Shown here: positions 1 through 64,000 of the stretch, one piece after another | Layout of the letters: every line of letters starts with the position of its first letter | How positions within the stretch are numbered: position 1 is the stretch's first letter | The notes under the pieces: model-generated | Databases searched by the model: none | What the model was told of the DNA's origin: nothing | What the model saw: only the letters and a program-made list of their open reading frames with translations | Translations under genes and position numbers: made by a program | Source of the DNA: a virus | IMG/VR virus record: IMGVR_UViG_3300045988_105168 | Coordinates: 1 to 64,000 of that record | Length of the DNA: 64,000 nt | Strand: one strand, 5' to 3'

Positions 1-63
1 AAGATAGTTTTATATATATTTATTAATAACTAGATAATATAGATATGTAGCTCATTGCTTCTT

Positions 64-137
64 AGGGGCGTAGTTCAATGGTAGAATAACGGTCTCCAAA
101 ACCGCTGATGTGGGTTCAATTCCTACCGCCCCTGCCA
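64..137 (+). tRNA. tRNA-Trp (anticodon CCA)
   Basis: Cloverleaf read by eye: acceptor AGGGGCG/CGCCCCT, anticodon loop CT-CCA-AA, T-loop TTCAATT, encoded G-CCA end. Confidence 0.85.
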
Positions 138-140
138 TTT

Positions 141-217
141 GGTTCGTTGGTCTAGTGGTCTATGACGTCTGCCTGTCACGCAGGAAATCACGAGTTCAAA
201 TCTCGTACGAACCGCCA
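141..217 (+). tRNA. tRNA-Asp (anticodon GTC)
   Basis: Acceptor GGTTCGT/ACGAACC, anticodon loop CT-GTC-AC, T-loop TTCAAAT, encoded CCA. Confidence 0.9.
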
Positions 218-244
218 TTGAATTGTAAATAAGGAGGATTAATT

Positions 245-574
245 ATGAAAATTAGATTGCCAAAAACTGAGAAAAAAGTTATAATTGATGAAAAGAGAAG
301 AACAGTTACTACATTATTATTAGGGACTGAAAATACAGCAATTAAATTTGTTGGTGTAGCAAAATGTTCACCAGAAGATACATTTGATGCTGAAATTGGT
401 GCTAAAATCAGTTATAGACGTGCAAGACGTCAAATGTTAGTTCAAATTCGTAATGAAATTAGAGCGGAAATTAAAAAAGGTGAAGAATACGCTAAGTTTC
501 ATAGAGATTTATGTGAAGATATAACAAAAGCAATCGAAGAGTTAAAACAAAGTATTTATGACATTGTTGAATAA
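245..574 (+). CDS. hypothetical protein (109 aa)
   Basis: ORF track; AAGGAGG SD 7-8 nt upstream of the ATG; no family recognised. Confidence 0.6.
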   Translation: MKIRLPKTEKKVIIDEKRRTVTTLLLGTENTAIKFVGVAKCSPEDTFDAEIGAKISYRRARRQMLVQIRNEIRAEIKKGEEYAKFHRDLCEDITKAIEELKQSIYDIVE

Positions 575-589
575 TTAATTCTTCTTCCT

Positions 590-665
590 GGATGGGTAGC
601 TCAGTTGGCAGAGCACAGGACTGAAAATCCTGGTGTCGTTGGTTCAATCCCAACTCCGTCCACCA
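590..665 (+). tRNA. tRNA-Phe (anticodon GAA)
   Basis: Acceptor GGATGGG/TCCGTCC (with G.U pairs), D-arm AGCTCAGTTGGCAGAGC, anticodon loop CT-GAA-AA, encoded CCA. Confidence 0.9.
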
Positions 666-678
666 TAAATAAATATAT

Positions 679-808
679 ATAGGTTCTATATCGAGGGTGG
701 ACAACGGGATGTCCCCAGGTGCCGACTAATCCTATAATATCGATATAGATAAAAGTTAAAAGCCGATAGCAATGTTGTGCGCACCTTTAGCTATACAACT
801 CATCCTAT
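679..808 (+). pseudogene. tRNA-Cys-like debris (split T-arm plus 5' 11-mer)
   Basis: ATAGGTTC...AATCCTATAA matches the T-arm of the intact tRNA-Cys at 8986 but is interrupted by about 43 nt. GCACCTTTAGC (781-791) equals the first 11 nt of that tRNA. No complete cloverleaf is present. Confidence 0.3.
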
Positions 809-815
809 TTTAAAT

Positions 816-892
816 GCCGATGTAGCTCTAATTGGTAGAGCGCTTGACTTGTAATCAAGATGTTGTGGGTTCGAGTCCTACCATCGGCACCA
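816..892 (+). tRNA. tRNA-Thr (anticodon TGT)
   Basis: Acceptor GCCGATG/CATCGGC, anticodon loop CT-TGT-AA, T-loop TTCGAGT, encoded CCA. Confidence 0.9.
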
Positions 893-897
893 TTATT

Positions 898-973
898 GGG
901 GCATTAGCTCAGTTGGGAGAGCGCTACCCTTGCAAGGTAGAGGTCATCGGTTCGACCCCGTTATGCTCCACCA
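898..973 (+). tRNA. tRNA-Ala (anticodon TGC)
   Basis: Acceptor GGGGCAT/ATGCTCC with the G3:U70 identity pair, anticodon loop CT-TGC-AA, encoded CCA. Confidence 0.9.
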
Positions 974-974
974 T

Positions 975-1051
975 CGGGAATTAGTTCAGTTTGGTAGAAC
1001 GCTAGTTTTGGGAACTAGAGGCCGTAGGTTCAAGTCCTGCATTCCCGACCA
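975..1051 (+). tRNA. tRNA-Pro (anticodon TGG)
   Basis: Acceptor CGGGAAT/ATTCCCG, anticodon loop TT-TGG-GA, T-loop TTCAAGT, encoded CCA. Confidence 0.9.
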
Positions 1052-1054
1052 TTT

Positions 1055-1141
1055 GCTCTTGTGGCGGAATAGGTAGACGCAACGGACTTAAAATCCGTTG
1101 GGAGTAATCCCGTGATGGTTCAAGTCCATTCAGGAGCACCA
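1055..1141 (+). tRNA. tRNA-Leu (anticodon TAA)
   Basis: Acceptor GCTCTTG/CAGGAGC, anticodon loop CT-TAA-AA, long variable arm, encoded CCA. Confidence 0.9.
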
Positions 1142-1147
1142 ATATAT

Positions 1148-1521
1148 GTAGGGTTAGTTCAAAAAGAGTTATTTATTTGAGCGAATTGAGGTAAAGTAAG
1201 AACGTGCGACGTACTCACGACAGAATGAAATAGAGTAGCGTTGTTGTGTGAAGGATATGACGAGCGTCAACTAATATGGTTCGCCCTGTTAGGTAGTGCG
1301 AGTTGTGTAGAATGAGCAGCAATAGTGAAATAAAGTAAAGTTTGCGGGTGTACAAGTAGTGTGATGAAATATCGATAAGTTGCGAAAAGTAAGTAATTTG
1401 GATATAGAACGCTACGTCAAGAGCCAAGATGGGTATCGATGTAAGTAAGAATTTCTTGTAATGAAAGCGGAGGTACTTAGACGGGTGTAGTAATGTGGGT
1501 TAAATCCCCACACCCTACTCC
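1148..1521 (+). ncRNA. long tRNA-like non-coding element (acceptor pairing plus T-arm around about 340 nt of C-poor sequence)
   Basis: GTAGGGT (1148-1154) pairs with ACCCTAC (1512-1518), which directly follows a canonical T-arm GTGGG-TTAAATC-CCCAC (1495-1511). The interior has no credible ORF and repeats AAGTAAG-type motifs. The 3' end reads TCC-T, so there is no full CCA. Confidence 0.3.
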
Positions 1522-1530
1522 TTTAATTTT

Positions 1531-1621
1531 GTCCACTTACTCAAGTTGGTGAAGAGGAGAGTTTGCTAAACTCTTAGGTCAGATTTCTGGCGCAGAGGTT
1601 CGAGCCCTCTAGTGGACGCCA
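1531..1621 (+). tRNA. tRNA-Ser (anticodon GCT)
   Basis: Acceptor GTCCACT/AGTGGAC, anticodon loop TT-GCT-AA, long variable arm, encoded CCA. Confidence 0.9.
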
Positions 1622-1645
1622 TTAAGTAAATAAGGAGAGTTTTTT

Positions 1646-1897
1646 ATGGAGAAAAAAGTTGAAGTTGATGGTGTGATTATTAGAGACGGTCATATTAAAT
1701 GTTTATGGCACGGGGCACCTGGATTTGGAGAACTTGATATTTACTCTAACAAAAACGACCCATATAAAGATAGTTGTTATGAAGATGAAACAAAGTCATT
1801 TGAAGTAACAACAGAATGTATGGGTGAAGAATTCTACCAAGCAATTTTATTAGAGATGGTAGAATACTTAAAGAAAAACTCTGTTATTATAGAATGA
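1646..1897 (+). CDS. hypothetical protein (83 aa)
   Basis: ORF track; AAGGAGAG SD upstream; lies between two tRNAs. Confidence 0.55.
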   Translation: MEKKVEVDGVIIRDGHIKCLWHGAPGFGELDIYSNKNDPYKDSCYEDETKSFEVTTECMGEEFYQAILLEMVEYLKKNSVIIE

Positions 1898-1898
1898 C

Positions 1899-1975
1899 GG
1901 CGAGTTGGTGAAATTGGTTAACACATACGCCTTTCACGCGTACATTCACGGGTTCAAATCCCGTACTCGTCACCA
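1899..1975 (+). tRNA. tRNA-Glu (anticodon TTC)
   Basis: Acceptor GGCGAGT/ACTCGTC (G2.U71), anticodon loop CT-TTC-AC, T-loop TTCAAAT, encoded CCA. Confidence 0.8.
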
Positions 1976-1989
1976 AATGGAGGAATATA

Positions 1990-2670
1990 ATGAAACCAAG
2001 GTTGACTATTCTAATTACTTCTTATAATAAAGAGAAGTATATATCTTACGTAATTAATATGTTAATAGCACAAAATTGTGAAGATATAGTTGTTCATATT
2101 ATCGATGATGGCTCAACAGATAATAGTTTAAATATTATCAATGAGTTAATTAGTGATGTAGATAACTTTCATTTACATCATTGGGATAAAAATAAAGGCA
2201 CTGGTAAAACCAGAAATTATGCTTTAGATTTAGTCAAAACTAATTATTTTATTTTTATAGATGCTGATGATATGATAACTGAAAATTACGTTACTAAGAT
2301 TTTAGAATATATTACAGAAGACCCAACTGCGGATATTCATTATTTTAGAACCAGAATATACCCTTTAGGTGAAACGGCTTGTTATGATTTTTCTTTGTGG
2401 GATAAAGTAATAAGCAAAGATTTTTTAGACAAACATAATATTAGATTTAAAGACTCGTTAAATAATATGGAAGATTATAATTTAAGAAGAAAAATCGAGA
2501 AAGTTGATTTTATAGAAGTTAATCATCCAGAGGTGCTGTATATTTATAATCTTTTAGCAGAAGGAACGGTCACACATCAAGAACAAATCTGGTATAATCA
2601 TAATTTAGATGGTATTAGAGCTGAATGTGACCCAAACACTATTGCTATATATAATGATACGGAGGATTAA
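1990..2670 (+). CDS. family-2 (GT-A) glycosyltransferase
   Basis: ILITSYNKEKY...HIIDDGSTDNS and the DxD-type motif IFIDADDM; GGAGG SD. Confidence 0.75.
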   Translation: MKPRLTILITSYNKEKYISYVINMLIAQNCEDIVVHIIDDGSTDNSLNIINELISDVDNFHLHHWDKNKGTGKTRNYALDLVKTNYFIFIDADDMITENYVTKILEYITEDPTADIHYFRTRIYPLGETACYDFSLWDKVISKDFLDKHNIRFKDSLNNMEDYNLRRKIEKVDFIEVNHPEVLYIYNLLAEGTVTHQEQIWYNHNLDGIRAECDPNTIAIYNDTED

Positions 2671-2671
2671 A

Positions 2672-3385
2672 ATGGATGTTATACTTACTACGAAGTGCAA
2701 TTTAAAATGTAGCGAATGTTGTTATTTATTTAATAAATACGAGCACGGCGAAGATTTAGATGCTGATGTTATAATTAGCAATATGGAAAAGATAAAAACC
2801 ATTATCATACAACATCAATTATTATCTATTATTGGTGGAGAAACGTTTTTATATCCCAACTTAGTTAAAATTGTAAAATATGTCAACACTATTCCTAATA
2901 TTAAATGCACAATTTTCACAAATGGAACTATCTATCCTAGTTATATCGAAGAATTGTGTCGCACTATGAATAAAAACTTTAATATTATGATTGGTGGATA
3001 TGGTAATCCAGAAGTTATAAAAAAATTGGAAGACATTTTTACTAAGTATAATGTTAATTATGCTATTCGTCCAGACGATGCTGAATGGATAAACCACGGA
3101 GAATTCATTGACCACCAAGAAGAAAAAACTCATTTCTGTGAATTTAGATATTTAACACTAATGAAAAATAGGGTATATGCTTGTGGAAGATTTGCTCAAG
3201 CGGTTAATCTGGGCTTAATAGATATTAAAGAATTAACTGAAGACGAATATGTTGATTTAGATGATGAATTTTTATTAGAGAAACTTGCAATGATGACAGA
3301 AGAGTCTTTCTATAAATTCACTTCTACTTGCAAATATTGTCTAAGAGGTTCTAAAAAAGGTTATGGAATTAACCAAGGTATATAA
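2672..3385 (+). CDS. small radical-SAM enzyme
   Basis: N-terminal CNLKCSEC (CxxxCxxC) cluster motif and extra C-terminal cysteines (CKYC). I moved the start to ATG 2672 behind GGAGG; the track ORF from 2609 overlaps the upstream gene. Confidence 0.7.
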   Translation: MDVILTTKCNLKCSECCYLFNKYEHGEDLDADVIISNMEKIKTIIIQHQLLSIIGGETFLYPNLVKIVKYVNTIPNIKCTIFTNGTIYPSYIEELCRTMNKNFNIMIGGYGNPEVIKKLEDIFTKYNVNYAIRPDDAEWINHGEFIDHQEEKTHFCEFRYLTLMKNRVYACGRFAQAVNLGLIDIKELTEDEYVDLDDEFLLEKLAMMTEESFYKFTSTCKYCLRGSKKGYGINQGI

Positions 3386-3589
3386 TATACACCCCTCGTA
3401 TTTAATTTACACTAAAGAAGGGCTTATGAGAATAGGAATTGTTTTACAAAGGTGTGTAATCGTTAAAACAAGTAAAGGTCGGTAGGATAAAAATACATAA
3501 AAGAAGTGCCTATTCAGAATTATTATTTAGGTGGCTCGTCATTGAAGAGGCGATAAGCAGCTGGTTTAATTCCAGTAGTCCACATTTTT

Positions 3590-3663
3590 GCAGATATAGT
3601 TTAAAGGTAGAACTTCAGCCTTCCAAGCTGACCGTGTCGGTTCGAGTCCGTCTATCTGCTCCA
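3590..3663 (+). tRNA. tRNA-Gly (anticodon TCC)
   Basis: Acceptor GCAGATA/TATCTGC, anticodon loop CT-TCC-AA, T-loop TTCGAGT, encoded CCA. Confidence 0.85.
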
Positions 3664-3668
3664 TTTTT

Positions 3669-3753
3669 GCATCCGTATTCTGTTAAGGACACAGGGCAGT
3701 CTGTAAAACTGTTGCCGCTGGCTGGCTAGGTTCGATACCTAGAGGGTGCACCA
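3669..3753 (+). tRNA. tRNA-Tyr (anticodon GTA)
   Basis: Acceptor GCATCCG/AGGGTGC (one mismatch), anticodon loop CT-GTA-AA, long variable arm as in bacterial tRNA-Tyr, T-arm CTAGG-TTCGATA-CCTAG, encoded CCA. Confidence 0.75.
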
Positions 3754-3758
3754 TATAT

Positions 3759-3846
3759 GTCGGGTAAAGAGAACATTGAAAAGCGTGAAAGCTAGTGAGT
3801 AGCGTGAAGTAGAAACGGGAAGACGTCTATATCCCACCTGGCACCA
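3759..3846 (+). ncRNA. tRNA-like element with a non-canonical interior, ending in ACCA
   Basis: GTCGGGT/ACCTGGC gives a 7-bp acceptor-like pairing (2 G.U) followed by A-CCA. The T-position arm is GGGA-(11 nt)-TCCC, which is not canonical. Preceded by the recurrent TATATGT motif. Confidence 0.25.
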
Positions 3847-3849
3847 TTT

Positions 3850-3926
3850 GCAGGATTAGCTCAGTTGGTTAGAGCACCTGCCTTACAAGCAGGGGGTCTG
3901 CGGTTCGAGTCCGTAATCCTGCACCA
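3850..3926 (+). tRNA. tRNA-Val (anticodon TAC)
   Basis: Acceptor GCAGGAT/ATCCTGC, anticodon loop CT-TAC-AA, T-loop TTCGAGT, encoded CCA. Confidence 0.9.
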
Positions 3927-3929
3927 TTT

Positions 3930-4088
3930 CGGAGAATATTCACGTAATATCTAGCGTGACCCTGGAGGGCAGGGTGTGGGTAATACGACAACTCGTCTTG
4001 TATTATTGGATTATATAATATAGTTACATATAAGAGAGGAAACGTGGGAATAACCACCTTATTGGTGCAAATCCAATTTCTCCGACCA
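3930..4088 (+). ncRNA. 159-nt tRNA-like element (acceptor, D-like arm, T-arm, CCA) with a large insert
   Basis: CGGAGAA/TTCTCCG acceptor plus A-CCA, T-arm ATTGG-TGCAAAT-CCAAT, D-like helix TCACG/CGTGA. There is no 7-nt anticodon loop; about 100 nt of extra structured sequence sits in its place. Confidence 0.35.
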
Positions 4089-4093
4089 TTAAT

Positions 4094-4180
4094 GCCTAGT
4101 TGTGATAATTGGTAGTCGGGCGGTCTTGAAAACCGTTGGTCGGAAACGGCTTGGGGGTTCGAGTCCCTCACTAGGCGCCA
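4094..4180 (+). tRNA. tRNA-Ser (anticodon TGA)
   Basis: Acceptor GCCTAGT/ACTAGGC, anticodon loop CT-TGA-AA, long variable arm, encoded CCA. Confidence 0.9.
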
Positions 4181-4188
4181 TTAAATTT

Positions 4189-4555
4189 GGGGTTGTCTTG
4201 GTTTCGACAGGAATGTACGAGATATGAACTACGAGTCGGAGGAACACGTCACGAACACAAAACAATAACTGGAAACAGAATTTTAAATACACTTAGAAAC
4301 TTATTTACTAATAAGGTGGCTTTAGCCTAGTGTTGCTGATTATAATTTTGTCTATTGGTTATAATTGGTATCATATAAATAGACTGGTTGTTACTTCCAC
4401 CTAAAGTGCTAACAATGAGATTTATTTAGGTTATTTCATTTAGATTTTTGCTTATTTTAAATAAATTGAAATAACATTGTAAAAATAAGATACGCTCGTA
4501 AAAGTTTGTAGGTAGTTATTTTTGGACAGGGGTTCGAGTCCCCTCAGCTCCACCA
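4189..4555 (+). ncRNA. ssrA: tmRNA (transfer-messenger RNA)
   Basis: 5' GGGGTTGTCTTGGTTTCGACAGG and 3' GGACAGGGGTTCGAGTCCCCTCAGCTCCACCA form the tRNA-Ala-like domain (G3:U70). The internal tag frame ends ...AAT AAG GTG GCT TTA GCC TAG (NKVALA-stop, stop at 4328-4330). Confidence 0.85.
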
Positions 4556-4573
4556 ATATTAGGAGAATTAATT

Positions 4574-4744
4574 ATGATTACACATATGTACTATGGCGAG
4601 CCTTGTAAAGAAATCAAACTAGAATATCATTATTATAGAAAAGCCGCTTGTTGTGATAATTGCATCAAGCGTTTTATTTTTAGAAGGCTTGCAAAATATT
4701 ATGAGAAAAAATATGATAAAAAATTCTTGACAAACAAGAGATAA
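4574..4744 (+). CDS. small Cys-rich protein (56 aa, below the ORF-track cutoff)
   Basis: TAGGAGA SD plus ATG. Translation by eye: MITHMYYGEPCKEIKLEYHYYRKAACCDNCIKRF...TNKR-stop. Confidence 0.4.
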   Translation: MITHMYYGEPCKEIKLEYHYYRKAACCDNCIKRFIFRRLAKYYEKKYDKKFLTNKR

Positions 4745-4755
4745 TGTGGTATTAT
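4727..4755 (+). promoter_or_regulatory. sigma70-type promoter TTGACA-17 nt-TATTAT
   Basis: TTGACA at 4727-4732, a 17-nt spacer, TATTAT at 4750-4755 with TG two nt upstream. Confidence 0.6.
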
Positions 4756-4761
4756 ATATTT

Positions 4762-5170
4762 GACAGTAAAGATTGGAGACATAAAGGGTTCCTATATAAA
4801 TGAATGATTTGGTAAATGGGTTTAATATTACTCTTCGTCTTTAAAATTTAATGTAGACACAAAGGCTTCCTTTGATTAACAAAAAGCGCTACAAATTAGT
4901 CGGGCGCCTCCCGACACCCGTTAGTCTTCGTCTACATTGACTGTAAATATTATTAGGGCATAAAGGGTTCCTTTCAAGCGCATTGTAAGCCGTGTGTCGT
5001 TGGTTCGAGTCCAACACCGCCAGTTGGCGGTTAGCTCAGCTGGGTAGAGCAGCGAGAGTACTCTTCGCCCTTAATTATGTATATTTTGGTGTCATAGCGA
5101 GTTCCTATTCCGTGGGTATCCACACCGAAATCAGGATTTGGCTTGAATTACTCGCCGACACATTAATAAA
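4762..5170 (+). ncRNA. structured ncRNA or long leader of the 682-aa gene
   Basis: No credible ORF and locally GC-enriched. 9-bp helix AATGTAGAC (4850-4858)/GTCTACATT (4930-4938) encloses two hairpins. 13-nt direct repeat ATAAAGGGTTCCT at 4781 and 4960. Contains the permuted tRNA mimic. Confidence 0.5.
4999..5068 (+). ncRNA. circularly permuted, capped tRNA-like domain
   Basis: In order: T-arm GTTGG-TTCGAGT-CCAAC; acceptor-like helix ACCGCC/GGCGGT closed by an AGTT loop; TA; D-arm GCTC-AGCTGGGTA-GAGC; A; then the arm GCGAG-AGTACTC-TTCGC. Confidence 0.55.
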
Positions 5171-5178
5171 AAAGGAGA

Positions 5179-7227
5179 ATGAAAGAAATGGAAAAAGAGG
5201 TTTTAAGATTATTTAAAGGTTTTTTAGGAGAAAAATCTAACGCAGTTAATGAAAAAGGATTAAAATATGGCTTATTAATTCCTTCAACTGCCAATGAGGC
5301 TGTTGTGGAAGAAGCAATTAAATTGTATGGTAAAGATGGTGAAAAGTGGAACCAAACATTTCATAAAGATTTTGAAATTGTCCGTAACGCACCTATCGAA
5401 GATTTAATCGCTCAACAATTAATACACTACATTACAACTTATGGTTTTGAGTCTTTAGGTATGTACGATGCTGATTTAGTATATATACCAAAAGAAAAAT
5501 TAGAAATACCAGAATTAAACGTTGATAACATTGAATTAATTAGTATTAAACCATTAACACCAACAGAATTAACTGATAAATTAATGACGTTATTAACAAG
5601 CGGTATTGCTTTGTCAGAACAATCAGTAAAAGATATTATGATTTTATCCGAATTTATTGATAAAAATAGATTTGATGAAATTAATAATAGAGAAATTAAA
5701 ACTGCATTGTATGATAAATATAATATTATGCCAAGAAATCCAGAAGAGTTTTTAAGATATTTATTATTTAAAACTACAAATAGTACTTTAAAAATACAAA
5801 ACGTTCCTACTATTAACAGTATTAAAAACTGCAACAAAAATTTAGCACTAAAAATGTTAAAGTCTTATGTAGAAAATACACCAAATGGTTATAATAAATT
5901 ATCTTCAATATTCCTAAGAAATAAAAATCTATTTCTTGCATTTAAAATAAAAAAAGACGAATGTGCAAATGAAAAAGAAACTATTAATCGCATTGAAATG
6001 AATGCCTTAATAAATAAATTAAGAAAAATGGCTGTTAAAAATCATAAGCCATTAAATAAAAATGTTTTAGATTGTTTGACTGACGAAACTGTGGATGTTG
6101 ATTTAGTAGAATTGCCAACTATGTTAGATAATGTTACTATTTTTAGAGAAATAAGAATATTAAATGGTATCTTATATAGATTAAATGGTAATGATAATAT
6201 AGTTTATAAAATTAGAAACGGTAGGTCTTATGTTAAAACACTAGAACCTAAAACAAAAGAATATATTATTAGATTAGAAGGTATAGCAGAAGTTGTTAAA
6301 AAACATCTTGTAAATAGATTATCTGCTAAAGTAAAAGGCAAAACAATATTTATTCCAAAAAACGTTACATACGCAGCGCCAACAACTGAAAAACAATTTA
6401 CTGGTAATATTCCAGATGGCTCTTATTTAGAAGTGCCAAGAGATTGTAATTTAGTATATGGTGTGTATTGGAAGAATATTGAAGGTGAAATGCCAAAGCA
6501 TAGATTTTACGGAGAAGAAAATTCTAATGGTCAAGAACGTGTTGATTTAGACTTAAAACAAATGAACAAGAGCGAAGTATTTGGTTGGGATGCCTCATAT
6601 AGAAGTGCTACATCTGATATATTGTTTAGTGGCGATATGACAGACGCGCAATTACCAAATGGCGCTTCAGAATTATTCTATGTTGGTCAAAATTATGGTC
6701 ACGGAGCATTTTTGATAACATTAAATATGTTTACAAATAATAGCAAAGATGTGCCATTTGAATTTGTTATTGCAAAAGCAACACATAGACCTCAAGACCG
6801 TACATATTATGCTTTAGACCCTAATAATATATTAGAGAAAGTTGATATGGAGATTAAAAATACCGACCGTCAAAAAGTCGTAGGATTTATTACTATCGGT
6901 GATAGCATTAGATTTTACTTTAATGATTTTAGTGCGGGAGGAGCTGTTGGTACACCAAGAGGATGTAGTACATCAGAGAGAAATGCAATTACAATGGGTG
7001 CGTTTGATTATTTACAAGCATATAGTAAAACACAATTAAAATTAAACGACTTGTTAGAGGATGCTGGTGCACTTGTAGTAGATAAACCAGTAATACACGT
7101 TCAAACAGAAATCCCTAGTGTTAATGGTGGTACAGAAACTACTCTTATTGCTAGAGATGTAGATATTAATTTATCTCCAAACTCTATATCAAAAGAAACA
7201 ATTATTGAATTATTAAGTGGAGAGTAA
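5179..7227 (+). CDS. large orphan protein: helical N-terminal half, beta-rich TerD-like C-terminal region
   Basis: 682-aa ORF. GGAG SD favours ATG 5188 as an alternative start. The C-terminal YGVYWKN...RVDLDLKQ...ILFSGDMTDAQLPNGASE pattern loosely resembles the TerD fold signature. No vWA MIDAS or catalytic motif recognised. Confidence 0.45.
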   Translation: MKEMEKEVLRLFKGFLGEKSNAVNEKGLKYGLLIPSTANEAVVEEAIKLYGKDGEKWNQTFHKDFEIVRNAPIEDLIAQQLIHYITTYGFESLGMYDADLVYIPKEKLEIPELNVDNIELISIKPLTPTELTDKLMTLLTSGIALSEQSVKDIMILSEFIDKNRFDEINNREIKTALYDKYNIMPRNPEEFLRYLLFKTTNSTLKIQNVPTINSIKNCNKNLALKMLKSYVENTPNGYNKLSSIFLRNKNLFLAFKIKKDECANEKETINRIEMNALINKLRKMAVKNHKPLNKNVLDCLTDETVDVDLVELPTMLDNVTIFREIRILNGILYRLNGNDNIVYKIRNGRSYVKTLEPKTKEYIIRLEGIAEVVKKHLVNRLSAKVKGKTIFIPKNVTYAAPTTEKQFTGNIPDGSYLEVPRDCNLVYGVYWKNIEGEMPKHRFYGEENSNGQERVDLDLKQMNKSEVFGWDASYRSATSDILFSGDMTDAQLPNGASELFYVGQNYGHGAFLITLNMFTNNSKDVPFEFVIAKATHRPQDRTYYALDPNNILEKVDMEIKNTDRQKVVGFITIGDSIRFYFNDFSAGGAVGTPRGCSTSERNAITMGAFDYLQAYSKTQLKLNDLLEDAGALVVDKPVIHVQTEIPSVNGGTETTLIARDVDINLSPNSISKETIIELLSGE

Positions 7228-7238
7228 TCTCCCTTCCT

Positions 7239-7315
7239 GCGCCATTAGCTCATTTGGTTAGAGCACTCGTCTGATACGCGAGAGGTACTAAGTTCGACTC
7301 TTAGATGGCGCACCA
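7239..7315 (+). tRNA. tRNA-Ile (anticodon GAT)
   Basis: Acceptor GCGCCAT/ATGGCGC, anticodon loop CT-GAT-AC, encoded CCA. Confidence 0.9.
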
Positions 7316-7452
7316 TAAAAAAGTGTTTCATTTCATTTTTTTAACCCCCTACTATACGGCATTATAAGAAACTTTGGATTAAGTACACATCCTTAAAGCC
7401 TTATATGTAAGTCCAAGCCTAAGAAACTTTAGAAGCCTTAGGTCTTAAATAT

Positions 7453-7528
7453 TGCCTGGTAGCCAAGCGGTAAGGCACGAGACTTTGACTCTCGCATTTC
7501 GCTAGTTCGAGTCTAGCCCAGGCAGCCA
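7453..7528 (+). tRNA. tRNA-Gln (anticodon TTG)
   Basis: Acceptor TGCCTGG/CCAGGCA (U1:A72 as in bacterial tRNA-Gln), anticodon loop CT-TTG-AC, encoded CCA. Confidence 0.85.
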
Positions 7529-7552
7529 TTTCGATTATAAGAGGTGTTTAGA

Positions 7553-8020
7553 ATGGACAAACCTATAATATTTTTAGATTTTGACGGTGTAGTTGAAACA
7601 ATTTATTGGGAAAAAGACATCGATGGTTCGTGGTCTTGGAATGTTCATAAGAGTGGACGTGAAGAACTTAATAATAAACAAGCTATAGGATGGCTTAATG
7701 AGTTATATTCTAAAACACCTTATGATATAGTTGTTTCTAGTACTTGGCGTATTGGTATGACTTTAGAACAATTACAAACACTTATTACAAAGTCAGGTTT
7801 TAACCCTGAAATAAAAGTAATAGGTATGACGCCAGTCTTATATCAACAACGAGGATTAGAAATACAAAAATGGATTGATGATAATAAATTTAAGAATAAG
7901 TTTATTATTATAGATGATGACTCTGATATGTGTCATTTATTACCATTATTAATTAGGTGCGATTGTCAATTAGGATTTACTATATATGACTATCAAAAAG
8001 CACTAAAAATGTTATCATAG
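7553..8020 (+). CDS. HAD-superfamily phosphatase-like protein
   Basis: IIFLDFDGVV (DxD nucleophile motif), VVSSTWR and IIIDDDSD motifs. Start ATG 7553 sits behind AAGAGG; the track gives GTG 7544. Confidence 0.6.
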   Translation: MDKPIIFLDFDGVVETIYWEKDIDGSWSWNVHKSGREELNNKQAIGWLNELYSKTPYDIVVSSTWRIGMTLEQLQTLITKSGFNPEIKVIGMTPVLYQQRGLEIQKWIDDNKFKNKFIIIDDDSDMCHLLPLLIRCDCQLGFTIYDYQKALKMLS

Positions 8021-8021
8021 C

Positions 8022-8455
8022 CTGCCAAAAGGTCGGGTAGAGGGCACCGCTAGAGCTTTGTGGAGAGGAAGGTCTCCCTGTAAAACAGGATGCAATAAGG
8101 AAGTGAACGACGCTGCATTAAATTGCAAACGAGGCTTGTTTAAATAGGTACTGGAAGGTGGTACGACAAGTAGTAAGGTGGTCGGGGCATCGTGCTAGAG
8201 GCTATGACATCATTATAATTTCACCAGAAAATACCGTTTTAGAGTAATAAGTGGTGAAAATCTGATATGTTGGAACGTCTGACAGTTCCATTATGGGTCA
8301 GGCAAAGTCCGACCGAGTAAGGTAGGTTTTCGGTTGGTTTCGAGGAAAAAGAATTATCTTTTGCGTGGTGGCTGATGTAAAGAGCAGTCGACGGCATTTA
8401 TGTCGGTGACCTAGTTTTCTGCGTCTCGCTCGAGAGAGGCGCGCTTATTTTTTTT
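8022..8455 (+). ncRNA. about 430-nt GC-rich structured ncRNA of unknown class
   Basis: No ORF in any frame in the track and clearly higher GC than the flanks. Many helices: GGAGA/TCTCC, CCTG/CAGG, TGCAAT/ATTGCA, TCACC/GGTGA, GGAAC/GTTCC, and long-range GGTCGG (8031)/CCGACC (8309). Ends in a hairpin plus T-run. Confidence 0.55.
8421..8455 (+). terminator. intrinsic terminator
   Basis: GC-rich imperfect hairpin GCGTCTC...GAGAGGCGCGC followed by TTATTTTTTTT. Confidence 0.55.
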
Positions 8456-8469
8456 GTTATTATAAAGGG

Positions 8470-8973
8470 GTGAATATTGTGAAATATAAGTTTGTATTTT
8501 GTCCAGGTCATCCTGGTGTTAATAGTAAAGGTTATATATACGAACACATTTTAGTAGCTGAAGAAATGTTAGGAAGATTTTTGAAGCCAGAAGAAGTGGT
8601 TCATCATATAGATGAAAACAAAAGCAATAATATACCAAATAATTTAATGGTTTTTGCTACTGATGCTGACCACACTAGATTTCATCGATTAGATAAATCA
8701 AATAGAATACTGTATTGTATTAATGATATATGGTACTGTGATATGAAACTATCAAGATGTCAACAATGTGGAAAAGAATATAAGCCAATCAAATACAGTA
8801 AGAAAAAACCTCAAAAATATTGTTCTAAAGAGTGTTCACAATATGCACAACGAAAAATAAAGAATAGACCACCAAAATCAGAGCTATACAGTTTACTTCA
8901 GACAAATAGCTATTGCTCTATTGGTAAAATGTTTGGTGTATCTGGCAACACTATAAAAAAATGGTTAAAATAA
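8470..8973 (+). CDS. HNH homing-type endonuclease
   Basis: VVHHIDENKSNNIPNNLMVF...DHTRFH HNH motif, CQQCG...CSKEC zinc ribbon, C-terminal HTH-like IGKMFGVSGNTIKKWL. Confidence 0.75.
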   Translation: MNIVKYKFVFCPGHPGVNSKGYIYEHILVAEEMLGRFLKPEEVVHHIDENKSNNIPNNLMVFATDADHTRFHRLDKSNRILYCINDIWYCDMKLSRCQQCGKEYKPIKYSKKKPQKYCSKECSQYAQRKIKNRPPKSELYSLLQTNSYCSIGKMFGVSGNTIKKWLK

Positions 8974-8985
8974 TTAACCGTTAAT

Positions 8986-9059
8986 GCACCTTTAGCCAAG
9001 TGGTAAGGCGTGGGACTGCAACTCCCTGAGCATAGGTTCAAATCCTATAAGGTGCTCCA
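8986..9059 (+). tRNA. tRNA-Cys (anticodon GCA)
   Basis: Acceptor GCACCTT/AAGGTGC, anticodon loop CT-GCA-AC, T-arm ATAGG-TTCAAAT-CCTAT, encoded CCA. Confidence 0.9.
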
Positions 9060-9065
9060 ATATAT

Positions 9066-9126
9066 GTCGACGAGTATAAATAGTCCTAGGCAACTAAGCG
9101 AGTGAGACTCTCGCCCGTCGGCTCCA
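9066..9126 (+). ncRNA. 61-nt tRNA-like mini-element ending in T-CCA
   Basis: GTCGACG/CGTCGGC gives a 7-bp acceptor-like helix plus TCCA. There is an internal arm GCGAG-TGAGACT-CTCGC and no D-arm. Preceded by TATATGT. Confidence 0.25.
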
Positions 9127-9129
9127 TTT

Positions 9130-9205
9130 ACGGGAATAACTCAATGGTTAGAGTTCACGGCTTATATCCGTGCGGTTGTGGGTTCAAGTCCTACTTCCCG
9201 TACCA
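9130..9205 (+). tRNA. tRNA-Ile (anticodon TAT, reads ATA)
   Basis: Acceptor ACGGGAA/TTCCCGT, anticodon loop CT-TAT-AT, T-loop TTCAAGT, encoded CCA. Confidence 0.8.
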
Positions 9206-9220
9206 AATTTGCACATATTA

Positions 9221-9272
9221 AAACACCTCGTATAAGGCCATTTTAAGCCCATTTCAGAGGTGTTTTTATTTT
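9221..9272. terminator. hairpin terminator at the convergent junction of the plus and minus blocks
   Basis: AAACACCTC (9221-9229)/GAGGTGTTT (9257-9265) stem followed by TTTTATTTT. Confidence 0.55.
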
Positions 9273-9327
9273 ACGATAAATTGTTCTAAAAGTGCAATTA
9301 CGGCTGTCATTTTTGAAGTTTGCATAG

Positions 9328-9786
9328 CTAGACGTGGCGTAATACCTTCTCTGTAACTTTATGTTGAAATTTACGTCCAGAGAGACCATTTTCGTGGCTA
9401 ATTCTTGTATTTACACCGCACTTAATTAGATTTTCTTTTACAACTTTATCTTTATGTTTGTTATTAATTTGTGACATATTATTAATATATTCATAATTTG
9501 ATAACCTTGTATTATGATATAACTCAAACATATCACGATATTCATTTTGAGACATATGATGACGATGAGCTATATGACTACCTAACTTACGTTGGGCTTC
9601 ACCGCATATATGACAAATTGCGTCACCATTGGGAGCGTAATGTACCACACCTTTTGGAGGTAGAGGGTAGCGTCCTTCAGGATGTCTTCTAAGATATGAA
9701 TAGCAAGTATTACAATACCTTCCTGTTGTTTTATTGACGCCACCACAGAATTGACATTCTCTAATTGGTTTGTTCATCATCGTCAT
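9328..9786 (-). CDS. zinc-finger protein, Ros/MucR-like C-terminal region
   Basis: CQFCG...CNTC zinc ribbon. CHICGEAQRKLGSHIAHRHHMSQNEYRDMF resembles the Ros/MucR finger. Confidence 0.45.
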   Translation of the reverse strand: MTMMNKPIRECQFCGGVNKTTGRYCNTCYSYLRRHPEGRYPLPPKGVVHYAPNGDAICHICGEAQRKLGSHIAHRHHMSQNEYRDMFELYHNTRLSNYEYINNMSQINNKHKDKVVKENLIKCGVNTRISHENGLSGRKFQHKVTEKVLRHV

Positions 9787-9925
9787 AATGTAAAAAATCC
9801 TTATATATTTCCACTAAATGAATAAAATCATCTATTACAAAGCCGTCATCAAATTCGTCTATATCGGGCTCTTCTTGTAATTTCTTTGCCAATTCTATTA
9901 ATTTATCTAACTCTTTTATTTTCAT
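9761..9925 (-). CDS. small acidic protein (54 aa, below the track cutoff)
   Basis: ATG 3 nt after the upstream stop. Translated by eye: MKIKELDKLIELAKKLQEEPDIDEFDDGFVIDDF... Confidence 0.35.
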   Translation of the reverse strand: MKIKELDKLIELAKKLQEEPDIDEFDDGFVIDDFIHLVEIYKDFLHYDDDEQTN

Positions 9926-9928
9926 TTA

Positions 9929-10285
9929 CTACCACCACATTGCACCATAGATTAATTTAAATATATCAAACACTTCGTCCTTAATTTTTTCTAGTCTTTC
10001 AGCATCAGTATATATTAAATCCCAATATTCATCAGTTAACATTTCATCAGTTAATTCAATAACTCTATCTATCAACTGTAATTGTGTATATTCTTTTCTT
10101 TTATATTTGAATTTATAATATTCTAAATCAACTATACCAATAGCCTCTTCTTTATATTTTTTAAATCTACTATTAACCCATTTAATAAATTCATAATCTA
10201 AGTTCCAAGTTTCGTCATCAGACCAACCCCTAATTCTTCTTTGGAACCAATATTTTATATCTCTTTTTATTGTTCTAATTGACAT
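9929..10285 (-). CDS. hypothetical protein (118 aa)
   Basis: ORF track; AGGAGGGG SD. Confidence 0.6.
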   Translation of the reverse strand: MSIRTIKRDIKYWFQRRIRGWSDDETWNLDYEFIKWVNSRFKKYKEEAIGIVDLEYYKFKYKRKEYTQLQLIDRVIELTDEMLTDEYWDLIYTDAERLEKIKDEVFDIFKLIYGAMWW

Positions 10286-10296
10286 AATGCCCCTCC

Positions 10297-10503
10297 TTAT
10301 TTATCGTAATATTCTTCAACTGTATGGTCTTTATGGTACACATTTACTCTTATCCAGCCATTGTTTTGTAGTGTCGATGTTTTTAAATATTCATCAGTAA
10401 TTTCTAATATAATATTTTCATTATTTTCATTTACAGATGTAAACATACCTTTTGGCGCTGTACCATTATAAAATTCATTTTTAAATTCTTCAAAACTTCT
10501 CAT
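10297..10503 (-). CDS. hypothetical protein (68 aa)
   Basis: ORF track; GAGGAGA SD. Confidence 0.55.
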   Translation of the reverse strand: MRSFEEFKNEFYNGTAPKGMFTSVNENNENIILEITDEYLKTSTLQNNGWIRVNVYHKDHTVEEYYDK

Positions 10504-10505
10504 TT

Positions 10506-10805
10506 TTATTCTCCTCTTAAAGCCGCAATTCTTGCTTCGATAACTTTGTCGTTACATTTATCGCAACATCTACCTTCGTCACTAATTGGATATGGATTGT
10601 TACCAAAATCTTTTAATTCTTCTCCACACATACAACACACTCCGTTTAATACCATATTGATAGATGTTTCAATATGTTTTACTATATTGTTAACTTCTTC
10701 GATAGCGTCTACATATTTTGCACCATTTGCTTTCTTATATTCGATATATTCAAGTATATCTTCATATAAACGTGTTTGTTCCTTACTTCTTTCCATTTCT
10801 TTCAC
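10506..10805 (-). CDS. hypothetical Cys-rich protein (99 aa)
   Basis: ORF track; CCMCG...CCDKC putative zinc site. Confidence 0.55.
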   Translation of the reverse strand: MKEMERSKEQTRLYEDILEYIEYKKANGAKYVDAIEEVNNIVKHIETSINMVLNGVCCMCGEELKDFGNNPYPISDEGRCCDKCNDKVIEARIAALRGE

Positions 10806-10860
10806 CTGCTTTCTAAATATATTTTATCATATCCACCATATGATGTCAATAGCAAAGCGT

Positions 10861-10887
10861 AAAAAAAAAGAGGATTATTCATCCTCT
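10861..10887 (-). terminator. intrinsic terminator
   Basis: On the minus strand, GAGGAT-GAATA-ATCCTC followed by T9. Confidence 0.6.
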
Positions 10888-10985
10888 TCATAATTTGAAT
10901 GTTTATCTGCTCGTTTAGATACTACACAGCAAGCATAAATAAACACTAATAAAACCAAAACCCCAAAGGTTGCTATTATTTTCAT
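10875..10985 (-). CDS. small membrane protein (36 aa)
   Basis: GGAGGG SD plus ATG. Hydrophobic MKIIATFGVLVLLVFIYACCVV... Confidence 0.35.
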   Translation of the reverse strand: MKIIATFGVLVLLVFIYACCVVSKRADKHSNYEEDE

Positions 10986-11006
10986 AGAACCCTCCTTTGG
11001 TTGTTT

Positions 11007-11351
11007 TTATTTAGATAAAACTCTAACTAAATCTGCTTTTTTTAAATTGTAATAACCTTTGATTTTACGTTCCTTAGCAATACTTTTTAATTCACCAATA
11101 GTCATTGCTTTATAATCTGGTTTTACAACTTCTTCTTCAACAGGTTGTTCTTCTTTTTTAGCCTCAGCTTTTTCTTTAGCTGCCACTTTTAATTCTTCGA
11201 TAATATCTACTACCATTTTATCGAATTTTTTAGCTGCTCTATGAGCTTGAATACTCATTATAAACGCATCTAATAAATGTACGAATAACATTGCCGATAC
11301 TAATATCATTACTACTAACAATGTATTTGTGAAGAATTGTTCCGCTGCCAT
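11007..11351 (-). CDS. membrane-anchored protein with a Rho_N/SAP-like C-terminal motif
   Basis: N-terminal TM helix; C-terminal MTIGELKSIAKERKIKGYYNLKKADLVRVL. Confidence 0.5.
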   Translation of the reverse strand: MAAEQFFTNTLLVVMILVSAMLFVHLLDAFIMSIQAHRAAKKFDKMVVDIIEELKVAAKEKAEAKKEEQPVEEEVVKPDYKAMTIGELKSIAKERKIKGYYNLKKADLVRVLSK

Positions 11352-11416
11352 ACCCTTACCTCCTTCTTTGACTTGAGTTAATCAAATTATACCAAAGGAA
11401 AAGGGAAAAGTCAATA

Positions 11417-11905
11417 CTATTTCCCAGTACTTCCTAATCCTCCAGCACGTTCTGTTTCAATTTCCTCTTCGTCATCAACAGTTAAATATTTAGTAAAGAT
11501 ACCTTGAGCAATTTTATCTCCAACATTAATAGTATAACTATTATCTGTTGGATTGTAGAATTTAATAAAGATATGTCCTTCGTTATCAGCATTATTATAA
11601 TAATCACTATCAACAATACCAACAGTATTTGATAAACGAATTCCTGTCTTAAATCCAATACTGCTTCTAGGATAGATAGATAATATTTCATCTTCATTCA
11701 TAGCGGCTTTTACGCCAGTAGGTATTTTTACCATTCCGTGAGCAGGAATAGTAGCGCCTATTGGGCTAATAAAGTCATAACCAGCACTATGCTTTGTGCC
11801 TCTACGTGGTTTTAAAGCTTCCTCTCTTGTGCATTGTTCGTTATAACATTCTTCTATAATATCCTTATTCCATTGAGTTTCGCTAATAATTTCAAATTTA
11901 CGCAT
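11417..11905 (-). CDS. dut: dUTPase
   Basis: Motifs AGYDF, PRSS, GIVDSDY, C-terminal GGLGSTGK. Confidence 0.85.
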   Translation of the reverse strand: MRKFEIISETQWNKDIIEECYNEQCTREEALKPRRGTKHSAGYDFISPIGATIPAHGMVKIPTGVKAAMNEDEILSIYPRSSIGFKTGIRLSNTVGIVDSDYYNNADNEGHIFIKFYNPTDNSYTINVGDKIAQGIFTKYLTVDDEEEIETERAGGLGSTGK

Positions 11906-12254
11906 TATCTTCTTCCTCCTTTTCCATTTCTGGTATTACACATCCTAAAATCCAATCTAATGTTCTTAATGAATAATCACATTCTGTTTGCATTTTTTCA
12001 ATATGTCTTACTGACTGTTTTACAGAGTCTACTAAATTTATATTAGGTACATCTACACTATTCAACATTTCTTTAATATTAGATACTACCTTATCAAATT
12101 CTGTATAGTCTTTAATAACTTCACCCTGTTCGTTTTTACAAACATTTACTAAAGACGCAATTACATCTGTTAATAATAATGTGCATAATTGGTCATCTAA
12201 ACCTCTTCTAATTTCCATAAACTTATCAAATTCTTCTTTTACCATTGTTCTCAT
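11898..12254 (-). CDS. hypothetical protein (118 aa)
   Basis: ORF track. Confidence 0.55.
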   Translation of the reverse strand: MRTMVKEEFDKFMEIRRGLDDQLCTLLLTDVIASLVNVCKNEQGEVIKDYTEFDKVVSNIKEMLNSVDVPNINLVDSVKQSVRHIEKMQTECDYSLRTLDWILGCVIPEMEKEEEDNA

Positions 12255-12258
12255 AATA

Positions 12259-12759
12259 TCAATCCTTTCTTACTACCTCGCCTCTTTTTAGGCTTTCTTG
12301 TATGTCAATTATTCTTTGATTAGTGCTCCCTTTAAATTTTAAACCTCGCACCTTTTTATCCATTTCAAACTTACCATCAACAAGAACATCACATTCCTTC
12401 AAAAGACCCATAAAGATTTCATTTTTTGTCAGGTCTTCAAACAAATAACCACTATATATCCATATATTTGGGTTCTTCTTTATCTTCTTATATTCCTGTA
12501 TTAGTTCTGTTAATTGTTTTGCTTGTATAAATGGCTCGCCACCACTCAAAGTTAAATGGCAACGTGTATTTAAATCTTGCAAAATATCATCAACTGATTT
12601 TTCTTTTCCGTTGTTAATATTCCAAGTTTCAAAGTTATGACAACCGTAGCAGTGATGAGGGCATCCTGCCGTAAATATTACATCACGGATACCTTCACCA
12701 TCTACAACGCTATTATGGGCTATCCCCATAATTCTAATATTTGTCATTTCCATCACCAA
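12259..12759 (-). CDS. nrdG: anaerobic ribonucleotide reductase activating protein
   Basis: GCPHHCYGCHN radical-SAM motif; immediately downstream of nrdD; the exact start is uncertain. Confidence 0.85.
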   Translation of the reverse strand: MVMEMTNIRIMGIAHNSVVDGEGIRDVIFTAGCPHHCYGCHNFETWNINNGKEKSVDDILQDLNTRCHLTLSGGEPFIQAKQLTELIQEYKKIKKNPNIWIYSGYLFEDLTKNEIFMGLLKECDVLVDGKFEMDKKVRGLKFKGSTNQRIIDIQESLKRGEVVRKD

Positions 12760-14683
12760 AAGTTCTTTTAGTGTGTTTATATCTATACTTAACTTCTGCT
12801 TGTTTACCTCTATTAAAATGAGATACGTCAGTCGTTAAATACCCTGTAACCCTAGCTAAGTGTTCAATATGCGTATCGTGACAAATAGGACATTCATCGT
12901 TTATATCGTCACTAAATCCACATCCTAAACAAGTGTCAATAGGGAAGTTAATTGCAAAATAAGGAACATCATTATTCATTGCGTAGTTAATAATTTGTTC
13001 TACAGCTTCTGGATTATCCATTATTTTACTTTCAAATTCAGTATATGTTATACATCCACTTGTTCCGTATTTACATAAAGGAGCCTCTATATCAATTTTC
13101 TTGAATACATCAACTTCTTCCCATACTGGAACGTGAATACTATTAGTAAAGAATTCTTTATCTGTAATATTTGGAATTATACCAAATTCATCACGTGTTT
13201 TTCTACAAATAGTATAGCAACAACTTTCTGCTGGTGTGTAATATAAACCGAAGTTTAAATCGTTTCTATCAGACGCTTCTTTACAGAAAGCACTAATATA
13301 TTGTACTAATTTTGTAACAAATTTATGTACTTCTGGGTCTAAATGATTTTTACCAAATAATGCTTGGCACATTTCAGCAATTCCTAAAATACCAACTGCT
13401 TGAGAGCCGTGTCTCATTGCACTAGCAATAGTTTCTCCGTCAAAACCTCTGATAGTTTCATTCTTATACATAAATGGAGCTGCCTTTGGATTTTGATTAC
13501 AAATATGTTTATATCTTGATACTAATGCTTCTTCTACAATATCAAGTACTTCATCTAATTCTTTCCAGAAGCCATTTAAATCTGGTATAGTTCTTTCTCC
13601 TAAAGCAATACCGTGTTTTAAAGCAATTTTAGGTAGGTTGATTGTGATAGGACTTACGTTTCCTCTACCAACTTTCGCATAACCAAATCCGTGTCTGTCA
13701 AATGACATTGCTGTTCTGCATCCCATTGTACAATTATATGTGTCTGGATTTTCTGGGTCTTCAATATTACCACTAAAATCACAGTTTACAAAATTAGGAT
13801 AAATTCTCTTGCATAATGATTTAATTGCTAATTGTTTCAAATCATAGTTAGGGTCACCTGGTTCAGCATTAACTCCTTTTTTATGTTGAAAAATTGCAAT
13901 AGGGAATATACTTGTTCTATGAAATTTTCCAATTCCATCTAAACTAGCCATTAATAACCATCTACTAACCATTCTTCCTTCTTCTGAAGTATCTCTACCA
14001 AAATTGATTGATGTAAATGGTAATTGACTTCCCGCTCTACTTTCTAATGTATTTAAGTTATGGTATAAACCTTGAGCGGCTTGCATACCTTCTTTTTCTA
14101 ACATATCTAATGCAAAATTATATGCCTTAGAATATTTTTCCATTAACTCTTTATTTCCTACCTTCCATTGTTCTTCTGGAATATAGCAAGATAATGGTTC
14201 ATCGTATACGTAATTTAATCCGTCTTTAAAATGTTTTTTAAAAGACATTGCTACAAATGGTGCTAAATCAAAATCAATATGAGCACTAGCAACGCCACCA
14301 AATTGAACTTGACTTTGACATTGAAATATAACTGCCACTTGTTGCATTGCTGTACTGATACTTTTCGGAGGTCTAACGTCACCATTTCTAGTTGTAAAAC
14401 CATCTTTAAATAGTTTTGCAAAATCTATGAATAAACAGTTATGCATACCAGTTGCATAATTATCCATATCGTGAATATAAATTCTATTTTCTTGAAATGC
14501 TCTCCATACTTCTGGCGAGATAAACTCATCACGAGCCACCTCTTTTAATAAAACTCCTGCGGCTTCAAACTTTCTTCCACCAAATGAATATTCGTCCACA
14601 TTTGCATTTGAGTTTTGTACGTTTGAGCAATTTAATATTTCCATAACTTTTCTTTTTGTATTATTTTCTTCTAATAAATTCAT
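12734..14683 (-). CDS. nrdD: anaerobic ribonucleoside-triphosphate reductase
   Basis: 649 aa; C-terminal zinc ribbon CLGCG...CPIC and glycyl-radical motif ARVTGYL. Confidence 0.9.
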   Translation of the reverse strand: MNLLEENNTKRKVMEILNCSNVQNSNANVDEYSFGGRKFEAAGVLLKEVARDEFISPEVWRAFQENRIYIHDMDNYATGMHNCLFIDFAKLFKDGFTTRNGDVRPPKSISTAMQQVAVIFQCQSQVQFGGVASAHIDFDLAPFVAMSFKKHFKDGLNYVYDEPLSCYIPEEQWKVGNKELMEKYSKAYNFALDMLEKEGMQAAQGLYHNLNTLESRAGSQLPFTSINFGRDTSEEGRMVSRWLLMASLDGIGKFHRTSIFPIAIFQHKKGVNAEPGDPNYDLKQLAIKSLCKRIYPNFVNCDFSGNIEDPENPDTYNCTMGCRTAMSFDRHGFGYAKVGRGNVSPITINLPKIALKHGIALGERTIPDLNGFWKELDEVLDIVEEALVSRYKHICNQNPKAAPFMYKNETIRGFDGETIASAMRHGSQAVGILGIAEMCQALFGKNHLDPEVHKFVTKLVQYISAFCKEASDRNDLNFGLYYTPAESCCYTICRKTRDEFGIIPNITDKEFFTNSIHVPVWEEVDVFKKIDIEAPLCKYGTSGCITYTEFESKIMDNPEAVEQIINYAMNNDVPYFAINFPIDTCLGCGFSDDINDECPICHDTHIEHLARVTGYLTTDVSHFNRGKQAEVKYRYKHTKRTFGDGNDKY

Positions 14684-14709
14684 AATATTCCCTCCTCCTT
14701 ATTTATGTC

Positions 14710-14925
14710 TTATACGTAGTCTACATTTGCGCCCAAATATTCTAAAAGAGATAAGGCAAAATCATAACCGAAATTACTAAAACTATAATTGACATCACTA
14801 TCCATACCATCTGGGTCTTCTTCAGTGATTTCAACAACAAATATATCATCGTTGTCAACATATATTTTATATCTTTCAGGGTCGTCTAGGCATTTTTGTA
14901 GCCATTCTTTATCTTCTTTAGTCAT
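14710..14925 (-). CDS. hypothetical acidic protein (71 aa)
   Basis: ORF track. Confidence 0.5.
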   Translation of the reverse strand: MTKEDKEWLQKCLDDPERYKIYVDNDDIFVVEITEEDPDGMDSDVNYSFSNFGYDFALSLLEYLGANVDYV

Positions 14926-15736
14926 CTAATAATTCCTCGCTTTCTATAACTAATACATTTACTTTTTTAGAGTAATTAGTTGTTGCATCGATTGCAATTA
15001 CTCTTCCGTCTTTTCTACGTAATATATCAAAACTTCCTAACGGATTACGATTTGGGGAATATCCATATTTCTTTCTTAATGTGGATGTTCCAAAATGGCC
15101 TATAACTACAGTCTTATCTGTATTATTAATCTCTTTACCAAAGAAACTTCCGTCGTCCCACATTAATGCTTCCCAATCAGTAAAGTGGTAGCGCATACAA
15201 TGTGGCTCGTGCCAATCTTTAGCATTTACATCAATCGCTCCGTGAGTAAATATATAGTTTTTGGTTTCAAAATAATAAGGTCGAGTTTTTAACCATTCTA
15301 ATAACTCAGGATATTCCTCATTAATTTCTTTTTTAGCACCAGATAGCCATTCAGCAAAATCTCCTATGGTAGGGACATCAATGTCCTTAGCAAGAACACA
15401 CCAACTTTCAAACGGTGCTGTTTGATGTAAGAAGTCTGCCATAGTTTCTCTTGTACCATTGTGAAAATAATTAAAAGGGTCTAAAGATGTGCCATCTAAA
15501 TAATTAGTAAAGAAGCCTGTATGGTTGCCTTTTAAAACAATCGCCTTCCCCTCATCAGATAATCGTTTTAAATATTCATACACTTCCAAACATTCATCAC
15601 CACGGTCTAAGGCATCACCTATACTAACTAACAAATGGTTTGGATTATTTTCATCATATCCAGCTTTCTTTAAACTTTCTTTTAAACATCTTGCTTCCCC
15701 GTGTATATCCGACACGGCAAATATAGTTTTTTTCAT
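14918..15736 (-). CDS. calcineurin-like metallophosphatase (PrpE/lambda-PP type)
   Basis: Motifs DIHGE, GDALDRGD, GNHT, GHFG. Confidence 0.75.
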   Translation of the reverse strand: MKKTIFAVSDIHGEARCLKESLKKAGYDENNPNHLLVSIGDALDRGDECLEVYEYLKRLSDEGKAIVLKGNHTGFFTNYLDGTSLDPFNYFHNGTRETMADFLHQTAPFESWCVLAKDIDVPTIGDFAEWLSGAKKEINEEYPELLEWLKTRPYYFETKNYIFTHGAIDVNAKDWHEPHCMRYHFTDWEALMWDDGSFFGKEINNTDKTVVIGHFGTSTLRKKYGYSPNRNPLGSFDILRRKDGRVIAIDATTNYSKKVNVLVIESEELLDD

Positions 15737-15745
15737 AAATACCTC

Positions 15746-16708
15746 CTATTCGTAATAATCGAAGAAGTTCTCTTTTGGTTCTATTGACATTTCTTTGATT
15801 ATCTTTTCTACAGCTTCATTTTCTTCTTCTGTAAAATATTTCATCTCTTTTGAAATCTCTTTAAACGCATTACCGATTTGTTCTTGTACTGAATATGAGA
15901 TACCAAATCTAACTAATTGATAAACTCTAACTTCAAGGTTATGACAGATTGCATCGTCAAAATTGTCTTTACCATATTGTTCTACAATACTATCCTTAAT
16001 TGAAGCTGTTTTATTATCGTATAATTCAGCCAACTCTCTTGCCTCTTCTAAACTAGATTTGCCTCGTTTAATATCTAACATATATTCTCTTAATCCTTCA
16101 TCGTCATACCAAATGGCATCTTTGAATTTCATATCCTTTTCAAATATATTTTCTATTAAATGAGTTAATCTAATAATACTAGCAAGTTGTTTTGGGTCAT
16201 AACCATATTTTTTTATCTTTTCAACTGTTGCTGGGTATTCGTGTTCTAAGGCAACAACCTTTTCTTTGCTCATACCACTAATACAACGTGCAAGTTGAGG
16301 AAGGTTCATTTTAACAATATCTTCCTTCATATCAAATATTTCTTTAAGTAATGATTTGTATTTAGGATTAATAATCTTATATTCTGTAAATAATATTTCT
16401 AAATAAGATTGATTTTGTTTTTTCCACATTTCCATCATTACTCTAATATCTTTAACATCAATTTGTTCTCCCTCAAAGTCATATTTAGTAGACACCATTG
16501 CGGTACCTTTAATAAGACTATCTAATGTAGGGATAACTAAACACTTAGTATCTACGTCTGATGTATAATCTTTTTCATAAATATCTAAGTTATAGTTTTG
16601 AGAGCCTTGTAGAAATATACCTACAATTTCATACCCTAAAGACTCAATGTGTTTATAATGAGCCTTCAGACGGTTTTTTATATGCTCTTTCCTTGTTTTC
16701 TCATCCAT
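15746..16708 (-). CDS. Pol-beta-fold nucleotidyltransferase (RNA-repair-associated type?)
   Basis: GSQNYNL...TSDVDTKCLV NTase signature. Start ATG 16708 sits behind AAAGGAGA; the track TTG 16735 lies inside the upstream gene. Confidence 0.5.
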   Translation of the reverse strand: MDEKTRKEHIKNRLKAHYKHIESLGYEIVGIFLQGSQNYNLDIYEKDYTSDVDTKCLVIPTLDSLIKGTAMVSTKYDFEGEQIDVKDIRVMMEMWKKQNQSYLEILFTEYKIINPKYKSLLKEIFDMKEDIVKMNLPQLARCISGMSKEKVVALEHEYPATVEKIKKYGYDPKQLASIIRLTHLIENIFEKDMKFKDAIWYDDEGLREYMLDIKRGKSSLEEARELAELYDNKTASIKDSIVEQYGKDNFDDAICHNLEVRVYQLVRFGISYSVQEQIGNAFKEISKEMKYFTEEENEAVEKIIKEMSIEPKENFFDYYE

Positions 16709-16710
16709 AA

Positions 16711-17226
16711 TTATTTCTCCTTTTTTAATTTCCAACGATAACCGTATGCCATATTTCTTTTACCAACAACGCATTGACTAATATGTGAGTGGTTTTTATT
16801 AATAGACCTAGCTGCTTCTATAATACTATCAAATTCTCGAATGTAATTACCAGATAAATCTAATTGTATAACCGACTTTTTATTCCAATCATTTTTATGC
16901 CCGTAATTATTATTATATAAATTATCGCACCACTCTAAGTTCCAAAATTCATTACAAGTTTTTATTTCGTTTTTATGATTAACTTGTTTAAAATTCTTAG
17001 GATTTGGCAAGAAGTGCAAGGCGACTAGACGATGTATTTTTGTCATTTTATGTACACCATTTTTGCACAGTTGTACTTGCAGATAACCATCTTTATCTTT
17101 GCCTGGTCGCAATATTTTTGCACTTTTGCTTTTGTTATAATGTAAACTCAATACTTGCCCGTCATCACTAATTTGATATAATCCTTCAAATCCGATTATA
17201 TCTTTCCATCTTGTTTCTTTTTTAAT
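16711..17226 (-). CDS. NUMOD4/HNH-type homing endonuclease lacking a canonical start
   Basis: WKDIIGFEGLYQISDDGQV (NUMOD4-like), HRLVALHF...VNHKN (HNH) and a C-terminal IENR-like SIIEAARS...ISQCV. The frame is open back to 17235 but the first canonical start is TTG 17151. ATT 17226 follows AAGGTG. Confidence 0.6.
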   Translation of the reverse strand: MKKETRWKDIIGFEGLYQISDDGQVLSLHYNKSKSAKILRPGKDKDGYLQVQLCKNGVHKMTKIHRLVALHFLPNPKNFKQVNHKNEIKTCNEFWNLEWCDNLYNNNYGHKNDWNKKSVIQLDLSGNYIREFDSIIEAARSINKNHSHISQCVVGKRNMAYGYRWKLKKEK

Positions 17227-17837
17227 GATAACACCTTATTTCTATGCTCATTGTATATCTTATATCTACGCATCACATTCATTTGGTCTTCTAATGGTAT
17301 GTCTTTAAAGACAGAATTGTAATAATTACAATTACTAAACGGTTCTACGCATCCACCGCACCTAACGCATTGTGGAACACAAGCGAAATACACATCTTCA
17401 TCATATTCTTTAACTGCCTCTAAAACAGCCTCCCAATATTTACGTGTTGTTGGGTCTGCACAAGTACATAAACGTTTAGCACTAATATTAATAAGCGCTT
17501 GGATATTTGCATCCATTTCCATTGGCACAGGGTTCATTTGACTTCTTTCTTCTCTATCAATACCTGTACGGTCAGTTCTTTCTGTACCAACGAACTTTTC
17601 ACATCCTTCGTGATGTCTTGCAAAATGCGTTGATATTGCATAAGGTATTGCATCCCATTTCCAACTAATTTCGCTTCTTCTAATTGGAGAGTGTTCGCAG
17701 ATTAATAATTTTCTTCTCCATTCTTGTCCTGGCATTTGTTTTGCTTGCTTACTAATTGTTGTCATACAAGCAGACTTAATTCTTAACCAGTCCACATTAA
17801 AATACGTAATATTCACTGATGTATCATATTTTTTCAT
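17196..17837 (-). CDS. ThyX-like (flavin-dependent thymidylate synthase fold) protein with a C-terminal Cys cluster
   Basis: EHSPIRRSEISWKWDAIPYAISTHFARHH parallels the ThyX H-x-P-x-EH...RQ..RHR region, but the RHRxxS motif is not intact. CVPQCVRCGGCVEPFSNC follows. Confidence 0.4.
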   Translation of the reverse strand: MKKYDTSVNITYFNVDWLRIKSACMTTISKQAKQMPGQEWRRKLLICEHSPIRRSEISWKWDAIPYAISTHFARHHEGCEKFVGTERTDRTGIDREERSQMNPVPMEMDANIQALINISAKRLCTCADPTTRKYWEAVLEAVKEYDEDVYFACVPQCVRCGGCVEPFSNCNYYNSVFKDIPLEDQMNVMRRYKIYNEHRNKVLSLKKKQDGKI

Positions 17838-17843
17838 AATTAA

Positions 17844-18134
17844 TCACTCCTTATATAATAAATACACATTTACCAAATACCACACACTATCTCCTTGTAA
17901 ATAAGTCGTAAAACTATCTTTAACTTCAAAACAACGTGGAATATAATATTCTTCTTCCATACATTCATCATATTCTCTTACTGGTATACACAACCAACAT
18001 TTGTCTTGAGATAAAGTACCTTTTAAACAAGGTTGCCCGTCTAATGATTTATCACTAATATAGACGTGACAATTAGTAGTGTCCACTCCCTGCTCTTTAC
18101 ATCTTTTTAATATTTCTTCATATTCTCTATACAT
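17844..18134 (-). CDS. hypothetical protein (96 aa)
   Basis: ORF track. Confidence 0.5.
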   Translation of the reverse strand: MYREYEEILKRCKEQGVDTTNCHVYISDKSLDGQPCLKGTLSQDKCWLCIPVREYDECMEEEYYIPRCFEVKDSFTTYLQGDSVWYLVNVYLLYKE

Positions 18135-18954
18135 ACATTACAAAGCCTCTCACCATAATTACTCCGCCGTCAATCTCAACTTCGGTATCAAAACACGTAC
18201 CCAAAGTACTAGGATATTCGCTTAATTCTTCTAAGGATACATTATATACCTCTAAAAATTCATTAACGTCTGGTAATGCGTCTTGTAATTCTTTATATAG
18301 CCCTAAATAATATAAGTTATTCCATTCGTCTTGCATCATTACCATATATTGTTTAGAAACTCCTATTAATGAATGTTCACTGGTCACAGCCTCGCGCATT
18401 CTTAAATAGCATTTACCGCATACACTTTCGTATGTAACATTATCAGAACCATCAATAACGACCTGGTCTCCATCAAATACTGGTTCGCCTTTAACTCTAC
18501 GTAAGTTCTGTGTTGCTTTCGCACCACATCTACATACAGTTTTTAACTCCTCAATATCATCAGAAATTTCTAATAATCTAGTAGAACCAGGAAAACCAAT
18601 CATTTTAAAATCGGCTCGTAGTCCATAACATAAAATAGGAATATTGTATTCTTTAGTAATAGCATATAACTCATCAACTTGTTTTGGCGTTAAGAATTGA
18701 GCCTCGTCAACAATAATAGCATCAATACCAGATAATGTTATTTTACCTTTAATATTATCATTTGGCGCTAATAAAATATCAACTTCTCTTTCCAAACCAA
18801 TTCTACTTGTTACTTTGTTACTACCTTTTGTATCAGTAGAGGGTTTCATTAATAGAACCCTCATACCTCTTTCTTCATAATTATGAGCAACTTGCAGAAG
18901 TGCACTTGTTTTACCACAATTCATTGCGCCATATCTAAAATATAGCTTACTCAT
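18127..18954 (-). CDS. tdk: thymidine kinase with a C-terminal extension
   Basis: P-loop GAMNCGKTS, VDEAQF, zinc site CRCG...CGKC. Confidence 0.85.
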   Translation of the reverse strand: MSKLYFRYGAMNCGKTSALLQVAHNYEERGMRVLLMKPSTDTKGSNKVTSRIGLEREVDILLAPNDNIKGKITLSGIDAIIVDEAQFLTPKQVDELYAITKEYNIPILCYGLRADFKMIGFPGSTRLLEISDDIEELKTVCRCGAKATQNLRRVKGEPVFDGDQVVIDGSDNVTYESVCGKCYLRMREAVTSEHSLIGVSKQYMVMMQDEWNNLYYLGLYKELQDALPDVNEFLEVYNVSLEELSEYPSTLGTCFDTEVEIDGGVIMVRGFVMYV

Positions 18955-18955
18955 A

Positions 18956-19561
18956 TTATCTTCTCCCTTTGATATATTTATCTAAGTCTTGTTTTTCGTT
19001 CCACATAGCGCGCATTACACCAAGTGTTGCTTCAACATCATCTAATGCTCTATGCGAGTTTTGAACATCTTTGACTTCATATCTAACAATCATATCACAA
19101 AGTTTATTACCTTTATATAATCCAGTTCTTGCTCTAGCAACTTCTAAAACATCTAATGTAGGATTATTAATTTGATAACCATCTTCCATTTGTGCCATAA
19201 ACGCTTTTATAAACTTCATATCGAATGGTGTATTATAAGCCACAATTAGTGTGTCATCATAATCCCCAAAAATGCCCTTTAGAAGCTCGAAAAGTTCTTC
19301 CTTTGTAATTCCATCGGCTTGACACATTTCAGCTGTTATATTGTGAATATGGCTGTTTAAAATAGGGTATTTGTTCTTAATTAATACAGAGATGTCTTGA
19401 CGTTCAGAGAACTTATCACTGCCTTCTGGTTTTGTAAGAAGAATACCTCCTAACTCTAATATTTCGCCACAAGGCTCTGGGTTTAAACTATTTGTTTCAG
19501 TATCAAATATAAACATTCTTTTATAATCTTTAAACATCAATCTCATCCTTTCTTTCTTCAA
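18956..19561 (-). CDS. DEDDh 3'-5' exonuclease (DnaQ-like)
   Basis: FDTETNS, AYNTPFDMKF, HRALDDVE. The start may be ATG 19537, overlapping the ligase stop. Confidence 0.8.
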   Translation of the reverse strand: MKKERMRLMFKDYKRMFIFDTETNSLNPEPCGEILELGGILLTKPEGSDKFSERQDISVLIKNKYPILNSHIHNITAEMCQADGITKEELFELLKGIFGDYDDTLIVAYNTPFDMKFIKAFMAQMEDGYQINNPTLDVLEVARARTGLYKGNKLCDMIVRYEVKDVQNSHRALDDVEATLGVMRAMWNEKQDLDKYIKGRR

Positions 19562-20726
19562 TTCCTATATATTTCACTAAATTATCAATTTGAATACTTC
19601 TTACTTTATCTTCTAACCAACCATCTGCCCAATAATCTTGGTTATAGGCTGCAAAAGTAATCATACTATTCGTTGTTTGTTTTGCCCATTCAGCAAAATC
19701 TTTCTTTGTCTCCCACGTTGTATTATCCATATATTTTAAATCTGACTTCACATTTTCAAGCCACTCACAAAGTGCTCTACGTACAGTGTCAAATTGTGGT
19801 TTATACTCTGGGAATGATGATATTACATCGTCGTCTTTTTGGTCTAATATCATTAATAATATTTTGCGTGGGGTGAAAATACCATTCCCTTTTTGGAAGA
19901 ATAATTCCATATATTTAGACGACTTCATTTTAACTCGAGTTTTCAAACTCTCATCAGACACTACATAACCTTCAAAATGTTCATCCTCTTTTGTAAGGTT
20001 GTCAACTTCTTGTTGTAGTTGTTTCATCATCTTTTTAGGGTTATCCACCACGTCAATAACTTTGTATTTTGGTCTCTTACATTTTTCAACACCAACACAA
20101 TCATCTTTCATATAAGGTACTTCATAAAAAGTATAGTTATTTCTACGTCCTAAATAATAAACATCTTCTACTTCGTAAGGTACGATGACTTTATTTTCTA
20201 AACCAACAAGCTCAAATAAATAAGTATAACGCTTATCAAGTCTATCCCAATCAATTTTATCTTTTGACGCATATAAGAATAATTCTTCATAATTAGTAAT
20301 GTCTTTCATTTCAAATTGAACTGGAGCATTTTTTGCGTGAATTGTTCCACTCGTAGAAATATGCCATCTATCATCGTCATACCATAATTTAATTAAGCTA
20401 CCATCAATCTTTTCTTCGACGTGCCATTGTTTTCTATGATAAAGTTTATATAAATCATTTTTAGCATTTGGGTCTCCCACACAGAAGAATTTTGTAAATG
20501 GCATACAAACTGGTATATATTTGTGTCCCACCTTTTTAATAATAAACCCACGTGCCTCCTTAACCATATCTTCTTTAAAACTAGAGAAAAGTTGATTATA
20601 TTTGATTAATGTATAACCATCAAAATCTCTTATCATAAGGCTATATGGAGGGGCTGTTAAAATAGCCCTCCACTTAGGATTAGAATTTATAAACCTTAAT
20701 ATTTTAAATTTTAACCTTGTTTTCAT
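19530..20726 (-). CDS. ATP-dependent RNA ligase (Rnl1-like)
   Basis: Motif I EEKIDGS (KxDG) and 398 aa. Whether the substrate is RNA or DNA is not proven. Confidence 0.6.
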   Translation of the reverse strand: MKTRLKFKILRFINSNPKWRAILTAPPYSLMIRDFDGYTLIKYNQLFSSFKEDMVKEARGFIIKKVGHKYIPVCMPFTKFFCVGDPNAKNDLYKLYHRKQWHVEEKIDGSLIKLWYDDDRWHISTSGTIHAKNAPVQFEMKDITNYEELFLYASKDKIDWDRLDKRYTYLFELVGLENKVIVPYEVEDVYYLGRRNNYTFYEVPYMKDDCVGVEKCKRPKYKVIDVVDNPKKMMKQLQQEVDNLTKEDEHFEGYVVSDESLKTRVKMKSSKYMELFFQKGNGIFTPRKILLMILDQKDDDVISSFPEYKPQFDTVRRALCEWLENVKSDLKYMDNTTWETKKDFAEWAKQTTNSMITFAAYNQDYWADGWLEDKVRSIQIDNLVKYIGIEERKDEIDV

Positions 20727-20741
20727 TTTATTTCTCCCTTT

Positions 20742-23700
20742 TTACAATTCTAAATTATCTACAAGTTCATAGTTAGCAAGCCACCAATCTTTTTCTCCTG
20801 TTGACTCCCAACCTGTCTCGGTTTTTCTTTGGCGGTCTTTTTGATAAAACCTACCACATTTTATTAACTGACCTCTTTTAAAAGGTGTTTCATTAAACGT
20901 AATCTTGTTAATTTTACAAGTCGTTTCTTTACCAGACCCTAAAGAATATAATCTTACTCTTGGGCTGTATTTAGTATCAACATCAGTCACTAAACAATAT
21001 CTTTTATCAACATCATATACCATACTGATATATCCAACAACGTCAGCTTCAAATAATACTTGCTCTGTAATTGGTACAATCTCATTTGGTATTCTTGCTT
21101 CAACATTTGCTAGTATCTTCATATAATCGATATTTGTATATTGTTTTTCTGTTTCTTTTTCAAAACATTCAACAATGTCCTCTGGAATTAATCCTAAATC
21201 TTCAAGTTTGTCTTTGGCGATTGTTTTACGTCCATATAAATTTTTAAAATATCTATATGTTTCTAACAATTTTTTATTCTTACCAAACTCATCGAAATAT
21301 TGAAGTTGAATTAATATTTCCATTTGACGGGAATTGATTTGTCTATCTTCTTCAATTTGTTCTAATAAACTAATGAAGTTATCATATTGATTATCTCTTA
21401 ATGAATATAAATACTCAGCTGCACCACTATTCAAATATTTAATACTAGCAACACCTTTATATATGTTATGATTTTCTTCGTCATACATATATTTATCAGT
21501 CGAGTGTCTAAATCTTGGAGGTAAAATTTGATAACCATATAGCTTAGCCATTTCAAAGCCACCAACAATATCATCCTCATTTTGTGCATTATTTAAATAT
21601 GCCATTATAAAATATGGTGTATGATAATATCTAAGGTAGGCACATAAGTAACCAACCATACAATAAGCAACAGAGTGATTATAACCAAATTGATATGAAG
21701 CAGAGTCTTCAATAATTTGTAAGAACTCTTTAGCCTCTTGTTCTGCCACATCTCTAGGTTGTGGCGACATTTTACAATATCCTTCAAGTATGCTAGGCAT
21801 TGCTGCATCAAGTCTGTCTTTTTGTTTACGACCGATAGCACGACGAATATTGTCGGCTTCACTTCCTGTTAGACCACATATATCTTTTAAGAATTTAATT
21901 GTATCCTCTTGATATATTAAGTAACCATAGTTATCTTCTAGCATATTGTCGATAATTTCTGAAGGGTTCTTATGAAACTCTTTTTGCATTAATTTATCAC
22001 GATATGAAGAACCACTTGGCCTTAACGCCGCTGTTACTAATGACATATCAAATATACTTTTAGGTTTGAATTCGCAAAGCATTTGGAATGCATACGCGCC
22101 TTCAAATTGGAATATTCCTTGAGGGCACTTTAACATATCTTCCCAAACTTTTTGGTCGTCCCAATTAACCTCACTGGATTTCGGGTATGTAATATTAGCG
22201 TATTTACACGCATCCTTGATAATACCTACATTTTTAAGTCCTAATATATCGTATTTTACAAGAGATATTTCGTGAACATCTTCCATATCTATTTGTAAAA
22301 TCTTCTTATCGTCTTTATATAATGTGCCATAATTATCTTCAAGTGTGACTGGGCTAACCACCATTCCACACGGATGCATTGATTGAGATATATTTGTGTT
22401 TAGTAATCCATCAAAATAATAGAATAATTCGTCATAAGTTTCACGAGCTTTGTCTGGATTTGCTTCATATTCCTTTTTAATCTTTTTCATATTTTCTAAC
22501 AAATAAGTGTCTTTGCCAGTCTTTCTATGTAAGGCTCTACCAATTTCATCGATACAACCTTTGTCTGATACAGTTCCTATTGCTAGAATATAAGCTGTAT
22601 ATTGCTCACCAAATTTCTCAATCATATGATTATACACCGCATCTCTATCATCTGGAGCGAAGTCTACGTCTATATCACCAATTTCCTTACGGTCTTCGTT
22701 AGCAAAACGTGAGAACACAGTCTTCCATTTGATAGGATTAATATCTATAATATCTAAAACATAAGCGATACAAGAGCCGCCACAAGAACCACGAGCAAAT
22801 CCTGTTGGGATATTGTTTTCGTGACACCACATAATAAGGTCTGACATAAACAACATAAACCCACACATATTAATTTTTTTAAATACGGCCAATTCTATTT
22901 TTATATTCTCAACAAATTCTTCCTTTTGTTCTTCTGGTATAATTCCTTTTACAACTTTATCTTTTAGCATATCCCACAAACGCAATCTTAATGTTTCTAT
23001 ATCGTCATCGTATACTTTAGGATATTTAAACTCTTTATCTAAAACAATATCTTCACAAGAGTCTGCCATCACATTTGTATTTTCTATTGCTTGTAAATAC
23101 ACACTTTTAGGTAGCGCATTTTGTTCTGCAAACATATCAACTAATTCATCATATGATTTATATGTTAAATCAAATTGGTCTTCATTTGCGAATTCAATGC
23201 CTTTTGCTAGTTGTAAGATAGAGCGACATTCAGCTTTATACCTATTTATACTGTGTGTGTCTGTACCAGCAATGAGTGGTTTATTATATTTCTTAGCCCA
23301 CTCAAATAATCTTTTATTATATACCTTTTGCTCGTCACTGTTTATATGAGGTTGAATTTCATAGTAATCATATTTTAAAAGTATTTTTTCAAAATTATCA
23401 CTAAGATATTTTATCCTTTTTTGTTCTTCCTCGTCATCAGTTGTCTTATGTATTTCATTCTCCATACGAGCCAATGGAGATGCAAGACACGCTGATATTT
23501 TAATCACATTATCACTAATATTTAAAAACTCATCGAATGTTATTCTTGGTTTAAAATAAAAGTGGTCGTCAGTATTAGAAGTACTGATTAATTGATTTAA
23601 TTCCCTTAACCCCTGCATATTTTTAGCAATTAGTACGGTATGATAATTGTCACGAACTTTTGGTTCTAACTGTGCCGTTAAATACACTTCACAACCGTGT

Positions 23701-23894
23701 AGATATTTTATCCCAGCCTTATCACACGCTTCCTTCTTAGCAACCCATCTCATAATGTTTCCGTGCTCTGTAAAGCAGATTGCTTTCTGTCCTAACTCAA
23801 CTGCCTTCATAATGTAGTCTTCAAATTTAGTACACGAGTCTAATAAACTCAAGTCACTATGTAAATGATAAACTACATAATTCCTTGCTTCCAT
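20742..23894 (-). CDS. dnaE: DNA polymerase III alpha-type replicase
   Basis: 1050 aa; N-terminal PHP motif YHLHSDLSLLDS, GDIDVDF, HPCGMVV core motifs. Confidence 0.85.
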   Translation of the reverse strand: MEARNYVVYHLHSDLSLLDSCTKFEDYIMKAVELGQKAICFTEHGNIMRWVAKKEACDKAGIKYLHGCEVYLTAQLEPKVRDNYHTVLIAKNMQGLRELNQLISTSNTDDHFYFKPRITFDEFLNISDNVIKISACLASPLARMENEIHKTTDDEEEQKRIKYLSDNFEKILLKYDYYEIQPHINSDEQKVYNKRLFEWAKKYNKPLIAGTDTHSINRYKAECRSILQLAKGIEFANEDQFDLTYKSYDELVDMFAEQNALPKSVYLQAIENTNVMADSCEDIVLDKEFKYPKVYDDDIETLRLRLWDMLKDKVVKGIIPEEQKEEFVENIKIELAVFKKINMCGFMLFMSDLIMWCHENNIPTGFARGSCGGSCIAYVLDIIDINPIKWKTVFSRFANEDRKEIGDIDVDFAPDDRDAVYNHMIEKFGEQYTAYILAIGTVSDKGCIDEIGRALHRKTGKDTYLLENMKKIKKEYEANPDKARETYDELFYYFDGLLNTNISQSMHPCGMVVSPVTLEDNYGTLYKDDKKILQIDMEDVHEISLVKYDILGLKNVGIIKDACKYANITYPKSSEVNWDDQKVWEDMLKCPQGIFQFEGAYAFQMLCEFKPKSIFDMSLVTAALRPSGSSYRDKLMQKEFHKNPSEIIDNMLEDNYGYLIYQEDTIKFLKDICGLTGSEADNIRRAIGRKQKDRLDAAMPSILEGYCKMSPQPRDVAEQEAKEFLQIIEDSASYQFGYNHSVAYCMVGYLCAYLRYYHTPYFIMAYLNNAQNEDDIVGGFEMAKLYGYQILPPRFRHSTDKYMYDEENHNIYKGVASIKYLNSGAAEYLYSLRDNQYDNFISLLEQIEEDRQINSRQMEILIQLQYFDEFGKNKKLLETYRYFKNLYGRKTIAKDKLEDLGLIPEDIVECFEKETEKQYTNIDYMKILANVEARIPNEIVPITEQVLFEADVVGYISMVYDVDKRYCLVTDVDTKYSPRVRLYSLGSGKETTCKINKITFNETPFKRGQLIKCGRFYQKDRQRKTETGWESTGEKDWWLANYELVDNLEL

Positions 23895-23936
23895 ATGATA
23901 CCTCCCTCTATCTTTATATAAATAGTATCATAAATA

Positions 23937-23966
23937 TAAATAAAAGTCAAGGAGAAAATCCTCGAC
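23937..23966 (-). terminator. intrinsic terminator after fibre-like cluster B
   Basis: Minus strand GTCGAGGA-TTTC-TCCTTGAC followed by TTTTATTT. Confidence 0.55.
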
Positions 23967-23969
23967 TTT

Positions 23970-24587
23970 TTATAAATTATCAGAATATTTTAATACTTCA
24001 ACCTCTAAAAAACATTCTGGAGTATCCCCAAAACCATATATATAGTTGTAGAATTTAAAAGATTTATTTACTTCATTACGGACATACATCCCAAAATAAT
24101 CTCCTTCTTTAACATCTACTATTGCTTCACATTGTAAAGTTATCCAATTTAACTCCGACAAAATAGATTTTGCAATAGGCGTCCCTATATTAGTAGTAGA
24201 ACCATTCTTACCAATACCTAAAAACAACCAGTCATTAGCAGACCAAGCATCAATCTGACATATAACTTTCGCTCTTACTCGTACTTTTTCAATGCCAGCG
24301 CCAATTTTTATCCAGTACCCGTCTCTAGTTAAACGAGAACCATATTGTTGCCAAGTAGTCATACTACCAAAGACCGTCCATTGCCCAATAGCCCCAGGCC
24401 AATCTAGCGGCTCAGAATTATTTGATTTGTAAATCTTTATATAATCTTTACAATTATTAGTTTTAGTATTTAATCCAGTAAGCGAAGTATTTATATTATT
24501 TAAAACAGTATTAAGTGGTGTACGATTATATACCACATTTGAACTATCCCAATAATAAGGGCTGTTAAGTTTAATAGATGTAGCCAT
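23970..24587 (-). CDS. receptor-binding/fibre-tip-like paralog B4
   Basis: N-terminus MATSIKLNSPYYWDSS is shared with the three upstream paralogs. GGAGGTG SD favours ATG 24587; the track gives 24602. Confidence 0.5.
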   Translation of the reverse strand: MATSIKLNSPYYWDSSNVVYNRTPLNTVLNNINTSLTGLNTKTNNCKDYIKIYKSNNSEPLDWPGAIGQWTVFGSMTTWQQYGSRLTRDGYWIKIGAGIEKVRVRAKVICQIDAWSANDWLFLGIGKNGSTTNIGTPIAKSILSELNWITLQCEAIVDVKEGDYFGMYVRNEVNKSFKFYNYIYGFGDTPECFLEVEVLKYSDNL

Positions 24588-25242
24588 ATTTAGCACCTCC
24601 ATTAAACATATTAGTAATTAAGTTTTTTAACGACCTAATTACCCCCCCCCAATTCTTACGTCGATATACTTTTATCCAAGAACCATTTCCTATATAATCG
24701 CTATCTGTACATACAATTCTAATCGACATTACATTTGATTGATTTTGATTAACCAAATACGTATTACAATGTACATCAACGTAATTTCCGCCAGTAGTTG
24801 TAGTTCCTCCTTGACTATCAAAATACAACCAATCTTGATTAAAATATACTAAAGTACCGATTGTATAAAATAATGGCGTTCCCATACTCCATCCGTTCGT
24901 AAACGCCAAACAAGCAGAGTGTGTAGTAAGAACCCAAGAAGATGGAGATGATGACCATACATATCTATGACGCCCAGAATATCCAGAGCCTTTATCATTA
25001 AGTTGTAGATAATGTCCTCTGGATGTACCAGCCGTGCTATATTCTGCCACTACAATATCATACACATAACCATCTCTTTTTATATCGAGACCACTTACTT
25101 TTAATTCTTTTACATTACCATTTGCAACAGCCTCTCCTACCAATTCGCCAGTACTAAGAATATTGCTTAGTTGTTTCCTGTTATGTGAGATAGAAGAGCT
25201 ATCCCAAAATTTACTATCATTTAATTTTAAACTATTTGCCAT
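24571..25242 (-). CDS. receptor-binding/fibre-tip-like paralog B3 (poly-G at the 3' end)
   Basis: MANSLKLNDSKFWDSS N-terminus. The reading frame after ...RRKNWGG depends on the G9 tract. Confidence 0.5.
   Translation of the reverse strand: MANSLKLNDSKFWDSSSISHNRKQLSNILSTGELVGEAVANGNVKELKVSGLDIKRDGYVYDIVVAEYSTAGTSRGHYLQLNDKGSGYSGRHRYVWSSSPSSWVLTTHSACLAFTNGWSMGTPLFYTIGTLVYFNQDWLYFDSQGGTTTTGGNYVDVHCNTYLVNQNQSNVMSIRIVCTDSDYIGNGSWIKVYRRKNWGGVIRSLKNLITNMFNGGAKYGYIY
24642..24650 (-). repeat. homopolymer tract G9 (C9 on the plus strand)
   Basis: Counted directly: ACCCCCCCCCA. Confidence 0.9.
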
Positions 25243-25254
25243 AATATTTATGAG

Positions 25255-25719
25255 CTACTTTATTCTTATTGCTTGAATATGAGATTTTACACTAACAGTT
25301 TTATTTCTAGGCCATAAATTTAGATATACTCTAGTAGAACTATTTGAACTTTGTATACCGATAACCGTAGTATTTACCCAACCTTGGTCGTCATATCTAC
25401 TATCGGCTAACGATATTGTTATATTCTCTAATGCGGTATAAGAACTTAGATTTTGGTCTTCATAACGCCAATGTCCAATTACTAGCCATACACCAGCTGG
25501 TATTATTATCGAACAAATATCGTTACTTTGACTTTGTTTGGCGGTATTTGTAACTTCAGCACCGCTCGATATAACAGTTCCTATAGCGGCCACTGTATTG
25601 TTAACTGTTGTCACAGTATTTTTCATTGTATTTAAATAATTTGATAACAACTCTCTGTTATGTGTAATACCTTGTGTATCAATAAAAATATTATTTAATA
25701 GTTTTACACTTTTACTCAT
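25255..25719 (-). CDS. receptor-binding/fibre-tip-like paralog B2
   Basis: MSKSVKLLNNIFIDTQGITHNRELLS N-terminus; no SD. Confidence 0.5.
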   Translation of the reverse strand: MSKSVKLLNNIFIDTQGITHNRELLSNYLNTMKNTVTTVNNTVAAIGTVISSGAEVTNTAKQSQSNDICSIIIPAGVWLVIGHWRYEDQNLSSYTALENITISLADSRYDDQGWVNTTVIGIQSSNSSTRVYLNLWPRNKTVSVKSHIQAIRIK

Positions 25720-25736
25720 TTTGTTTCTATGCTAGA

Positions 25737-26306
25737 TTAAATTGTTTCTGTGTCTATAGATATAATATTCAACATCGTTCTACCACCTCTAAACATATAT
25801 GTTCGAGCTACACTAGCGCCAACTCTTAAATAAACATATTGCCCAGCGGCCAAATACACATTAATTGCAGGTATAACAGTAGAAACCATCCCTGATTGTG
25901 CACCAGAGTCTATTATAAATAGTACGGCACCATCACTTCTCATTACGTGAATTTGAAAATTTTCACCAGCCATATCGGAGTTGATAGCTCCAGATACAAT
26001 ATAATGGCCACTTTTAGATACTGCTATACCTCCGCCAGCACCATAAAAATTTGCAGTTGTTCTTCTATCCAATATTAAATTTAAAGTTGGATAATGTGTA
26101 TATGCACCATTTATAGCTACATTAGTATCAGCATAGAAACAAGCCAAACCAACGCCTTTATTAGCTAAAAATGTGTTTTGTTTATTTATACAATCAGATA
26201 ATGATGTGCTCTGATTGTTTAAAAAAGTAGACAATAATGTTCTATTATATGTAATCCCAGATGCATCCCAATAATTATTATTGGTTAGTTTAAGCGATTT
26301 AGACAA
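25737..26306 (-). CDS. receptor-binding/fibre-tip-like paralog B1 (TTG start)
   Basis: MSKSLKLTNNNYWDASGITYNRTLLS. The TTG start directly abuts the stop of a 5-codon SD-driven mini-ORF. Confidence 0.5.
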   Translation of the reverse strand: MSKSLKLTNNNYWDASGITYNRTLLSTFLNNQSTSLSDCINKQNTFLANKGVGLACFYADTNVAINGAYTHYPTLNLILDRRTTANFYGAGGGIAVSKSGHYIVSGAINSDMAGENFQIHVMRSDGAVLFIIDSGAQSGMVSTVIPAINVYLAAGQYVYLRVGASVARTYMFRGGRTMLNIISIDTETI

Positions 26307-26382
26307 CTAAACCACCCCTAGCATTTAACCTCCTTTGCAGAAGGTTTTGTTGAGTAAGAGTAGCAACTATATTGTGTAGCTG

Positions 26383-26391
26383 CCCCCCCCC
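26383..26391 (-). repeat. homopolymer tract G9
   Basis: Counted directly; minus-strand context GTTGAGGGGGGGGGCAGC. Confidence 0.9.
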
Positions 26392-26427
26392 TCAACTTGA
26401 TTTTTTATAGGAGATTGGACACTAAAC

Positions 26428-26472
26428 TTAAAGCCTAGATGCCCCCCCCCCTAACGAACATTTTTTAAACAT
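26428..26472 (-). promoter_or_regulatory. SD-driven leader mini-ORF containing poly-G (MFKKCSLGGGASRL)
   Basis: AGGAGG-8 nt-ATG. The tract lies inside the mini-ORF and the stop position changes with tract length. Confidence 0.4.
26442..26451 (-). repeat. homopolymer tract G10
   Basis: Counted directly; minus-strand context TTAGGGGGGGGGGCAT. Confidence 0.9.
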
Positions 26473-26485
26473 AATAATTTCCTCC

Positions 26486-26836
26486 TTACCAAGTATCAAC
26501 AACCGTATAATTAAGTTGTGATACATTACCTAAGTTTAAGTCGCTAATTTTCTTATCGACATTGAAGTTGGTACCGTGTTTAACTGATACCCAAGCATTA
26601 CTTGTTTTTCCGTTCTTGGTGCATAACTCAACAGAGTCTCCAACTGAAAGTTGTTCACCAGTTTTATTTAAGACACCAGAAACGATTTTTTCTGTATCGG
26701 GTGGTAAATAAACATCTACGCTCCCATTACTATTTACTGTTTTTACAACAGCAGACACGAACTTCGTAATTCCTTTTTTACTCATTCTTACATCTACGAT
26801 GTCTTCAATGACACCTTTAAATTCTTTAGTGTCCAT
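26486..26836 (-). CDS. small conserved fibre-cluster protein (paralog of 39372..39728)
   Basis: Shares VIEDIVD...LSVGDSVELCTKNG...SNAWVSVKHG with the 118-aa protein. Confidence 0.5.
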   Translation of the reverse strand: MDTKEFKGVIEDIVDVRMSKKGITKFVSAVVKTVNSNGSVDVYLPPDTEKIVSGVLNKTGEQLSVGDSVELCTKNGKTSNAWVSVKHGTNFNVDKKISDLNLGNVSQLNYTVVDTW

Positions 26837-26850
26837 ATTATCTCTCCTAA

Positions 26851-27078
26851 TTAATCTTCAAACTTAACTGTGTTTTCTTGGAATTTTCTAAGCATTGCTT
26901 CAAAATCGTTTCCTGGAGCACCTGCTTCCATATTTAAATTACGAGCCTTCTTTGCATCTCTACATTCTTTACAACGAATAGGTTGAGCAAATCCTTTTTC
27001 CTCGTAAAATCTTTGTTCTCCAACAGTAAAGTCAAACTCTTTACCACAGTCTTTACATACTAATTTAATATTTTCCAT
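26851..27078 (-). CDS. zinc-ribbon protein
   Basis: CKDCGKEFDFTVGEQRFYEEKGF..PIRCKECR. Confidence 0.5.
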   Translation of the reverse strand: MENIKLVCKDCGKEFDFTVGEQRFYEEKGFAQPIRCKECRDAKKARNLNMEAGAPGNDFEAMLRKFQENTVKFED

Positions 27079-27303
27079 TTACTTATTTTTCCTTCCTTTT
27101 TTCTTAGTACCTTGATTTTGTTCTATTTCTAAACGTTCTCTTTCAGCACGTTCTTGTTGCGCCTGTTGTACTTGTGCCAGCGCTTCTTGATACAAACCTT
27201 CTCTTAATGCATTTACATTTAATGCTTTTTCTTCTAAAGCATTTAATATAACGTCCATATCATCAGAACTAACTGCTAATGTAATCATAATTTTGTTACC
27301 CAT
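27079..27303 (-). CDS. hypothetical protein (74 aa)
   Basis: ORF track. Confidence 0.5.
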   Translation of the reverse strand: MGNKIMITLAVSSDDMDVILNALEEKALNVNALREGLYQEALAQVQQAQQERAERERLEIEQNQGTKKKGRKNK

Positions 27304-27311
27304 AATTACAC

Positions 27312-27848
27312 CTACTTAATAGATATACTTTTGTTTTCTACGATTTGAGCACCAGGGATTACTTCTGTTGCAAGAACGTCTTTTAACCCTTTTTTAACCA
27401 AAGACACTTTTGTTTCAACTTTCTTACAAGTTTCGTTATATTCTGGATGTGCCTCTAAGAATTTAAGAACGGCCTCTTCATTAGTAATATCAACAGAAGA
27501 CGACTTTCTAGTTCCTAAACGATAATCTTTTAATTCTTTTTTATCAATATTATTAGCCAACATTAACGCTTTTAAGAATTCATTTAGTCTTTCAACTCTA
27601 TTCTCATAATATTTGATATTGTCTTCAATTTCTTTTTTACGAGCTTTTAACGCATCGGCTTGTGCTTCAGTCTTCTTTATATATCCACAAATACCATTTA
27701 GTTTATCATCAAATTTTTCTTCTAATGCATCTAAATCATCACTTGTAAAGAATACCTCTCCTGTTTCTTCATCGGCATAAAAACCGTTTTCAATAACATT
27801 AAAAATCGCCTCAGTTAAACCCCAAGAAGTTAAATCTTTTATATCCAT
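27312..27848 (-). CDS. Gp157-like coiled-coil protein (recombination/replication module)
   Basis: Size, coiled-coil character and position upstream of the nuclease/ATPase genes. Weak family recognition only. Confidence 0.35.
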   Translation of the reverse strand: MDIKDLTSWGLTEAIFNVIENGFYADEETGEVFFTSDDLDALEEKFDDKLNGICGYIKKTEAQADALKARKKEIEDNIKYYENRVERLNEFLKALMLANNIDKKELKDYRLGTRKSSSVDITNEEAVLKFLEAHPEYNETCKKVETKVSLVKKGLKDVLATEVIPGAQIVENKSISIK

Positions 27849-27849
27849 A

Positions 27850-28077
27850 TTAAGCCTCCCTTGTTTTCAATATATACTTTTTAAATGATGTCTTCTCTCC
27901 ATATCGGTTCGTACGAGTTTGCCATTCTTCTTCAAATTCGTAGCCATCGATATGTTTTAAATTATATATAATAGCACTAAGTCTAGTGATACCATACTCT
28001 ACAAAACTCTCCCAAGATGTAATATGTCCGTAATCAACAAGATGTCGCAATATTCTTTCTTTTTGAGTCATCTTCAT
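27850..28077 (-). CDS. winged-helix DNA-binding protein
   Basis: ILRHLVDYGHITSWESFVEYGITRLSAIIYNLK HTH-like pattern. Confidence 0.4.
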   Translation of the reverse strand: MKMTQKERILRHLVDYGHITSWESFVEYGITRLSAIIYNLKHIDGYEFEEEWQTRTNRYGEKTSFKKYILKTREA

Positions 28078-28079
28078 AA

Positions 28080-28280
28080 TTACGCCTCCTTAGGTTTACG
28101 ATAAGTTCCTTTAGAGCTATCCCATAAAACATTAGGATAATATTTTCTATCGAAGCAAGCAATTTTACCTTCTAATTGTCTTATCTTCCATTCATTATTC
28201 TCTTCCTTTGCTTTCTCTAAAGCATCCATAAGAGCTTTCTTTTTCATTACGCGTCTATACGCAACAGTATTTTCAAACAT
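28080..28280 (-). CDS. hypothetical protein (66 aa)
   Basis: ORF track; AAGGAGA SD. Confidence 0.5.
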   Translation of the reverse strand: MFENTVAYRRVMKKKALMDALEKAKEENNEWKIRQLEGKIACFDRKYYPNVLWDSSKGTYRKPKEA

Positions 28281-28308
28281 AATTTATTTTCTCCTTTTTT
28301 ACCATTTC

Positions 28309-28337
28309 TTGACAAATTTGCAAAAAAGTTGTATAAT
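28309..28337 (+). promoter_or_regulatory. perfect consensus promoter TTGACA-17-TATAAT, antisense to the gene block
   Basis: TTGACA 28309-28314, a 17-nt spacer, TATAAT 28332-28337. It points into the 3' end of the minus-strand nuclease gene. Confidence 0.45.
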
Positions 28338-28351
28338 CTTAAACCGACCCA

Positions 28352-29173
28352 TTAAAATGGGCATTCGTCTAAAGATTGCGCCCTTTTGTGCTCAAAGAGC
28401 ATCTCTTTTGCCTCTTTGTATAAATCTTTAGTCTTATAAATCTCATAAGTAGAATTGTTCTCATTTATCCATATAATGAAGTGCTCGTTGCTTAGCTTTA
28501 AGCCAGTCTTCTTTTCAAAGATATACTGGTAACCATTAAGTTGCAAACTATAATGAATATAATTACAATCGTCCAAATGTGATAAGCAACCCGTCATTTT
28601 CTGTCCTTTATATGGTTTAAACTTAATCTCTTTATTTGATTTATAATCTACGATAATTAGAGATTGTAATTTTATGGAATAACATAAAAAATCAATACTT
28701 CCACAAATCTCTAAATCTTCGTCGCCGACAACAAGTTCCAAACCAATAGGTATTAATCTGTCTTTATACTTATTATAGAACTCTGTCGATATTTTGGTGA
28801 GCTGAGGCCATAATGGTTCTAGCACATCAGTACCAAATTGCTCTATTATTTTATCTTTAGGGTATTCATACTTCTCGCCTTTCCACATATATTCGTTAAA
28901 GGCGTGTATATGCGTCCCTTTTACCTTTGATAATTCATTAGTAAAAGCCCACATATCGAGTACCTCCTGTACTGGAATACCCATTTTACGCGCTGTAAAT
29001 GGAGCAATTTTTTCTGCATCAAATGGTTGAGCGTGAGAATGAATAAGCGCAGTCATCGATGTTTTCGCTTGTTTGCGTTCTCCATTTTCATCCAACCACC
29101 AATATATATGAGGTTCTTCCTCAAAATGAAACATATCAAATACTTTTAAACGCGACTTAATATCTTCTATCAT
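28352..29173 (-). CDS. PD-(D/E)XK (RecB/Cas4-like) nuclease
   Basis: GSIDFLCY...IIVDYKSNK D...(D/E)xK arrangement; C-terminal tail LDECPF. Confidence 0.6.
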   Translation of the reverse strand: MIEDIKSRLKVFDMFHFEEEPHIYWWLDENGERKQAKTSMTALIHSHAQPFDAEKIAPFTARKMGIPVQEVLDMWAFTNELSKVKGTHIHAFNEYMWKGEKYEYPKDKIIEQFGTDVLEPLWPQLTKISTEFYNKYKDRLIPIGLELVVGDEDLEICGSIDFLCYSIKLQSLIIVDYKSNKEIKFKPYKGQKMTGCLSHLDDCNYIHYSLQLNGYQYIFEKKTGLKLSNEHFIIWINENNSTYEIYKTKDLYKEAKEMLFEHKRAQSLDECPF

Positions 29174-31104
29174 AATGGACTTACCTCCTTCGACACTACG
29201 TTATGATTGTTAGGGTCGTAAGTTGGTATTGGGTATTGAGATAAATCTCTTTTGTCCCATCCATATCTAAACCAAACTTCCTCAGGTTTTTGATAAAATC
29301 TATAAGAAGGATAATCGAAATATAGATTAACTAAAGGTAATACACCAGTAATACGATTTTTTAACACTTCTACACAAGAGTCGTATTCTACAGGTTCTTT
29401 TCCTTTAATAAAATCTCCTCGTTGATTTGTTTCACCCTCTTTTTCACGGTCGGTATATCTATGTACACTAAACACCATATGTGCTAGGTTAACAATATTA
29501 CCACTACCTGCAATGTCTTCTTTAGTAACTCTTATTTCTCCTGTTTTACGAGGATGAGCTACTAAAAACACCAAGACATTGTATTTTTTTGCAAAGAATA
29601 TAAGTTTATTTACAAATTCTTTTTCTGCTTGTAAACGACCCTCTTCGCTACATTCTAGGTCAACCATCATTAAATTATCTATTAGGAATACTTTTGTTCC
29701 ACATTTACGAGCAAGTTCTTCCATCTTGTTTAATAATGCTGACGCCGTAGTGTTATAATCATCATCATACACTAATACTTTCCCACTGTACCAATTTTGC
29801 ATAATCTTACGTTGTTCTGAGTCAAACACACGAACGTGCCCATCTCTCATTGTTATATGGTCTCTACCAATCATATTAGTTTCAACCCAATTTCTTAGAA
29901 TAGGAGCGGGTAATTCGCCACTAAATACAAATACTTCATAGCCTTGTTGTAATGCTTGACATATAGCAACTTGATTTACGAATACAGATTTACCTTCACC
30001 ACTTTTACCTGTAATAATATTAAGCGTTCCAAAAGTTAGTTTATATATTTTGTCATCAAGTTCTTTAATACCTGTATACAGTCCTTCTGTATGCTCAATA
30101 TCAAAATCTTCAGCAGACGATAAATCTAATACTTTTTCAACTGGTACTTCTAAAGGTTTATTTATATATTCTAAAACTCTGTCTTTACCTATAAAGAATA
30201 AAACCTCATTAATATCTTTTACTTGCACACCATTAGGCGTTACATCTGTTGGTTGTGTTTCTACATAATAAGTTCTCCAAGTCCCTAAACGATAAATAAT
30301 ATCATTACGAGCTTTTACTCCAGGTTCGTCAGCATCAAACCATAAAATAATTTTATGAAATTGTTCTAACCAATCCCAATTATATTGAACCCATTGTGCA
30401 TTACTACAACCATTTGGTATAGAGACAACATTTGTATATCCCGCCTCAATAACTGATAAACAATCAATTTCTCCCTCAGTAATAACTAAAGGTTTTGTTG
30501 GGTCTACTCTATTCATATTAAATAGTAGTGGCGAAAAATCTGCCTCTAATTGAGACCAACATTTTGATTTGTCTACACCCTTTTGATATTTCTTTCCTAA
30601 ACGATATTTTACAGTCATTAATACATCGTTACTATCATAATAATGAAAAGCAACGTTCCCATATTTATCACTTTGTATATCGGCATAATCCATAGTTTTT
30701 ATGCTAATACCTCTGACTTGTAAATATTGTTCTACATTTGTTCTATCAGAATGTTCTCTACGTGGATATTTATAAGAGGAGGCAGTTTGCACTCCCCTTT
30801 GACTAAAATTGTAATCCATATCCACTTGTTTAAATAGTTTTTCTACAGCCTCTAAATAAGTAAGCCCTTGCTCTAAGTATAAGTCGATAATACCAAAGTT
30901 TCGACCACAACTAAAGCAATGAAAACAATTTGTTTTATCATTCCAAATGAACGACGGCGTTTTATCTCTATGCCAAGGACAAGAGCAACTTTTGTCTTTT
31001 TCATTATAAGAACCTTCTAAACCGAAGTGTCTAACTATCTCGTCGATAGCCTGACCATCATATTTGGCTTTCGCCGCATCAATCTTCTCGACTGGAATTA
31101 ACAT
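29170..31104 (-). CDS. bifunctional primase-helicase
   Basis: CHC2 zinc finger CPWHRDKTPSF...CFHCFSCG, TOPRIM ITEGEIDC/FDADEPG, Walker A GKSGEGKS, Walker B FLIDNLMM. Confidence 0.85.
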   Translation of the reverse strand: MLIPVEKIDAAKAKYDGQAIDEIVRHFGLEGSYNEKDKSCSCPWHRDKTPSFIWNDKTNCFHCFSCGRNFGIIDLYLEQGLTYLEAVEKLFKQVDMDYNFSQRGVQTASSYKYPRREHSDRTNVEQYLQVRGISIKTMDYADIQSDKYGNVAFHYYDSNDVLMTVKYRLGKKYQKGVDKSKCWSQLEADFSPLLFNMNRVDPTKPLVITEGEIDCLSVIEAGYTNVVSIPNGCSNAQWVQYNWDWLEQFHKIILWFDADEPGVKARNDIIYRLGTWRTYYVETQPTDVTPNGVQVKDINEVLFFIGKDRVLEYINKPLEVPVEKVLDLSSAEDFDIEHTEGLYTGIKELDDKIYKLTFGTLNIITGKSGEGKSVFVNQVAICQALQQGYEVFVFSGELPAPILRNWVETNMIGRDHITMRDGHVRVFDSEQRKIMQNWYSGKVLVYDDDYNTTASALLNKMEELARKCGTKVFLIDNLMMVDLECSEEGRLQAEKEFVNKLIFFAKKYNVLVFLVAHPRKTGEIRVTKEDIAGSGNIVNLAHMVFSVHRYTDREKEGETNQRGDFIKGKEPVEYDSCVEVLKNRITGVLPLVNLYFDYPSYRFYQKPEEVWFRYGWDKRDLSQYPIPTYDPNNHNVVSKEVSPL

Positions 31105-31147
31105 ACTCTTGCCACCTTTCTAAAATTATTTATTTGTTATATTAATC

Positions 31148-31693
31148 TTAGAATGGGCATTCATCTGCCGCCGTAGGTGCTGCTACTGGAGCTGCTTCTA
31201 CAACTGGTGTTACAGGTTGAACTGGAGTAACTGGCGCTACTGGAGCTGCTTGAGCAACTGGTGTAGCAGGAGCAACTTTTGGTTCTTCTGCAACTTGAGG
31301 AGCCTTATCTAAGTTTCTAGTAGGATTAGTTTCTGTTTGTGCATTTGGGTCATATAACTCAAATTCAAAAACTGTAATCTTTTCATTCTTTGGATAAGCA
31401 ATACAACCATTGTTAGTGTCCCAATATGGTTCAGTACTCATATCGGCAACTACATTAGTGATTGTGTCCCCTGGCTTAATATTTTTTAATTGGTGATAAG
31501 CGTGACCAATAAATCTAACAAATGAACGATAGTCTGCAATATAACCATTTTTAGCAACACCGTTGTTTACTTGTACTTGGTCATAAGAACTATCTTCTTT
31601 TACTTTACGGCTTGTAGAGAATTTTACTTCTGCTACGCCATCTTTATCATTGATTTCCCAAACTTTTACTCTGTCTGTAATTGTTACTCTCAT
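31148..31693 (-). CDS. ssb: single-stranded DNA-binding protein
   Basis: OB-like N-terminal domain, a Pro/Ala/Val-rich linker and an acidic-aromatic tip ADECPF. Confidence 0.65.
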   Translation of the reverse strand: MRVTITDRVKVWEINDKDGVAEVKFSTSRKVKEDSSYDQVQVNNGVAKNGYIADYRSFVRFIGHAYHQLKNIKPGDTITNVVADMSTEPYWDTNNGCIAYPKNEKITVFEFELYDPNAQTETNPTRNLDKAPQVAEEPKVAPATPVAQAAPVAPVTPVQPVTPVVEAAPVAAPTAADECPF

Positions 31694-32577
31694 TATTTAC
31701 TTCCTCCTCTACTTACTTTTAATGAGTTTAGAGCCTCTAAAGATTTCTTTAATAAGGCTTCGTTTGTACAATTCTTAGGATTTACCTCTCCTAAAATATC
31801 AATAGTAGCAGCCTTAACTTCTGGGTCTTTACTTCCACCAAGTTCTGTTGCTAATTTAATAATGTCGTTTTGTGCTCCGCCAATATTAAACGCATAATCA
31901 TCACCTGCATTAGCCCAATCGTATAAAGCTTCTCCATCTTTTTCAGTTAATACTTCATAACGTCCTTCAAAAATATGAGTATTATCTTTTGTTGCCTCAG
32001 CAATATGTGTATCTTGCATAATATTGAATGTTGCTGTGTAATTGTATTCAACACCATCACGTTGTTTAAATCCTAAACCAACCTTCTTAGGTGTTTGTTT
32101 ACCATTCTTTTCTTCTAACACATATTCATCTTTTCCTCTAACTGTTGCAATAATATGGATTGGCGCTTGTAAAATCTTTTCCATAAATGCATCGTGACGA
32201 GGAGTCACTTTTGACCAGTTAGTCCAACTGTTTCCTGGCATCTTATCGTGAATATCTACACAATAATTCCATTCGTGTGAAATACTATCAATAATTAATA
32301 CCTTGAACCCTGAGTCTACTGCTTCATTGATTGCTTCAATGTACTTTTCTGGAGTGAATGGTTCTGTTAGTTGCATATCACAAAAATCAAATTCGTTAGC
32401 ATAATAACGAATACGACCAGCTTCAGTGTCTATTGCAGCAATTCCGCTTCCTCCACTTTTTCTTGCTAGACCCGTCGCTAAACGTAATGCGCTGTAGGTT
32501 TTACCACTTCCACTTGAACCTCCTAACAATATCTTCGTCCAGATTTTTTCTTTTTTGGCTTTTTGAAATCCTGCCAT
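31693..32577 (-). CDS. AAA/RecA-like ATPase (Sak4-type?)
   Basis: Walker A GGSSGSGKT, Walker B VLIIDSI. Confidence 0.65.
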   Translation of the reverse strand: MAGFQKAKKEKIWTKILLGGSSGSGKTYSALRLATGLARKSGGSGIAAIDTEAGRIRYYANEFDFCDMQLTEPFTPEKYIEAINEAVDSGFKVLIIDSISHEWNYCVDIHDKMPGNSWTNWSKVTPRHDAFMEKILQAPIHIIATVRGKDEYVLEEKNGKQTPKKVGLGFKQRDGVEYNYTATFNIMQDTHIAEATKDNTHIFEGRYEVLTEKDGEALYDWANAGDDYAFNIGGAQNDIIKLATELGGSKDPEVKAATIDILGEVNPKNCTNEALLKKSLEALNSLKVSRGGSK

Positions 32578-32649
32578 ACTTTCCCTCCTTCTGTTCTATA
32601 GAATTGGCCTCTCATCTTCTACCCTGTGCTCAATTCTAAATAAATTATA

Positions 32650-33708
32650 CTATATTTTATCATAAATGTCAATAATTTTTTTTAAAATCTTGACAAACCT
32701 TTTTATTTCGTGTAATGTATTCTGTTTACCTAAAGAAACACGTATTGTCTTCCTTGCATCTTCTTCGCTATATCCATAAGCCAATAGTATTTTAGACGGC
32801 TCATCACTTGATGCATTACACGCACTACCTGCTGATACGGCAATACCCTCTTTATCTAATATGCCAACAGCAGTTTGAGCGTCTAGCTCATTAAAAGTTA
32901 TATTCATAATGTTGTTATGATATGACATTTTTACGCCACTAAAATATAATTTAGAATAAATATAATTCATTAGTTTGCTATATTTCTCTTCTATCTCATA
33001 TCTGTTCTTATAAGCAAGTTCTAACGCTTTAGCCATTCCAACTATACCAGCAACATTTTCTGTTCCACCACGCAATTCGTGTTCTTGATGTCCATATATT
33101 AATGGTTTAAAGTTTTCTTGAAGGTCTCTACGAATAAACAATACACCTACACCTTTTGGAGCGCCAAATTTATGGCCACTAAAAGAAGCTGTCGCATACT
33201 TATATACTGGCTCATCTAAAGGTCTCATTACATAACTATCAGGGAACAAAGGTATCGCCGTTCTTTGTTCGTGTAGATTAATATATTCTTTACCAGCTGC
33301 CTGTGTTAAATCAACGTGACAACAATCAAAGCAGTCGTGATATATGTAATGTTTACCACCGACCTCACTATCAACCAATGGATAAGACATAATTTGAGCT
33401 TTACGAACATTGTTATTAGCCATTATCATTGAGTCGTGAGAGAATGGCGAACATTCACATTTAAAGTTTTTAGAAACCCACGAATTTGACTCGCTAGCAC
33501 CGCTTGTAAAGAATATTTCATCTTCGTAACACCCTAATAATTCAGCAATCTTTTCCCTCGCTTTATCAATAGCTAAACGGGCTTTTCTGCCCTCTTGATG
33601 AATACTGCTAGGATTTCCATATTCTGTCGTTAAATAAGGCATCATCGCTTTTAAAACACGCTTATCAATAGGTGTCGTAGCGGCGTTATCCAAATAAATT
33701 CTCTTCAC
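32650..33708 (-). CDS. class V aminotransferase / cysteine desulfurase (NifS/IscS-like)
   Basis: [32 protein letters not shown] (PLP lysine), SAGSAC active-site Cys loop; GTG start. Confidence 0.8.
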
Positions 33709-33739
33709 TCTATCACCTACCTCTCTCTATGTTAATTAA

Positions 33740-33768
33740 ATACTAACATATAATAGTGACTTTGTCAA
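33740..33768 (-). promoter_or_regulatory. promoter TTGACA-17-TAGTAT for the replication operon
   Basis: Minus-strand TTGACA (33768-33763) and TAGTAT (33745-33740), immediately after the lysis-module terminator. Confidence 0.5.
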
Positions 33769-33773
33769 GATAG

Positions 33774-33803
33774 AAAAAAATGGGCTACATCGCTGTAGCC
33801 CAT
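33774..33803 (-). terminator. intrinsic terminator ending the late (structural/lysis) operon
   Basis: Minus strand ATGGGCTACA-GCGA-TGTAGCCCAT followed by T7. Confidence 0.75.
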
Positions 33804-33809
33804 TATTCA

Positions 33810-34895
33810 TTATCTGATTGTTAAAACTTGTCCTGGTTTAATTAAATTAGGGTTATTACCAATTACAAATTTATTCTTAGCATATAATTCTTGCCAAGAC
33901 ATACCATATTTAGCAGCAATTCCTGATAAAGTATCACCAGATTTTACTGTATATGTAACTGTTTCTCCTGCTAATCTAATAGAGCTTTCATTCATCCATC
34001 CTAAATCACCAGTTGTGTTATAAGGATGAGGTGCACCAGCTGCATATCTTGTAATATAAGTAGTTTTATTACTTACATTTCCAGATGCATTGGCAGCAGT
34101 TGAACTCTTATATAATGCTCCATTAATAATAACCTTTGTTCCAATAGCAAATTTTTGAGTTGGTGTTGGTTTTGGTTCTTCATATTTAGTGATAGAAGCT
34201 TCGTCCATCCAACCTAAATCTCCAGTAGTATTATATGGATGTGCAGCCCCAGATACCTTACGAGTAATGTTTGTAATCTTGTTACTTACACTACCTGCTG
34301 GAGATGATGCATTTGAGCTCTTATATAAAGCTCCGTTAATTACAACTTTATCTCCAATATTAAATTTACCACTTGGACTTGGTGTTGGCGCTGGAGTTGG
34401 TTCATCAGGTACTGCTGGATTATAAATAAATCCTCTAAATGTGTATCCTGAACCTAATCCCCATCTTCCATTAGAATTATATCTGTGAGAGTTCCAGAAA
34501 GCACTTCCACCATATCCAGACTCAGAAGTGTATACGTGGTTGTTATCATATACTGCTTCAACAACAGCTACGTGTCCAGCACCATCGTTACCGCTTAATG
34601 TAGCACCTTTTTGCCAACACATAATAGCTCCAACTTTAGGTGTTTGACCAATTTTTAAACCAGCCTCTTTTGCTCTTTCAATAAAGTTTTCAGCGTTACA
34701 GCATAAAGTTTTATACTTCATAGACCCAATTATTTCATTAAATCTACCACAAGCATATCCTACACAGTTTGCTAGAACATTACATCCTGGGTCAGTTGGA
34801 TTACCATTGATACACCAAGAATATCCGCCATTATTGCCATTGTTATAAAACTTATTACCAGCACTAGGTTTACTTGTTCTCATTGTGAAAGCCAT
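33810..34895 (-). CDS. endolysin: CHAP-like amidase/peptidase, two SH3b-like repeats, LysM
   Basis: CVGYACGRF...GHVAVVE. Two repeats KF.IG.KV.INGALYKSS...HPYNTTGDLGWM. C-terminal [17 protein letters not shown]...PGQVLTI. ATG 34895 sits behind GGAGG. Confidence 0.8.
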   Translation of the reverse strand: MAFTMRTSKPSAGNKFYNNGNNGGYSWCINGNPTDPGCNVLANCVGYACGRFNEIIGSMKYKTLCCNAENFIERAKEAGLKIGQTPKVGAIMCWQKGATLSGNDGAGHVAVVEAVYDNNHVYTSESGYGGSAFWNSHRYNSNGRWGLGSGYTFRGFIYNPAVPDEPTPAPTPSPSGKFNIGDKVVINGALYKSSNASSPAGSVSNKITNITRKVSGAAHPYNTTGDLGWMDEASITKYEEPKPTPTQKFAIGTKVIINGALYKSSTAANASGNVSNKTTYITRYAAGAPHPYNTTGDLGWMNESSIRLAGETVTYTVKSGDTLSGIAAKYGMSWQELYAKNKFVIGNNPNLIKPGQVLTIR

Positions 34896-34896
34896 A

Positions 34897-35040
34897 TTAT
34901 TCAACCTCCTCTACGTTTTCAATTATTGTGTCTTCTGTACAAAGTACATCAAACCCATCCTCGTTGAAAGTTGTTTGGATTTCTAAATCCTCAGGCATTT
35001 CAACTACTTCTTCAATAATTTCTTCTTTTTTCTTTGCCAT
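34897..35040 (-). CDS. small acidic protein (47 aa, below the track cutoff)
   Basis: AGGAGGAATGAAAA SD region plus ATG. MAKKKEEIIEEVVEMPEDLEIQ... Confidence 0.35.
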   Translation of the reverse strand: MAKKKEEIIEEVVEMPEDLEIQTTFNEDGFDVLCTEDTIIENVEEVE

Positions 35041-35053
35041 TTTTCATTCCTCC

Positions 35054-35398
35054 TTATTTTTCATTATTTGAGTTTACAGGTACATTTACCGTTAATAAGT
35101 CTTTAATCTTCATTAAGACTTTACCTGCATAAACTAAGTTCGCAGCTTTAATTAATAATGTTGCTCCTGTTAATGTAGTAACCATTTCACCATTAATTTC
35201 AGCCACTTCCATTGGGTAAATATAAGTTGACGCAAAAGCTAAAGCTAACCCAATTAAAAAGAAGGCAGCTTTGCTAATGCCTCCAACTAATTTTTCTTTG
35301 TTGTATTCTTGTTTAAAATCGGCTAACTTTTTACCCATAATAATGTTAGCCACCATTAAACATATTAAAGATAATACAACTGCAATATACTCTGGCAT
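35054..35398 (-). CDS. holin
   Basis: 114 aa with about 3 hydrophobic helices, directly upstream of the endolysin. Confidence 0.65.
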   Translation of the reverse strand: MPEYIAVVLSLICLMVANIIMGKKLADFKQEYNKEKLVGGISKAAFFLIGLALAFASTYIYPMEVAEINGEMVTTLTGATLLIKAANLVYAGKVLMKIKDLLTVNVPVNSNNEK

Positions 35399-35410
35399 TT
35401 AAATTCCTCC

Positions 35411-36490
35411 TTAAATAACCTTAAATTTTTCCTTTTTTACTTCTACGAACGAACCACCATTTTGGCTTGTGTACATTTTGTATCTAGTAAATCCACCACC
35501 ATTTTGAGATACGTAGATATATTTGTCAGATACAACCGTAACTGAATTGCTTCCATTTACCGCAGTTGTTCCACTACCGCTCCAATGTTTATTACCAGCC
35601 CAATCATAACAATATGCAAATATACTTGTCGTAGCAACATCCCCAGGTACAAAACCTAAAGCTTCAAATGTTCCAAAGGTATAGGTAACCGCTGTACTAT
35701 CGGTGTCTATACATTGTATTTCAGTACCATTTTTATACAAACGAATTCTATATCCGCCTATTGCTGTAGAGCCAGCTGATGCCGCCGTCCAAGTTGCTTT
35801 AATATTTGCCTTTGGTATTGGTTCACTTTGGTCATAGGTTAATACTGGTGCACCTGGGTTACCTGGAGCGTAGAAGGCCGTCGTAAAACTTGTAACGGCT
35901 GTATACGCCCTACCAGCACTATTAGCCGCGTTTCCTCGTAAATAATATGTTCTATTCGGTGTTAACCCAGTAATAGTACCTGCTTTACTACTAATACCCG
36001 CTACTACAGTACCAAAGTTTGTTAATGATGCATCGATATAACCATCGGATGGAGCTTCACCATTATTGTTAGACACACTAAACGAAGCGTAAACCGACGT
36101 ATCTTTAACACTACTATAACTAATTGCACTCAGTGTTGGTTTAAAAATATACGCAGACATTGTAAAATTACCACCGTGGTTATCTGTACGATTATAAAAT
36201 ACATATCCTGTAAAATATACAGTTATGGTTTTTGAACTTGCTCCGTTACCTATCCATACACTACCACTTGTACTACCAACTTTTGCTGGGAATGCATAAG
36301 TATTCCAAGCAACCGTACCTGGATTGTATACTGTCGTACCGTTAATCTTAACATTTACATTATAAATAGTATAGTAATTGCTACTACTATTACCAGTAGA
36401 ATATAATGCCCATTTCGCATACCCACCATCTTGCCAAACATCTAGTTGTAAATATCTCCCATCATAAGTATTACTATAAAAAGTAGCCAT
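35411..36490 (-). CDS. tail fibre / FN3-like repeat protein
   Basis: Ser/Thr/Gly/Asn-rich beta-type sequence with FN3-like GLTPNRTYYLRG; lies in the fibre cluster. Confidence 0.45.
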   Translation of the reverse strand: MATFYSNTYDGRYLQLDVWQDGGYAKWALYSTGNSSSNYYTIYNVNVKINGTTVYNPGTVAWNTYAFPAKVGSTSGSVWIGNGASSKTITVYFTGYVFYNRTDNHGGNFTMSAYIFKPTLSAISYSSVKDTSVYASFSVSNNNGEAPSDGYIDASLTNFGTVVAGISSKAGTITGLTPNRTYYLRGNAANSAGRAYTAVTSFTTAFYAPGNPGAPVLTYDQSEPIPKANIKATWTAASAGSTAIGGYRIRLYKNGTEIQCIDTDSTAVTYTFGTFEALGFVPGDVATTSIFAYCYDWAGNKHWSGSGTTAVNGSNSVTVVSDKYIYVSQNGGGFTRYKMYTSQNGGSFVEVKKEKFKVI

Positions 36491-36501
36491 CTACTCACCT
36501 C

Positions 36502-36900
36502 CTAACTTGCAGTATTTATCCATATAATTGTCTTTCCGCTTTGTGCTGATGGTTGTGTTGAACTAACTTTGATAATTGTATTCCCATCGCTCATTACACC
36601 ATAAGCATTTACGGCTTCTTTTACTCTTGCTGGCGTCATTACTTTATTTGTGATTGCACCAGCAGTTGCTTCGGCAGTTGTTGCAGCTGCTAATGATAAT
36701 GTTCCATCACTAAGATTTAAACCGTTACCAGTAGTAACTTTGATATGACCAAAAGCCGATGTTGTTGCTACACCAAAATCAGTTGTTGTTGACGCGTGAT
36801 TTTTTGTAGCCTTATTTGTATAAAGGTCTGTGAAATTTTCATTTAAAATATTTCTAAACACAGCACCTGATATACCATTATTTAAGGTTTGTTGTGCCAT
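36502..36900 (-). CDS. tail fibre protein (N-terminal adaptor-like)
   Basis: MAQQTLNNGISGAVFRNILNENFTDLY is a typical fibre N-terminus. Confidence 0.45.
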   Translation of the reverse strand: MAQQTLNNGISGAVFRNILNENFTDLYTNKATKNHASTTTDFGVATTSAFGHIKVTTGNGLNLSDGTLSLAAATTAEATAGAITNKVMTPARVKEAVNAYGVMSDGNTIIKVSSTQPSAQSGKTIIWINTAS

Positions 36901-36926
36901 ATAATCTCCTCCTTTTTAATTTAACT

Positions 36927-37445
36927 TTATGCGGTTCTTTTCCAAACAAATACATCAACTGTTGCTATATTATGCGAATGTGCGCCTCCGCCACCCGTAT
37001 TTTGATTGGTGGCTGTAGCCGCTCTTGTAGATACGTTATCATAAGGCGCACCAGTACTTGACCTTGACCAACCTAATTCAATACATCCAGTACTCCCATA
37101 AGTGGTTGAAACAACTATTGTATCCCCTGAACTACCGCTGTCATTATGCCTTAAACCGTGATGCTTGTGTGAATTTTGGGTATGGGTATGACTTGGCATT
37201 TGAGATACTGTTAATGTGTGTCCTTGAGTTCCCCATCCAACATAGTCTGTTTTACCAATACTAGATTGAGCCGCATATAAATATCCACCATATAATTGCT
37301 CCCAAGTACCACCAAAGTAGGTTGATGGATTTGTTTTATTAATTGACAAATAAATTGAACCAACTGGATATAAATCTTTTATATCAAGTGGTGTTATTGA
37401 TACATTTTTATTATTGTTATATATTCTTCCATATGGTTTTGCCAT
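36927..37445 (-). CDS. phage tail-collar-domain fibre protein A4
   Basis: GSIYLS...YFGGTW, QMPSHTH, GGGGAHSHN...VFVWKRTA. Confidence 0.65.
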   Translation of the reverse strand: MAKPYGRIYNNNKNVSITPLDIKDLYPVGSIYLSINKTNPSTYFGGTWEQLYGGYLYAAQSSIGKTDYVGWGTQGHTLTVSQMPSHTHTQNSHKHHGLRHNDSGSSGDTIVVSTTYGSTGCIELGWSRSSTGAPYDNVSTRAATATNQNTGGGGAHSHNIATVDVFVWKRTA

Positions 37446-37466
37446 AAATTTCGGTTTATCGTGATA

Positions 37467-38016
37467 TTAAGCCGTACGTCTCCATACATAATTACTTGTG
37501 TTATAGACATCTATTTTAAAAGCCTTTAAACCAATACTATCTAATGTTCGCCCTGTTGCACTCCAAGATTGTAAATACACTGTAACTGGAGTAGATGTTA
37601 CAATTACATCAACGACCTGTCCACTATATTTGTTACCATCACTACAATGAACTGATTGTCTAGTATAAGCACCTCGTGAAGAAAGTTGTAATGTAAAACC
37701 TGTGCCACTACCATAACCAGAAGCAGAACCAATAAGTAACCATCTACCTTGTGGTAATGTAATAGACGCATTACTTATCCAAGTCGCTCTTGCTTCATCA
37801 GTTAACACCAACCCATTTACTTCCAATGTCTCATCTATTTGAGACCATTCTCCTCCAAATAAAGTTCTAGGGTTGACATTATTAGTACTGATATATATAG
37901 AGCCTGTAGGCTGTATACTATCACTTAATAACCTGCCCCCCCCCCTCACAATAGATACTCTTGTCAGAGATTAGGACAGGCAAATCTTTTACTTTTACTT
38001 TTCCATAATTCGCCAT
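37467..38016 (-). CDS. collar-related fibre paralog A3, interrupted by a frameshift at poly-G (in-frame at G9)
   Basis: A 31-codon N-terminal ORF (ATG 38016, MANYGKVKVKDLPVLISDKSIYCEGGG...) and the body ORF 37467..37949 are 1 nt out of frame across the G10 tract. Confidence 0.6.
37936..37945 (-). repeat. homopolymer tract G10
   Basis: Counted directly; minus-strand context TGTGAGGGGGGGGGGCAGG. Confidence 0.9.
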
Positions 38017-38046
38017 AAAAATTTTATAGTTAATTAATCTTTACTT

Positions 38047-38625
38047 TTAAGCTGTACGTTTCCAAATGTAAACTACTAAGTACGGCATTAAATTGTTATG
38101 ATTACCACCACCACCAGTACTATTTGTAGTTCCATCGTGTTGGTGGGCTGATTTATTATTACCCGCATATGTCAACCACTCATTTAATCTATAATTTGTA
38201 GACCACCCCATACCACTATTGCCTATGAAGTCATTATTACTAGCGGCGCCTGCGCCAGCAGAATAATAAGCTATTTCGTGTCTGTGATGGCCACCAACAT
38301 TTGTAAGAAAATAATGTGTATGACTGGGCATTTCTGAAGTTGTTATTTTATGTGTAACCTCACCACCCATATTACCAGCATAAGCTACAAAGCTCCCTGC
38401 GTTAACAGTACCACACCAGTTGTCATTATTTGCCACAATAGTTCCTTCACCAACCAAAGTACGACCCTGAGCTATTTTTATCCAAGTACCACCAAAGTAA
38501 GTTGATGGATTTGTAGAATTAACACTAATATATACAGACCCGATAGGCCATACATCATAAGTATCAATCCCCATTATAGAAACGTTCTTTCCTTTTTGAT
38601 AAAGTCGACCATAAGGTTTTGCCAT
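38047..38625 (-). CDS. phage tail-collar-domain fibre protein A2
   Basis: GSVYIS...YFGGTW, EMPSHTH, GGGGNHNNLMPYLVVYIWKRTA. Confidence 0.65.
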   Translation of the reverse strand: MAKPYGRLYQKGKNVSIMGIDTYDVWPIGSVYISVNSTNPSTYFGGTWIKIAQGRTLVGEGTIVANNDNWCGTVNAGSFVAYAGNMGGEVTHKITTSEMPSHTHYFLTNVGGHHRHEIAYYSAGAGAASNNDFIGNSGMGWSTNYRLNEWLTYAGNNKSAHQHDGTTNSTGGGGNHNNLMPYLVVYIWKRTA

Positions 38626-38654
38626 AATACTCGACGCTTCGGTTTATTATTTAT

Positions 38655-39217
38655 TTAAGCTGTTCTTTGCCATATATAAACCGCCATATAAGGCATTACG
38701 TTATTATGCCATCCTCCGCCACCTGTGTTTTGCATTGCAATACTGTTACTCCATCCTTTTGTATCCATACTGTAAAGGTAATCCCAGTTATTATAGCTTA
38801 ATGTAGCTAACGCATCTGAATTGTTGTTATAAGGATTATAACCATTACTATTCTTATTTAATGCTGTAACTTTATGGCAATGAGCTGGCATCTCACTTGT
38901 TGTTAGGTAATGATTATATTGGCCGCCCATTTCACCAGCCCAGAAACTATAATTATTATTATTAAGTGTTCCACACCAATTAGTGTTATTATCTGAAGGG
39001 TCTCCAACACCAACTAAGCATCTACCTTGACAAATCTGTGTCCAAGTGCCCCCAAATAAATCTTTAGGGTTTGTGGCGCTCATTGTTAAATAAATACTAC
39101 CGACAGGATAAACTAAATCAAACAGTTTATCGAGCGTCTTGCCCCCCCCTCATACAGTATTGAACTTGCATTTATAAGGACGGGACTATTTTTTACATAT
39201 GTTTTTCCTTTATTCAT
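38655..39217 (-). CDS. tail-collar-domain fibre protein A1, interrupted by a frameshift at poly-G (in-frame at G9)
   Basis: The N-terminal ORF from ATG 39217 (MNKGKTYVKNSPVLINASSILYEGG...) and the body frame (KTLDKLFDLVYPVGSIYLTMSATNP..., EMPAHCH, GGGGWHNNVMPYMAVYIWQRTA) differ by 1 nt across the G8 tract. Confidence 0.6.
39142..39149 (-). repeat. homopolymer tract G8
   Basis: Counted directly; minus-strand context TATGAGGGGGGGGCAAG. Confidence 0.9.
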
Positions 39218-39244
39218 AAGTTAAATCGTAAAGATTGTCATACC

Positions 39245-39276
39245 AAAAAGAGGTATACTAACTATAATATACCTCC
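39245..39276 (-). terminator. intrinsic terminator between the poly-G leader and fibre cassette A1
   Basis: Minus strand GAGGTATA-TTATAGTTAG-TATACCTC followed by TTTTT. The 5' arm overlaps an AGGAGG. Confidence 0.55.
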
Positions 39277-39307
39277 TTTCTCTCGAAAGTTAGAAGGCAC
39301 GACAATC

Positions 39308-39349
39308 TTAGCGATGTGTCGCCCCCCCCCTAATCATATAATTTCTCAT
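39308..39349 (-). promoter_or_regulatory. SD-driven leader mini-ORF containing poly-G (MRNYMIRGGATHR)
   Basis: AAAGGAG-9 nt-ATG with a G9 tract inside. At G8 or G10 the frame reads on into the terminator hairpin. Confidence 0.4.
39322..39330 (-). repeat. homopolymer tract G9
   Basis: Counted directly; minus-strand context ATTAGGGGGGGGGCGAC. Confidence 0.9.
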
Positions 39350-39371
39350 TAAAAATCACTCCTTTTATTCA

Positions 39372-39728
39372 TTAATATTCACCTGTTTTAACGAAGATTA
39401 GAGCGTTATCTTCTAAATACTTTACACGGTCTGCGATTGAGGTTCCTTTACCGTGTTTTAATGCAACCCAAGAATTTGATAAACGTCCATTTTTAGTACA
39501 TAATTCTACTGAGTCACCAACTGACAAACTTTCAGTACTTTTATTTAAGACATTATTTACTCTTCTTGCATTATCGGGTGGAATTGTAACGTTAACTGTA
39601 CCATCAGAATTAATCTGTGTTACAACCGCTGCAACAAAGGAAGTTATACCATAACTCGCTAAACGAGCATCTACAATGTCCTCAATTACTTTTTTAAATT
39701 CCTCTAATTGTCTTGCATCAAAATTCAC
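39372..39728 (-). CDS. small conserved fibre-cluster protein (paralog of 26486..26836)
   Basis: VIEDIVDARL...LSVGDSVELCTKNGRLSNSWVALKHG; GTG start. Confidence 0.5.
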   Translation of the reverse strand: MNFDARQLEEFKKVIEDIVDARLASYGITSFVAAVVTQINSDGTVNVTIPPDNARRVNNVLNKSTESLSVGDSVELCTKNGRLSNSWVALKHGKGTSIADRVKYLEDNALIFVKTGEY

Positions 39729-39729
39729 G

Positions 39730-40995
39730 TTACATCACCCCTTCTCCATAAGTATTAAAGTTTGCAATATTTGAACAGCTGATTGACATTTGGCATTGGT
39801 CTCCAATAGTATAAGAGATTGATTGAATTAAAAAACGTTCTCTTTGAATGTCATAGTATTGGTCTGTTATTGTAATTAAATTGTTTACAAATAATAATGG
39901 ATTGAATGATACATTGACACTCATAGTTGTTTTTAAAATACCAAATTTTCTTAATTCATAGTCCGCACGTTGTTGTGCTAAATCATCACTATAAATACTG
40001 CTGTCATTGATATATTCAATACGACGTCCAATTCTTTGCACGCACAATGGCGATGCTGGATTATTATTTTTAGCCATAGCCGAAAAGATTTCATTATTTA
40101 TATTATCCCCAACTACGTGTACTTCGTTTACTGCGTTTTCAAAATCATAATTGGCTGTCGCATTATAATAATCTCTTTCTGTATCTTCATAATCCCATAA
40201 TGAAGCCTTTTGAACGTCCAATGTTGTTTCGTTAATATTAATAAAACACAAGTTCCCTTGTGAGTTATAATACACTTCTGCATTTAAAATTGTACCGATT
40301 TCTAAAAGCATTTCTCCCAAAGTGCTTCCTGCGTCCTTTGACAAAGTATAAGGCATCTTTAATCCTGTGAACGCACGGTCATAAATGATTGGTTTTAAAT
40401 CTATTGGGGCACCAGAACCATTATCTAAAGTTAAAATACCAATAATTGCTTGCTCAATATCTGAGTTAACAGGTATTTCATATGTAGCCTCTAAAGTACC
40501 AGCTTTCCCCTCAAGCACCGCGAACTTATCAACAAGCGTCAAAGACACTTGCTTGTCTGAGTCTTGGTGACTTGCCGAAGGGTTCCCTAAAACATAAATT
40601 CCACGTGGGAACCAATATACTTGACCGTCGAATTCTAGCCCGACGTCAAATCTAAATCTGTTATGCACCCAAATTGTATTAATGCTTGGCGTGTATTTGC
40701 CATCTATATTAATTAAATTTATATTTACACTTTTTCTTTGTCCACTCTGATAATTCTCTGTAAAGTTACCAGAATTAATAATAATATCCTCTTGAGGAAT
40801 TTCATAGTTTATTGTTTCGTCTGGGTTAAGAACAAATAATCTAAAGCGTGGTTTATATACTGGACGCTTTAAAACATCTGTTAAATAACTCATACTAACA
40901 CTAGAACTATCAACTAAACGAAGGACTTCGCCATATTGACTCCATAAAGTTGAAGTAGATGTATCGGCTAAAGCCCTTGTATCGTAAGTCGCCAT
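39730..40995 (-). CDS. baseplate/tail-tip structural protein (421 aa)
   Basis: Position between the tape measure and the fibre cluster; no motif recognised. Confidence 0.4.
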   Translation of the reverse strand: MATYDTRALADTSTSTLWSQYGEVLRLVDSSSVSMSYLTDVLKRPVYKPRFRLFVLNPDETINYEIPQEDIIINSGNFTENYQSGQRKSVNINLINIDGKYTPSINTIWVHNRFRFDVGLEFDGQVYWFPRGIYVLGNPSASHQDSDKQVSLTLVDKFAVLEGKAGTLEATYEIPVNSDIEQAIIGILTLDNGSGAPIDLKPIIYDRAFTGLKMPYTLSKDAGSTLGEMLLEIGTILNAEVYYNSQGNLCFININETTLDVQKASLWDYEDTERDYYNATANYDFENAVNEVHVVGDNINNEIFSAMAKNNNPASPLCVQRIGRRIEYINDSSIYSDDLAQQRADYELRKFGILKTTMSVNVSFNPLLFVNNLITITDQYYDIQRERFLIQSISYTIGDQCQMSISCSNIANFNTYGEGVM

Positions 40996-41843
40996 TATCC
41001 TCCAATAATAGTAATGTTGTCGATGTCTTCAACTTCTACCCAACTAAATGTAATAGTATTAATTTGCTCTCTAGTCACATCGTCTGTTTGTGATGATGTG
41101 CCTGTAACCATTACTAACATCGCATTACCTTTTCTATCTTTTAATAACTTCATATTACCATCCGCACAGAATTCATTCCACTCGTCTAACATTGTATTAG
41201 GTTCAATATATTCAACTAAACTGCTAGTAGTCTTTTGAACGTTACCTAATAAACAAGTTAATGAACCTGTTGAATAGTTTAGTTTTCCAGAGGATACTTT
41301 AGGAAATCGTGTAAGATTGTTATAAGTAGTGTTGTTAAGAGTTTGCGTCCTAGCAGCACTTGAAATGTTTAAATTAAACTTCCATATGTCACCTGTTGTA
41401 TAATATAAGCCTTTTTCGCTTGTACTTGGAATAATATCTATTAAAGACCAATCCCACCAACAAGTTGAAACATCATTTGAAACTACGGCTTCAGAAATTG
41501 CCGACTCGTCTTCTTTAAAAATATAATATTTATATGTTTTGTTATTTGTAACACCATAGTCGGTCATTGATAAACCACCATCACCAAGTCTAGCAACATA
41601 TACTAATTGGTTAGTATCTTTGACCTCTCTATAAATAGAGAAATTATACCCTAAAGCAACATCGGCAACTCCTCCAGAAGTTGTTGTAGCATCGTCAAAT
41701 GTTACAAGAAATCTCGAATAGTTATTTAATACTGGTACGTACTTCGCAGCATTAAAAATATTCGCGTTCGTAGATGAACTTTCTTCTAAATGAAAGAAGT
41801 CTAATTTTACGTTATTATGCACTGTTAACCCTGTTAATAACAT
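40995..41843 (-). CDS. baseplate/tail structural protein (282 aa)
   Basis: Position; translationally coupled (TAATG) to the next gene. Confidence 0.4.
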   Translation of the reverse strand: MLLTGLTVHNNVKLDFFHLEESSSTNANIFNAAKYVPVLNNYSRFLVTFDDATTTSGGVADVALGYNFSIYREVKDTNQLVYVARLGDGGLSMTDYGVTNNKTYKYYIFKEDESAISEAVVSNDVSTCWWDWSLIDIIPSTSEKGLYYTTGDIWKFNLNISSAARTQTLNNTTYNNLTRFPKVSSGKLNYSTGSLTCLLGNVQKTTSSLVEYIEPNTMLDEWNEFCADGNMKLLKDRKGNAMLVMVTGTSSQTDDVTREQINTITFSWVEVEDIDNITIIGG

Positions 41844-41858
41844 ATTTTATCCTCCTTT

Positions 41859-44024
41859 TTATGTTGTAGGGAATATCTCTTCTATTTTAATTCCCGTATT
41901 TGTTATTTGAACTTTCCACCAGTGATTACATACACGTTCAAGTGAAGTTCCACCTTCTACCCAAGTATATGTGTCTGTCCAAGTCGCTGTATCATCCCAA
42001 ATATAGTCATTATTAATTTGGGCAATGTTTGCTGATGATAATACAAACACTTGAGATGTGTTGGTATAAAATGGAAGTTCTAAACTAATATCTGGATTTT
42101 GCACAAATATTAATTTATTTTTATCTATTTTGATTGTAAACTCGCCCTCACTATTTGCATCATCGGTTTCTGTTGTGATTAAATTTACAACTTCTTGATA
42201 TACACCGTTTTGGTCGTAGAAAAAGTTCCCATCTGGACTAAATTGCAGTGTAATATTAAAATCATCTGGTAGTACACAAAGTCCGTCTGGTGTTGACCAA
42301 GTTGCTGTATAACCGTGTGTATATAATGAGTTTACTGTATTGTATGGTGTATTATATAAGTATTGAAATCCTGTATTATTATAAATATTTGATAATACTC
42401 GATATGTGTCACCTGGCATTGGTGTATATGTAAAAGGATAGTCTGCAAGCATTGTTCCTACACCAGTTGTTGCGTTATATGAATTAATAACACCCGTGTA
42501 TCTTGTGCCGATTGTACGATATGGCTCAACTGTAGCTATATCTGCACCTTTAGCAATTTGAAAATTAAAAGTGGAATTAGTAAAAACAGTACCAATAGCT
42601 TGACTATTAATAAAAACTTGTAGATATAATTCAGTATCTTCTGTTAAAGTAAAATTTTGATTATATGACAAATTATATCTAGTGTTGTCACTAGCAGCTG
42701 TTATATAGGTTGTTGTTTTGCTAGAATCCTTTATATAAACCGCAAAACCAGCATTGGATGTATCTGGAAATGAAAAGCCACCACTTAATAATTGACTATA
42801 AGAATATGTGCCAGCAGCATATGTCCCCAATACAAAGCCCAAAATTTCTCCACTACTTGTTGTTGTCCCGTTAAGAGACATAGAATTTAAATTAAGCGTT
42901 CTGTTAAGACCTAAAGCTAAAGTCAATGTTTGTGTTGGAAGTAATATTAAATTTTTACCTTCAACATTAGCAGTAATTTGTACTTGGTCACCATTACCTA
43001 AGGTTTGATTGTCTTCAAATACAGCCTGAGTTAATGAATTAGCACCATCTTGAATTGTACCACTTGTCGCTCCTGAACTATTAGATACAGCCTCATTTTC
43101 TACTGGTGTTACCCACGAAACTTTAACTGCATTGTTCTTATCATCAAATGACGCTAATGGTTGTTGTAAATATTCTACGATGTCGTAAGATACAGTAAAT
43201 TCATACATATCTGTTGTAGATATAATACCCATATCATTTTCTACAGTCATTTGTATTAAATATTTATTTCCTGTTCTAAAACTGTCGTATGTATATGATA
43301 AATTAGCAGAATAAACTTTATCTGACGAAGCCACTAAAGAAATTGTTCCATCGTCGTTTCTTGTATATAAATCAAATTGATGATATACAATAGCAACATT
43401 ATCTGATTGTGTATATGTTCCTTGGAATGTATGATATTTTAATGTTAATGAAGATGGCACGTTACTAATAGCAACCGCAGGAGTTCGCCTTGCATAAACG
43501 ATATAGTCTGGCACGGTTTCAATAAAATCAGAGTAAATCTTATATTGTGTTCCTACAGCAGGTGCTGATGAAAATGCGCTACTAACAACGGCTACACCTG
43601 TATCACTATTATATGATGAAATTGTTTTTGTCTGACTATTGATTGTAATTGCCATACCAGCCTTGATGTTAATATTTGGTTGTAAGTATATAGTTGTTGT
43701 TGTACTTGTCGCCTGTACTAAACCATAAGTAATTAACATATCGGCAGTTGGTTGATATAATCTAACACGCCATTTATAGTTTGTTCCATTACTTAAAGCA
43801 ACAGTTGATGCATTTACTGGAATTTCTAATGTATCACCATTGTATGCATAATTAGTTAATGTAGTTTTTGAGCCAGTATAAATTTCGTTGTTGTCAAAAT
43901 CTACTATTAATAATTGATACGCAGATACATACGAATTAGTTTGAATTTCCATTGTAAACGTATTATCTAAAAGACCATCAATAGACACACCTGATGGTTG
44001 TACATTACGTGGTTGATAAATCAT
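41859..44024 (-). CDS. large distal-tail/baseplate protein
   Basis: First gene after the tape measure. AAGGAGG SD favours ATG 44024; the track gives 44030. Confidence 0.45.
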   Translation of the reverse strand: MIYQPRNVQPSGVSIDGLLDNTFTMEIQTNSYVSAYQLLIVDFDNNEIYTGSKTTLTNYAYNGDTLEIPVNASTVALSNGTNYKWRVRLYQPTADMLITYGLVQATSTTTTIYLQPNINIKAGMAITINSQTKTISSYNSDTGVAVVSSAFSSAPAVGTQYKIYSDFIETVPDYIVYARRTPAVAISNVPSSLTLKYHTFQGTYTQSDNVAIVYHQFDLYTRNDDGTISLVASSDKVYSANLSYTYDSFRTGNKYLIQMTVENDMGIISTTDMYEFTVSYDIVEYLQQPLASFDDKNNAVKVSWVTPVENEAVSNSSGATSGTIQDGANSLTQAVFEDNQTLGNGDQVQITANVEGKNLILLPTQTLTLALGLNRTLNLNSMSLNGTTTSSGEILGFVLGTYAAGTYSYSQLLSGGFSFPDTSNAGFAVYIKDSSKTTTYITAASDNTRYNLSYNQNFTLTEDTELYLQVFINSQAIGTVFTNSTFNFQIAKGADIATVEPYRTIGTRYTGVINSYNATTGVGTMLADYPFTYTPMPGDTYRVLSNIYNNTGFQYLYNTPYNTVNSLYTHGYTATWSTPDGLCVLPDDFNITLQFSPDGNFFYDQNGVYQEVVNLITTETDDANSEGEFTIKIDKNKLIFVQNPDISLELPFYTNTSQVFVLSSANIAQINNDYIWDDTATWTDTYTWVEGGTSLERVCNHWWKVQITNTGIKIEEIFPTT

Positions 44025-44086
44025 ACACATCCTCCTTTCTTTTATGTATGTTTAGCACCAAAGGGCACCGACATTTATGTCGGCAC

Positions 44087-47000
44087 CTATTGATGTTTTG
44101 TTATATTTACTAAAGATTTTAATTCTGTTACAAATTGTCTAGCATTAGTTACATTTGGTAATTCAATATTACCGAAGTTGTAATTAGTTACAGCGCCACC
44201 ACCAGTAGGTAAATTACTTGTTGTTTGTGGTCGTATTAAACTAGACAACATATTTCTCATTTGGTCGTTATTTAATACAAACTCTGGTTTTGATTTACTT
44301 CCGTGAAGCATTGCTAAACCAGTGTAGTCAACCATACCTCCGTTAGCATATCCTGGAATTGTAAGTGTTTGACCTGGATAAATACGATTTGGATTGCTTC
44401 CGATAACTGACTTATTAGCCTCATAAATCTTTTTCCAAGAAATACCATACTTGCTACCAATACCACTAAGCGTATCACCACTTCTAACAGTATATGTTTT
44501 ATTATTAGAAGTTTGTGTTTTAGGTGCGCTACTAGACGTAGTTGTTGTTGGTGTGTTATATCCACTCAACTTATCAGCAGGTGTATTTTCTAGGTCAGCA
44601 ATCTCCTTCATTGTTGCTAAATAGCCTTGTTTGTATTTTTCTAATACATCAAGACGTTGTTGTAAGATTTGAGCTTCAGCATCAGCACCCAACTGATTTG
44701 CTAAAGTTATTCTTGCCTGTTGTGTTTCATAATCATCAGCAACACTCTCCCAAGACTCTTTATATTTTTCCCAAGCATCGATTTGCTCTTCAATCGCACT
44801 AATTGCTTGTTCTTTTTGTTCTTCGATTGCTCTAATTTCTTCTTCGTTGTTAAATTCATCAAGTGCTTCTTGAGCCTCTCTGATTGCCTCTTGGTCTGCT
44901 TCCCAAACCCAACCAATACCTTCGCGCCATACACGCTTAGTCTTTTCAGCCTTAGCGTTCGCAAGTGCCTCTTGAAGTCTAGCTAATTCTAATTCTCTTT
45001 CAGTTTCTTCGTTAGCCTTTTCTTTATCTGCAATTAATTGGTCATAATACTCTTCTTGTTCATCTCTAAGTTGTTGTAACTTCTCAATCTCATCTTCGAT
45101 AATACCAACGGCAGCCTCTTCAGCAGTATCATAATCATCTTTTTGTTTGTCAGCTTTGTCTTGAAGACCCTTTTTAATTTTATCAGCAAGTTCGTTCCAA
45201 GCGTCAGTACCTTGTTTATAAGCTTTAATTAATTCTTTTAGTTTCTTGATATATTCATCAAGACTAATAGAACCACGCTTATAATCGTCTTCAACCTTAG
45301 TTAAACGTTGTTTTTGAAGTTCTTCGTTTATCTTACGCCAAGCTTCTGTACCTTTATTAACACGTCCTAATAAATTATCAAGACCACTAATATATTGTTC
45401 AATAGTAATTTCATTATATTTGAATTGGTCTTTAAGATTTTCAAGCTCAATCTCCCACCATTCTTTTTCTGACTTAGAAGAAGATTTACTTGAACTTGAT
45501 TTTTTTGCACTACTAGATAAAGTTCTATTCCATAATTTATCTATAGCATTGAATTGATTTTGTACATTTTGGACAATAGCATCCATTAATGCTTTATTAT
45601 CTTCGGTCACACCTTCTACCGCTTTGTATTCCGCAGCCTTTTTAGCTAATTCTTCATATGCAGTACCAGTATTACCTAATTGTGTTTCTAATAAACCATA
45701 TTTTTCTTTTAATTTTTCTATTGCCGCAGCATCATTATTGGCAGCTACAATAGCTAATTCATCATAAGCAATTTGTAATATCTTTGCTTTAGTTTCTTGT
45801 AGTTGTGCTTGAGCTAAGGCATCTAAAGCACTAATATTATCTTTAATTTGACCATTCTCATCAAACAAATATTGTAAGTACTTAGGTTCTAAATCCAACA
45901 AAGACATTAAAGTGTCCATAGTTATATAACCATATTCGTTATATTCCTCAAGCGCTCCCTCTAATGTACTATATGCATCACCTAAAGTATCAAGTTGTTC
46001 TTTTAATGTTTCTATCTCTGATGATAGTGTAATTATTTCATTTGATGCGTCATTTGTAACTTTTACTACACCAGGTTCGATAAGACCTAATTCTTCTAAT
46101 CTAGCAATAAATTCCTCAACAGGAACTCCAGCCTCATAAGCAGCAGATGCAATTTTTTGCATAGCTTGATAAGTATCTAAACCAAATTCGTCTAAATCCC
46201 ATTCATCAGCATTATAAAGTTCCGCCAATTCTTTTATGGCATCAGCATTTAAATCTAAACCATTTAAATGAGATATGGCGCCTTCTATACCGTTTTCGGT
46301 GTTTTTTATTTCTTCATCTATTTTAGCGTTCTGTAATTGTTTTTCCCAACCACCAAGTAAATTAGTAAAGAAATTTTTCATTATAGGGTCATCATTAATT
46401 CCATTTACAAATGTTTGGAATGACGCTATATCTTGTTCTGCCTTTTGCATACCTTCAGTATCGCCAGATGCGACAGCTTTTGCATATGCTTTTTCAGCCT
46501 CTAAAAACTTACCATATTCTTTACTATATTTTTCTTCTGTTAATGCTCTTGCTTCAGCGGCTTGATTTAATACTTCTTGATGTTTTTTAATATATTCATC
46601 AACTTCGCCAAGCTCTTTTTCAATCGCTGTTTTAGCAGCTGTTATTTCTCCTTCTGTTAAATCAAATTGAGACGTCCAATTTTCATCATCTAATAATAAT
46701 AAAGAATTTTCTAGTGACTCTTTTACCTCTTCAGCAGTACCTTCAAACTTAAAAGCGTAATCTTCGTATTTTGTAAAAATATCGCCTAACCAATTTGTAA
46801 ATCCACCAGTATTAGTTCCTGCCCAATCAGCACCTATTGCCTCCTGAACAACCTTAGCCTTATCCCAACTTGCTAATTCTAATTGTATCCAATCTCCAGC
46901 ATCTTTGTTATCACCATAATAATCTCTTTTTAATGCTGATTTAGAACTTGCGATAGCGGCACTGTTATCATCTAAATACTTTTGTGCATTCTTTTTCTCT

Positions 47001-48904
47001 ATTTCTGTTAATTTCTCAATTTCTTCGTCTAATTTTCCATTAACTAAATCAATACCAGAAGCCTGTTCTCCATACTTATCTACTATATCTTTTTGGATGT
47101 CATAAATTTGACCCTTTAGAGCAATTTGTTCTGATAGCGTATGTTGCTCTTCGGTTAATGATTTCTTTAACTCTTTATATTTGTTTATTTGTTCATCTAA
47201 TGATGCATTGTCACTATCTAATGTATCACCGTTTGCTAGTGCCTCGTCAGCTAATTCGCTTTCTAATTCTCTTTGTTCTTGTAACGCCTTTTGTTGTCTT
47301 TCTGTATACTCGTCTAATAAACCAGTAATAATAGTAATAGCAGCAGCGGCAACACCAAAGGCTATTTGAGTTTTTAAAGCGCCCGCATTAAGTTTTTGTT
47401 GAGCTATCATAGCACGCTTTTCAGCGGCTGTTAAATCCTTATACCCTTGAACATTTTTATATAAAAATTTACCAAGTCCTTGTTCTCCTTTTGTTAAGTA
47501 AACAAGACTTTTTACGATATTGTTGTTCATTAACGCATTGGCTTTCATAGCCGTTGTTAAAGTTGTCCATATTTTTGCCCCGCCTTTTAACACTAGGAAC
47601 ACAGCGGTCATTTTGGCTATAAACTTCACAGCATCACTGTTGGCTATTTTTAATAGGTTTGTACCAAAGTCAACAACATCTTTAATAAAATCACTTTCAA
47701 TAAAACTATTCGCCAATTCTTCAAATGCACTTTGGAAAGCCTTTACTTTTCCCTCAATACTATCCATTACTTTAGCATTTTCGGCCATTGCGCTTCCTTC
47801 AGAGTTTAAGGCTGTTTCTGTAGCAGCCAACGCTGTTTCAAAGTTATTTAAAATTGCAGCAGCGTTTTGTGCTTGATATTTACCAGCAATAGTTTCTGTG
47901 ATATACGCCTTTTCAGCAGCAGTAGCCTCTTGATAAACAGGCGCTAAATCTTTTAAAATTTCATAAGTATTTTTTAATGAACCATCAGTTTTATAAACTG
48001 ATAGGTGTAGTTTTTTAAATAATGCCTCCATTTGAGCTATTAACTCTAAACTTTCTTCACCCTCATCGTCCATACCTTGTAAACGTAATGTAATTGTTTT
48101 TAAACCATTTGATACTTTTGATGCATTACGAGTGATTTCTGTACCAGCAGTTAATAAACCAATCATTTGCTCGTAACTGTTACCAGCATTCGCCATTACA
48201 GCTGACGATTTACCTAAGTTATTTGCAATATCTGCCGAACTAACCGCATATTTATTAGCAACCTCATTTACGGCATCAATAATATGAATTGCTTGTTCTG
48301 CTTCAATATTAAATGCCTTCATTTGTGCAATCATAAATTCCGCAGACTCAGCAGCACTTACCTCCTCATCGGCGATATTTGTATACATTAACGCTAATTC
48401 TCCAAGTTTTAATACTTGGTCTTCTGAATAACCAGCCTTAGCAAATTCAGTTGCTGCTTGTACCATTTCAGTTCCCGTCTTAGCAACAGCCTCAGCAGCA
48501 TTATAAGCATCTTGTGTAAATTTTTGTAAAGACTCACCTTCTAAATCCGTTACCTTACGTAATTCTGTTAAAGCACTATCTAATTCAGTAACTTCTGCAA
48601 TCATATCTTTAATGGTATTAATCGTTTGATAGAATACTGTTGTTACCGACATATATGTTGTAAATGATTGAAATGCTTTAGTCCAAGAATATTGCCATTT
48701 ATTAGCGTCAGCTTGACCTTGACGAGCTGTTTGATTTAATCTTTCTAATTCCTTATTTGCTGAAGCAACCTTTTTGGAGTCAATTTTTAATTGTAGATTA
48801 GCCACTTTAGTTTCTAATGACTTAATTTGACTATTTAACTCTGTAACTGTTTTTTGACTGTCGTCAATCTTTGCTGACAACTTAATATAATAATCCTTAT
48901 TCAT
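44087..48904 (-). CDS. tape measure protein with an embedded LysM domain
   Basis: 1605 aa, extended coiled-coil/Ala-Glu-Lys-rich sequence, hydrophobic segment, Lys[18 protein letters not shown]...PGQTLTIP near the C-terminus. Confidence 0.85.
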
Positions 48905-48910
48905 CTATTC

Positions 48911-49420
48911 TCACCTCCTGCTTATCCCATATTTTTTAAATTCTTTATCTAACCATTTTGTTATTTTTTCATCTATACCATTTAAATACGAAGTCCAATA
49001 TCCTGTAGAAGTTCCACCCTCTGCCAAATAGTTGGCACCTCCGTTATAAGAATAGTAATCGTTACTTGTTAAATCATTTAAAATCCATACCATATCATTA
49101 CGATAATCTTTACCACTATTACCACCGTGGCTCATTTGACTATTCTCATTATCAGCGCTTGGAGCAATTAAACGACGTCCATCAAATCCGAGTGCACGCA
49201 CATATTTTTCCATATAATCGATATACCAACCACTATAAAAACCACCTTGCTCAAAATAACGATGATATTCTCCTTCTGAAGCTGCGTAAATAGTATCTCT
49301 TAAATGTCTTTGAAAATCATCTAGCAACATCTTAGAAACATTGTCTAAAACGGTCTCCAAAATATGATTTAATTCCTTTTGTAACTGTCCTGCGTTTGAC
49401 GTATAATTGAATGTAGCCAT
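48911..49420 (-). CDS. hypothetical protein upstream of the tape measure
   Basis: AAGGAG SD favours ATG 49420 (MATFNYTS...); the track gives TTG 49441. Confidence 0.5.
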   Translation of the reverse strand: MATFNYTSNAGQLQKELNHILETVLDNVSKMLLDDFQRHLRDTIYAASEGEYHRYFEQGGFYSGWYIDYMEKYVRALGFDGRRLIAPSADNENSQMSHGGNSGKDYRNDMVWILNDLTSNDYYSYNGGANYLAEGGTSTGYWTSYLNGIDEKITKWLDKEFKKYGISRR

Positions 49421-49456
49421 AAACGCAACTCCTTTCTTCAATTTTTGTTATTTCCT

Positions 49457-49484
49457 AAAAAAAAGAAGACTTATTCGTCTTCTT
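49457..49484 (-). terminator. intrinsic terminator
   Basis: Minus strand AGAAGAC-GAATAA-GTCTTCT followed by T8; overlaps the stop of 49471..49968. Confidence 0.65.
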
Positions 49485-49968
49485 TTGCAATAGTTTTACC
49501 AACAATTTCATTATGTTCGTCAATAACCTTTTGCCATTCTTTTGGTAGTTTATTAACCAACTTTGTCATTGTTTTTGCATCTGGTATTTTTTCCATTATA
49601 AAATTAACAAGTTTATTTAAGTTATTATCTAATACGCTTTCAACACTAACCATTTGTTTTGATAAAGACATCATTAAATGATACGCCTCATCGGCATTAG
49701 TAACCACTCTTAATAATTCATAATGTGTACCGATATTATAATACTTGTTATAATCTTCAATATTATCAATATCGTAACCCTCGATACAAATACTAAACAA
49801 TAAAGCATAAAAATTTGTAATCATTGCTAAAGGACTATAACTATATCCGTCAATATCTCCTTCTTGATTGTAAATTTTTAACACTTCTCCTAATATATAA
49901 TTTACTTCTCCATTTGTCAAATAATCTTGTTTTAATTTGATTTTTTCATTTTTTACAGTAATTTCCAT
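49471..49968 (-). CDS. hypothetical acidic protein (165 aa)
   Basis: ORF track; AAGGAGG SD. Confidence 0.55.
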   Translation of the reverse strand: MEITVKNEKIKLKQDYLTNGEVNYILGEVLKIYNQEGDIDGYSYSPLAMITNFYALLFSICIEGYDIDNIEDYNKYYNIGTHYELLRVVTNADEAYHLMMSLSKQMVSVESVLDNNLNKLVNFIMEKIPDAKTMTKLVNKLPKEWQKVIDEHNEIVGKTIAKEDE

Positions 49969-49981
49969 AAAAACATCCTCC

Positions 49982-50500
49982 TTATTTTCTATTATTATCT
50001 TTTATATATGCAAGACCTAAACAAATTGCTTCTGCCTTATCATCGTCTGTATGTTTTGTTTTTGTTTCCGTCTTACTATACACGAACCCTAAACCATAAA
50101 TTTCATTAATTTTATCTACGGCCTTTTGTTTTTGTATATCTCTTTTCATACCTTGTCTTGTCCCGTCATATGTTCCAATAATACTCCTCCAAGACGATGG
50201 CGCATAAAAAGTATATGCAATATTATATTTGAAGCACAATGATAAAATTGCCCCCTGTAAAATACATAAATCTTTACCAGTTTTTAAATTATTGTGGCTC
50301 GTCACAGGGACGTCTTCAAATACCATTTGTGTTATATTGTTTTCATTAATAATATGCTCTATAGCGTCATAAACTTCTTTAATTCTTTCTCTAGGCTCCT
50401 CACTGGTTGTACGAATAATTCCATAATCATAAAGATTAGCCTGTTCATCAAGTAGGCCATACCCAGTTTTCTTGGTAGCCATATCAAGCCCTAAAATCAC
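49982..50500 (-). CDS. RuvC-like Holliday junction resolvase
   Basis: ILGLDMATKKTGYG (first catalytic Asp), VFEDV, C-terminal DDDKAEAI; GTG start. Confidence 0.65.
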   Translation of the reverse strand: MILGLDMATKKTGYGLLDEQANLYDYGIIRTTSEEPRERIKEVYDAIEHIINENNITQMVFEDVPVTSHNNLKTGKDLCILQGAILSLCFKYNIAYTFYAPSSWRSIIGTYDGTRQGMKRDIQKQKAVDKINEIYGLGFVYSKTETKTKHTDDDKAEAICLGLAYIKDNNRK

Positions 50501-50518
50501 TGTACGACCTCCTTTTTT

Positions 50519-50719
50519 TTATCTAAGAATACTTTTATTTTGATTGCCCTTTTTTCTCTGTTTCATATTTCTTTTTAATTGTTCGTGTTTTTGTTGTTCT
50601 TCTAATCTCTGAGAGACATATTCCCATATTGACTCTCTAAATAAGTTTATATAAACTGGTAAAACAATAAACAAACTAACGAGAATTATTAACACGAGCC
50701 CCAGGACTGCATCAATCAC
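50519..50719 (-). CDS. small membrane protein (66 aa)
   Basis: N-terminal TM helix; GTGA overlap with the upstream stop. Confidence 0.5.
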   Translation of the reverse strand: MIDAVLGLVLIILVSLFIVLPVYINLFRESIWEYVSQRLEEQQKHEQLKRNMKQRKKGNQNKSILR

Positions 50720-51645
50720 TTTCTTCTCACCAACTTTTTAGTATTAAATGTTTCTAGTTCTTGAGTAATATTTTGAATTTGACCTTTGTCATTCATTTCA
50801 ACATCAACCCACCAAACAGATTTATCATTAGCAAAACCCATACTTCTAGCAAAAGGTGTTAAGTCCTCTAAACACGAAGTTTGGAAGCAATGTGTATCAT
50901 CTTGTTTCATATAAAAACTTTGATGAATATGACCTGTTTGTAATATATGAGGTCTTTCCTCTAACGGAATTGAGTCTAAATACTTTTGTACCTTATAAGA
51001 TTTAGCATAAGCATTTCCACCTTTTCCGTGGAATAATCTAACTTTTAATTTACCAATCTTCATATCGGCAACATCACTACCCAAATAAACTATATCATCT
51101 CTTCTATTTGCAATAGCCTTAACTATTTCTGAACCTGTGGACTTATACCACCAATCATCGTGATTGCCACTAATAACATAAGTTTTACCATCAAATGTCG
51201 GGTATTTTTCAACACAATAATCTACTTGCCCCTCATAAGACGGCTCTCTAAGTTCATAAATATGCTCAGGTCTATTTGAACGACCATCTGTAAAATCTCC
51301 GCTGTGTAAAATATGTTTTACGCCTCTTTCATCAGCTTTCGCGTATAGATACCTCAAAATATCTAAACGGTCATATTTACTACACAAATGTGTATCACTA
51401 ATAAGCAATAAAGGTATGTGCGAACTAGACGCTTCAACTTGATATACATCATTAATTTTAGGTGGCGTTTTTAATCTTACCAATTCCCCATTGATATAAT
51501 CAATTAATTCACCGTCTTGTTTCATTAAGCCTATTAACCCTATCACTTCGTAATCTTTAAGTTGTAATTCATTACAAATTTCAATAAAACCTTTTTTCTT
51601 CTTGACTAAATATTTTATCTTATTACAAAGTTCTTTAGTTTCCAT
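50716..51645 (-). CDS. metallophosphoesterase with an N-terminal wHTH-like region
   Basis: Motifs SDTHLCS, GDFTDG, GNHD, GHIH. Confidence 0.7.
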   Translation of the reverse strand: METKELCNKIKYLVKKKKGFIEICNELQLKDYEVIGLIGLMKQDGELIDYINGELVRLKTPPKINDVYQVEASSSHIPLLLISDTHLCSKYDRLDILRYLYAKADERGVKHILHSGDFTDGRSNRPEHIYELREPSYEGQVDYCVEKYPTFDGKTYVISGNHDDWWYKSTGSEIVKAIANRRDDIVYLGSDVADMKIGKLKVRLFHGKGGNAYAKSYKVQKYLDSIPLEERPHILQTGHIHQSFYMKQDDTHCFQTSCLEDLTPFARSMGFANDKSVWWVDVEMNDKGQIQNITQELETFNTKKLVRRK

Positions 51646-51667
51646 AGACGGCCTCCTAAAAATGTCA

Positions 51668-52303
51668 TTACATTTCTAATAACTTGTTTTCTACAAACCA
51701 AGCAAATTTTTTTACTGCATCCTTGTTTAAACTACTTATCTTATCGTTACAAAATTGTACTGCCACAAAACCAACTGGCTCATTATTTGTGTTATAAATA
51801 ACTACGTCATAAAAACCTTTAATACCCATAGTATGTTTCAAACTATAAGTAGATGGCATTGTTTCTTTTAAATCTTCTAAATCTTTCACCAATAATTCCC
51901 CTTTATCTAATAATACTTTTAGAAAGTTAGGAATAACGCTAAGAGGAATACCAGATAAAACGTTTAAACAACTAGCAACCCCATATCGACAAGTCTCATA
52001 GGTACAAGTTGTTTTTAATGCACTACGACCATTAGCATAGTGATTACCATTATGGAATTCATATACTTGCACTCTATCAGCACCTAATAATTCTTTTAGG
52101 TGGTCTGCCTCCTTAATAATTTCATAATCCAAATCTGATTGTCTTTTAATATGTTTTGACACATCAGTCTTTTTATCTTTAAATTCCTTGTCTAGCTTGG
52201 TTTTAAAAGTTTTAAAAGACATATAGGCAGTGGCTGCAATAGCTCCACAAACTGTTCCGATAAACTGTATATTTTCCCACGATAACAATTCTTTCCAGTC
52301 CAT
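51668..52303 (-). CDS. hypothetical membrane-anchored protein (211 aa)
   Basis: ORF track; AGGAGGGG SD; N-terminal TM helix. Confidence 0.55.
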   Translation of the reverse strand: MDWKELLSWENIQFIGTVCGAIAATAYMSFKTFKTKLDKEFKDKKTDVSKHIKRQSDLDYEIIKEADHLKELLGADRVQVYEFHNGNHYANGRSALKTTCTYETCRYGVASCLNVLSGIPLSVIPNFLKVLLDKGELLVKDLEDLKETMPSTYSLKHTMGIKGFYDVVIYNTNNEPVGFVAVQFCNDKISSLNKDAVKKFAWFVENKLLEM

Positions 52304-52335
52304 CTGACCCCTCCTAACATTACGTCTTTATTACG

Positions 52336-52383
52336 GCATAGAGCTTGGGAGTTGAACCCAATTAATTCCCACCGAAACTCTAT
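52336..52383 (-). other. tRNA-like minihelix (acceptor-like stem plus canonical T-arm)
   Basis: Minus strand ATAGAGT-(15 nt)-TTGGG-TTCAACT-CCCAA-GCTCTAT-GCC. Confidence 0.3.
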
Positions 52384-52398
52384 ATAAAAATGAAGAGA

Positions 52399-52722
52399 TT
52401 AATATAAAACCTCTTCTCCTCTATGATAAGTATTCTTTTTATTAATAGTGATTTTTTCGCCATTTTTATTTATTACATAATATGAAGGTGTGGCTACTAA
52501 AACTTTGCAAGGAACCTTTGGCTCTTTCTTTTTAGTAGTACGTGTTCTTGGTGCACGAGTTGCTGTTTTAGTTTCTTCAACTAATTTATCAGCTACTACA
52601 GTAGTAACATCTTCAACAATTTTATCAACTGTTTCTTCTGTCACATTTTTTGTTGCATCTATAGTTAATTCTATAGTCTTTTCTTCAACCTTCTTATTAT
52701 TTTTGTTTTTGAATATTTTCAT
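52399..52722 (-). CDS. hypothetical basic protein (107 aa)
   Basis: ORF track; GAGAGGAGA SD. Confidence 0.55.
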   Translation of the reverse strand: MKIFKNKNNKKVEEKTIELTIDATKNVTEETVDKIVEDVTTVVADKLVEETKTATRAPRTRTTKKKEPKVPCKVLVATPSYYVINKNGEKITINKKNTYHRGEEVLY

Positions 52723-52894
52723 ATTTTTTCTCCTCTCTTACTAATCTAGGACATTTTTCCCAGTCGTCTGTATGTATTACCTTATTCTGCTTATGGCAGA
52801 ATTTTTGTTTTAAACAACAATTACCTGTCAAAGAGCAGTTTAAAAACTGCTCAAAGACACTTTTGGTAATATATTTACTATACTTGCAATACAT
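52697..52894 (-). CDS. possible small Cys-rich protein (65 aa)
   Basis: It fills an otherwise 177-nt gap but has no SD. Confidence 0.35.
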   Translation of the reverse strand: MYCKYSKYITKSVFEQFLNCSLTGNCCLKQKFCHKQNKVIHTDDWEKCPRLVREEKKYENIQKQK

Positions 52895-52899
52895 AATTA

Positions 52900-53928
52900 T
52901 TATTCAACTGTTACAATAATGTTAGCGTCGATTTCAGGAACGTCTGTGATAGTTGCTTTAATAGTAGCTGTACCAGCAGCAACACCAACAACAATTCCTC
53001 CATCAGCTGTAGCTGTAGCAGTTTTATCACTACTGAAAGTTAATCCTGAAGTAGGAGCTAAGAAAGCAGCAGAACCATCATTTTTGATTGCATAAACTTG
53101 TAACTCTTTAGAAGTTCCGTCAGCAATAGTGAAGTCTCCACCTTTGATAGCTAATGCTACAACACCATCATACCAGTTTGCACCAGTAATCTTTTCAGTG
53201 ATTGTTGCATAAACAGGTCTATTTCCGTCACATCCACCAGCATTTTCTGTAGAAGCTAAAGCTCTTACTGATAATGGAGTTTGAGCTACTGAGTCTGGTG
53301 TCATACTTAATGTAAATGCACCTGTCATAGAAGCTCTAGGTACTTCGATTTGAACTGTACCAATTTGGTTAGTTGTAGAGTCAGAACTTGCTAAAGTACC
53401 AACCATAACTAATCTAATTACTGATGGTAACATATCAGCATATACTGTAACTTGACGAGCAGCAGCATCGTTTGTATAGTATCTTACGCAAACTGTTCCA
53501 TTGTAATCAGCATCAGATAAATTGAAGCTTGTACCTGTGAAAGCAACTCTTTCTACTGTTCCGTCTTCTTTAGTAACCCATCCATAAATAGTTTGAGATG
53601 AGATTGCTAATGGAGAACCAACAACATTTCCTGCACCGTTAGCGATAACAACACTTTCTTCTGTCCAAACATTAGCACCAGTTGTGATTGATGAACCAGT
53701 ATTTAATGCTAAGAATTCTAAAGAGAATTGTGCTTCATTAATAGTGATATTCATTTCAGCTGTATGATAATAGATATATTGTAATTGGTTACCTTTACCA
53801 GCTCTAACGTCAGTGTTAGATAATGTAGTTTCGATAGAACTATCTAATAAAGTTTTACCAACGAATAATAAGTTATCGTTAGAGTCATAACCATATACAT
53901 CAGCTGTACTAACTAAAAACTTTTTCAT
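52900..53928 (-). CDS. major tail (tube) protein with a C-terminal Ig-like domain
   Basis: Strong SD, Ala/Thr/Gly/Val-rich composition, C-terminal Big_2-like GVAAGTATIKATITD... Confidence 0.5.
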   Translation of the reverse strand: MKKFLVSTADVYGYDSNDNLLFVGKTLLDSSIETTLSNTDVRAGKGNQLQYIYYHTAEMNITINEAQFSLEFLALNTGSSITTGANVWTEESVVIANGAGNVVGSPLAISSQTIYGWVTKEDGTVERVAFTGTSFNLSDADYNGTVCVRYYTNDAAARQVTVYADMLPSVIRLVMVGTLASSDSTTNQIGTVQIEVPRASMTGAFTLSMTPDSVAQTPLSVRALASTENAGGCDGNRPVYATITEKITGANWYDGVVALAIKGGDFTIADGTSKELQVYAIKNDGSAAFLAPTSGLTFSSDKTATATADGGIVVGVAAGTATIKATITDVPEIDANIIVTVE

Positions 53929-54005
53929 ATATATTTTCCTCCTCTTATTATTGATTTAATTTTATATTAAACTATTTTCTTTTATATCTAAATAGTAAAG
54001 ATGTT

Positions 54006-54764
54006 TTATTTATTTGCGCCTTCAATTTTATTACGCATTTCTTCCATATCTACTTTTACGTCAGCGTATCTATCGTCTTTAGATAAATCATCCATCCAGT
54101 GTTTAATTACACTGTCATCTTTAAATTTAACCATACCAGACATAGATGCACTTAAATAAATTTCGTAATGGAGTTTAGCATCTACTCTTTGTAGAATTTT
54201 CTCAAACTTTCTTATAGTTAACTCGTATATGTCATTCATCTTTAAAGAAGTAGAAATTAAAACACATATCATTTGTTCTTCTAAAGAACACATTTTTCTT
54301 TTGTTTTGTTGCATTTTATATTGTTCTGCTTTTTCTAAAGCATCTCTGATTTCTTTTTGAATTGTCTCATCAATAGGAGTAATACAATTTTGCTCAAAAA
54401 TAATCTTAGTAATCGCATCAAAATCATCTGCGTTATATTCTACATTATTAATCTTAAAAAATGCTTTGTCATTCTTGTCAACATAAAAATACATTTCAGA
54501 ATTTATATCTATATGTAAAACCATACACAACAACGCTTTTATCATATATACATAAGGCTCTTCATTAACTGCCGAGCAATAATAAAGAAAGCGTAAATAA
54601 GACATACTAATAATGTTAATGTCAGGTATACTATTCTTATCTATCAATAAACAACTTACCAACCAATGAAATTCTATATAGTCTTTCATTGTTGCTGGAT
54701 AAATCTTTAATTCTTTATATGAGATAGGCTCATCAAAATATAATTCTTTAATGTGCTCTAACAT
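54006..54764 (-). CDS. hypothetical virion-module protein (252 aa)
   Basis: ORF track; position. Confidence 0.5.
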   Translation of the reverse strand: MLEHIKELYFDEPISYKELKIYPATMKDYIEFHWLVSCLLIDKNSIPDINIISMSYLRFLYYCSAVNEEPYVYMIKALLCMVLHIDINSEMYFYVDKNDKAFFKINNVEYNADDFDAITKIIFEQNCITPIDETIQKEIRDALEKAEQYKMQQNKRKMCSLEEQMICVLISTSLKMNDIYELTIRKFEKILQRVDAKLHYEIYLSASMSGMVKFKDDSVIKHWMDDLSKDDRYADVKVDMEEMRNKIEGANK

Positions 54765-54766
54765 AA

Positions 54767-55315
54767 TTATCCCATATTGACAGACATTTTTAACAACTTA
54801 CCTTTAAAAGGTTTTTGTCCTATTGTCTGTACTTTATCATATCTACTAGCTTGATTATCAAAAAATAATACTCCTACACCACCAACATCAGCACCATTTA
54901 AAACTTTCAACAACGTCTGAATAATTACATCAACTCTAGTTGTATAATTAGATAAATGATTAATTTTACCGTGTGTGAACACTTCGATATTAATCGTACA
55001 TATACCTGTAACTCTGTTTTGTGGATAAATTTCAGCAGGATAAATTCTAAGTAATGTTTTCATTTCATCTTCAGCATCATCCATCATATAATCAAAAAAT
55101 ACATTATAATTAGATAAAATTGCCTCACCGTTATAAATCAACTTAGCTTTCTCCTCTGCTGTTAAATTTGGGCGACTATAAGCATCGGCATCATTATACT
55201 TTAATAACTTCCATATAATTTCTGCGTCTGGATTAGTCATTAAATGTTCTATAATTTTGTAAGAAAGATTAGTCATACTTTCATAAGTAGCATATTCTTT
55301 TTCAACTGTTACCAT
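54767..55315 (-). CDS. head-tail joining/tail completion candidate (182 aa)
   Basis: Position only. Confidence 0.35.
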   Translation of the reverse strand: MVTVEKEYATYESMTNLSYKIIEHLMTNPDAEIIWKLLKYNDADAYSRPNLTAEEKAKLIYNGEAILSNYNVFFDYMMDDAEDEMKTLLRIYPAEIYPQNRVTGICTINIEVFTHGKINHLSNYTTRVDVIIQTLLKVLNGADVGGVGVLFFDNQASRYDKVQTIGQKPFKGKLLKMSVNMG

Positions 55316-56604
55316 TAGTATAACCCCCTTAATTTAATTGATAGTTCTACACTATAATCTCCACAAGAGCATCTTACAATTACAGGACTACCCATATACA
55401 TACCTTGATTAGTTAAAGTAAATGTATTATTATCTCCACCAGTAATTACATACTTACCACTAGGAATACCTGTAGATAAATCTGTAAAAGTTACTTCATC
55501 CGCTTGTTTTATACCATTTTTGTATAAATTGACTGAAAATTGTTGTGATTTGTTTTGTAAAACATAAGTGATATTTGGGTCTACAATCAATTCGTATACA
55601 TCCTCTGTTGGTTCCTCTACAACACTAATATTAACACTAGACGTTATATCTGTACCTTCTATCGTTGCCGTTAAAACAACATCTCCCAAAGCCTTTGCTG
55701 TAGCAATATTATCAACTATTTCTACAACAGCCTCATCAGACGTACTCCAAACAATATTTGCCTCTGTAAGTTCTTTAGAACCTTTATAAGCAGTCGCCTC
55801 TAATACTTCACTTTCGTTAATATTTAAAGCGTTAATTGTATCACCAATATTTATTGTAACCTCATTTAAGTATGCATTAGCAAAACCATTTTCTATATCG
55901 TCAAATAATGGATTAATTTCATAATGGTCAATATAAAACTCAGTAATAGTAGGAGAATTATCATCCATAGTTACACCGTTCATATAGTTTTTAGTACCAC
56001 CACCATAAAGTCTAAAAGCAACTCTTTGTTCTGGTGTACCAAATAAAAATCTATCATTTGCTTTAATGGTTACTGTATTCTTATTACGTTGACACCATAC
56101 TTTTTGTTCACCGTTACCAACTATGATTTCCATAGTATCTTCGTTGTTTGCAAAACGTAAAGTGTAATCCATAATACAAGGTTCATAAACCTTTTGACCA
56201 TTTGCGTCAAAAAATCTAAGCACGTTGTTACAACGTCTAACCTCTGCTGTTACAGTCATACTCGCATAAGTGTTTGTATTAATAACTAACCAGTAACTTC
56301 CCTTCCAACGAAATTTCATTCCATAATAAGGTTCTACTGGAAAATCTGGTGCGAATATAAAAGTTTTATAATCGTCACCTAAAATGATACCCGTATTATA
56401 ATTTAATACAGTATCTACACGAACTTTATTAATAAAGGCAAAATCATTTTCGCCATAAGTTTGTTCGTACTCAATCTCGTCATAAACGACATTTGGGGCA
56501 TTATCAAAACTAAAATCTAATATTGCAGCATAATCTGCATAATACGATGCTTTTGGATTTGGCTGTCTAATCTTATTAGCAGCTTCGTAATATTTAAGAC
56601 TCAT
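55315..56604 (-). CDS. structural protein with Ig-like (Big_2) domains
   Basis: IVWSTSDEAVVEIVDNIATAKALGDVVLTATIEG Big_2-like repeat. Confidence 0.45.
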   Translation of the reverse strand: MSLKYYEAANKIRQPNPKASYYADYAAILDFSFDNAPNVVYDEIEYEQTYGENDFAFINKVRVDTVLNYNTGIILGDDYKTFIFAPDFPVEPYYGMKFRWKGSYWLVINTNTYASMTVTAEVRRCNNVLRFFDANGQKVYEPCIMDYTLRFANNEDTMEIIVGNGEQKVWCQRNKNTVTIKANDRFLFGTPEQRVAFRLYGGGTKNYMNGVTMDDNSPTITEFYIDHYEINPLFDDIENGFANAYLNEVTINIGDTINALNINESEVLEATAYKGSKELTEANIVWSTSDEAVVEIVDNIATAKALGDVVLTATIEGTDITSSVNISVVEEPTEDVYELIVDPNITYVLQNKSQQFSVNLYKNGIKQADEVTFTDLSTGIPSGKYVITGGDNNTFTLTNQGMYMGSPVIVRCSCGDYSVELSIKLRGLY

Positions 56605-56962
56605 CGTTTAAAATTACATCTATCATATTGTTGATAAGCTTCGTACAATGATGAACGATGTATTTAACCCTATCGTGCTCATCTTCTGTAAAGTCTTGCA
56701 TACCAACTAAGATATAAACAAGCTCTACATAGTACTGATTATCTTGCCAAATTTTACTTGCACCTGAGACTTTAGTAATTAAAAAACATAAGTGCTTTTG
56801 ATAATTCTCATATGCCTCCTCACGAGAATAAACCACTTCGTTTTCTTTATTTTTACCTTCAAATATAGGTAGAGTCTTCCAACATTGATTAATTAAGATT
56901 TTTAATGATTGAATTGTTGCATTATCATCTAATTGAAAATTACTATAATTCATAGTTGCCAT
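56594..56962 (-). CDS. head-tail connector candidate (122 aa)
   Basis: Position only. Confidence 0.35.
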   Translation of the reverse strand: MATMNYSNFQLDDNATIQSLKILINQCWKTLPIFEGKNKENEVVYSREEAYENYQKHLCFLITKVSGASKIWQDNQYYVELVYILVGMQDFTEDEHDRVKYIVHHCTKLINNMIDVILNDES

Positions 56963-57398
56963 TAGCCCACCCCTTCCAATCGGTGTGTTTTAAACTATAA
57001 ACTGTTTGTTTATGTTTAACATCTTCAACCATTTGTACTCTATGGTCGGCTTTTGCTTTTAAGTTGTTAGCTTCAGAGTATCTATGTGCTTCAGTTCTAT
57101 TTTGAAGCATAGAAGTAATTTGACGAGTGTCATTTATCTCTTTATCTAACCACATAATTGCAGTCCAGTCAGCAAGAATAGACTTCTCTAAATCGTCAAG
57201 TATAATATTAAATTGATGATTTTCGTCATCTCTGTCTGATAGGTCTTTTACGCAATTTTCAAAATTGGATAAGCCCCTAATCATAAATCCCTCTAAAATC
57301 AACTTAAATTCAGCTGGCGACTCTGTAGAAAGTTTGTTTAACCTATAATCTTCAATAGAGACTAATGCTAAGTCTAATATGTCATCATATGGTGTCAT
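56943..57398 (-). CDS. head-tail connector candidate (151 aa)
   Basis: Position only; AAGGAGG SD. Confidence 0.35.
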   Translation of the reverse strand: MTPYDDILDLALVSIEDYRLNKLSTESPAEFKLILEGFMIRGLSNFENCVKDLSDRDDENHQFNIILDDLEKSILADWTAIMWLDKEINDTRQITSMLQNRTEAHRYSEANNLKAKADHRVQMVEDVKHKQTVYSLKHTDWKGWANGNYEL

Positions 57399-57412
57399 AT
57401 TTCCAGCCTCCT

Positions 57413-58027
57413 TTAATTTTCGTTAGCTAATAACTCCTTATTAAACTCAATACTCTCTAAAAGGTTTACGTTTAAAGAGTCATTGATGTATTGCACAATA
57501 TTCATATCAACACTGTTCTTGTTTTTAGTCAATTTTTCTACTACAACATCTCTAAAGATTTCTTTTTGAGTTTGTGTCATAGAGTCAAAAATTGCTTGGA
57601 ATTTACTACGTTCAGCAGACAATAATTCTAACAAATCATTCTTACTTAGGATTTTTTTATAATCATTAGTTAAATGTTCTGTCTTAACGATTTCATCGTC
57701 AGCAATATAGCATTTTCCTCCCTTAATAAAACTTTTGTTGTTTTTAATAATTCTTCTAGCATCTGAATAAGGAATAGATTGTTCTTCCCCAAATTCATTA
57801 AACGTATAAATTGTTCCACCACCATTAGGTTCTGTAGATAAATTTAACGTATAATTACATAAAGATATAAATACTACATCTCTTTCTCCAGTGTTAGCAA
57901 CAGGTTGCGCTGTTCCACCTTGTTTTATTAATAATTGAACTAGGTTGTTTAATTCTTCAATGGTTTTTTCCATATCTTTAATTTTTTTAGCATCGCTACT
58001 TTTATTTGTTTGTTTTGTTTGTGCCAT
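57413..58027 (-). CDS. hypothetical virion-module protein (204 aa)
   Basis: ORF track; AAGGAGAG SD. Confidence 0.5.
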   Translation of the reverse strand: MAQTKQTNKSSDAKKIKDMEKTIEELNNLVQLLIKQGGTAQPVANTGERDVVFISLCNYTLNLSTEPNGGGTIYTFNEFGEEQSIPYSDARRIIKNNKSFIKGGKCYIADDEIVKTEHLTNDYKKILSKNDLLELLSAERSKFQAIFDSMTQTQKEIFRDVVVEKLTKNKNSVDMNIVQYINDSLNVNLLESIEFNKELLANEN

Positions 58028-58049
58028 ATTTTATCTCTCCTTTTTTTCT

Positions 58050-58087
58050 AAATTAAAATAAAGAGAGGCCTCTATGAAGCCTCTCCA
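58050..58087 (-). terminator. intrinsic terminator after the capsid gene
   Basis: Minus strand GGAGAGGC-TTCATAGA-GCCTCTC followed by TTTATTTT. Confidence 0.65.
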
Positions 58088-58107
58088 AATAAATTCAAAT
58101 GTTATAA

Positions 58108-59205
58108 TTATGCTAATTCAATAACACCTGCTAATGCAGAACTAATAGCACCTACACCATAAGATTTGTATAATGTAGCTGTTTGTTGTAAGTTAGCATT
58201 TGCATAGTTACCTTCAACATTAGATAATGTAGAACCTTCAACGAATACTTTAACCATTTTATCAGTACCTGGGCAGATTACATAAATTTTGCTGTCATCT
58301 AATTTAACTGCAAATTCAGTTGTATAGTCTGCAACTTGTTCTAATTCAACAGTTGAGATACCCATAAAGTCTCTCATATAACCAACTTTAACATATTCAT
58401 CTCCTAATAAGATACGAGAATTAGTTGATGCTGGTAAAATTTTAGATAAAGCTAATTTAGTACCTAAGAATACTGGTTTAGCTCCACCATTCCAAGCTTG
58501 AACTTTTTGAGCTAAAGCGATAGCAGTATCTTGAGAGAAACCTGCAATTCTTAATTGGCTAGCTCCAGTTGTGTTTGGAAGTGCATTCATAGCAGCTGCA
58601 AAAGCATCGTAAATATCATATTTCATTTGAGTTTCCATAGATAATACTGCTTTAGCAACGAATTCAGCTAAAGAATAAGTTCCTTTTAATACATCATATA
58701 AAGATACTCCAACTGTAATTCCGTGAGCTTCAGGAACGATAGTTTTTTCTCCTTTGAATTGACGAGTGATGTCATAAGTTCTACGATTTCTTCCACCTTT
58801 TGAAACGATGAATAAATCTCTTGGTTTAAGTTCAACTTTTAAGCTGTCTCCCCAACCACCATTTTTGATTTCAGCAATCATTCCTAAATCTTTAATTAAA
58901 GCATCTGGGATGATTAAGTCAGTTAACATACCAACAACAGCGAAGGCTGCTTCTTTAACGTCACTGAAATTGCAGTATTGAGCTAAATCAGCACAATCTG
59001 ATTGTTTCTTACCTGATAATCTTTCGATTTCATCAGAGAAGAATGTTAACATTTTTTCATTCATTTCAGAAAAACTAACACCATTGGCATTTTGAGTTTT
59101 TCCTTCTTTATATAAGCTGTAGTATTCTACAAAGTTTGTGTATCCTTCTTTTCTTTCAGCACTATCTGCTGTAAAAGCTAAGACACTATTTGGTAATTTT
59201 GCCAT
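58108..59205 (-). CDS. major capsid protein (lambda gpE-like placement)
   Basis: 365 aa with a strong SD, followed by a terminator, downstream of protease/scaffold and decoration-like genes. Confidence 0.6.
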   Translation of the reverse strand: MAKLPNSVLAFTADSAERKEGYTNFVEYYSLYKEGKTQNANGVSFSEMNEKMLTFFSDEIERLSGKKQSDCADLAQYCNFSDVKEAAFAVVGMLTDLIIPDALIKDLGMIAEIKNGGWGDSLKVELKPRDLFIVSKGGRNRRTYDITRQFKGEKTIVPEAHGITVGVSLYDVLKGTYSLAEFVAKAVLSMETQMKYDIYDAFAAAMNALPNTTGASQLRIAGFSQDTAIALAQKVQAWNGGAKPVFLGTKLALSKILPASTNSRILLGDEYVKVGYMRDFMGISTVELEQVADYTTEFAVKLDDSKIYVICPGTDKMVKVFVEGSTLSNVEGNYANANLQQTATLYKSYGVGAISSALAGVIELA

Positions 59206-59280
59206 ATTATATTTCCTCCTCTTTCATTTAGTAATTTTGTTTTTTATTATTTTTTTATATTAAACTTTCTATTCTTCTAA

Positions 59281-59811
59281 TTAGTTAGCTACACATTCTA
59301 ATAAGTAAGCAGTAACTCTTTGAGAACCAATATTGTTTGCACTAGCAACAGAGATATAAGTAGTTTCAACAACTTTGAAGCTTAATCCTTCAACAGCAGC
59401 AGCAGCGAATGATAATTTGTTGCTTCCAGCAGTTGCAACAGCGTAAGCAGCAGCTTCTCCTGTGATACCATCAGCAGAAATTAATACTAAATCTCCTACT
59501 TGTGGTTTAAATCCACTAAATACAACTCCAGCAGTATTAGTGAATGCTCTTGGGTCTAAAGTACCAACTTTGAATTGGTTTCCTAATCCATCAGTTAATA
59601 CAACATCTTCTGGACTATAAGCCATCCATAAACCAGTTAATTCTGCTGGTGCAGTTGCTTCATATACTTGACTTTCATTAGCATTTGCTGAAAGTTCTCC
59701 TTTTCCAAATACGTTTCCATTATCTAAATCTACTTCTCCGATGAAACTTCTATTTAAAGCATCAACATTTTTAGCAGTAGTTAAAGTTGGAATTAAAATT
59801 GATTTTGCCAT
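59281..59811 (-). CDS. head decoration-like protein
   Basis: 176 aa between the scaffold/protease and capsid genes. Confidence 0.4.
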   Translation of the reverse strand: MAKSILIPTLTTAKNVDALNRSFIGEVDLDNGNVFGKGELSANANESQVYEATAPAELTGLWMAYSPEDVVLTDGLGNQFKVGTLDPRAFTNTAGVVFSGFKPQVGDLVLISADGITGEAAAYAVATAGSNKLSFAAAAVEGLSFKVVETTYISVASANNIGSQRVTAYLLECVAN

Positions 59812-59855
59812 ATTATTTTTCCTCCTCTTTCATTTTTAATTTATTTTCTAATTTA

Positions 59856-61355
59856 TTACCATCCATATTTAGATGTTTTTTGTGATACGCTTTCACTAAT
59901 TGTCATTCTAGTGAAACTATATTTATCACTTTTTACTTTACTAGCAACAGCTTCAAAAGCGATTGCTTTTACTTCGTTTTCAAATACTGATAAATTATCT
60001 AATGAGAATTCAGCAGCTTTTTCACGAAGTTCTGCAACACGTTCAGCAGGAATTACTTCTACTACTTCAGACAAAATAGCTTCAACAGATTTCTCTTTTT
60101 CTGCTGTTTCGTATGCAACAAGTTTTTCCTTTAGCTCGCAGTTTTCTTTTTCAAGAGCCTCAAATTTATTAGCTTCTTGTTCATATACTTCAAAGTCTAC
60201 ATAACCACCACGCATAACTCTACCTTTTGAGTCAGAGTCGATTGTGCAAGTTGTTCCCTCTAAAGAATAAGAGTATTTGTAAGTATATCCTTCACAATAA
60301 TCATAGACATATAAATATTCATCATCAAAAGACTCTAAATATCCACATCCAAGAGACTCTTTAACGGCAGAGCGGAATACTTCATATTTTTGTTCAACAG
60401 TTAATGACTCGAAATCTTTATTTGCTTCCATATCTTCTTCTTTATCGTCACCTTCTTCATCCTCATCGTCTTCATCTTTGTCTTCGTCTTCTTTATCAGA
60501 CTCATCCTCAGATTTATCAGACTCTTCGTCTTCCATATAAGTGTCTTCGTCAGAATTAGTTTCTTCAGCAAATTCTTCAGTAGCAACTTCTTCAGTTTCA
60601 ACTTCTGCATTTTCAACTGTTGTTTCAACTTCAGTTTCAGTTACAGGAGTTTCAACTGTTGCTTCTTCTTCAACAACTGTTTCTACAACTTCTTTTTCTT
60701 TTTCATCCATCTTCTCACTCTCCTCCTTTCCTGAACCTTCTGCAAGCCCCATATCTTTAACAAAATTCTTTTTGATTTTTTCAGAATTTTTCAAACGCTT
60801 GCTATAAACTTTCAATGCATTTTCCTTACTAAACTTGATTATAGATGCATTAGCGCCTTCACAGGCAGGTGTGTGAGCTTCTCCAAGTAAAGTTACCCCA
60901 TTAAAAACAAATTTAGTAATATGTTCTAAACCATCTTCATCACTAATTTCTGTCCCTAAAACAGTAATTTCCATAGATACTGCTCTTTCATTATCCTCAT
61001 CCTCAACGAATACATCATAAGCCCATTTAGCATAAACCTTTGACATAATCGCTTGTGCGACAAGGTAATTTCTACCGTCTTTTTCCACAAATTTCATTTC
61101 TGAACTTTCAGGGAAAAATCCTACTATTTGTTCATCAGGTTCGTGTCCTTCAAAATCATCACCATCAAATCCAGCTACTAAGAATTTATTTTTCAAAGTT
61201 CTTTTTGCTTTCTTGATAACTGATAAATCAATAGGCATATCGTGAGCATTATTACCATCGTGGCATACATACACTTCTACGATAGCTAATTGATTATCTG
61301 AATAATCATCGATAACACTAAAACCTTCCACTCCAAAAGAAAGTTTCTTATCCAT
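59856..61355 (-). CDS. prohead protease/scaffold fusion with a highly acidic linker
   Basis: Position; a long D/E-rich tract and a C-terminal coiled coil. ATG 61355 sits behind AAGGAGG; the track gives 61364. Confidence 0.5.
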   Translation of the reverse strand: MDKKLSFGVEGFSVIDDYSDNQLAIVEVYVCHDGNNAHDMPIDLSVIKKAKRTLKNKFLVAGFDGDDFEGHEPDEQIVGFFPESSEMKFVEKDGRNYLVAQAIMSKVYAKWAYDVFVEDEDNERAVSMEITVLGTEISDEDGLEHITKFVFNGVTLLGEAHTPACEGANASIIKFSKENALKVYSKRLKNSEKIKKNFVKDMGLAEGSGKEESEKMDEKEKEVVETVVEEEATVETPVTETEVETTVENAEVETEEVATEEFAEETNSDEDTYMEDEESDKSEDESDKEDEDKDEDDEDEEGDDKEEDMEANKDFESLTVEQKYEVFRSAVKESLGCGYLESFDDEYLYVYDYCEGYTYKYSYSLEGTTCTIDSDSKGRVMRGGYVDFEVYEQEANKFEALEKENCELKEKLVAYETAEKEKSVEAILSEVVEVIPAERVAELREKAAEFSLDNLSVFENEVKAIAFEAVASKVKSDKYSFTRMTISESVSQKTSKYGW

Positions 61356-61557
61356 TAATAACACCTCCTTTAACTAGAAGTTGTAGTAAAAAAGGCATTT
61401 CATTAATGGCCTTTTGAAGTTTCTTTGTTTTTGCAAATATCATTACACCGTCTTTATCAGACAATAATGGTATTCCAGCCTTTATTAAATAATTACCAAT
61501 CACTTTTCCACATTCATAATACCTTTTATTAGTATTATCTAAATTTGAAATATACAT
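61348..61557 (-). CDS. hypothetical protein (69 aa)
   Basis: GGAGAG-TAAT-ATG start at 61557. Its 3' end carries the SD of the next gene. Confidence 0.45.
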   Translation of the reverse strand: MYISNLDNTNKRYYECGKVIGNYLIKAGIPLLSDKDGVMIFAKTKKLQKAINEMPFLLQLLVKGGVING

Positions 61558-61558
61558 A

Positions 61559-62077
61559 TTACTCTCCAAAAACATTAAATGAAGGCATATCGTGGTCAAA
61601 TTTCATCATCGCCATATCGCTATCGCCATACATTTCTGCTTTATCTACTAATAATAATATGTCTTTTGTGATAGGTATAATTTCTAATAAAAACTCTTCT
61701 AAATATACTTTAGTACTATAATCTTTGCTTTCTTGAGCTAATACAATAGAGTCCTTAATTAAAGACTCAAGTTGTAAATTGATTTCTAGCATCTTATTAA
61801 AACAATCTAATACTGTATCGTAGTCTTGGTCTCCTGTAGGAGTTTCTCCATAAATTGTAGTACAATCTCTACTATCCATATAATCAGAAATTTCATCTGC
61901 TAATAAAGGATAAAGATGTGCTAAATTATGATGAAGAATGTTAGACGTGATAGGCATTACGAAAGTTACAGATAAAATACTACAAATTCTATCAAGCATA
62001 CGATTATTGTAAAAGCAATGAGAAATAATCTTTTCTAAAGACTCTTTCATTTCTTTTGAAATTAATCCTTCACTCAT
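61559..62077 (-). CDS. hypothetical helical protein (172 aa)
   Basis: ORF track; AAGGAGG SD. Confidence 0.55.
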   Translation of the reverse strand: MSEGLISKEMKESLEKIISHCFYNNRMLDRICSILSVTFVMPITSNILHHNLAHLYPLLADEISDYMDSRDCTTIYGETPTGDQDYDTVLDCFNKMLEINLQLESLIKDSIVLAQESKDYSTKVYLEEFLLEIIPITKDILLLVDKAEMYGDSDMAMMKFDHDMPSFNVFGE

Positions 62078-62089
62078 ATTCTAACCTCC

Positions 62090-63691
62090 TTATATTTTTC
62101 CGCCTTTTTCTATATTTGAAGCTTTGGCTCTCGTCTTAGCTCCACTATCTGTTAAGTCGGCGTCATCTTTTGCTGGTCTTCCAGCGCCGTCTGGAGACAT
62201 AGTATTAACGTTAAGCATCATCATTAACTTATCTGTAAATCCTGTTGCTTGCGCCTCTTCTAATTCTCTCTCTAGTTCAATTTTATTTAAACCTAAAGAT
62301 GATGCAATTTTGTTAGGTAAAACAACACCTTTATCAGCATAAGTAAATGCTTCTGTTTGACGTCTACTTCTATCAAACTGGTCATTACATCCGACAAATC
62401 TAAATTTCCATTTAAATTTCTTTGTTCTTCTATTGATGTTATATTCTAAGAAGTCCTCGAATTGTGGATATATAGACTCTGCTAATAGTTCATCTAAATT
62501 TAAAGATAATTGAGTTTCGATGGCGTTTTGATTTTCATCTGTTGAGAAAATAACTTTACCACCACTTAATAAAGAACTTGTAATAGCCATAAAGTTTTTA
62601 TAAGTATCTTTATCTGTATTTTCAAACTCAACACCTTTAATATCTTCTGTTGGTAATGCTAATACTTTGATAGCATTTTCAATACCTTGTGTTGCTAAAC
62701 CAATAAACTTACCTAATACATCTGCATCAATAGCTAATTGATTTGCTACACTTGAAGATTTCTTTTCTTTTAAATATGGAACTGAACTGACTAATAATTT
62801 TCTAGCAGCAGCCATACTTTGGTCAACTTGCAATCTTCTCATTACTGGTACTATTGCCATTTCTGGTAACATTCCACTAAAGAATGGTACTTGTAATGAA
62901 TGTTTTGGGTTAAATTTAAAACACCAAAAGCCATTTTCAGGAGATGTTTGTACCCATTGTGCAAATTTTCCAGTTCTATCATTTAATTTGTTACTTGGTC
63001 TATATTTGTTAGTATCACCATTGAATACTTCAAGATATTTCTTTTTTAACCAATCTGGATAACAATCTAAATCAACCACACCTTGTAAAAAATAATTCAT
63101 ATCTATATCATATAATAGACCGTATTCAAATTTACCAGTAACCTTAGCGTATTTCCAAGGCCATTGTTGTAAAACACTTTTGGTTTCAAATTCTCTAAAG
63201 ATACCATAATATGTTTCTTCCATTAATAAGTTCCATAGCACCTCTTTAAATTGCGCTCTGTAATTAAACTTATCTAAGAAGTCAGCCACTATCTTATAAT
63301 CATTTTTATATTTATTACTCTTATAATCTTCTGGTGTGGCATTTATACAAGTCATCTCTAAATCAAAAGCAGGTAAATTTGCGATATATTCTAAATTACG
63401 CTTATACATTAGACTGCTAAAATAATAAGACTGACTGTATGACACTAATTGACTTTCATTATTAGAAGGATTTTTTAAAGCATCTTCGATACCTTGTCTA
63501 TCAGGTACTATTGTAGATACATTTAAATTTTTCATTAATGTATTTTGTGTCATTGGACTAAATACACCGTCATTATATCCTTTAGCGAACTCTAACACAT
63601 CAAATGCTTTTTGTACCGCTTCTAAAGTTTCAACAACTTCTTCTTCGGTTAGCTTTACTTGTTCGTCTTTCATAATACACCTGCCTTTCAT
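62090..63691 (-). CDS. portal protein
   Basis: 533 aa; the start overlaps the stop of the terminase-like ORF; first gene of the head module. Confidence 0.55.
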   Translation of the reverse strand: MKGRCIMKDEQVKLTEEEVVETLEAVQKAFDVLEFAKGYNDGVFSPMTQNTLMKNLNVSTIVPDRQGIEDALKNPSNNESQLVSYSQSYYFSSLMYKRNLEYIANLPAFDLEMTCINATPEDYKSNKYKNDYKIVADFLDKFNYRAQFKEVLWNLLMEETYYGIFREFETKSVLQQWPWKYAKVTGKFEYGLLYDIDMNYFLQGVVDLDCYPDWLKKKYLEVFNGDTNKYRPSNKLNDRTGKFAQWVQTSPENGFWCFKFNPKHSLQVPFFSGMLPEMAIVPVMRRLQVDQSMAAARKLLVSSVPYLKEKKSSSVANQLAIDADVLGKFIGLATQGIENAIKVLALPTEDIKGVEFENTDKDTYKNFMAITSSLLSGGKVIFSTDENQNAIETQLSLNLDELLAESIYPQFEDFLEYNINRRTKKFKWKFRFVGCNDQFDRSRRQTEAFTYADKGVVLPNKIASSLGLNKIELERELEEAQATGFTDKLMMMLNVNTMSPDGAGRPAKDDADLTDSGAKTRAKASNIEKGGKI

Positions 63692-64000
63692 TAATATATA
63701 TAACCTACTAAATATTTTAATGCGTCCACATCGGCACGTCCTATATCGGCTTTACCTTGTTTCTCATATTCAAAAACAACAGATAAACCATACATTAAAG
63801 AAGTGGCGCGGTCACGCTTTGCGGATTTAACTATACGGTCATATAATATTTGACCATTTAATCCGAAATCTCTTTTTATATTACTAAGCTCCTGCATTAA
63901 ATTATCGTGCTCTACGTGCATCACCTGTTCTGCCGCATCATACTTACCACTCTTATATAATTCATCAGTTTCGTTACTATCTACCAATAGTTTTAAACTC
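63691..64000 (-). CDS. C-terminal end of the terminase large subunit (partial, runs off the window)
   Basis: The frame stays open to position 64000. The call rests on position upstream of the portal only. Confidence 0.4.
   Translation of the reverse strand, partial: SLKLLVDSNETDELYKSGKYDAAEQVMHVEHDNLMQELSNIKRDFGLNGQILYDRIVKSAKRDRATSLMYGLSVVFEYEKQGKADIGRADVDALKYLVGYIY

Follow-up and report, generated by a model that had tools for sequence, protein, structure and literature searches.

Between a 116-aa gene and the gene B1, the window (the whole 64,000-nt stretch of viral DNA analysed here) contains a gap of 179 nt (positions 26307-26485, minus strand) that carries two long runs of G. The question raised by this locus, termed unit B, is whether these runs are fortuitous or whether their length serves the phage as a switch and, if so, how it would be read out. 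The initial annotation, made from the sequence alone, had described a leader mini-ORF with a poly-G tract and a second tract ahead of a fibre-like gene cluster and had argued for function and not chance. In the window, 13 overlapping G8 matches were found, which correspond to six tracts of G8-G10, all on the coding strand. Shuffled windows contained 0.22 such matches on average and none of 100 shuffles reached 13. No other run of seven or more G or C was present anywhere in the window. The tracts have a common GA-G(n)-CA context, and the extended context GAG-G(n) is common to the second tract of the leader and to the tracts within two collar genes described below. All features discussed here lie on the minus strand.

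Receptor-binding heads and the leader ahead of B1

The 116-aa gene (26486-26836) is a paralogue of a 118-aa gene at 39372-39728, and the two proteins are 50% identical. In relatives, the same domain of about 95 aa is joined to C-terminal heads that differ in type (Gp10_C among them) and in length (171-444 aa). An AF2 model of such a fused anchor-head homologue (pLDDT 83.6) matched the receptor-binding proteins (RBPs) of lactococcal p2, TP901-1 and Listeria PSA in Foldseek (E 2.7e-4 to 1e-3, probability 1.00, 119-124 columns aligned at 3.5-4.5 A). From these fusions and from the model of the homologue we infer that the 116-aa gene, called here anchor B, is the split-off N-terminal shoulder/anchor domain of a phage RBP. 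It is followed by cluster B (23970-26306), which comprises the four receptor-binding head genes B1 (25737-26306), B2 (25255-25719), B3 (24571-25242) and B4 (23970-24587). The four proteins each possess a conserved N-terminal segment of about 25-40 aa, for which a docking role is inferred. The content of the cassettes in relatives is exchanged after about 10 codons, and one head, joined to the anchor in the relative L004, bears a B-type N-terminus in another (L013). The RBP nature of the cassettes is shown by the RBP-like p2/TP901-1 fold of the homologue, and the earlier designation "fibre-like" was refined to RBP heads with a docking peptide. Homologues of B1 form only two clusters, too few to predict the structure of B1 itself. 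Sequence searches of the PDB with the anchor and B1 detected nothing, and searches of Pfam and PHROGs with the anchor and B1-B4 gave nothing useful. B2, B3 and the collar genes lack a Shine-Dalgarno (SD) sequence and therefore depend on coupling. The lysin is Gram-positive in type (a CHAP+LysM endolysin), and the nearest cultured relatives are Clostridioides phages (43% DnaE identity). The lineage consists of abundant human-gut phages of approximately 105-117 kb, and one anchor variant alone was present in 346 blocks of the public collection.

The leader begins at the very end of the anchor gene, where the SD sequence AAGGAGG (26481-26487) overlaps the TAA stop codon (26486-26488) and is separated by an 8-nt spacer from an ATG. 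This ATG opens a mini-ORF of 14 codons (26428-26472), ATG TTT AAA AAA TGT TCG TTA GGG GGG GGG GCA TCT AGG CTT TAA, translated as MFKKCSLGGGASRL and a stop in the early-stop state with ten Gs. Tract 1, G10 (26442-26451), would be the first frame gate and tract 2, G9 (26383-26391, in the context GTT GAG GGG GGG GGC), the second; the distance between them is exactly 50 nt. Further downstream, a second AAGGAGG with a 4-nt spacer precedes a 5-codon mini-ORF, ATG CTA GGG GTG GTT TAG (26307-26324), whose TAG abuts the TTG start of B1 (26304-26306) and which contains the SD of B1, GGGGTGG (26312-26318). The leader mini-ORF, both tracts and their spacing, the 5-codon mini-ORF abutting the TTG and the context shared with the split collar genes had been listed in the initial annotation, and all held in the window. 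The 5-codon ORF as such did not hold in relatives. It is poorly kept, its ATG being absent from L036 and only two codons being left in unit 3, a related leader, and it is therefore regarded as accessory and not as a core element. Its TAG is a true stop, because relatives carry TAA at this position; translation of the TAG as a recoded sense codon (MLGVV-X-LSKS) was rejected for this reason and because all B proteins begin at that Met.

The leader meets the criterion of a short upstream ORF with a functional-looking ribosome-binding site (RBS): AAGGAGG, the 8-nt spacer and the ATG are invariant in ten aligned orthologues, the SD is unchanged across these ten, and the ATG is kept in all orthologues. 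A conserved small protein was rejected as an explanation, since changes in the leader ORF are mostly non-synonymous and the peptide sequence is not kept. Rfam 15 gave no relevant match in positions 24000-40000 at E values up to 1, a near-identity search among cultured phages gave no match, and pattern scans of IMG/VR for further copies of the leader returned just the two contigs already known.

Tract length, reading frame and conservation

In more than 15 orthologous contigs, runs of G7-G11 occupy both tract positions, so that the criterion of an uninterrupted homopolymer was met, and uninterrupted runs of G8-G11 are retained in most lineages. Among genomes with an identical 116-aa protein, tract lengths ranged from 7 to 11. 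Where the anchor protein of a contig was the same or nearly so, tract 1 was 7-10 nt long, and the lengths observed for tract 2 were 8-11; the combinations of tract 1 and tract 2 in the lineage of the window were 10/9, 8/10, 9/9, 7/8, 8/9 and 10/11. One contig, k119_272451 (ERZ27229688), is identical to the window. Two genomes (L001 and L005) differed by 2 substitutions over 12.3 kb, and every indel between them was located in the three G tracts; the same pattern was found between L006 and L007. The criterion for a simple sequence repeat (SSR) contingency locus, i.e., different tract lengths in near-identical genomes, was thus met, and length polymorphism of the tracts is shown. All lengths were taken from assembly consensus and are not counts within populations, and few A/T runs of eight or more were available as controls. 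In the window lineage, four out of ten contigs break off in tract 1 or at its edge, which is an indirect hint of heterogeneity within populations, without support from reads. Annotators should not dismiss intergenic G runs in these phages as assembly errors.

The length of tract 1 determines the frame in which the leader is read. Two frames terminate within a hairpin, H1, and the third continues; in 14 contigs sampled without bias, the three frames were represented 5, 5 and 4 times (a, b and c, respectively). With nine Gs in tract 1, the leader translates as MFKKCSLGGGHLGFKFSVQSPIKNQVEGGGSYTI and a stop, running through tract 2, as had been proposed in the initial annotation. Beyond tract 2, three outcomes are possible: a stop in the loop of a second hairpin, H2 (-60 relative to B1), a TAG overlapping the ATG of the 5-codon mini-ORF (-11), or a TAA located 8 nt inside B1. 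All three frames of tract 1 and all three outcomes of tract 2 occur in public assemblies, and the read-through leaders, present there as 22 predicted proteins, span all three outcomes. The layout of stops (H2 loop, ATGNTAG and the TAA at +8) was identical in all orthologues and in three diverged sequence families. The termination site predicted for the leader ORF thus shifts by up to 130 nt with tract length, a prediction without expression data behind it. In dinucleotide shuffles, the open frames were not significant for any single unit, neither from tract 2 to B1 (p about 0.17-0.18) nor from tract 1 to tract 2 (p 0.6). A fusion ORF of leader and B1 was excluded, as no combination of tract lengths creates one and the frame of B1 is closed by TAA and TAG.

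Unit B was found in all orthologous human-gut phage contigs examined (6 and 7 in the first scans, more than 25 altogether). The leader was about 90% identical, versus 80% for the adjacent coding sequence. About 10% of its sites diverged; in the adjacent gene, divergence was 42% at third codon positions and 8-11% at first and second positions. Unit B is twice as conserved as the neighbouring gene, and the leader evolves approximately four times more slowly than neighbouring synonymous sites. The functional reading in the initial annotation would have been refuted by units not conserved in relatives, or by invariant tract lengths together with B1 expression independent of them. This test was run and supported function: the units were conserved in all orthologous contigs found, and tract lengths were not invariant (7-11, with read-through states in nature). 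The dependence of B1 on the tracts remains inferred.

Predicted RNA structure of the leader and related putative switches

The sense RNA of the leader is predicted to fold at -62 kcal/mol (z -5.2) and the antisense RNA at -29.6 kcal/mol (z -0.7). Folding is thus specific to the sense strand, and each G tract pairs with a C/U run. In hairpin H1 (26409-26451; about -22 kcal/mol, z -2.3 to -3.1), the Gs of tract 1 pair with UCUCCU and the inner stem is formed by CAUCUAGGC and GUUUAGUG. H1 holds both early stop codons and shows two double compensatory changes, one from C:G to A:U and one from C:G to U:A in L035. In hairpin H2 (26349-26396; z = -6.0), GUUGA, the G tract and GCAGCUA are followed by a loop that includes three variable nucleotides and by UAGUUGC, CUCUU and UCAAC. 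All cells of the H2 alignment were paired, and variation occurred only in the loop and as GC/GU changes. Hairpin H3 (26327-26346; -9.8 kcal/mol), AACCUUCU-GCAA-AGGAGGUU, is predicted to sequester the second AGGAGG. Unit 3 has a hairpin of this architecture with another sequence (AUAUCUCC-GAAA-GGAGGUAU), as does the L033 type (AAUCUCCAA-UGGA-UUGGAGGUU). In hairpin H4 (26292-26317; -11.2 kcal/mol), the SD of B1 and the spacer pair with codons 2-5 of B1, and the TTG start lies in the loop. H4 was found in all variants (-7.4 to -16.8), and its spacer and codons co-vary (GGUUUAG/CUAAAUC, GCUCUUA/UAAGAGU and GACUUA/UAAGUC).

The RBS folds of 56 ORFs of the window had a mean of -2.9 (sd 2.5). The most stable was that of B1 (-11.2) and the second that of B4 (-10.5); these two genes, and no others, follow intergenic G tracts. 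The predicted unpaired probability of the second SD was 0.06-0.08, and the criterion of an occluded RBS in a regulated gene was met for B1, by prediction only. In the consensus of the three hairpins, 97.9% of cells were paired, versus 45-58% in slid controls, with two double compensatory pairs and without systematic breakage. Co-variation within orthologues was weak (28 of 500 shuffles attained the observed score), because the sequences are so similar. Significant hairpins were found only at leader tracts (z -2.3 to -6.3), versus z -1.4 to +1.2 at coding tracts. When either tract was varied from 8 to 11 nt, the energy of H1 and H2 shifted by just 1-3 kcal/mol. No purely length-driven change of RBS accessibility is predicted, both SDs and the start being equally accessible at all lengths from 8 to 11. 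Length alone thus predicts no effect, and frame does. The criterion for an intrinsic terminator was not met in unit B, where no U run follows any of H1-H4.

Further G tracts are located in the same gene clusters. The 3' end of B3 carries a third proposed switch of cluster B, G9 (24642-24650). With G8 or G10, the stop of B3 lies 51 or 47 nt ahead of the ATG of B4, and with G9, as in the window, B3 is 23 codons longer and its stop lies 17 nt inside B4. L048 has G8 at this position, and the window and L051/L052 have G9. Behind the 118-aa anchor gene lies unit A (39245-39365), paralogous to unit B and the other copy of the arrangement referred to in the initial annotation. It comprises an SD (39357-39365), an ATG with six codons and then G9 (39322-39330); its leader ORF (39308-39349) encodes MRNYMIRGGATHR and a stop. 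A poly-G:C/U hairpin (39292-39328) is followed by a terminator-like hairpin of 11 bp with U5 (39245-39275), whose loop holds the stops of both read-through frames. In 16 orthologues, the unit A leader was in a read-through frame in 10 and in the early-stop frame in 6. Across these 16 loci, the leader state was not correlated with the ON or OFF state of the first collar gene (6 ON and 4 OFF behind read-through leaders, 2 ON and 4 OFF behind early-stop leaders). Two Gp10_C "collar" head genes carry coding poly-G tracts (within 37936-39149) about 23 codons from their start. These tracts, G8 (39142-39149) and G10 (37936-37945), are both OFF in the window and would be ON at G9. Neither is surrounded by a significant hairpin, and the orthologous tracts of relatives are mixed ON and OFF. 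In relatives, unit 3 sits between B2 and B3, and its leader begins with MNK..., like a collar gene. The leaders of unit A, unit 3 and the L033 type are built on the plan of unit B from different sequence. In L046, a deletion between the tract of the unit A leader and the last collar tract joins the leader ATG to the collar body, and in L032 tract 2 is joined to the tract of unit 3, with loss of B1 and B2. Leaders can arise or vanish by such simple deletions between G tracts, and the anatomy may therefore be partly historical.

Proposed translational gating, its rivals and known systems

The explanation that we favour, as likely to be right as to be wrong in our judgement, is that unit B works by poly-G-gated translational coupling: a gate on translation, subject to phase variation, would be placed in the leader of the mRNA for an array of RBP-head cassettes. 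The dependence of expression on the gate is inferred. In this model, ribosomes arriving from the anchor gene or recruited by the strong SD would translate the leader and reach tract 1 after seven codons. Replication slippage would set the length of tract 1 heritably and thereby fix the frame. Two frames would end inside H1, 120-130 nt ahead of B1, and the third would continue to tract 2, whose length would select a stop in the H2 loop (-60), at the ATG of the 5-codon mini-ORF (-11) or 8 nt inside B1. Only ribosomes travelling that far would open H3 and H4, which occlude the second SD and the SD/TTG of B1. B1 would then start by termination-reinitiation or from its exposed RBS, and the SD-less B2 and B3 would follow by coupling. 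As ribosomes must reach the stops at -11 or +8, about 2/9 of the length combinations would be "on", and the window state G10/G9 would be "off" or low. Both the control of B1 output by leader translation and the identity of the "on" state are inferences, without expression data of any kind. The relay mini-ORF is absent or shorter in some relatives, an observation that speaks against coupling.

A bolder reading, towards which we lean rather less than away from it, is that unit B represents a contingency switch of a new class. Its translated mini-ORF would work as a "frame counter" with two gates in series, steering ribosomes among stops near hairpin-locked RBSs. Homopolymer length would be read without protein truncation or respacing of a promoter. 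With units A and 3 and the B3/B4 tract added, a widespread phage of the human gut would possess a combinatorial and hierarchical programme in which one gate per sub-operon picks the heads for the two split anchors; the same reservation applies to this extension.

Four rival explanations were weighed against gated coupling. The leader might act as a structured rheostat without being translated, its poly-G:C/U hairpins serving as cis elements of processing or stability or as targets of C/U-rich RNA or protein, so that tract length tunes an interaction gradually, e.g., RNase III cleavage or a RepG-like partner. In favour of this, the G tracts supply an arm of long, conserved and sense-specific hairpins, and there are precedents for SSRs acting via 5'-UTR hairpins and for pairing of a G-repeat with C/U (PMC12721329, PMC8295292). 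We nevertheless consider it unlikely, since lengths of 8-11 hardly alter the hairpin energies (by just 1-3 kcal/mol) and the B1 RBS is predicted to be equally accessible throughout. It also leaves unexplained the invariant strong SD and ATG seven codons ahead of tract 1, the stop codons in hairpin loops and the RBS hairpins at B1 and B4. Transcriptional control seems similarly improbable. In its promoter version, tract 2 would be a spacer between TTGAGG and TATAGT (17-20 nt) whose length sets promoter strength, as in Neisseria, Bordetella and the Treponema tpr genes. The flanking TTGA and TATAGT are indeed conserved and the nucleotides between them vary (TTGAGG-N17/18-TATAGT). However, the same bases form H2, whose stem and loop could account for the whole pattern; unit 3, though homologous, lacks hexamers of the -35 or -10 type, and 88 promoter matches of this kind were obtained where chance predicts 77. 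A separate sigma-70-like candidate (26499..26471, TTGATA-17-TATTAT) was rejected, its -35 not being conserved in relatives. In the termination version, the leader frame would govern Rho-dependent or intrinsic termination (polarity). It is supported by the 11-bp hairpin with U5 of unit A, with both read-through stops in its loop, and by the C-rich, G-poor stretch CUCUUACUCAACAAAACCUUCU after tract 2, but the hairpins of unit B lack a following U run. RNA polymerase in Firmicutes often runs ahead of the ribosome, and the termination version is therefore weakened for unit A. Any transcriptional control would, moreover, require the same timing for the upstream anchor gene.

The two remaining alternatives are less plausible still. 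The leaders could be evolutionary relics, i.e., orphaned 5' ends of phase-variable head genes without a regulatory role of their own, which arose by deletion or duplication between G tracts and were carried along by recent spread and recombination. The leader-collar fusion in L046 and the joined tracts in L032, both formed by deletions between G tracts, agree with such an origin, as do the collar-like MNK... start of the unit 3 leader and the common GA-G(n)-CA context. Against a relic stand the roughly fourfold slower evolution of the leader relative to neighbouring synonymous sites, stem substitutions that keep pairing, hairpins specific to leader tracts, the retention of uninterrupted G8-G11 in most lineages and the same layout at three positions with diverged sequence. 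Most remote of all is recoding at the level of RNA or the ribosome, by transcriptional slippage, frameshifting or a gene-60-like bypass of 50 nt, in which a fixed read-through fraction would set stoichiometry. A stable hairpin immediately after runs of G9-G10, and two runs offering GGG codons exactly 50 nt apart, would fit this explanation. However, the slippery site is 0-3 nt from the inner stem and not 5-9, no stop directly follows a take-off codon, in none of the frames does an ORF of more than 29 codons resume behind either tract, and the length polymorphism is demonstrably at the DNA level. Programmed -1 frameshifting and gene-60-type bypass were accordingly excluded, as their defining features were not met.

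If gated coupling at unit B is correct, phase variation by poly-G in phage host recognition would reach beyond Campylobacter phages into an abundant gut lineage, with a mechanistically new read-out in which repeat length is sensed as the frame of a leader ORF that gates coupling, through two gates in series. It would provide a compact and testable model and a design for synthetic stochastic switches, and would inform on the bet-hedging of gut phages on host range, and hence on phage-host dynamics and phage therapy. Poly-G phase variation is itself already known, and unit B would add a variant to it, the dependence of expression on the tracts being inferred.

Hypermutable poly-G tracts are reported from the Campylobacter phages Fletchervirus and Firehammervirus (Sorensen et al. 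2021, Cell Rep 35:109214, as listed in the references of PMC12823448 and PMC10877375). There, G7-G11 in host-recognition loci undergo slippage and generate subpopulations with different RBPs, and the coding tracts of the collar genes in the window would act in just the same way. The Campylobacter tracts lie inside ORFs and act by truncation, whereas in the phage of the window, which has a Gram-positive-type host, two to three of the tracts in each genome are placed within the mini-ORF of a structured, non-coding leader. In the tlpB-hp0102 mRNA leader of H. pylori, the sRNA RepG targets a variable G-repeat through its C/U-rich loop (PMC8295292). Both systems have a length-variable G run in a leader that pairs with C/U-rich RNA, with post-transcriptional control of downstream genes, which is proposed for the window. 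The tlpB partner acts in trans with a graded effect, whereas the C/U partner in the window lies in cis in the same hairpin and the tract is translated, so that the predicted read-out is length modulo 3. In H. influenzae hmw1A, a 5'-UTR repeat hairpin is processed by RNase III (PMC12721329). As in unit B, the repeat makes up one side of a long hairpin in the 5'-UTR whose other side is a complementary purine/pyrimidine arm, and the folded leader is the regulatory element, a role that is inferred for unit B. However, hmw1A, a bacterial adhesin gene, has heptanucleotide repeats, is cleaved by RNase III and depends inversely on repeat length, and it has neither a leader ORF nor a relay of RBS hairpins. 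The position of ribosomes on an upstream ORF opens the SD hairpin of the next gene in the ermC and cat leaders and in the coat-to-lysis/replicase region of MS2, and the opening of SD/start hairpins by ribosomes on a short upstream ORF is the likeness to the mechanism proposed for unit B. The input in those systems is a drug-stalled ribosome or ordinary upstream translation; in the window it is proposed to be a heritable and reversible homopolymer frameshift, twice in series. Finally, the RBPs of p2, TP901-1 and PSA share with the window the head fold and the modular composition of anchor plus head. In the window, unlike in these phages, anchor and head are encoded by separate genes, with several alternative heads behind each anchor and without detectable sequence similarity.

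Anatomy of unit B and the split receptor-binding protein

All genes from about 9 to 64 kb of the window are carried on the minus strand, where a gap of 179 nt (26307-26485) separates the gene of a 116-aa protein from B1, one of the head genes B1-B4 of cluster B. In this leader (unit B), an AAGGAGG shares bases with the TAA of the 116-aa gene and is followed after 8 nt by the ATG of a leader ORF, MFKKCSLGGGASRL-stop, which includes a G10 tract (tract 1, 26442-26451, minus strand). Tract 2 (G9, 26383-26391, minus strand) lies 50 nt past the G10 in the context GTT GAG GGG GGG GGC. Past it, a second AAGGAGG leads to a five-codon mini-ORF (ATG CTA GGG GTG GTT TAG) and to the TTG of B1. The inventory of this gap in the initial annotation held exactly, element by element. 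The window contains six tracts of G8-G10, each of them on the coding strand, against about 0.2 expected from shuffling, and no further G or C run of at least 7 was found in it. The gene of a 118-aa paralogue (50% identical to the 116-aa protein) is also trailed by a leader unit (unit A).

The 116-aa and 118-aa proteins represent the N-terminal anchor domain of a phage receptor-binding protein (RBP), as shown by fused relatives and by what an AlphaFold model matches. In more distant relatives this domain of ~95 aa is joined to a variety of C-terminal domains (171-444 aa), among them Gp10_C "collar" heads, and a fused homologue, modelled at pLDDT 83.6, matches the RBPs of the lactococcal phages p2 and TP901-1 and that of Listeria phage PSA. 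Since the anchor-fused head of contig L004 reappears in contig L013 bearing a B-type N-terminus (MSKSIKLKDNTF...), it follows that B1-B4 are alternative heads that carry a docking peptide. Among relatives, the constant part comprises the leader together with some 10 initial codons of B1, and the remaining cassette was swapped.

In this clade the RBP is divided into an anchor gene (26486-26836 and 39372-39728, compared with L003, L004, L008 and L014-L025) and separate head genes, whereas related phages carry one fused gene; an identical head was seen in both fused and free form. The second anchor-plus-heads cluster (23970-26836) sits inside the replication module, flanked by a zinc-ribbon gene and DnaE and distant from the baseplate genes.

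The source phage (105-117 kb, of which the window is a part) derives from human-gut metagenomes, and ENA contig k119_272451 was identical to the window across the region compared. It encodes a DnaE-type polymerase, with best cultured matches in Clostridioides phages (43% identity), and a CHAP+LysM endolysin, which suggests a Gram-positive host. Just downstream of the endolysin terminator lies a class-V aminotransferase-like gene (32650-33708; PF00266, E 4e-48), possibly an auxiliary metabolic gene.

Constraint, folding and tract-length variation

Orthologous leaders were collected from IMG/VR, JGI, ENA and Logan assemblies. Compared with the nearest other lineage, the leader was about 90% identical and the anchor gene 80%, with 42% divergence at third codon positions; the non-coding leader is therefore constrained like first and second codon positions. 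The initial annotation had inferred function from the two copies of leader and tract, and this inference was supported.

The sense RNA of the leader folded with z of -5 to -6 relative to shuffles, and the antisense RNA showed no excess folding over shuffles (z -0.7). An RNAalifold consensus contained three hairpins: H1, with the Gs of tract 1 paired to UCUCCU and an inner stem enclosed between them; H2, where CUCUU pairs with the Gs of tract 2 and the enclosed stem is GCAGCUA/UAGUUGC; and H3 (AACCUUCU-GCAA-AGGAGGUU). Paired cells amounted to 97.9% (45-58% in slid controls), and two pairs showed double compensatory changes. The covariation score was reached by 28 of 500 shuffles, the sequences being too alike for strong statistics. 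Independent support comes from paralogous units, as the architecture is retained with different sequence in unit A, in unit 3 (the leader between B2 and B3 of relatives) and in the L033/L034 type. Significant hairpins embed leader tracts only; collar-gene coding tracts lie outside such hairpins.

Two contigs from one metagenome (L001 and L005) differed by two substitutions over 12.3 kb, all indels falling within the three G tracts, and L006 and L007 showed the same pattern. Among contigs with the anchor protein of the window or a near-identical one, tract lengths (tract 1/tract 2) were 10/9, 8/10, 9/9, 7/8, 8/9 and 10/11, and in one "locked" variant the tracts were interrupted; of ten such contigs, four ended at tract 1. 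The tract-1 frames occurred 5, 5 and 4 times in 14 contigs sampled via the anchor gene. When a profile was built from the hypothetical read-through peptides and searched against public assemblies, it recovered 22 predicted proteins, with all three tract-2 outcomes represented.

Locked leaders with one or both G runs broken (GGGAGGGGA, GGAGTGGGG, GGGGGTGGG) were observed at L030:180-260, L035:840-900 and L053:3380-3470; one carries a compensatory H1 change, and tract 2 of L030 is a composite A9G8 run. They came from a search blind to all but read-through frames, so the locking direction is biased. Several independent assemblies (L027, L054-L057, L002) end at one of the two tracts or no more than a few bases away, which is compatible with heterogeneous reads as well as with poor coverage at the G runs.

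Rearrangements between tracts were also seen. At L046:2889-3290 (same anchor A protein), comparison with L037-L045 shows a deletion from the unit A leader tract as far as that of the last collar gene, which joins the leader ATG across the G run to a collar body (MRNYSIRGG followed by RLLSDIIYPVGSIY...) at G7 or G10; G tracts thus also serve as microhomology sites for deletions. A hybrid leader at L032:2501-2700 (protein P0010) links unit B tract 2 to what follows the tract of unit 3, with B1 and B2 deleted, indicating that homologous leader units recombine.

Reading frames and the ribosome-binding sites of the head genes

In every orthologue, two tract-1 frames terminate within H1 and the third continues. 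From tract 2 there are three ways for translation to end: within the loop of H2, at -11 on a TAG that shares bases with the ATG of the mini-ORF, or on a TAA lying 8 nt into B1. The same three end points occur in unit 3 and the L033 type although their sequence differs. In a shuffling test of the stop pattern no single case was significant (p about 0.17-0.18). No tract combination produced a leader-B1 fusion.

A fourth hairpin, H4, is predicted to pair the B1 Shine-Dalgarno (SD) sequence (GGGGUGG) and spacer with B1 codons 2-5 (-11.2 kcal/mol), leaving the SD with an unpaired probability of 0.06-0.08. A ribosome-binding site (RBS) hairpin of this kind (-7.4 to -16.8) is present at every B gene preceded by a leader, and its spacer co-varies with synonymous codon choice. 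For the RBS regions of 56 ORFs in the window, the mean fold energy was -2.9 ± 2.5 kcal/mol, B1 and B4 being the two extremes; the B4 hairpin is the second most stable of the window. A third intergenic tract (G9, 24642-24650) lies at the 3' end of B3, ahead of B4. At G9, the state in the window, B3 gains 23 residues and translation reaches 17 nt inside B4; at G8 or G10, B3 terminates about 50 nt upstream of B4. GGAGG precedes most other genes of the phage. No SD-like motif was present within 20 nt upstream of B2, B3 and the collar genes (starts at 25719, 25242, 39217, 38625 and 37445), so the head-gene arrays seem reliant on translational coupling or ribosome relay.

In unit A, a terminator-like 11-bp hairpin with U5 (39245-39275), placed after the leader and ahead of the first collar gene, holds AGGAGG in its 5' arm and the stops of two read-through leader frames in its loop, an arrangement that possibly constitutes a phase-variable attenuator.

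Proposed mechanism and known systems

For unit B we propose poly-G-gated translational coupling, a reading that we hold to be as likely as not; in unit A, transcription termination may be added at the 11-bp hairpin and U5. Anatomy, selection, polymorphism and RBS occlusion were shown or predicted from sequence. That B1 output would depend on leader translation is inferred; the mechanism is plausible, without expression data. One rival is a rheostat in which the structured leader would act independently of translation. Lengthening a tract from 8 to 11 shifted hairpin energies by just 1-3 kcal/mol and left predicted RBS accessibility unaltered, which makes frame rather than length per se the plausible signal. 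B1 might otherwise be controlled by a promoter or through polarity, or the tracts might act through recoding at the RNA level. The unit could also be an evolutionary relic.

In the literature searched, neither a repeat within a translated leader ORF gating coupling nor poly-G switching in gut Firmicutes-type phages was found, and poly-G-gated coupling at unit B would accordingly add to known poly-G and leader-repeat switching. Bacterial repeat tracts working via a folded leader are those of H. pylori tlpB/RepG (PMC8295292) and H. influenzae hmw1A/RNase III (PMC12721329), and contingency loci were recently reported in phages T2 and T4 (PMC12633550). The closest kind are the poly-G tracts reportedly found in Campylobacter phage RBP genes (Sorensen 2021, via PMC12823448 and PMC10877375), and the collar-gene tracts of the window act alike.

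Follow-up and report, generated by a model that had tools for sequence, protein, structure and literature searches.

RESULTS

Two head genes are interrupted at poly-G runs

The window analyzed here (64,000 nucleotides; positions 1 to 64,000 of the IMG/VR virus record IMGVR_UViG_3300045988_105168) carries a tail-fiber cassette with the small head genes A1 to A4. A1 and A3 are interrupted by poly-G runs, and A2 and A4 are not. The genes and runs are as follows:

38655..39217, minus strand: A1, a poly-G-interrupted head gene (22 N-terminal codons, the G run, and a Gp10_C body)
39142..39149, minus strand: poly-G run of A1, G8 (the orthologous run of relatives is G7, G8, or G9)
38047..38625, minus strand: A2, a head gene of 192 aa without a G run, intact whatever the state
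37467..38016, minus strand: A3, a poly-G-interrupted head gene (23 N-terminal codons, the G run, and a body with a different beta-sandwich head)
37936..37945, minus strand: poly-G run of A3, G10 (G8 in L083; G9 in L044, L045, and L085)
36927..37445, minus strand: A4, a head gene of 172 aa without a G run

Read along the minus strand, A1 starts with the ATG at 39217 and proceeds through ...TAT GAG into G8 (39149-39142) and CAAGACG, and A3 starts with the ATG at 38016 and proceeds through ...TGT GAG into G10 (37945-37936) and CAGGTT. Translation of run lengths from G6 to G12 gave a product of 34 aa for A1 at G8 versus 186, 187, and 188 aa at G6, G9, and G12, and a product of 31 aa for A3 at G10 versus 181, 182, and 183 aa at the same three lengths; the OFF frames of both genes terminate within 5-10 codons. 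Translation thus confirmed the initial annotation, in which A1 was split at G8 and A3 at G10, each restored by G9 with the codons GAG GGG GGG GGC and a continuous E-G-G-G-(R/K) junction (...SILYEGGGKTLDKLF... in A1 and ...SIYCEGGGRLLSDS... in A3). The conclusion that both genes are OFF as sequenced, with G9 as their ON state, is supported. The proposed alignment of the restored N termini with A2 and A4 holds for the first ~22 residues and from YPVGSIY onward, but the segment of ~16 residues bearing EGGG is absent from A2 and A4. No Shine-Dalgarno sequence was found in A1-A4, a motif that nearly all other genes have.

The heads resemble the C-terminal domain of T4 gp10

A1, A2, and A4 matched the Pfam family Gp10_C (PF21939; gathering threshold, 27 bits) over its full length at 89.9, 85.5, and 53.5 bits, respectively, and A3 was a partial member, scoring 28.7 bits over profile positions 3-40 only, in the N-terminal part. 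The head family profile also matched the solved C-terminal domain of T4 gp10 (2fkk; E = 2e-15). The label "tail-collar" given to these genes at first is therefore loose: Collar (PF07484) gave no Pfam match at E <= 0.01 for the window heads, and the sole support for the label was a match of A1 to the PHROG "tail collar fiber protein" (phrog_910; 7e-8), which is weaker than its Gp10_C match. A1, A2, and A4 cover the whole T4 domain, including a P(S/A)H(T/C)H motif and a C-terminal ...VY(I/M)W(K/Q)RTA strand, whereas A3 keeps the first ~37 residues and the last strand, with an unrelated beta-sandwich between them. In T4, the domain ends a 602-aa baseplate protein, whereas the window heads are free-standing proteins of 170-190 aa. 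AlphaFold gave low-quality monomer models for the restored A1 and A3 proteins (pLDDT, 61.6 and 64.2), and a fold search with A3 returned only weak TNF/C1q-like jelly-roll matches (TM, 0.3-0.45), which we treat as no more than a hint. Heads that are 90% identical are common to a non-contractile-type and a contractile-type phage.

Long G runs are in excess and confined to the fiber cassettes

The plus strand of the window has six C runs of at least 8 (G on the coding strand), with lengths of 8-10, against ~0.2 expected; no C runs of length 6-7 and no plus-strand G run longer than 5 were seen in the window. The sequence GGGGGGGG has 13 overlapping matches in the window, versus 0.22 expected from shuffles. 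All six runs have their G's on the coding strand and lie inside two tail-fiber cassettes, and their frequency and placement are more than chance. Of all glycine codons, GGG is used least (7%), and where long open reading frames (ORFs) encode Gly-Gly-Gly elsewhere, in four tripeptides, the spelling is GGT GGT GGN. Poly-G thus appears to be a feature of the DNA rather than a requirement of the protein, which we regard as evidence for switching.

Gated genes and their ON alleles are widespread in relatives

Relatives of the window contain 76 gated head genes (62 in 22 related stretches and 14 more), each headed by a module of the form ...[Y/C]-E-G-G-G-[K/R]..., and their cassettes hold up to six gated heads. 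In A1, A3, and all 76 of these genes, a change in run length toggles between a truncated and a full-length product. Bodies that do not run into a contig end are all intact ORFs of 150-194 aa, each brought into frame by a change of 1 or 2 G, and apart from the contig-end cuts, no stops or frameshifts were seen outside the run in the bodies of the 76 genes. Natural ON alleles were found for both window genes. In L044, which shares 96.8% nucleotide identity with the window, the A3 run is G9 and the gene product is P0001, a protein of 182 aa that is 98% identical to restored A3; A1 and A3 are both at G9 in L045 and L085, and A1 is at G9 in L084, L087, and L002. These G9 alleles, along with the recurrence of the OFF state in L088 and L089, bear out the claim that both genes are OFF as sequenced. 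A single length that turns either gene ON applies to A1 and A3 but is not a rule of the family, since relatives have two types of paralogue that are ON at G7/G10 or at G8/G11 instead.

The ...[Y/C]EGG(G)... N terminus is joined to diverse heads in 44 of the 90 protein clusters matching the restored proteins, and in-frame GG versus GGG variants exist at the protein level (P0032, P0034, and P0036). Which heads are ON differs by genome: the first in L002, the fourth in L003, the third in L024, and the fifth and sixth in L025. In an unbiased sample, the ON fraction was 13/59 (22%, by hand tally), compared with the 33% expected for free-running switches, and the paralogue MKNIGDIK... was OFF in 10 of the 10 genomes in which it was seen. 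The low ON fraction and the never-ON paralogue could indicate that these genes are dispensable rather than in use. An exact-pattern search for the A3 N terminus in IMG/VR gave no matches, and a megablast of window positions 35000-45000 against GenBank phages gave no match. The initial annotation had named unconserved mini-ORFs and a lack of both full-length forms and tract variants as signs of plain decay; we found instead conserved N termini, ON alleles, and run-length variants.

Near-identical genomes differ at the runs

The run lengths reported here were all taken from assembly consensus sequences, and one assembly was compared with another; G homopolymers are error-prone, and an individual length may be wrong by one base. 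Over 8357 bp, L083 and the window are identical at every position except the A3 run, which is G8 in L083 and G10 in the window. The internal indels between L002 and L003 (17.3 kb, 14 substitutions) lie solely at poly-G, with none in the five A8/T8 runs of L002, and those between L029 and L030 (12.3 kb, 2 substitutions) likewise lie solely at poly-G. Among five near-identical genomes from separate samples, every indel was at or adjoining the runs. The window state itself (A1 G8, A3 G10) is repeated in independent assemblies of the same strain from other sequencing runs (L088 and L089), and the run lengths of the second cassette are repeated in L081 and L082. A1 and A3 are OFF across four assemblies of the window strain, and across different assemblers and projects, the runs span G7-G10. 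The window strain is present in samples ERZ27229688 (ENA), SRR2194059, SRR2195850, and SRR2231808, and relatives are present in SRR25030056, SRR14556501, and ERR14035313.

Additional runs lie in leaders and promoter-like DNA

Upstream of the head genes, and in a second cassette, the window contains the following features:

39372..39728, minus strand: anchor protein of 118 aa, homologous to the N-terminal ~95 residues of the single-chain fibers of relatives
39308..39349, minus strand: leader mini-ORF (MRNYMIRGGATHR*) with a strong Shine-Dalgarno sequence and a G9 run at 39322-39330
39245..39279, minus strand: terminator-like 11-bp hairpin followed by a U run, conserved, between the leader and A1 (z = -5.0)
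26486..26836, minus strand: second anchor gene (116 aa), a paralogue of 39372-39728 that heads the second cassette
26428..26472, minus strand: second leader mini-ORF with a strong Shine-Dalgarno sequence and a G10 run at 26442-26451, the length of which varies between L029 and L030
26366..26395, minus strand: promoter-like TTGAGG - 18 nt - TATAGT from a consensus scan, with a G9 run at 26383-26391 in the spacer
23970..26306, minus strand: second cassette, B1-B4, four paralogous small fiber genes with N termini MSKSLKL.../MANSLKL...

In L007, L010, and L005, the anchor forms part of a fusion with a Gp10_C head, and in L015 and L022, a homologue is fused to a fiber with an S74 chaperone domain; in the contig collection, the exact anchor protein of the window has index entries in 76 blocks. 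The leader mini-ORF of the first cassette is kept in all relatives with the cassette, with a run length of 7-10. A second hairpin (39292-39330) is formed between the leader poly-G and a CCUUCU that lies downstream of it, and the hairpins of the leader region show pair-preserving changes between the window and L002. The hairpin at 39245..39279 was not reported by the consensus terminator scan. In the promoter-like element, G8 would shorten the spacer to 17 nt; its hexamers are also present in L029, and L030 has G8. Toward the 3' end of B3 lies a further G9 run (24642-24650), which alters the C-terminal tail of B3 and the extent of its overlap with the start of B4.

These features raise the prospect of a two-level switch, in which per-gene gates would be combined with leader and promoter-like runs setting the transcription or translation of a whole cassette. 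A mini-ORF with a run and a strong ribosome-binding site directly follows each anchor gene, and in the first cassette, the leader run provides the 5' arm of a hairpin that immediately precedes the terminator-like hairpin. We consider this arrangement rather unlikely to operate as such a switch; if it did, it would amount to a heritable stochastic attenuator or promoter switch atop the per-gene switches, in a virus. A role of the leader frame as master switch was unsupported, as among genomes with the first head ON, the leader run is G8 in seven, G9 in six, and G7 or G10 in two.

DISCUSSION

Our data point with good confidence to A1 and A3 as phase-variable genes for alternative receptor-binding heads of the tail fiber, probably switched by slipped-strand mispairing. 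Each gene has the observed layout of a conserved N-terminal segment of ~22 codons, a G run read as Glu-Gly-Gly-Gly (GAG GGG GGG GGC), and, beyond a short linker, a variable head that resembles the C-terminal domain of T4 gp10. The run, which varies in length among assemblies, would gain or lose bases, most likely through slipped-strand mispairing as the phage DNA is replicated, such that one frame in three would yield the full protein of 150-190 aa and the other two would stop early. A phage population would then be a mix of genomes in which the always-intact A2 and A4 are supplemented by different optional heads (A1 and A3 here, as many as six in relatives). The heads probably dock via the N-terminal segment on the separate 118-aa anchor. 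The low quality of the AlphaFold monomers limits this inference to the comparison with relatives: where G runs are missing, the anchor and a single head appear as one polypeptide. By analogy with Campylobacter phages, the benefit may be host-range bet-hedging against variable host surface receptors, and one phage stock could probably sample several of them.

Two other models of the cassette were rejected. In a relay model, head genes lacking ribosome-binding sites would be translated only by coupling, and an OFF gene would silence those downstream; L003, L024, and L025 have ON genes downstream of OFF ones, which would be pointless under such a relay. A function of poly-G as a junction for head-swapping recombination was also set aside, as the homology between the window and L045 continues ~50-75 nt beyond the runs, into the YPVGSIY region.

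G runs of 8-10 are a known weak point of sequencing chemistry, and the OFF calls could be homopolymer errors of sequencing or assembly in genomes that truly have G9 in both genes and no meaningful variation. The evidence comes entirely from consensus contigs, one of which (L024) has a coverage of just 1.3x. Nevertheless, the exact window state recurs in L088 and L089 and the lengths of the second cassette recur in L081 and L082, near-identical genomes differ at poly-G and never at A8/T8 runs, lengths vary over G7-G10 across assemblers and projects, and the existence, placement, and odd codon use of the runs are independent of any length call; we therefore judge this explanation improbable. Alternatively, A1 and A3 could be decaying pseudogenes of duplicated fiber genes, broken at a mutation-prone site. 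This would fit the OFF state of both genes in four assemblies of the window strain, the predominance of OFF among gated genes in most genomes, and the paralogue that is never ON, and A2 and A4 could be enough alone. Even so, OFF genes not cut by a contig end all keep an uninterrupted body of 150-194 codons in an AT-rich genome, the N-terminal segments are almost invariant at the protein level, ON alleles are common, and the runs are held at G7-G10 rather than eroded, with isolated interruptions only (the G7CG leader of L003, and P0030). Decay is accordingly the least credible of the explanations weighed here, and we regard it as extremely unlikely.

The initial annotation had also offered +1/-1 ribosomal or transcriptional slippage as alternative routes to a full-length product. 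Under such programmed recoding, by ribosomal shift or polymerase stutter, a set proportion of full-length heads would be produced even by "OFF" genomes, and the DNA length would be secondary. A G run would permit perfect re-pairing of tRNA-Gly in any frame and, being Shine-Dalgarno-like, might pause ribosomes; the phage encodes a tRNA-Gly(UCC), and homopolymers of at least 9 are known sites of transcriptional slippage, mostly as A/T runs. Recoding sites, however, hold their slippery sequence and frame relation constant, whereas here one and the same orthologue has runs of G7, G8, G9, and G10, so that all three frame relations are represented, in-frame ON alleles among them. The 70 nt downstream of seven runs showed no conserved or consistently stable structure (z, +1.0 to -2.7), and OFF frames terminate within 5-10 codons. 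With run lengths unfixed and no conserved stimulatory structure, these routes found no support, and recoding as the main mechanism has a slim chance of being correct; frameshifting or transcriptional slippage may act as an extra layer, which nothing found here needs or supports. Phase variation by run length is thus our preferred reading.

The window belongs to an uncultured phage of the gut, which resembles Thomasclavelia and Geobacillus phages only distantly. Relatives of its lysin occur on contigs binned into metagenome-assembled genomes (MAGs) of Candidatus Coprovivens, "uncultured Bacilli," and "Mollicutes," although these contigs may be phage DNA binned by composition, and the host is probably, if tentatively, an uncultured Bacilli lineage. 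To our knowledge, Campylobacter phages are the only ones in which phase variation of receptor-binding proteins has been demonstrated by experiment. Our findings suggest that the same strategy evolved independently in a common lineage of uncultured gut phages, with a larger repertoire, in which a cassette can hold as many as six optional heads and a second cassette is present as well. In practice, gene callers will split or truncate gated head genes, and consensus genomes will conceal a mixed population, and host-range prediction from a single assembly will err. Bet-hedging of gut phages would be directly testable in existing metagenomes, and the split between anchor and swappable heads, together with the shared 90%-identical heads, marks a natural module boundary for host-range engineering.

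Comparison with known systems

Phages with a single genome can offer alternative receptor-binding ends in a mixed population, as in the invertible segments of Mu (Gin) and P1 (Cin) and the diversity-generating retroelement of Bordetella phage BPP-1. The mechanism proposed for the window involves no invertase, inverted repeats, or reverse transcriptase, and its alternatives are complete genes with their own ON/OFF switch, not alternative 3' ends or mutagenized codons. The poly-A contingency loci of T2 and T4 undergo reversible frameshifts at simple repeats in replication, as a form of bet-hedging (Gomez, Barrick and Waters, bioRxiv 10.1101/2025.10.21.683753). There, A runs lie in genes such as agt and rIIA and act against host defense systems, whereas the G runs of the window are concentrated in fiber cassettes; in the tail-fiber genes of BASEL coliphages, simple repeats are under-represented (0.77x) (10.1101/2025.10.21.683753).

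The window loci also resemble bacterial contingency loci, the poly-G/C tracts in surface-structure genes of Campylobacter, Haemophilus, and Neisseria. Both have a homopolymer near the 5' end of an ORF that is ON in one of three frames, multiple independent loci with combinatorial states, and runs far above composition-based expectation. The window loci differ in being virus-borne and in acting on virion receptor-binding proteins rather than the cell surface, and the window phage may replicate with its own Pol III alpha-type polymerase (window positions 20742-23894).

The nearest precedent is the poly-G receptor-binding genes of Fletchervirus phages of Campylobacter, which carry runs of 7-11 G and are phase-variable, giving a phenotypically mixed population (Sorensen 2021, Cell Rep 2021;35:109214, via 10.1101/2025.10.21.683753, PMC10579305, PMC8766974). 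As described in the citing papers, the likeness lies in G runs of ~7-11 within receptor-binding reading frames, with length changes toggling the product; in the window lineage, switching is predicted from assemblies. The lineage differs, as the window phage is an uncultured gut phage with a genome of >100 kb, 16 tRNAs, a tmRNA, and probably a Bacillota host. Set against the Fletchervirus system as described there, the run of the window lineage is situated in a conserved N-terminal module common to an array of up to six small interchangeable heads, these heads are separate from the anchor, and extra runs occur in the leader and in promoter-like DNA. New here are the array, in which as many as six heads are each switched on their own, the separation of anchor and heads, and the runs in leader and promoter-like DNA.

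Two fibre head genes are split by poly-G runs

The first fibre cassette, on the minus strand, carries four small head genes, of which A1 and A3 are interrupted by poly-G runs ("gated"), whereas A2 and A4 have none. A run length giving a full-length head is termed ON and one giving a truncated head OFF; G8, G9 and so on denote the number of G in the run.

39217, minus: A1 start (ATG); ...ATA CTG TAT GAG, then G8 (39149-39142), then CAAGACGCTC
39113-39217 and 38655-39083, minus: A1 pieces in the ORF list, a 34-aa ORF and a 142-aa body
38016, minus: A3 start (ATG); ...ATC TAT TGT GAG, then G10 (37945-37936), then CAGGTTATT
37921-38016 and 37467-37949, minus: A3 pieces in the ORF list, a 31-aa ORF and a 160-aa body

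When both genes were rebuilt in silico at each run length from G6 to G12, the A1 translation was 34 aa at G8 and 186, 187 and 188 aa at G6, G9 and G12, and that of A3 was 31 aa at G10 and 181, 182 and 183 aa at G6, G9 and G12. The ORF list and these rebuilds agree with the initial annotation, which had described each gene as a mini-ORF and a body split at poly-G, with G9 restoring both.

The poly-G runs are beyond chance in a window of 33% G+C. Plus-strand C runs occur at lengths 1 to 5, are missing at 6 and 7, and reappear six times at 8 to 10, and plus-strand G runs reach a maximum of 5; GGGGGGGG had 13 overlapping matches in the window versus 0.22 expected from shuffles. G lies on the coding strand in all six runs, which cluster in two short stretches (39330-37936 and 26451-24642). 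Across the 31 ORFs of at least 200 aa, GGG is the rarest glycine codon (7.1%), and the other Gly-Gly-Gly tripeptides (n=4) are spelled GGT GGT GGN. The excess and placement of the runs, the rarity of GGG and this spelling elsewhere argue that the run is maintained at the DNA level and is not a protein requirement.

The heads probably belong to a split tail fibre

The whole Pfam Gp10_C domain (PF21939; cutoff, 27 bits) was matched by A1 (89.9 bits), A2 (85.5 bits) and A4 (53.5 bits), and A3 scored 28.7 bits over only the first ~37 residues after its run. The head genes were assigned by PHROGs to tail or tail-fibre proteins, and a profile built from 47 family members picked up several tail fibres as well as the structure of the T4 gp10 C-terminal domain, 2fkk (E = 2e-15). 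A3 retains the shared N-terminal strand and, at its C-terminus, the shared ...YVWRRTA strand, with a distinct beta-rich insert separating them; a model of low confidence (pLDDT 64) hints at a weak resemblance to TNF/C1q-type jelly rolls. The surrounding genes are consistent with a distal-tail module, and CHAP and LysM domains occur in the orthologues of the lysin from related contigs.

Upstream of the head cassette: proteins of 723, 282 and 421 aa, the last matching DUF5048 and PHROG 'tail protein'
39372-39728: anchor, 118 aa, directly upstream of the A1 cassette
26486-26836: anchor paralogue, 116 aa, heading the second cassette
Downstream of the head cassette: a 114-aa putative holin (our label) and a lysin

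In relatives without G runs, a longer fibre begins with the same ~95 anchor residues, joined directly to a Gp10_C head (contigs L007, 284 aa; L005, 242 aa; L010, 433 aa) or to a fibre with an S74 chaperone domain (L015, L022). The fibre of the window lineage is therefore split into a stand-alone anchor and several free heads; we propose that the N-terminal ~25-45 residues of each head would attach it to the anchor.

The gating module is conserved in relatives

Relatives were drawn from IMG/VR, from metagenome contigs and from contigs encoding matches to the restored proteins (A1 and A3 translated at G9) or to the window's own anchor proteins. In relatives that have the cassette, its order is the anchor gene, a leader mini-ORF containing a G run, and 2 to 9 small head genes. 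Ungated heads are A2/A4-like (MAKPYGR...), and gated heads follow M..(Y/K)G...K......L....I.[Y/C]-E-G-G-G-[K/R]..L..., then YP(V/I)GS(I/V)Y. This gated N-terminus, attached to many different heads, was found in 44 of the 90 protein clusters matching restored A1 or A3. Conservation of the N-terminal mini-ORFs, the lack of which the initial annotation would have read as plain decay, was thus observed, and they are the best-kept part of these genes.

The 62 gated genes scored in 22 DNA stretches had G7 (4), G8 (20), G9 (34) or G10 (4), and 14 further gated genes were scored from contigs located via the anchor protein. Every body not cut by a contig end was intact, with an ORF of 150-194 aa reachable by a change of 1-2 G. 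The ON length depends on the paralogue: most are ON at G6/9/12, the MDYGTIKHK type at G7/10 and the MNKGNTYNKNQQ type at G8/11. The earlier suggestion that one length turns either gene ON holds for A1 and A3, both at G9, but is therefore not a rule. The head that is ON differs by genome (the first in L002, the fourth in L003, the third in L024, the fifth and sixth in L025). In our own tally, excluding genes ON by construction (look-up queries), 13/59 (22%) were ON; the first 45 genes compared with one-third ON gave a one-sided binomial p of 0.037, a figure to which we attach little weight because the genomes are not independent. One gated paralogue, with N-terminus MKNIGDIKNKNI..., needs G9 and has G7 or G8, and is thus OFF, in 10/10 genomes (L002, L003, L024, L025, L066, L073-L076 and L078); its body is intact wherever the contig covers it, the L024 copy being cut by the contig end.

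In contigs with the +1 state (clusters P0064, P0069 and P0071), an internal ATG in a different frame is taken by gene callers as the start of the A1-type gene (MQVQYCMRGGGKTL...). This out-of-frame form is a gene-caller prediction and illustrates a route to mis-annotation of gated loci. In the Logan ERR11570070 contig (L063:1273-1887), a head 90% identical to that of A1 follows a B-type adaptor (MYKAIKLKNNNFLAST...HKRGGGW) that has a G10 run of its own, in a different phage of contractile-tail type with sheath-initiator and Baseplate_J genes. Heads have therefore been swapped between adaptor types and between phage types, and poly-G gating recurs.

Run lengths vary between near-identical genomes

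Natural ON alleles were found for both genes. L044, with 96.8% nucleotide identity to window 37305-38118, has an A3 run of G9 and encodes P0001, a 182-aa protein 98% identical to restored A3; L045, with flanks 95-97% identical, has G9 at three sites: the leader, A1 (180 aa) and the gene at the A3 position (169 aa, a different head). Both genes are ON in L085, A1 is ON in L084 and L087, and both are OFF in L086. L002 and L003, from one metagenome, differ by 14 substitutions in 17.3 kb, with internal indels only in three poly-G runs and a G/C substitution in a fourth, and none of the five A8/T8 control runs checked in L002 differed. Their second-cassette counterparts, L029 and L030, differ by 2 substitutions in 12.3 kb, with every internal indel at the three runs. 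Across L002, L003, L074, L075 and L076 (separate samples; at most 30 substitutions in 4.45 kb), all indels lay in or adjoining runs. Length variation is thus confined to the runs, and among otherwise identical genomes run length is what changes first.

Most directly, the 8357-bp alignment of L083 with the window has two gap columns and is free of mismatches, and the A3 run of L083 is G8 against G10 in the window. L081 shows 100% identity to the window across 8351 bp, and this stretch contains all three runs of the second cassette. The window's G8 and G10 recur in L088 and L089 (other runs of the same project), so the OFF/OFF state of this strain is reproducible.

Run-length switching and its alternatives

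The best-supported mechanism, which we consider likely, is slipped-strand mispairing: mispairing at a G run during DNA replication would alter its length, and the altered length would turn an optional head ON or OFF in a heritable and probably reversible manner. The observation and the main interpretation in the initial annotation were both right. The feature is genuine and conserved, and it varies in nature. Sequencing error as the source of the window's OFF/OFF state is improbable; it leaves the existence, placement and codon usage of the runs unexplained, and it is hard to reconcile with run lengths that recur across assemblies and with the lack of indels in A/T runs.

Programmed frameshifting or transcriptional slippage is chemically plausible at a G run and may add leaky expression, but as the main route it appears similarly improbable, given the variable length and frame relation of orthologous runs, the frequent occurrence of in-frame alleles and the lack of a conserved structure in the 70 nt that follow the runs. 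Pseudogene decay is contradicted by the intact bodies and conserved N-termini, and we regard it as very improbable indeed.

Leader elements and the second cassette

Poly-G runs also occur outside the head genes and in a second cassette.

39349-39308, minus: first leader mini-ORF, after the anchor gene; strong Shine-Dalgarno; G9
26472-26428, minus: second leader mini-ORF, after the second anchor gene; strong Shine-Dalgarno; G10
26366-26395, minus: promoter-like TTGAGG-18-TATAGT with a G9 run (26391-26383) in the spacer
39217, 38625, 38016, 37445, 25719 and 25242, minus: starts without Shine-Dalgarno, 10-30 nt after the previous stop
23970-26836, minus: second fibre cassette, the 116-aa anchor paralogue followed by four small paralogous genes (B1-B4)
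26442-26451 (G10), 26383-26391 (G9) and 24642-24650 (G9), minus: second-cassette poly-G runs

In the first leader, the G run pairs with a downstream CCUUCU to form a hairpin, and the next element is a terminator-like 11-bp hairpin with a U run at 39279-39245. Fold z-scores were -5.0 for the first leader region (39245-39349) and -5.3 for the second, and the first-leader structure is kept in L002 with pair-preserving changes. The leader element is conserved in all relatives having the cassette, with run lengths of 7-10. The promoter-like hexamers are conserved in L029, and the G8 run of L030 would give an optimal 17-nt spacing. A1-A4, B2 and B3 lack a Shine-Dalgarno, whereas nearly every other gene in the window has a GGAGG-type site; the same absence was seen in the cassettes of L002, L024, L025 and L063. 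Leader mini-ORFs, hairpins, promoter-like spacer and missing Shine-Dalgarno sites suggest possible cassette-level control, a reading to which we give a low probability. ON genes occur downstream of OFF genes, which contradicts a strict translational relay, and no preference in leader frame was found among genomes with the first head ON.

The second-cassette genes begin with MSKSLKL, MSKSVKL, MANSLKL and MATSIKL, and a Pfam search of B1 and B3, the two tested, returned no match. The runs of this cassette differ between the near-identical L029 and L030. B3 (24571-25242, minus) carries its G9 run (24642-24650) near the 3' end; at G9 it gains a 25-residue tail reading across the ribosome-binding site and start codon of B4 (ATG 24587), and at G8 or G10 it stops immediately (...NWGG* and ...NWGGGN*, respectively). 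The run may tune B4 expression rather than switch B3 off.

Phage identity, host and known systems

In comparisons covering window segments 22486-30836 and 35370-43728, the window was 100% identical over 8351 bp to ENA contig ERZ27229688 k119_272451 (114,765 bp) and 99.98-100% identical to contigs from three runs of PRJNA217052. The exact anchor protein occurred in 76 blocks of the contig collection; this gut phage is therefore a common one, and its genome measures about 115 kb. Lysin relatives (up to 83% identity; L046-L062, genome_contigs) lie on contigs binned into MAGs named Candidatus Coprovivens, uncultured Bacilli, 'Mollicutes' and Mycoplasma. There are hints that the host is an uncultured member of the Bacilli with a reduced genome, although these contigs may be phage DNA binned by composition. 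The plus strand at 64-9205 encodes 16 tRNA genes, including tRNA-Ile (anticodon UAU) and tRNA-Gly(UCC), the latter able to read GGG by wobble, together with a phage-encoded tmRNA (4189-4555; tag ANNEIYLGYFI).

The A1 and A3 runs show the sequence-level features that define a contingency locus. Their closest precedent is the receptor-binding genes of Campylobacter Fletchervirus, which, according to later papers summarising Sorensen 2021, carry poly-G runs of 7-11 G that confer phase-variable expression, with subpopulations infecting hosts whose receptor is itself phase-varied (10.1101/2025.10.21.683753, PMC10579305, PMC8766974). A 2025 preprint demonstrates poly-A contingency loci in T2 and T4 and reports an under-representation of simple repeats in coliphage tail-fibre genes (10.1101/2025.10.21.683753), the opposite of what is seen in the window. 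Unlike Fletchervirus, the window phage belongs to a lineage without a close isolate (best matches, 25-27% identity to human-faecal 'Bacteriophage sp.' records and Thomasclavelia phages), and this lineage has an array of individually gated, interchangeable heads, a split anchor and non-coding runs. The poly-G gating of A1 and A3 extends a mechanism whose first demonstration was in Campylobacter phages and is not a new type of system.

Follow-up and report, generated by a model that had tools for sequence, protein, structure and literature searches.

Organisation of the locus

The window analysed here, a stretch of 64,000 nucleotides, belongs to an uncultured siphophage of approximately 110 kb that infects gut Bacillota. 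Its portal and baseplate proteins have only distant relatives among GenBank phages, which are found in Enterocloster and Thomasclavelia phages, and its lysins are of the CHAP, LysM or GH25 type. The local genes lie on the minus strand, and so do the SD, the leader ORF, the G tract and the hairpin treated below. The genes and the leader are arranged as follows.

39372-39728, minus strand: gene of a 118-aa protein (ORF list), putative anchor or stem for Gp10_C tips
39359-39365, minus strand: SD of the leader, AAAGGAG (anti-SD duplex energy)
39308-39349, minus strand: leader ORF as sequenced, 13 codons plus TAA, MRNYMIRGGATHR, with its ATG at 39349
39322-39330, minus strand: hypermutable G9 tract inside the leader ORF (homopolymer count and relatives)
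38655-39217, minus strand: cassette 1, Gp10_C tip gene (Pfam) with the head MNKGKTYVKNSPVLINASSILYEGGG, without SD
39142-39149, minus strand: tract of cassette 1, G8, out of frame; G9 or G6 restores the frame
38047-38625, minus strand: cassette 2, Gp10_C, without SD
37467-38016, minus strand: cassette 3, Gp10_C, without SD; tract G10 at 37936-37945
36927-37445, minus strand: cassette 4, Gp10_C, without SD

The strong SD and the 13-codon ORF with its G9 tract, which the preliminary description had placed directly after the 118-aa gene, were both confirmed on the minus strand. The duplex of the leader SD with the anti-SD has an energy of −8.4 kcal/mol (gene median −8.8 kcal/mol). The features reported for 39245-39349 are real, but the element including its SD is wider and covers 39225-39365 (minus strand). 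At any tract length within the window, the leader ORF comprises at most 30 codons. The leader peptide contains no codon run of the kind that marks a trp-type attenuator. A decayed cassette was considered as the source of the leader sequence and rejected, because local alignments were no better than those of shuffled sequences (post-tract p ≥ 0.19; best pre-tract value 0.028, uncorrected); a resemblance suspected on visual inspection was not borne out.

Phages from gut metagenomes encode 134 homologues of the 118-aa protein, and one of its alleles is present on at least 190 contigs. Neither a Pfam nor a PHROG match was found for it, and megablast and tblastn searches against GenBank phages returned no match for the locus or the protein. 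A single ORF of the relative L038 joins residues 1-96 of the protein to a Gp10_C domain; for this reason, the protein is probably the anchor or stem to which separate Gp10_C tips attach. A paralog encoded at 26486-26836 heads a second array of the phage (array B).

The four ORFs behind the leader match Pfam Gp10_C and the C-terminal parts of tail and tail-fibre PHROGs. They are spaced 12-36 nt apart and are followed by conserved genes for proteins of 132 and 359 aa. None of the Gp10_C cassettes of the phage has an SD (the ATG of cassette 1 yields +0.3 kcal/mol with the anti-SD), whereas most genes and both leaders have a strong one. The tracts of cassettes 1 and 3 are located at about codon 25, preceded by the long head that the two have in common (MNKGKTYVKNSPVLINASSILYEGGG, MANYGKVKVKDLPVLISDKSIYCEGGG). 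As sequenced, neither cassette is in frame; the long head lies in one frame and a short ATG/GTG start in another. A second small relay ORF leading from helix P2 (see below) to cassette 1 (AUG ACA AUC UUU ACG AUU UAA) was discarded, since it is not conserved and reads AUA in one lineage of relatives (lineage b, see below). Going by their sequences, the two arrays are sets of interchangeable receptor-binding tip genes in which the cassette tracts switch the individual cassettes ON and OFF.

Array B has a leader of its own, which is unrelated to the leader at 39308-39349. It is made up of an SD, a short upstream ORF (uORF) and a pair of poly-G tracts, which lie within structured RNA (z = −6.1) and, according to the predicted fold, supply strands of its stems. 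The frame logic of this leader is preserved in three relatives, and even a 3-nt, frame-preserving indel leaves it intact.

Variation of the G tract and reading frames of the leader

Homopolymers long enough to slip (7-8 nt or more) are strongly over-represented in the window and restricted to the two arrays. The plus strand contains six C runs of 8-10 nt, none of 6-7 nt and four of 5 nt, while only about 0.09 runs of at least 8 nt are expected from base composition. All six are G runs on the coding strand: three belong to the first array (39322, 39142 and 37936) and three to the second (26442, 26383 and 24642).

The locus was read in about 45 contigs related via the 118-aa protein, which fall into the following lineages.

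Lineage a (window, L003): SD, leader ORF, tract and the hairpin structure termed P1-P2-P3 below
Lineage b (L001-L012, L034-36): SD, leader ORF, tract, P1-P2-P3
L013 (within lineage b): deletion variant in which the tract links the leader head to the last cassette body
Lineage c (L017-20, L037, L049-50): SD, leader ORF, tract, P1-P2-P3
Lineage d (L028-31): SD, leader ORF, interrupted tract, P1-P2-P3
Lineage e (L032-33): SD, leader and tract; a different, weaker hairpin without U run and no matching structure
Lineage f (L014-16): no leader and no hairpin; the same SD drives an intact long-head tract cassette
Lineage g (L024-27): no cassettes and no element; the conserved 132-aa gene directly follows the anchor gene
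Lineage h (L047-48): one tract-less cassette directly after the anchor gene, no leader

Lineages a-d, in which the flanking gene is 71-95% identical, share the whole set of SD, leader ORF with ATG, tract and hairpin. The number of cassettes among the relatives ranges from 0 to about 9. Lineages a, b, c and e have kept the leader tract free of interruptions. In lineage d (L028-30), the tract is interrupted by a G-to-A exchange (GGGGGGAGG) and thereby locked in the short frame; the ORF and the hairpin are kept, one of these genomes (L030) still carries six cassettes, and the next cassette has its own SD. The AAGGAG core of the leader SD is present in lineages a-f and serves a real cassette gene in lineage f, and a comparable AAAGGAGG is located 5' of the 132-aa gene in lineage g. 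The peptide itself differs among the lineages (MRNYSIRGG, MIKTLARGG, MNMIYKVHASRG, MNNMIARGG), while start codon and tract are conserved. Conservation of SD and ATG without conservation of the peptide is as expected of a regulatory uORF, and we infer from these sequence features that the leader ORF is translated.

The leader tract is hypermutable: near-identical contigs differ only there. One pair of contigs (L049 and L050) shows no substitution in 1174 nt, with leader tracts of G8 and G11; another (L008 and L011) has one substitution in 3001 nt and tracts of G8 and G9. In lineage f, the sole difference between L014 and L016 is a cassette tract, and the cassette is ON in L016 and OFF in L014/15. 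Among 27 related contigs, the leader tract was G7 in two, G8 in ten, G9 in thirteen, and G10 and G11 in one each. All three frames occur (short frame in 11 contigs, long frames in 16). This length distribution, with its mode at G9 followed by G8, matches that of the cassette-1 tract, which measures 6-10 nt in the relatives. The frame of the leader and the ON/OFF state of cassette 1 were not associated (Fisher p = 0.66); cassette 1 was ON in 4/8 contigs with a short-frame leader and in 10/15 with a long-frame leader. L009 and L006 are head/body chimeras joined at tracts, as is L013, whose fusion of leader head and last-cassette body can be put in frame. The tracts are thus also recombination joints.

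The consequences of slippage for the leader were determined by re-translation with other tract lengths. With G9, translation stops at TAA 39308-39310, ahead of the hairpin, and with G8 and G10 the frames stay open up to TAG codons in the hairpin apex, so that both statements of the preliminary description on the reading frames were borne out. The G8/G11 product is MRNYMIRGGRHIAKIVVPSNFREKGGIL with its stop at TAG 39262-39264, and the G7/G10 product is MRNYMIRGGDTSLRLSCLLTFERKEVYYS with its stop at TAG 39258-39260.

39258-39264, minus strand: stops of the two long frames, both in the apex of helix P3 (re-translation)

The UAA of the short frame lies 11 nt after the tract in every sequence of lineages a-d. 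The U completing it is invariant although it is unpaired, and the UAAGA stop at the helix base is invariant in these lineages as well. The stop of the G7/G10 frame is located in the P3 apex in all four lineages. That of the G8 frame is in the apex in lineages a-c and 3 nt before P3 in lineage d, which still puts the ribosome over the 5' arm of P3. The three-frame stop layout alone has a chance probability of approximately 0.06-0.07 in composition-preserving shuffles, and the lineages are not independent.

Two recoding events were also considered for the leader and rejected. A −1 frameshift signal would have its slippery run, spacer and structure here, yet the −1 frame gives no extended product and meets a stop in the P3 apex after some 30 codons. 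Nor did we see, in lineage a, the matching pair of take-off and landing codons needed for a gene-60-like bypass that connects the leader with cassette 1.

The P1-P2-P3 structure

The terminator-like hairpin with T5 that had been noticed downstream of the leader is present at 39245-39276 (GGAGGTATA..TATACCTC, then T5). It is unique in the window, with none expected by chance, and in the form GAGGTATA..TATACCTC plus T5 (39245-39275) it begins 32 bases past the leader stop. The hairpin is real, but it is only the apex (P3) of a three-helix structure of about 90 nt at 39225-39315 (minus strand). The 8-bp hairpin of the preliminary description forms the core of the 16-bp helix P3, in which an A run located upstream is the pairing partner of the U run. 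The 14-bp helix P2 encloses P3, and the short helix P1 follows outside it.

39312-39315, minus strand: P1 5' arm, AUCG (2/3 pairs changed on both sides)
39296-39309, minus strand: P2 5' arm, AAGAUUGUCGUGCC, overlapped at the base by the short-frame UAA (39308-39310)
39245-39280, minus strand: P3, apical terminator-like hairpin (fold and covariation), with 5' arm 39265-39280 (containing AAAGGAGG), loop 39261-39264 and 3' arm 39245-39260
39245-39249, minus strand: U5 closing the 3' arm of P3
39231-39244, minus strand: P2 3' arm, GGUAUGACAAUCUU (fold and covariation)
39225-39228, minus strand: P1 3' arm, CGAU, 7 nt short of the cassette-1 ATG

The leader RNA folds with −46 kcal/mol (z = −5.5 against dinucleotide shuffles), and the sequences of lineages a-d fold separately into P1-P2-P3 with −32 to −42 kcal/mol (z −5.8 to −7.2). 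The ATG of cassette 1 follows P1 by 7-10 nt in lineages a-c. The predicted hairpin does not involve the G tract, which is located upstream. RNAalifold on the alignment gave 31 pairs, nine of them with compensatory changes. In total, 94.6% of the alignment cells are paired, compared to 43-52% with the partners slid, and nine pairs are changed on both sides, compared to 0-2 with the partners slid. Compensatory changes affect 6/13 pairs of P2 (AAGAUUGUC/GACAAUCUU vs. AAGACUAUU/AAUAGUCUU vs. AAGACCG/CGGUCUU), and one pair in lineage c passes through G-U, A-U and G-C. In P3, 100% of the cells are paired with one compensatory pair, and the stem base AAAGGAGG/CCUCUUUU is invariant. Judging from this covariation, the P1-P2-P3 structure is under selection, and for P1 and P2 it is the compensatory evolution that argues for it. 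The AAAGGAGG in P3 was not accepted as a real SD, since no conserved start follows at workable spacing.

As a putative terminator, P3 stands comparison with the best hairpins of this kind between genes of the phage. The core has −12.6 kcal/mol, and P3 alone reaches −17 kcal/mol with the A:U extension. Four G-C pairs form its base, followed by U5 (U4 in lineages c and d) and GG. Our own scan placed P3 among the four best such hairpins on its strand; of the other three, one follows a probable structural gene, and two are found where an operon would logically end, after the lysin gene (33780) and after array B (23945). A consensus terminator scan did not list P3. A consensus scan for promoters between the hairpin and cassette 1 found none. 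Neither minimum-free-energy nor consensus folds contained an alternative antiterminator pairing; apart from P1-P3, only a weak internal hairpin of 3-4 bp was present. Visual inspection suggests at most about 5-6 weak pairs between AGGAGG and the CU-rich internal loop. Formation of P1 and P2 requires RNA on which transcription has proceeded past P3, so that their function should be at least partly post-transcriptional.

A covariance model detected the element once per genome, always at the leader site, and found no copy in array B or in lineages e-h. An Rfam search over 38900-39800 gave chance-level matches only (E ≥ 1.4). A MITE was considered as the origin of the structure and rejected because of its single copy per genome at one site, the absence of a flanking direct repeat or target duplication, and the covariation of its arms.

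Possible roles of tract and hairpin

We tentatively propose, as a reading that is quite possible though short of probable, that tract length sets the position at which the leader ribosome stops relative to the hairpin and thereby gates the SD-less tip array. G-tract slippage would shift the leader ribosome among three stop positions. With G9, the ribosome would stop at the foot of P2 and leave P3 intact, and the structure would stay closed. With G8 and with G7/G10, it would pass P2 and climb the 5' arm of P3 to the apex stops. Such an invasion of P3 may open the structure and increase expression of the SD-less cassettes behind it: termination at P3 could be relieved, the start region of cassette 1 (7 nt past P1) could be unmasked, or the two effects could combine. 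Termination relief and post-transcriptional unmasking carry about equal weight. In either case P3 would terminate or occlude, and the tract state would change downstream expression. With the same reserve, we regard the segment as the regulatory head of a phase-variable receptor-binding tip array; all its parts are real and conserved, and switching could follow from them. It is doubtful whether the leader also acts as a three-state, mutation-driven master dimmer of the whole SD-less array, heritable yet reversible in its setting and placed above the ON/OFF tracts of the single cassettes.

The preliminary description had proposed that tract length sets transcriptional read-through into the fibre genes. 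Conservation of leader, tract and hairpin in four lineages and the varying tract length are in line with it. Against it stand the failure to find an antiterminator, the dependence of P1 and P2 on read-through RNA, the locked tract of lineage d and the absence of the element from lineages f-h. Of these, f and h have Gp10_C cassettes, a situation that the preliminary description had itself named as speaking against its proposal. Furthermore, transcription and translation are reportedly largely uncoupled in Bacillus subtilis, where RNA polymerase outruns the ribosomes, and this weakens a purely transcriptional version for a Bacillota host. A tight terminator at P3 would also starve the conserved 132-aa and 359-aa genes, which directly follow the anchor gene in lineage g; this counts against the gate.

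In weighing the gate, the array B leader was counted in its favour as a parallel case of uORF, poly-G and structure, as was the difference between the SD-less cassettes and the SD-bearing leader. The short-frame lock of lineage d, lineages f, g and h without the element, and lineage e, which keeps uORF and tract without U tract or matching structure, were counted against it. The same applies to the unassociated states of leader and cassette 1 and to the chance probability of the three-frame layout.

An unlikely but serious alternative is that P1-P2-P3 is a constitutive leaky terminator or a site of RNA processing or stability (e.g., a long hairpin of the RNase III type), with the tract as a passenger. 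Placed between the baseplate genes and the tip array, the element would then keep the two apart and fix the dosage of one relative to the other. All that the leader ORF would do is load or release ribosomes, and tract length would have no regulatory effect, the tract persisting via recombination with, or conversion by, the many cassette tracts. This agrees with lineage d, where uORF and hairpin are kept despite the locked, interrupted tract, and with the demonstrable use of tracts as recombination joints (L009, L006, L013). The match of leader-tract lengths to those of cassette 1 fits a mutational equilibrium, and the independent leader and cassette states, the non-significant frame layout and a function of P1/P2 on read-through RNA, to which their covariation points, speak for it as well. 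However, if the leader is translated, two of the three tract states force ribosomes to unwind P2 and P3, which makes full indifference to tract length physically unlikely. Moreover, the tract has remained uninterrupted in four lineages (a, b, c and e), and the leader of array B, although unrelated, likewise has uORF, poly-G and structure, together with a conserved frame logic.

It is improbable that the leader is the vestigial head of a lost first Gp10_C cassette, with the hairpin as the old terminator of that cassette; nothing would then be regulated, and the site would be just an expression slot refillable by recombination. Such an origin is suggested by lineage f, in which the same SD drives an intact poly-G cassette (ON in L016, OFF in L014/15), by the joining of the leader head to the last cassette body in L013, and by the cassette directly after the anchor gene in lineage h. 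The flanks of the leader, on the other hand, have no significant similarity to any cassette head or body. SD, ATG and an ORF running into the tract are kept in five lineages despite an intergenic divergence of about 30% (a by-eye estimate from alignment A1), and P1 and P2 show compensatory evolution.

Very unlikely, in our view, is a translation-only gate of opposite polarity, in which the short frame is the ON state. A G9 ribosome would terminate at the UAA at the foot of P2, and refolding of the helix would juxtapose the AUG of cassette 1, so that re-initiation occurs across the hairpin base in a shunt-like or bridged manner. The long frames end about 45 nt upstream of this AUG and would deliver no ribosomes. 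The invariant UAAGA at the helix base in lineages a-d, the position of the SD-less cassette-1 ATG 7-10 nt after P1 in lineages a-c, and the 12-36 nt spacing of the SD-less cassettes, which suggests relay translation, are all compatible with it. So is the fact that the locked lineage d is locked in the short frame. In array B and lineage e, one tract state even brings the leader stop to an overlap with, or within 5 nt of, the next gene start, as in classical coupling. In lineage d, however, the next cassette has its own SD, which makes coupling needless there, and cassette 1 is not more often ON with a short-frame leader (4/8 vs. 10/15). We know of no bacterial precedent for re-initiation across a 90-nt hairpin.

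Sequencing or assembly errors in the tracts together with a chance inverted repeat can practically be dismissed as an explanation: although the tract lengths come from consensus assemblies rather than reads and homopolymers of at least 9 nt are error-prone in sequencing, the same tracts are variable in dozens of assemblies that come from different studies and were made with different assemblers, the variation is confined to G runs in receptor-binding genes and followed by the ON/OFF gene calls, and the hairpin covaries with a fold far from the shuffled expectation.

Comparison with known systems and significance

In Campylobacter phages, slippage in G runs of 8-11 nt reportedly turns receptor-binding proteins ON or OFF, so that the virions of a population are mixed. 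The cassettes next to the leader work in this way, and cassettes 1 and 3 carry their tracts within a receptor-binding ORF. The leader tract, in contrast, is located in a 13-codon ORF, and only in the deletion variant L013 does the leader head become part of a receptor-binding ORF. No tract length yields a receptor-binding protein, and the leader is therefore not a switch of the Campylobacter phage type (poly-G tracts of Sorensen et al. 2021, Cell Rep 35:109214, as cited in PMC12823448 and PMC10877375). Further differences are the Gram-positive host indicated by the CHAP, LysM and GH25 lysins and the presence of up to eight tracts in tandem cassettes, where they also serve as recombination joints. 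The invertible segments Mu G and P1 C and the diversity-generating retroelements, which diversify tail fibres (as cited in PMC12823448), achieve the same end, a stochastic heritable switching of host-recognition modules, by site-specific inversion or mutagenic retrohoming instead of homopolymer slippage.

The proposed gate shares with trp-type attenuators a short SD-led ORF directly upstream of a terminator-like hairpin. In the leader-peptide attenuators trpL and pheL (Yanofsky), the position of the ribosome relative to the hairpin is the signal, and antibiotic-sensing attenuators are said to exist in Bacillota. The leader described here has no regulatory codons, and its reading frame would set the position of the ribosome; the proposed signal is a heritable frameshift and not stalling on regulatory codons or a drug. 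In addition, no antiterminator helix was found, and P3 is enclosed by two more helices. In the literature searched, we found no leader ORF with a frame set by a hypermutable tract.

Simple repeats in mRNA leaders are known from other bacteria. The tlpB mRNA leader of Helicobacter pylori contains a variable G repeat targeted by the sRNA RepG (PMC8295292); as here, a length-variable G run is located in an mRNA leader, where it tunes the downstream gene post-transcriptionally. In tlpB, this occurs by sRNA pairing in an untranslated leader, whereas the present tract is part of a putatively translated uORF, for which no sRNA is known. The hmw 5'-UTR of Haemophilus influenzae forms a repeat hairpin that is processed by RNase III (PMC12721329). 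It likewise combines a simple-sequence repeat with a long stable 5'-leader hairpin, which is needed for phase-variable expression. The heptamer repeats of hmw form an arm of the hairpin, while the tract of the leader is located upstream of it and has no predicted pairing in it; the tracts of array B, like the hmw repeats, are predicted to be stem strands. Cassettes 1 and 3, with a long head in one frame and a short start in another, may be likened to lic1. In this H. influenzae locus, the length of the CAAT repeats picks the frame or start and produces more than two expression states. There, the repeats are part of the protein's own ORF, unlike an upstream leader coupled to RNA structure.

If tract length gates the hairpin, contingency-locus slippage and leader-ORF/hairpin control would be merged into one heritable stochastic regulator. 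This would be the first leader-peptide attenuator with a hypermutable tract as its input in place of a metabolite or drug, and a shunt-like re-initiation across the hairpin base would be less conventional still. Even if the tract is a passenger, the 90-nt structure is an undescribed phage RNA element with clear covariation. If the gate exists, dosage would be controlled at the population level as a further layer of a combinatorial host-range system, which has up to eight tip cassettes that switch independently and, besides them, a second array. Human gut metagenomes commonly contain these phages, and the finding bears on how uncultured phages of gut Bacillota track variable host surfaces and on the prediction of host range from sequence.

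Frame states and translation of the arrayed cassettes

None of the Gp10_C receptor-binding tip cassettes (36927-39217, minus strand), nor cassettes B2-B4 (23970-25719, minus strand) of array B, the second array of small receptor-binding genes, is preceded by a Shine-Dalgarno sequence. The strength calculated at these cassette starts is approximately 0 kcal/mol, compared with a gene median of -8.8. The gaps between the cassettes within these arrays amount to just 12-36 nt, which, together with the absence of Shine-Dalgarno sequences, suggests that the arrays are translated in relay fashion (termination-reinitiation). Three of the cassettes contain the following poly-G tracts:

39142-39149, minus strand: G8 tract of cassette 1
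37936-37945, minus strand: G10 tract of cassette 3
24642-24650, minus strand: G9 tract of cassette B3 (24571-25242), within the 3' end of this gene

As sequenced, the long head, which is the shared N-terminal stretch ahead of the tracts, is out of frame in both cassette 1 and cassette 3, and G9 would be needed in each. An additional start is present in a different frame of each cassette (ATG 39153 in cassette 1, GTG 37949 in cassette 3). Depending on the tract, the protein can therefore be full-length, head-less, or absent. The head-less frame is the state of cassette 3 at G10. In cassette B3, tract lengths other than G9 result in the loss of the final 23 residues, and the stop codon moves from 31 nt downstream of the B4 ATG (at G9) to approximately 35 nt upstream of it. 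The length of this tract could thus alter the C-terminus of B3, its coupling to B4, or both.

The leader of array B and variable runs near P1-P2-P3

Array B has a leader of its own:

26383-26472, minus strand: array B leader, 3' of the paralogous 116-aa gene

It contains an ATG at 26472 (minus strand), which has a strong Shine-Dalgarno sequence, and carries two poly-G tracts on the same strand (G10 at 26442-51, G9 at 26383-91). The RNA around both tracts is strongly structured (z = -6.1). Hairpin 1 is passed in only one of the three frames of the first tract. Beyond it, the second tract selects among three stops: one in the loop of hairpin 2, and two that flank the TTG with which cassette B1 begins, 14 nt upstream and 5 nt downstream of this codon. 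The frame logic is retained in the related contigs L040, L042, and L043.

Beside the P1-P2-P3 RNA structure upstream of cassette 1, lineage b relatives carry a poly-T run of T6 to T9 between P1 and the cassette 1 ATG (L001/L004/L006/L036, about 5505-5520). In lineage c, a run that varies from T4 to T6 follows the 3' arm of P2 and precedes that of P1 (L017/L018/L020, about 5505). The variable poly-T may represent a second slippage-prone spacer adjoining the structure.

Terminator-like hairpins and an intein

Clean terminator-like hairpins were found at logical operon ends in the window:

33780, minus strand: hairpin GGGCUACAGCGAUGUAGCCC followed by U7, 3' of gene 33810-34904, presumed from synteny to encode the lysin
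23945, minus strand: terminator-like hairpin, 3' of the final array B cassette
52390, minus strand: terminator-like hairpin, 3' of the 107-aa gene (52399-52722)

In the relative L021 (7449-10492), an intein interrupts the product of the DNA polymerase III alpha subunit gene, which is adjoined by an HNH/NUMOD homing-endonuclease gene.

Recombination joints and anchor-tip fusions

Poly-G tracts serve as joints for deletion and recombination in the related contigs L009 (5587 and 7142), L006 (8156), and L013 (5407). At these joints, the head of one cassette meets the body of a later cassette at the tract, and the intervening cassettes are gone; in L013, the body of the last cassette is attached to the leader head.

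The N-terminal domain of the 118-aa or 116-aa protein, the putative anchor of the tips, is combined with a Gp10_C domain in a single ORF in L038 (3001-3600). In L044-L046, it is fused to longer receptor-binding domains, among them one of the tail-collar type in L046. A comparison with these fusions indicates that the separate anchor and tip genes of the window were probably produced by splitting.
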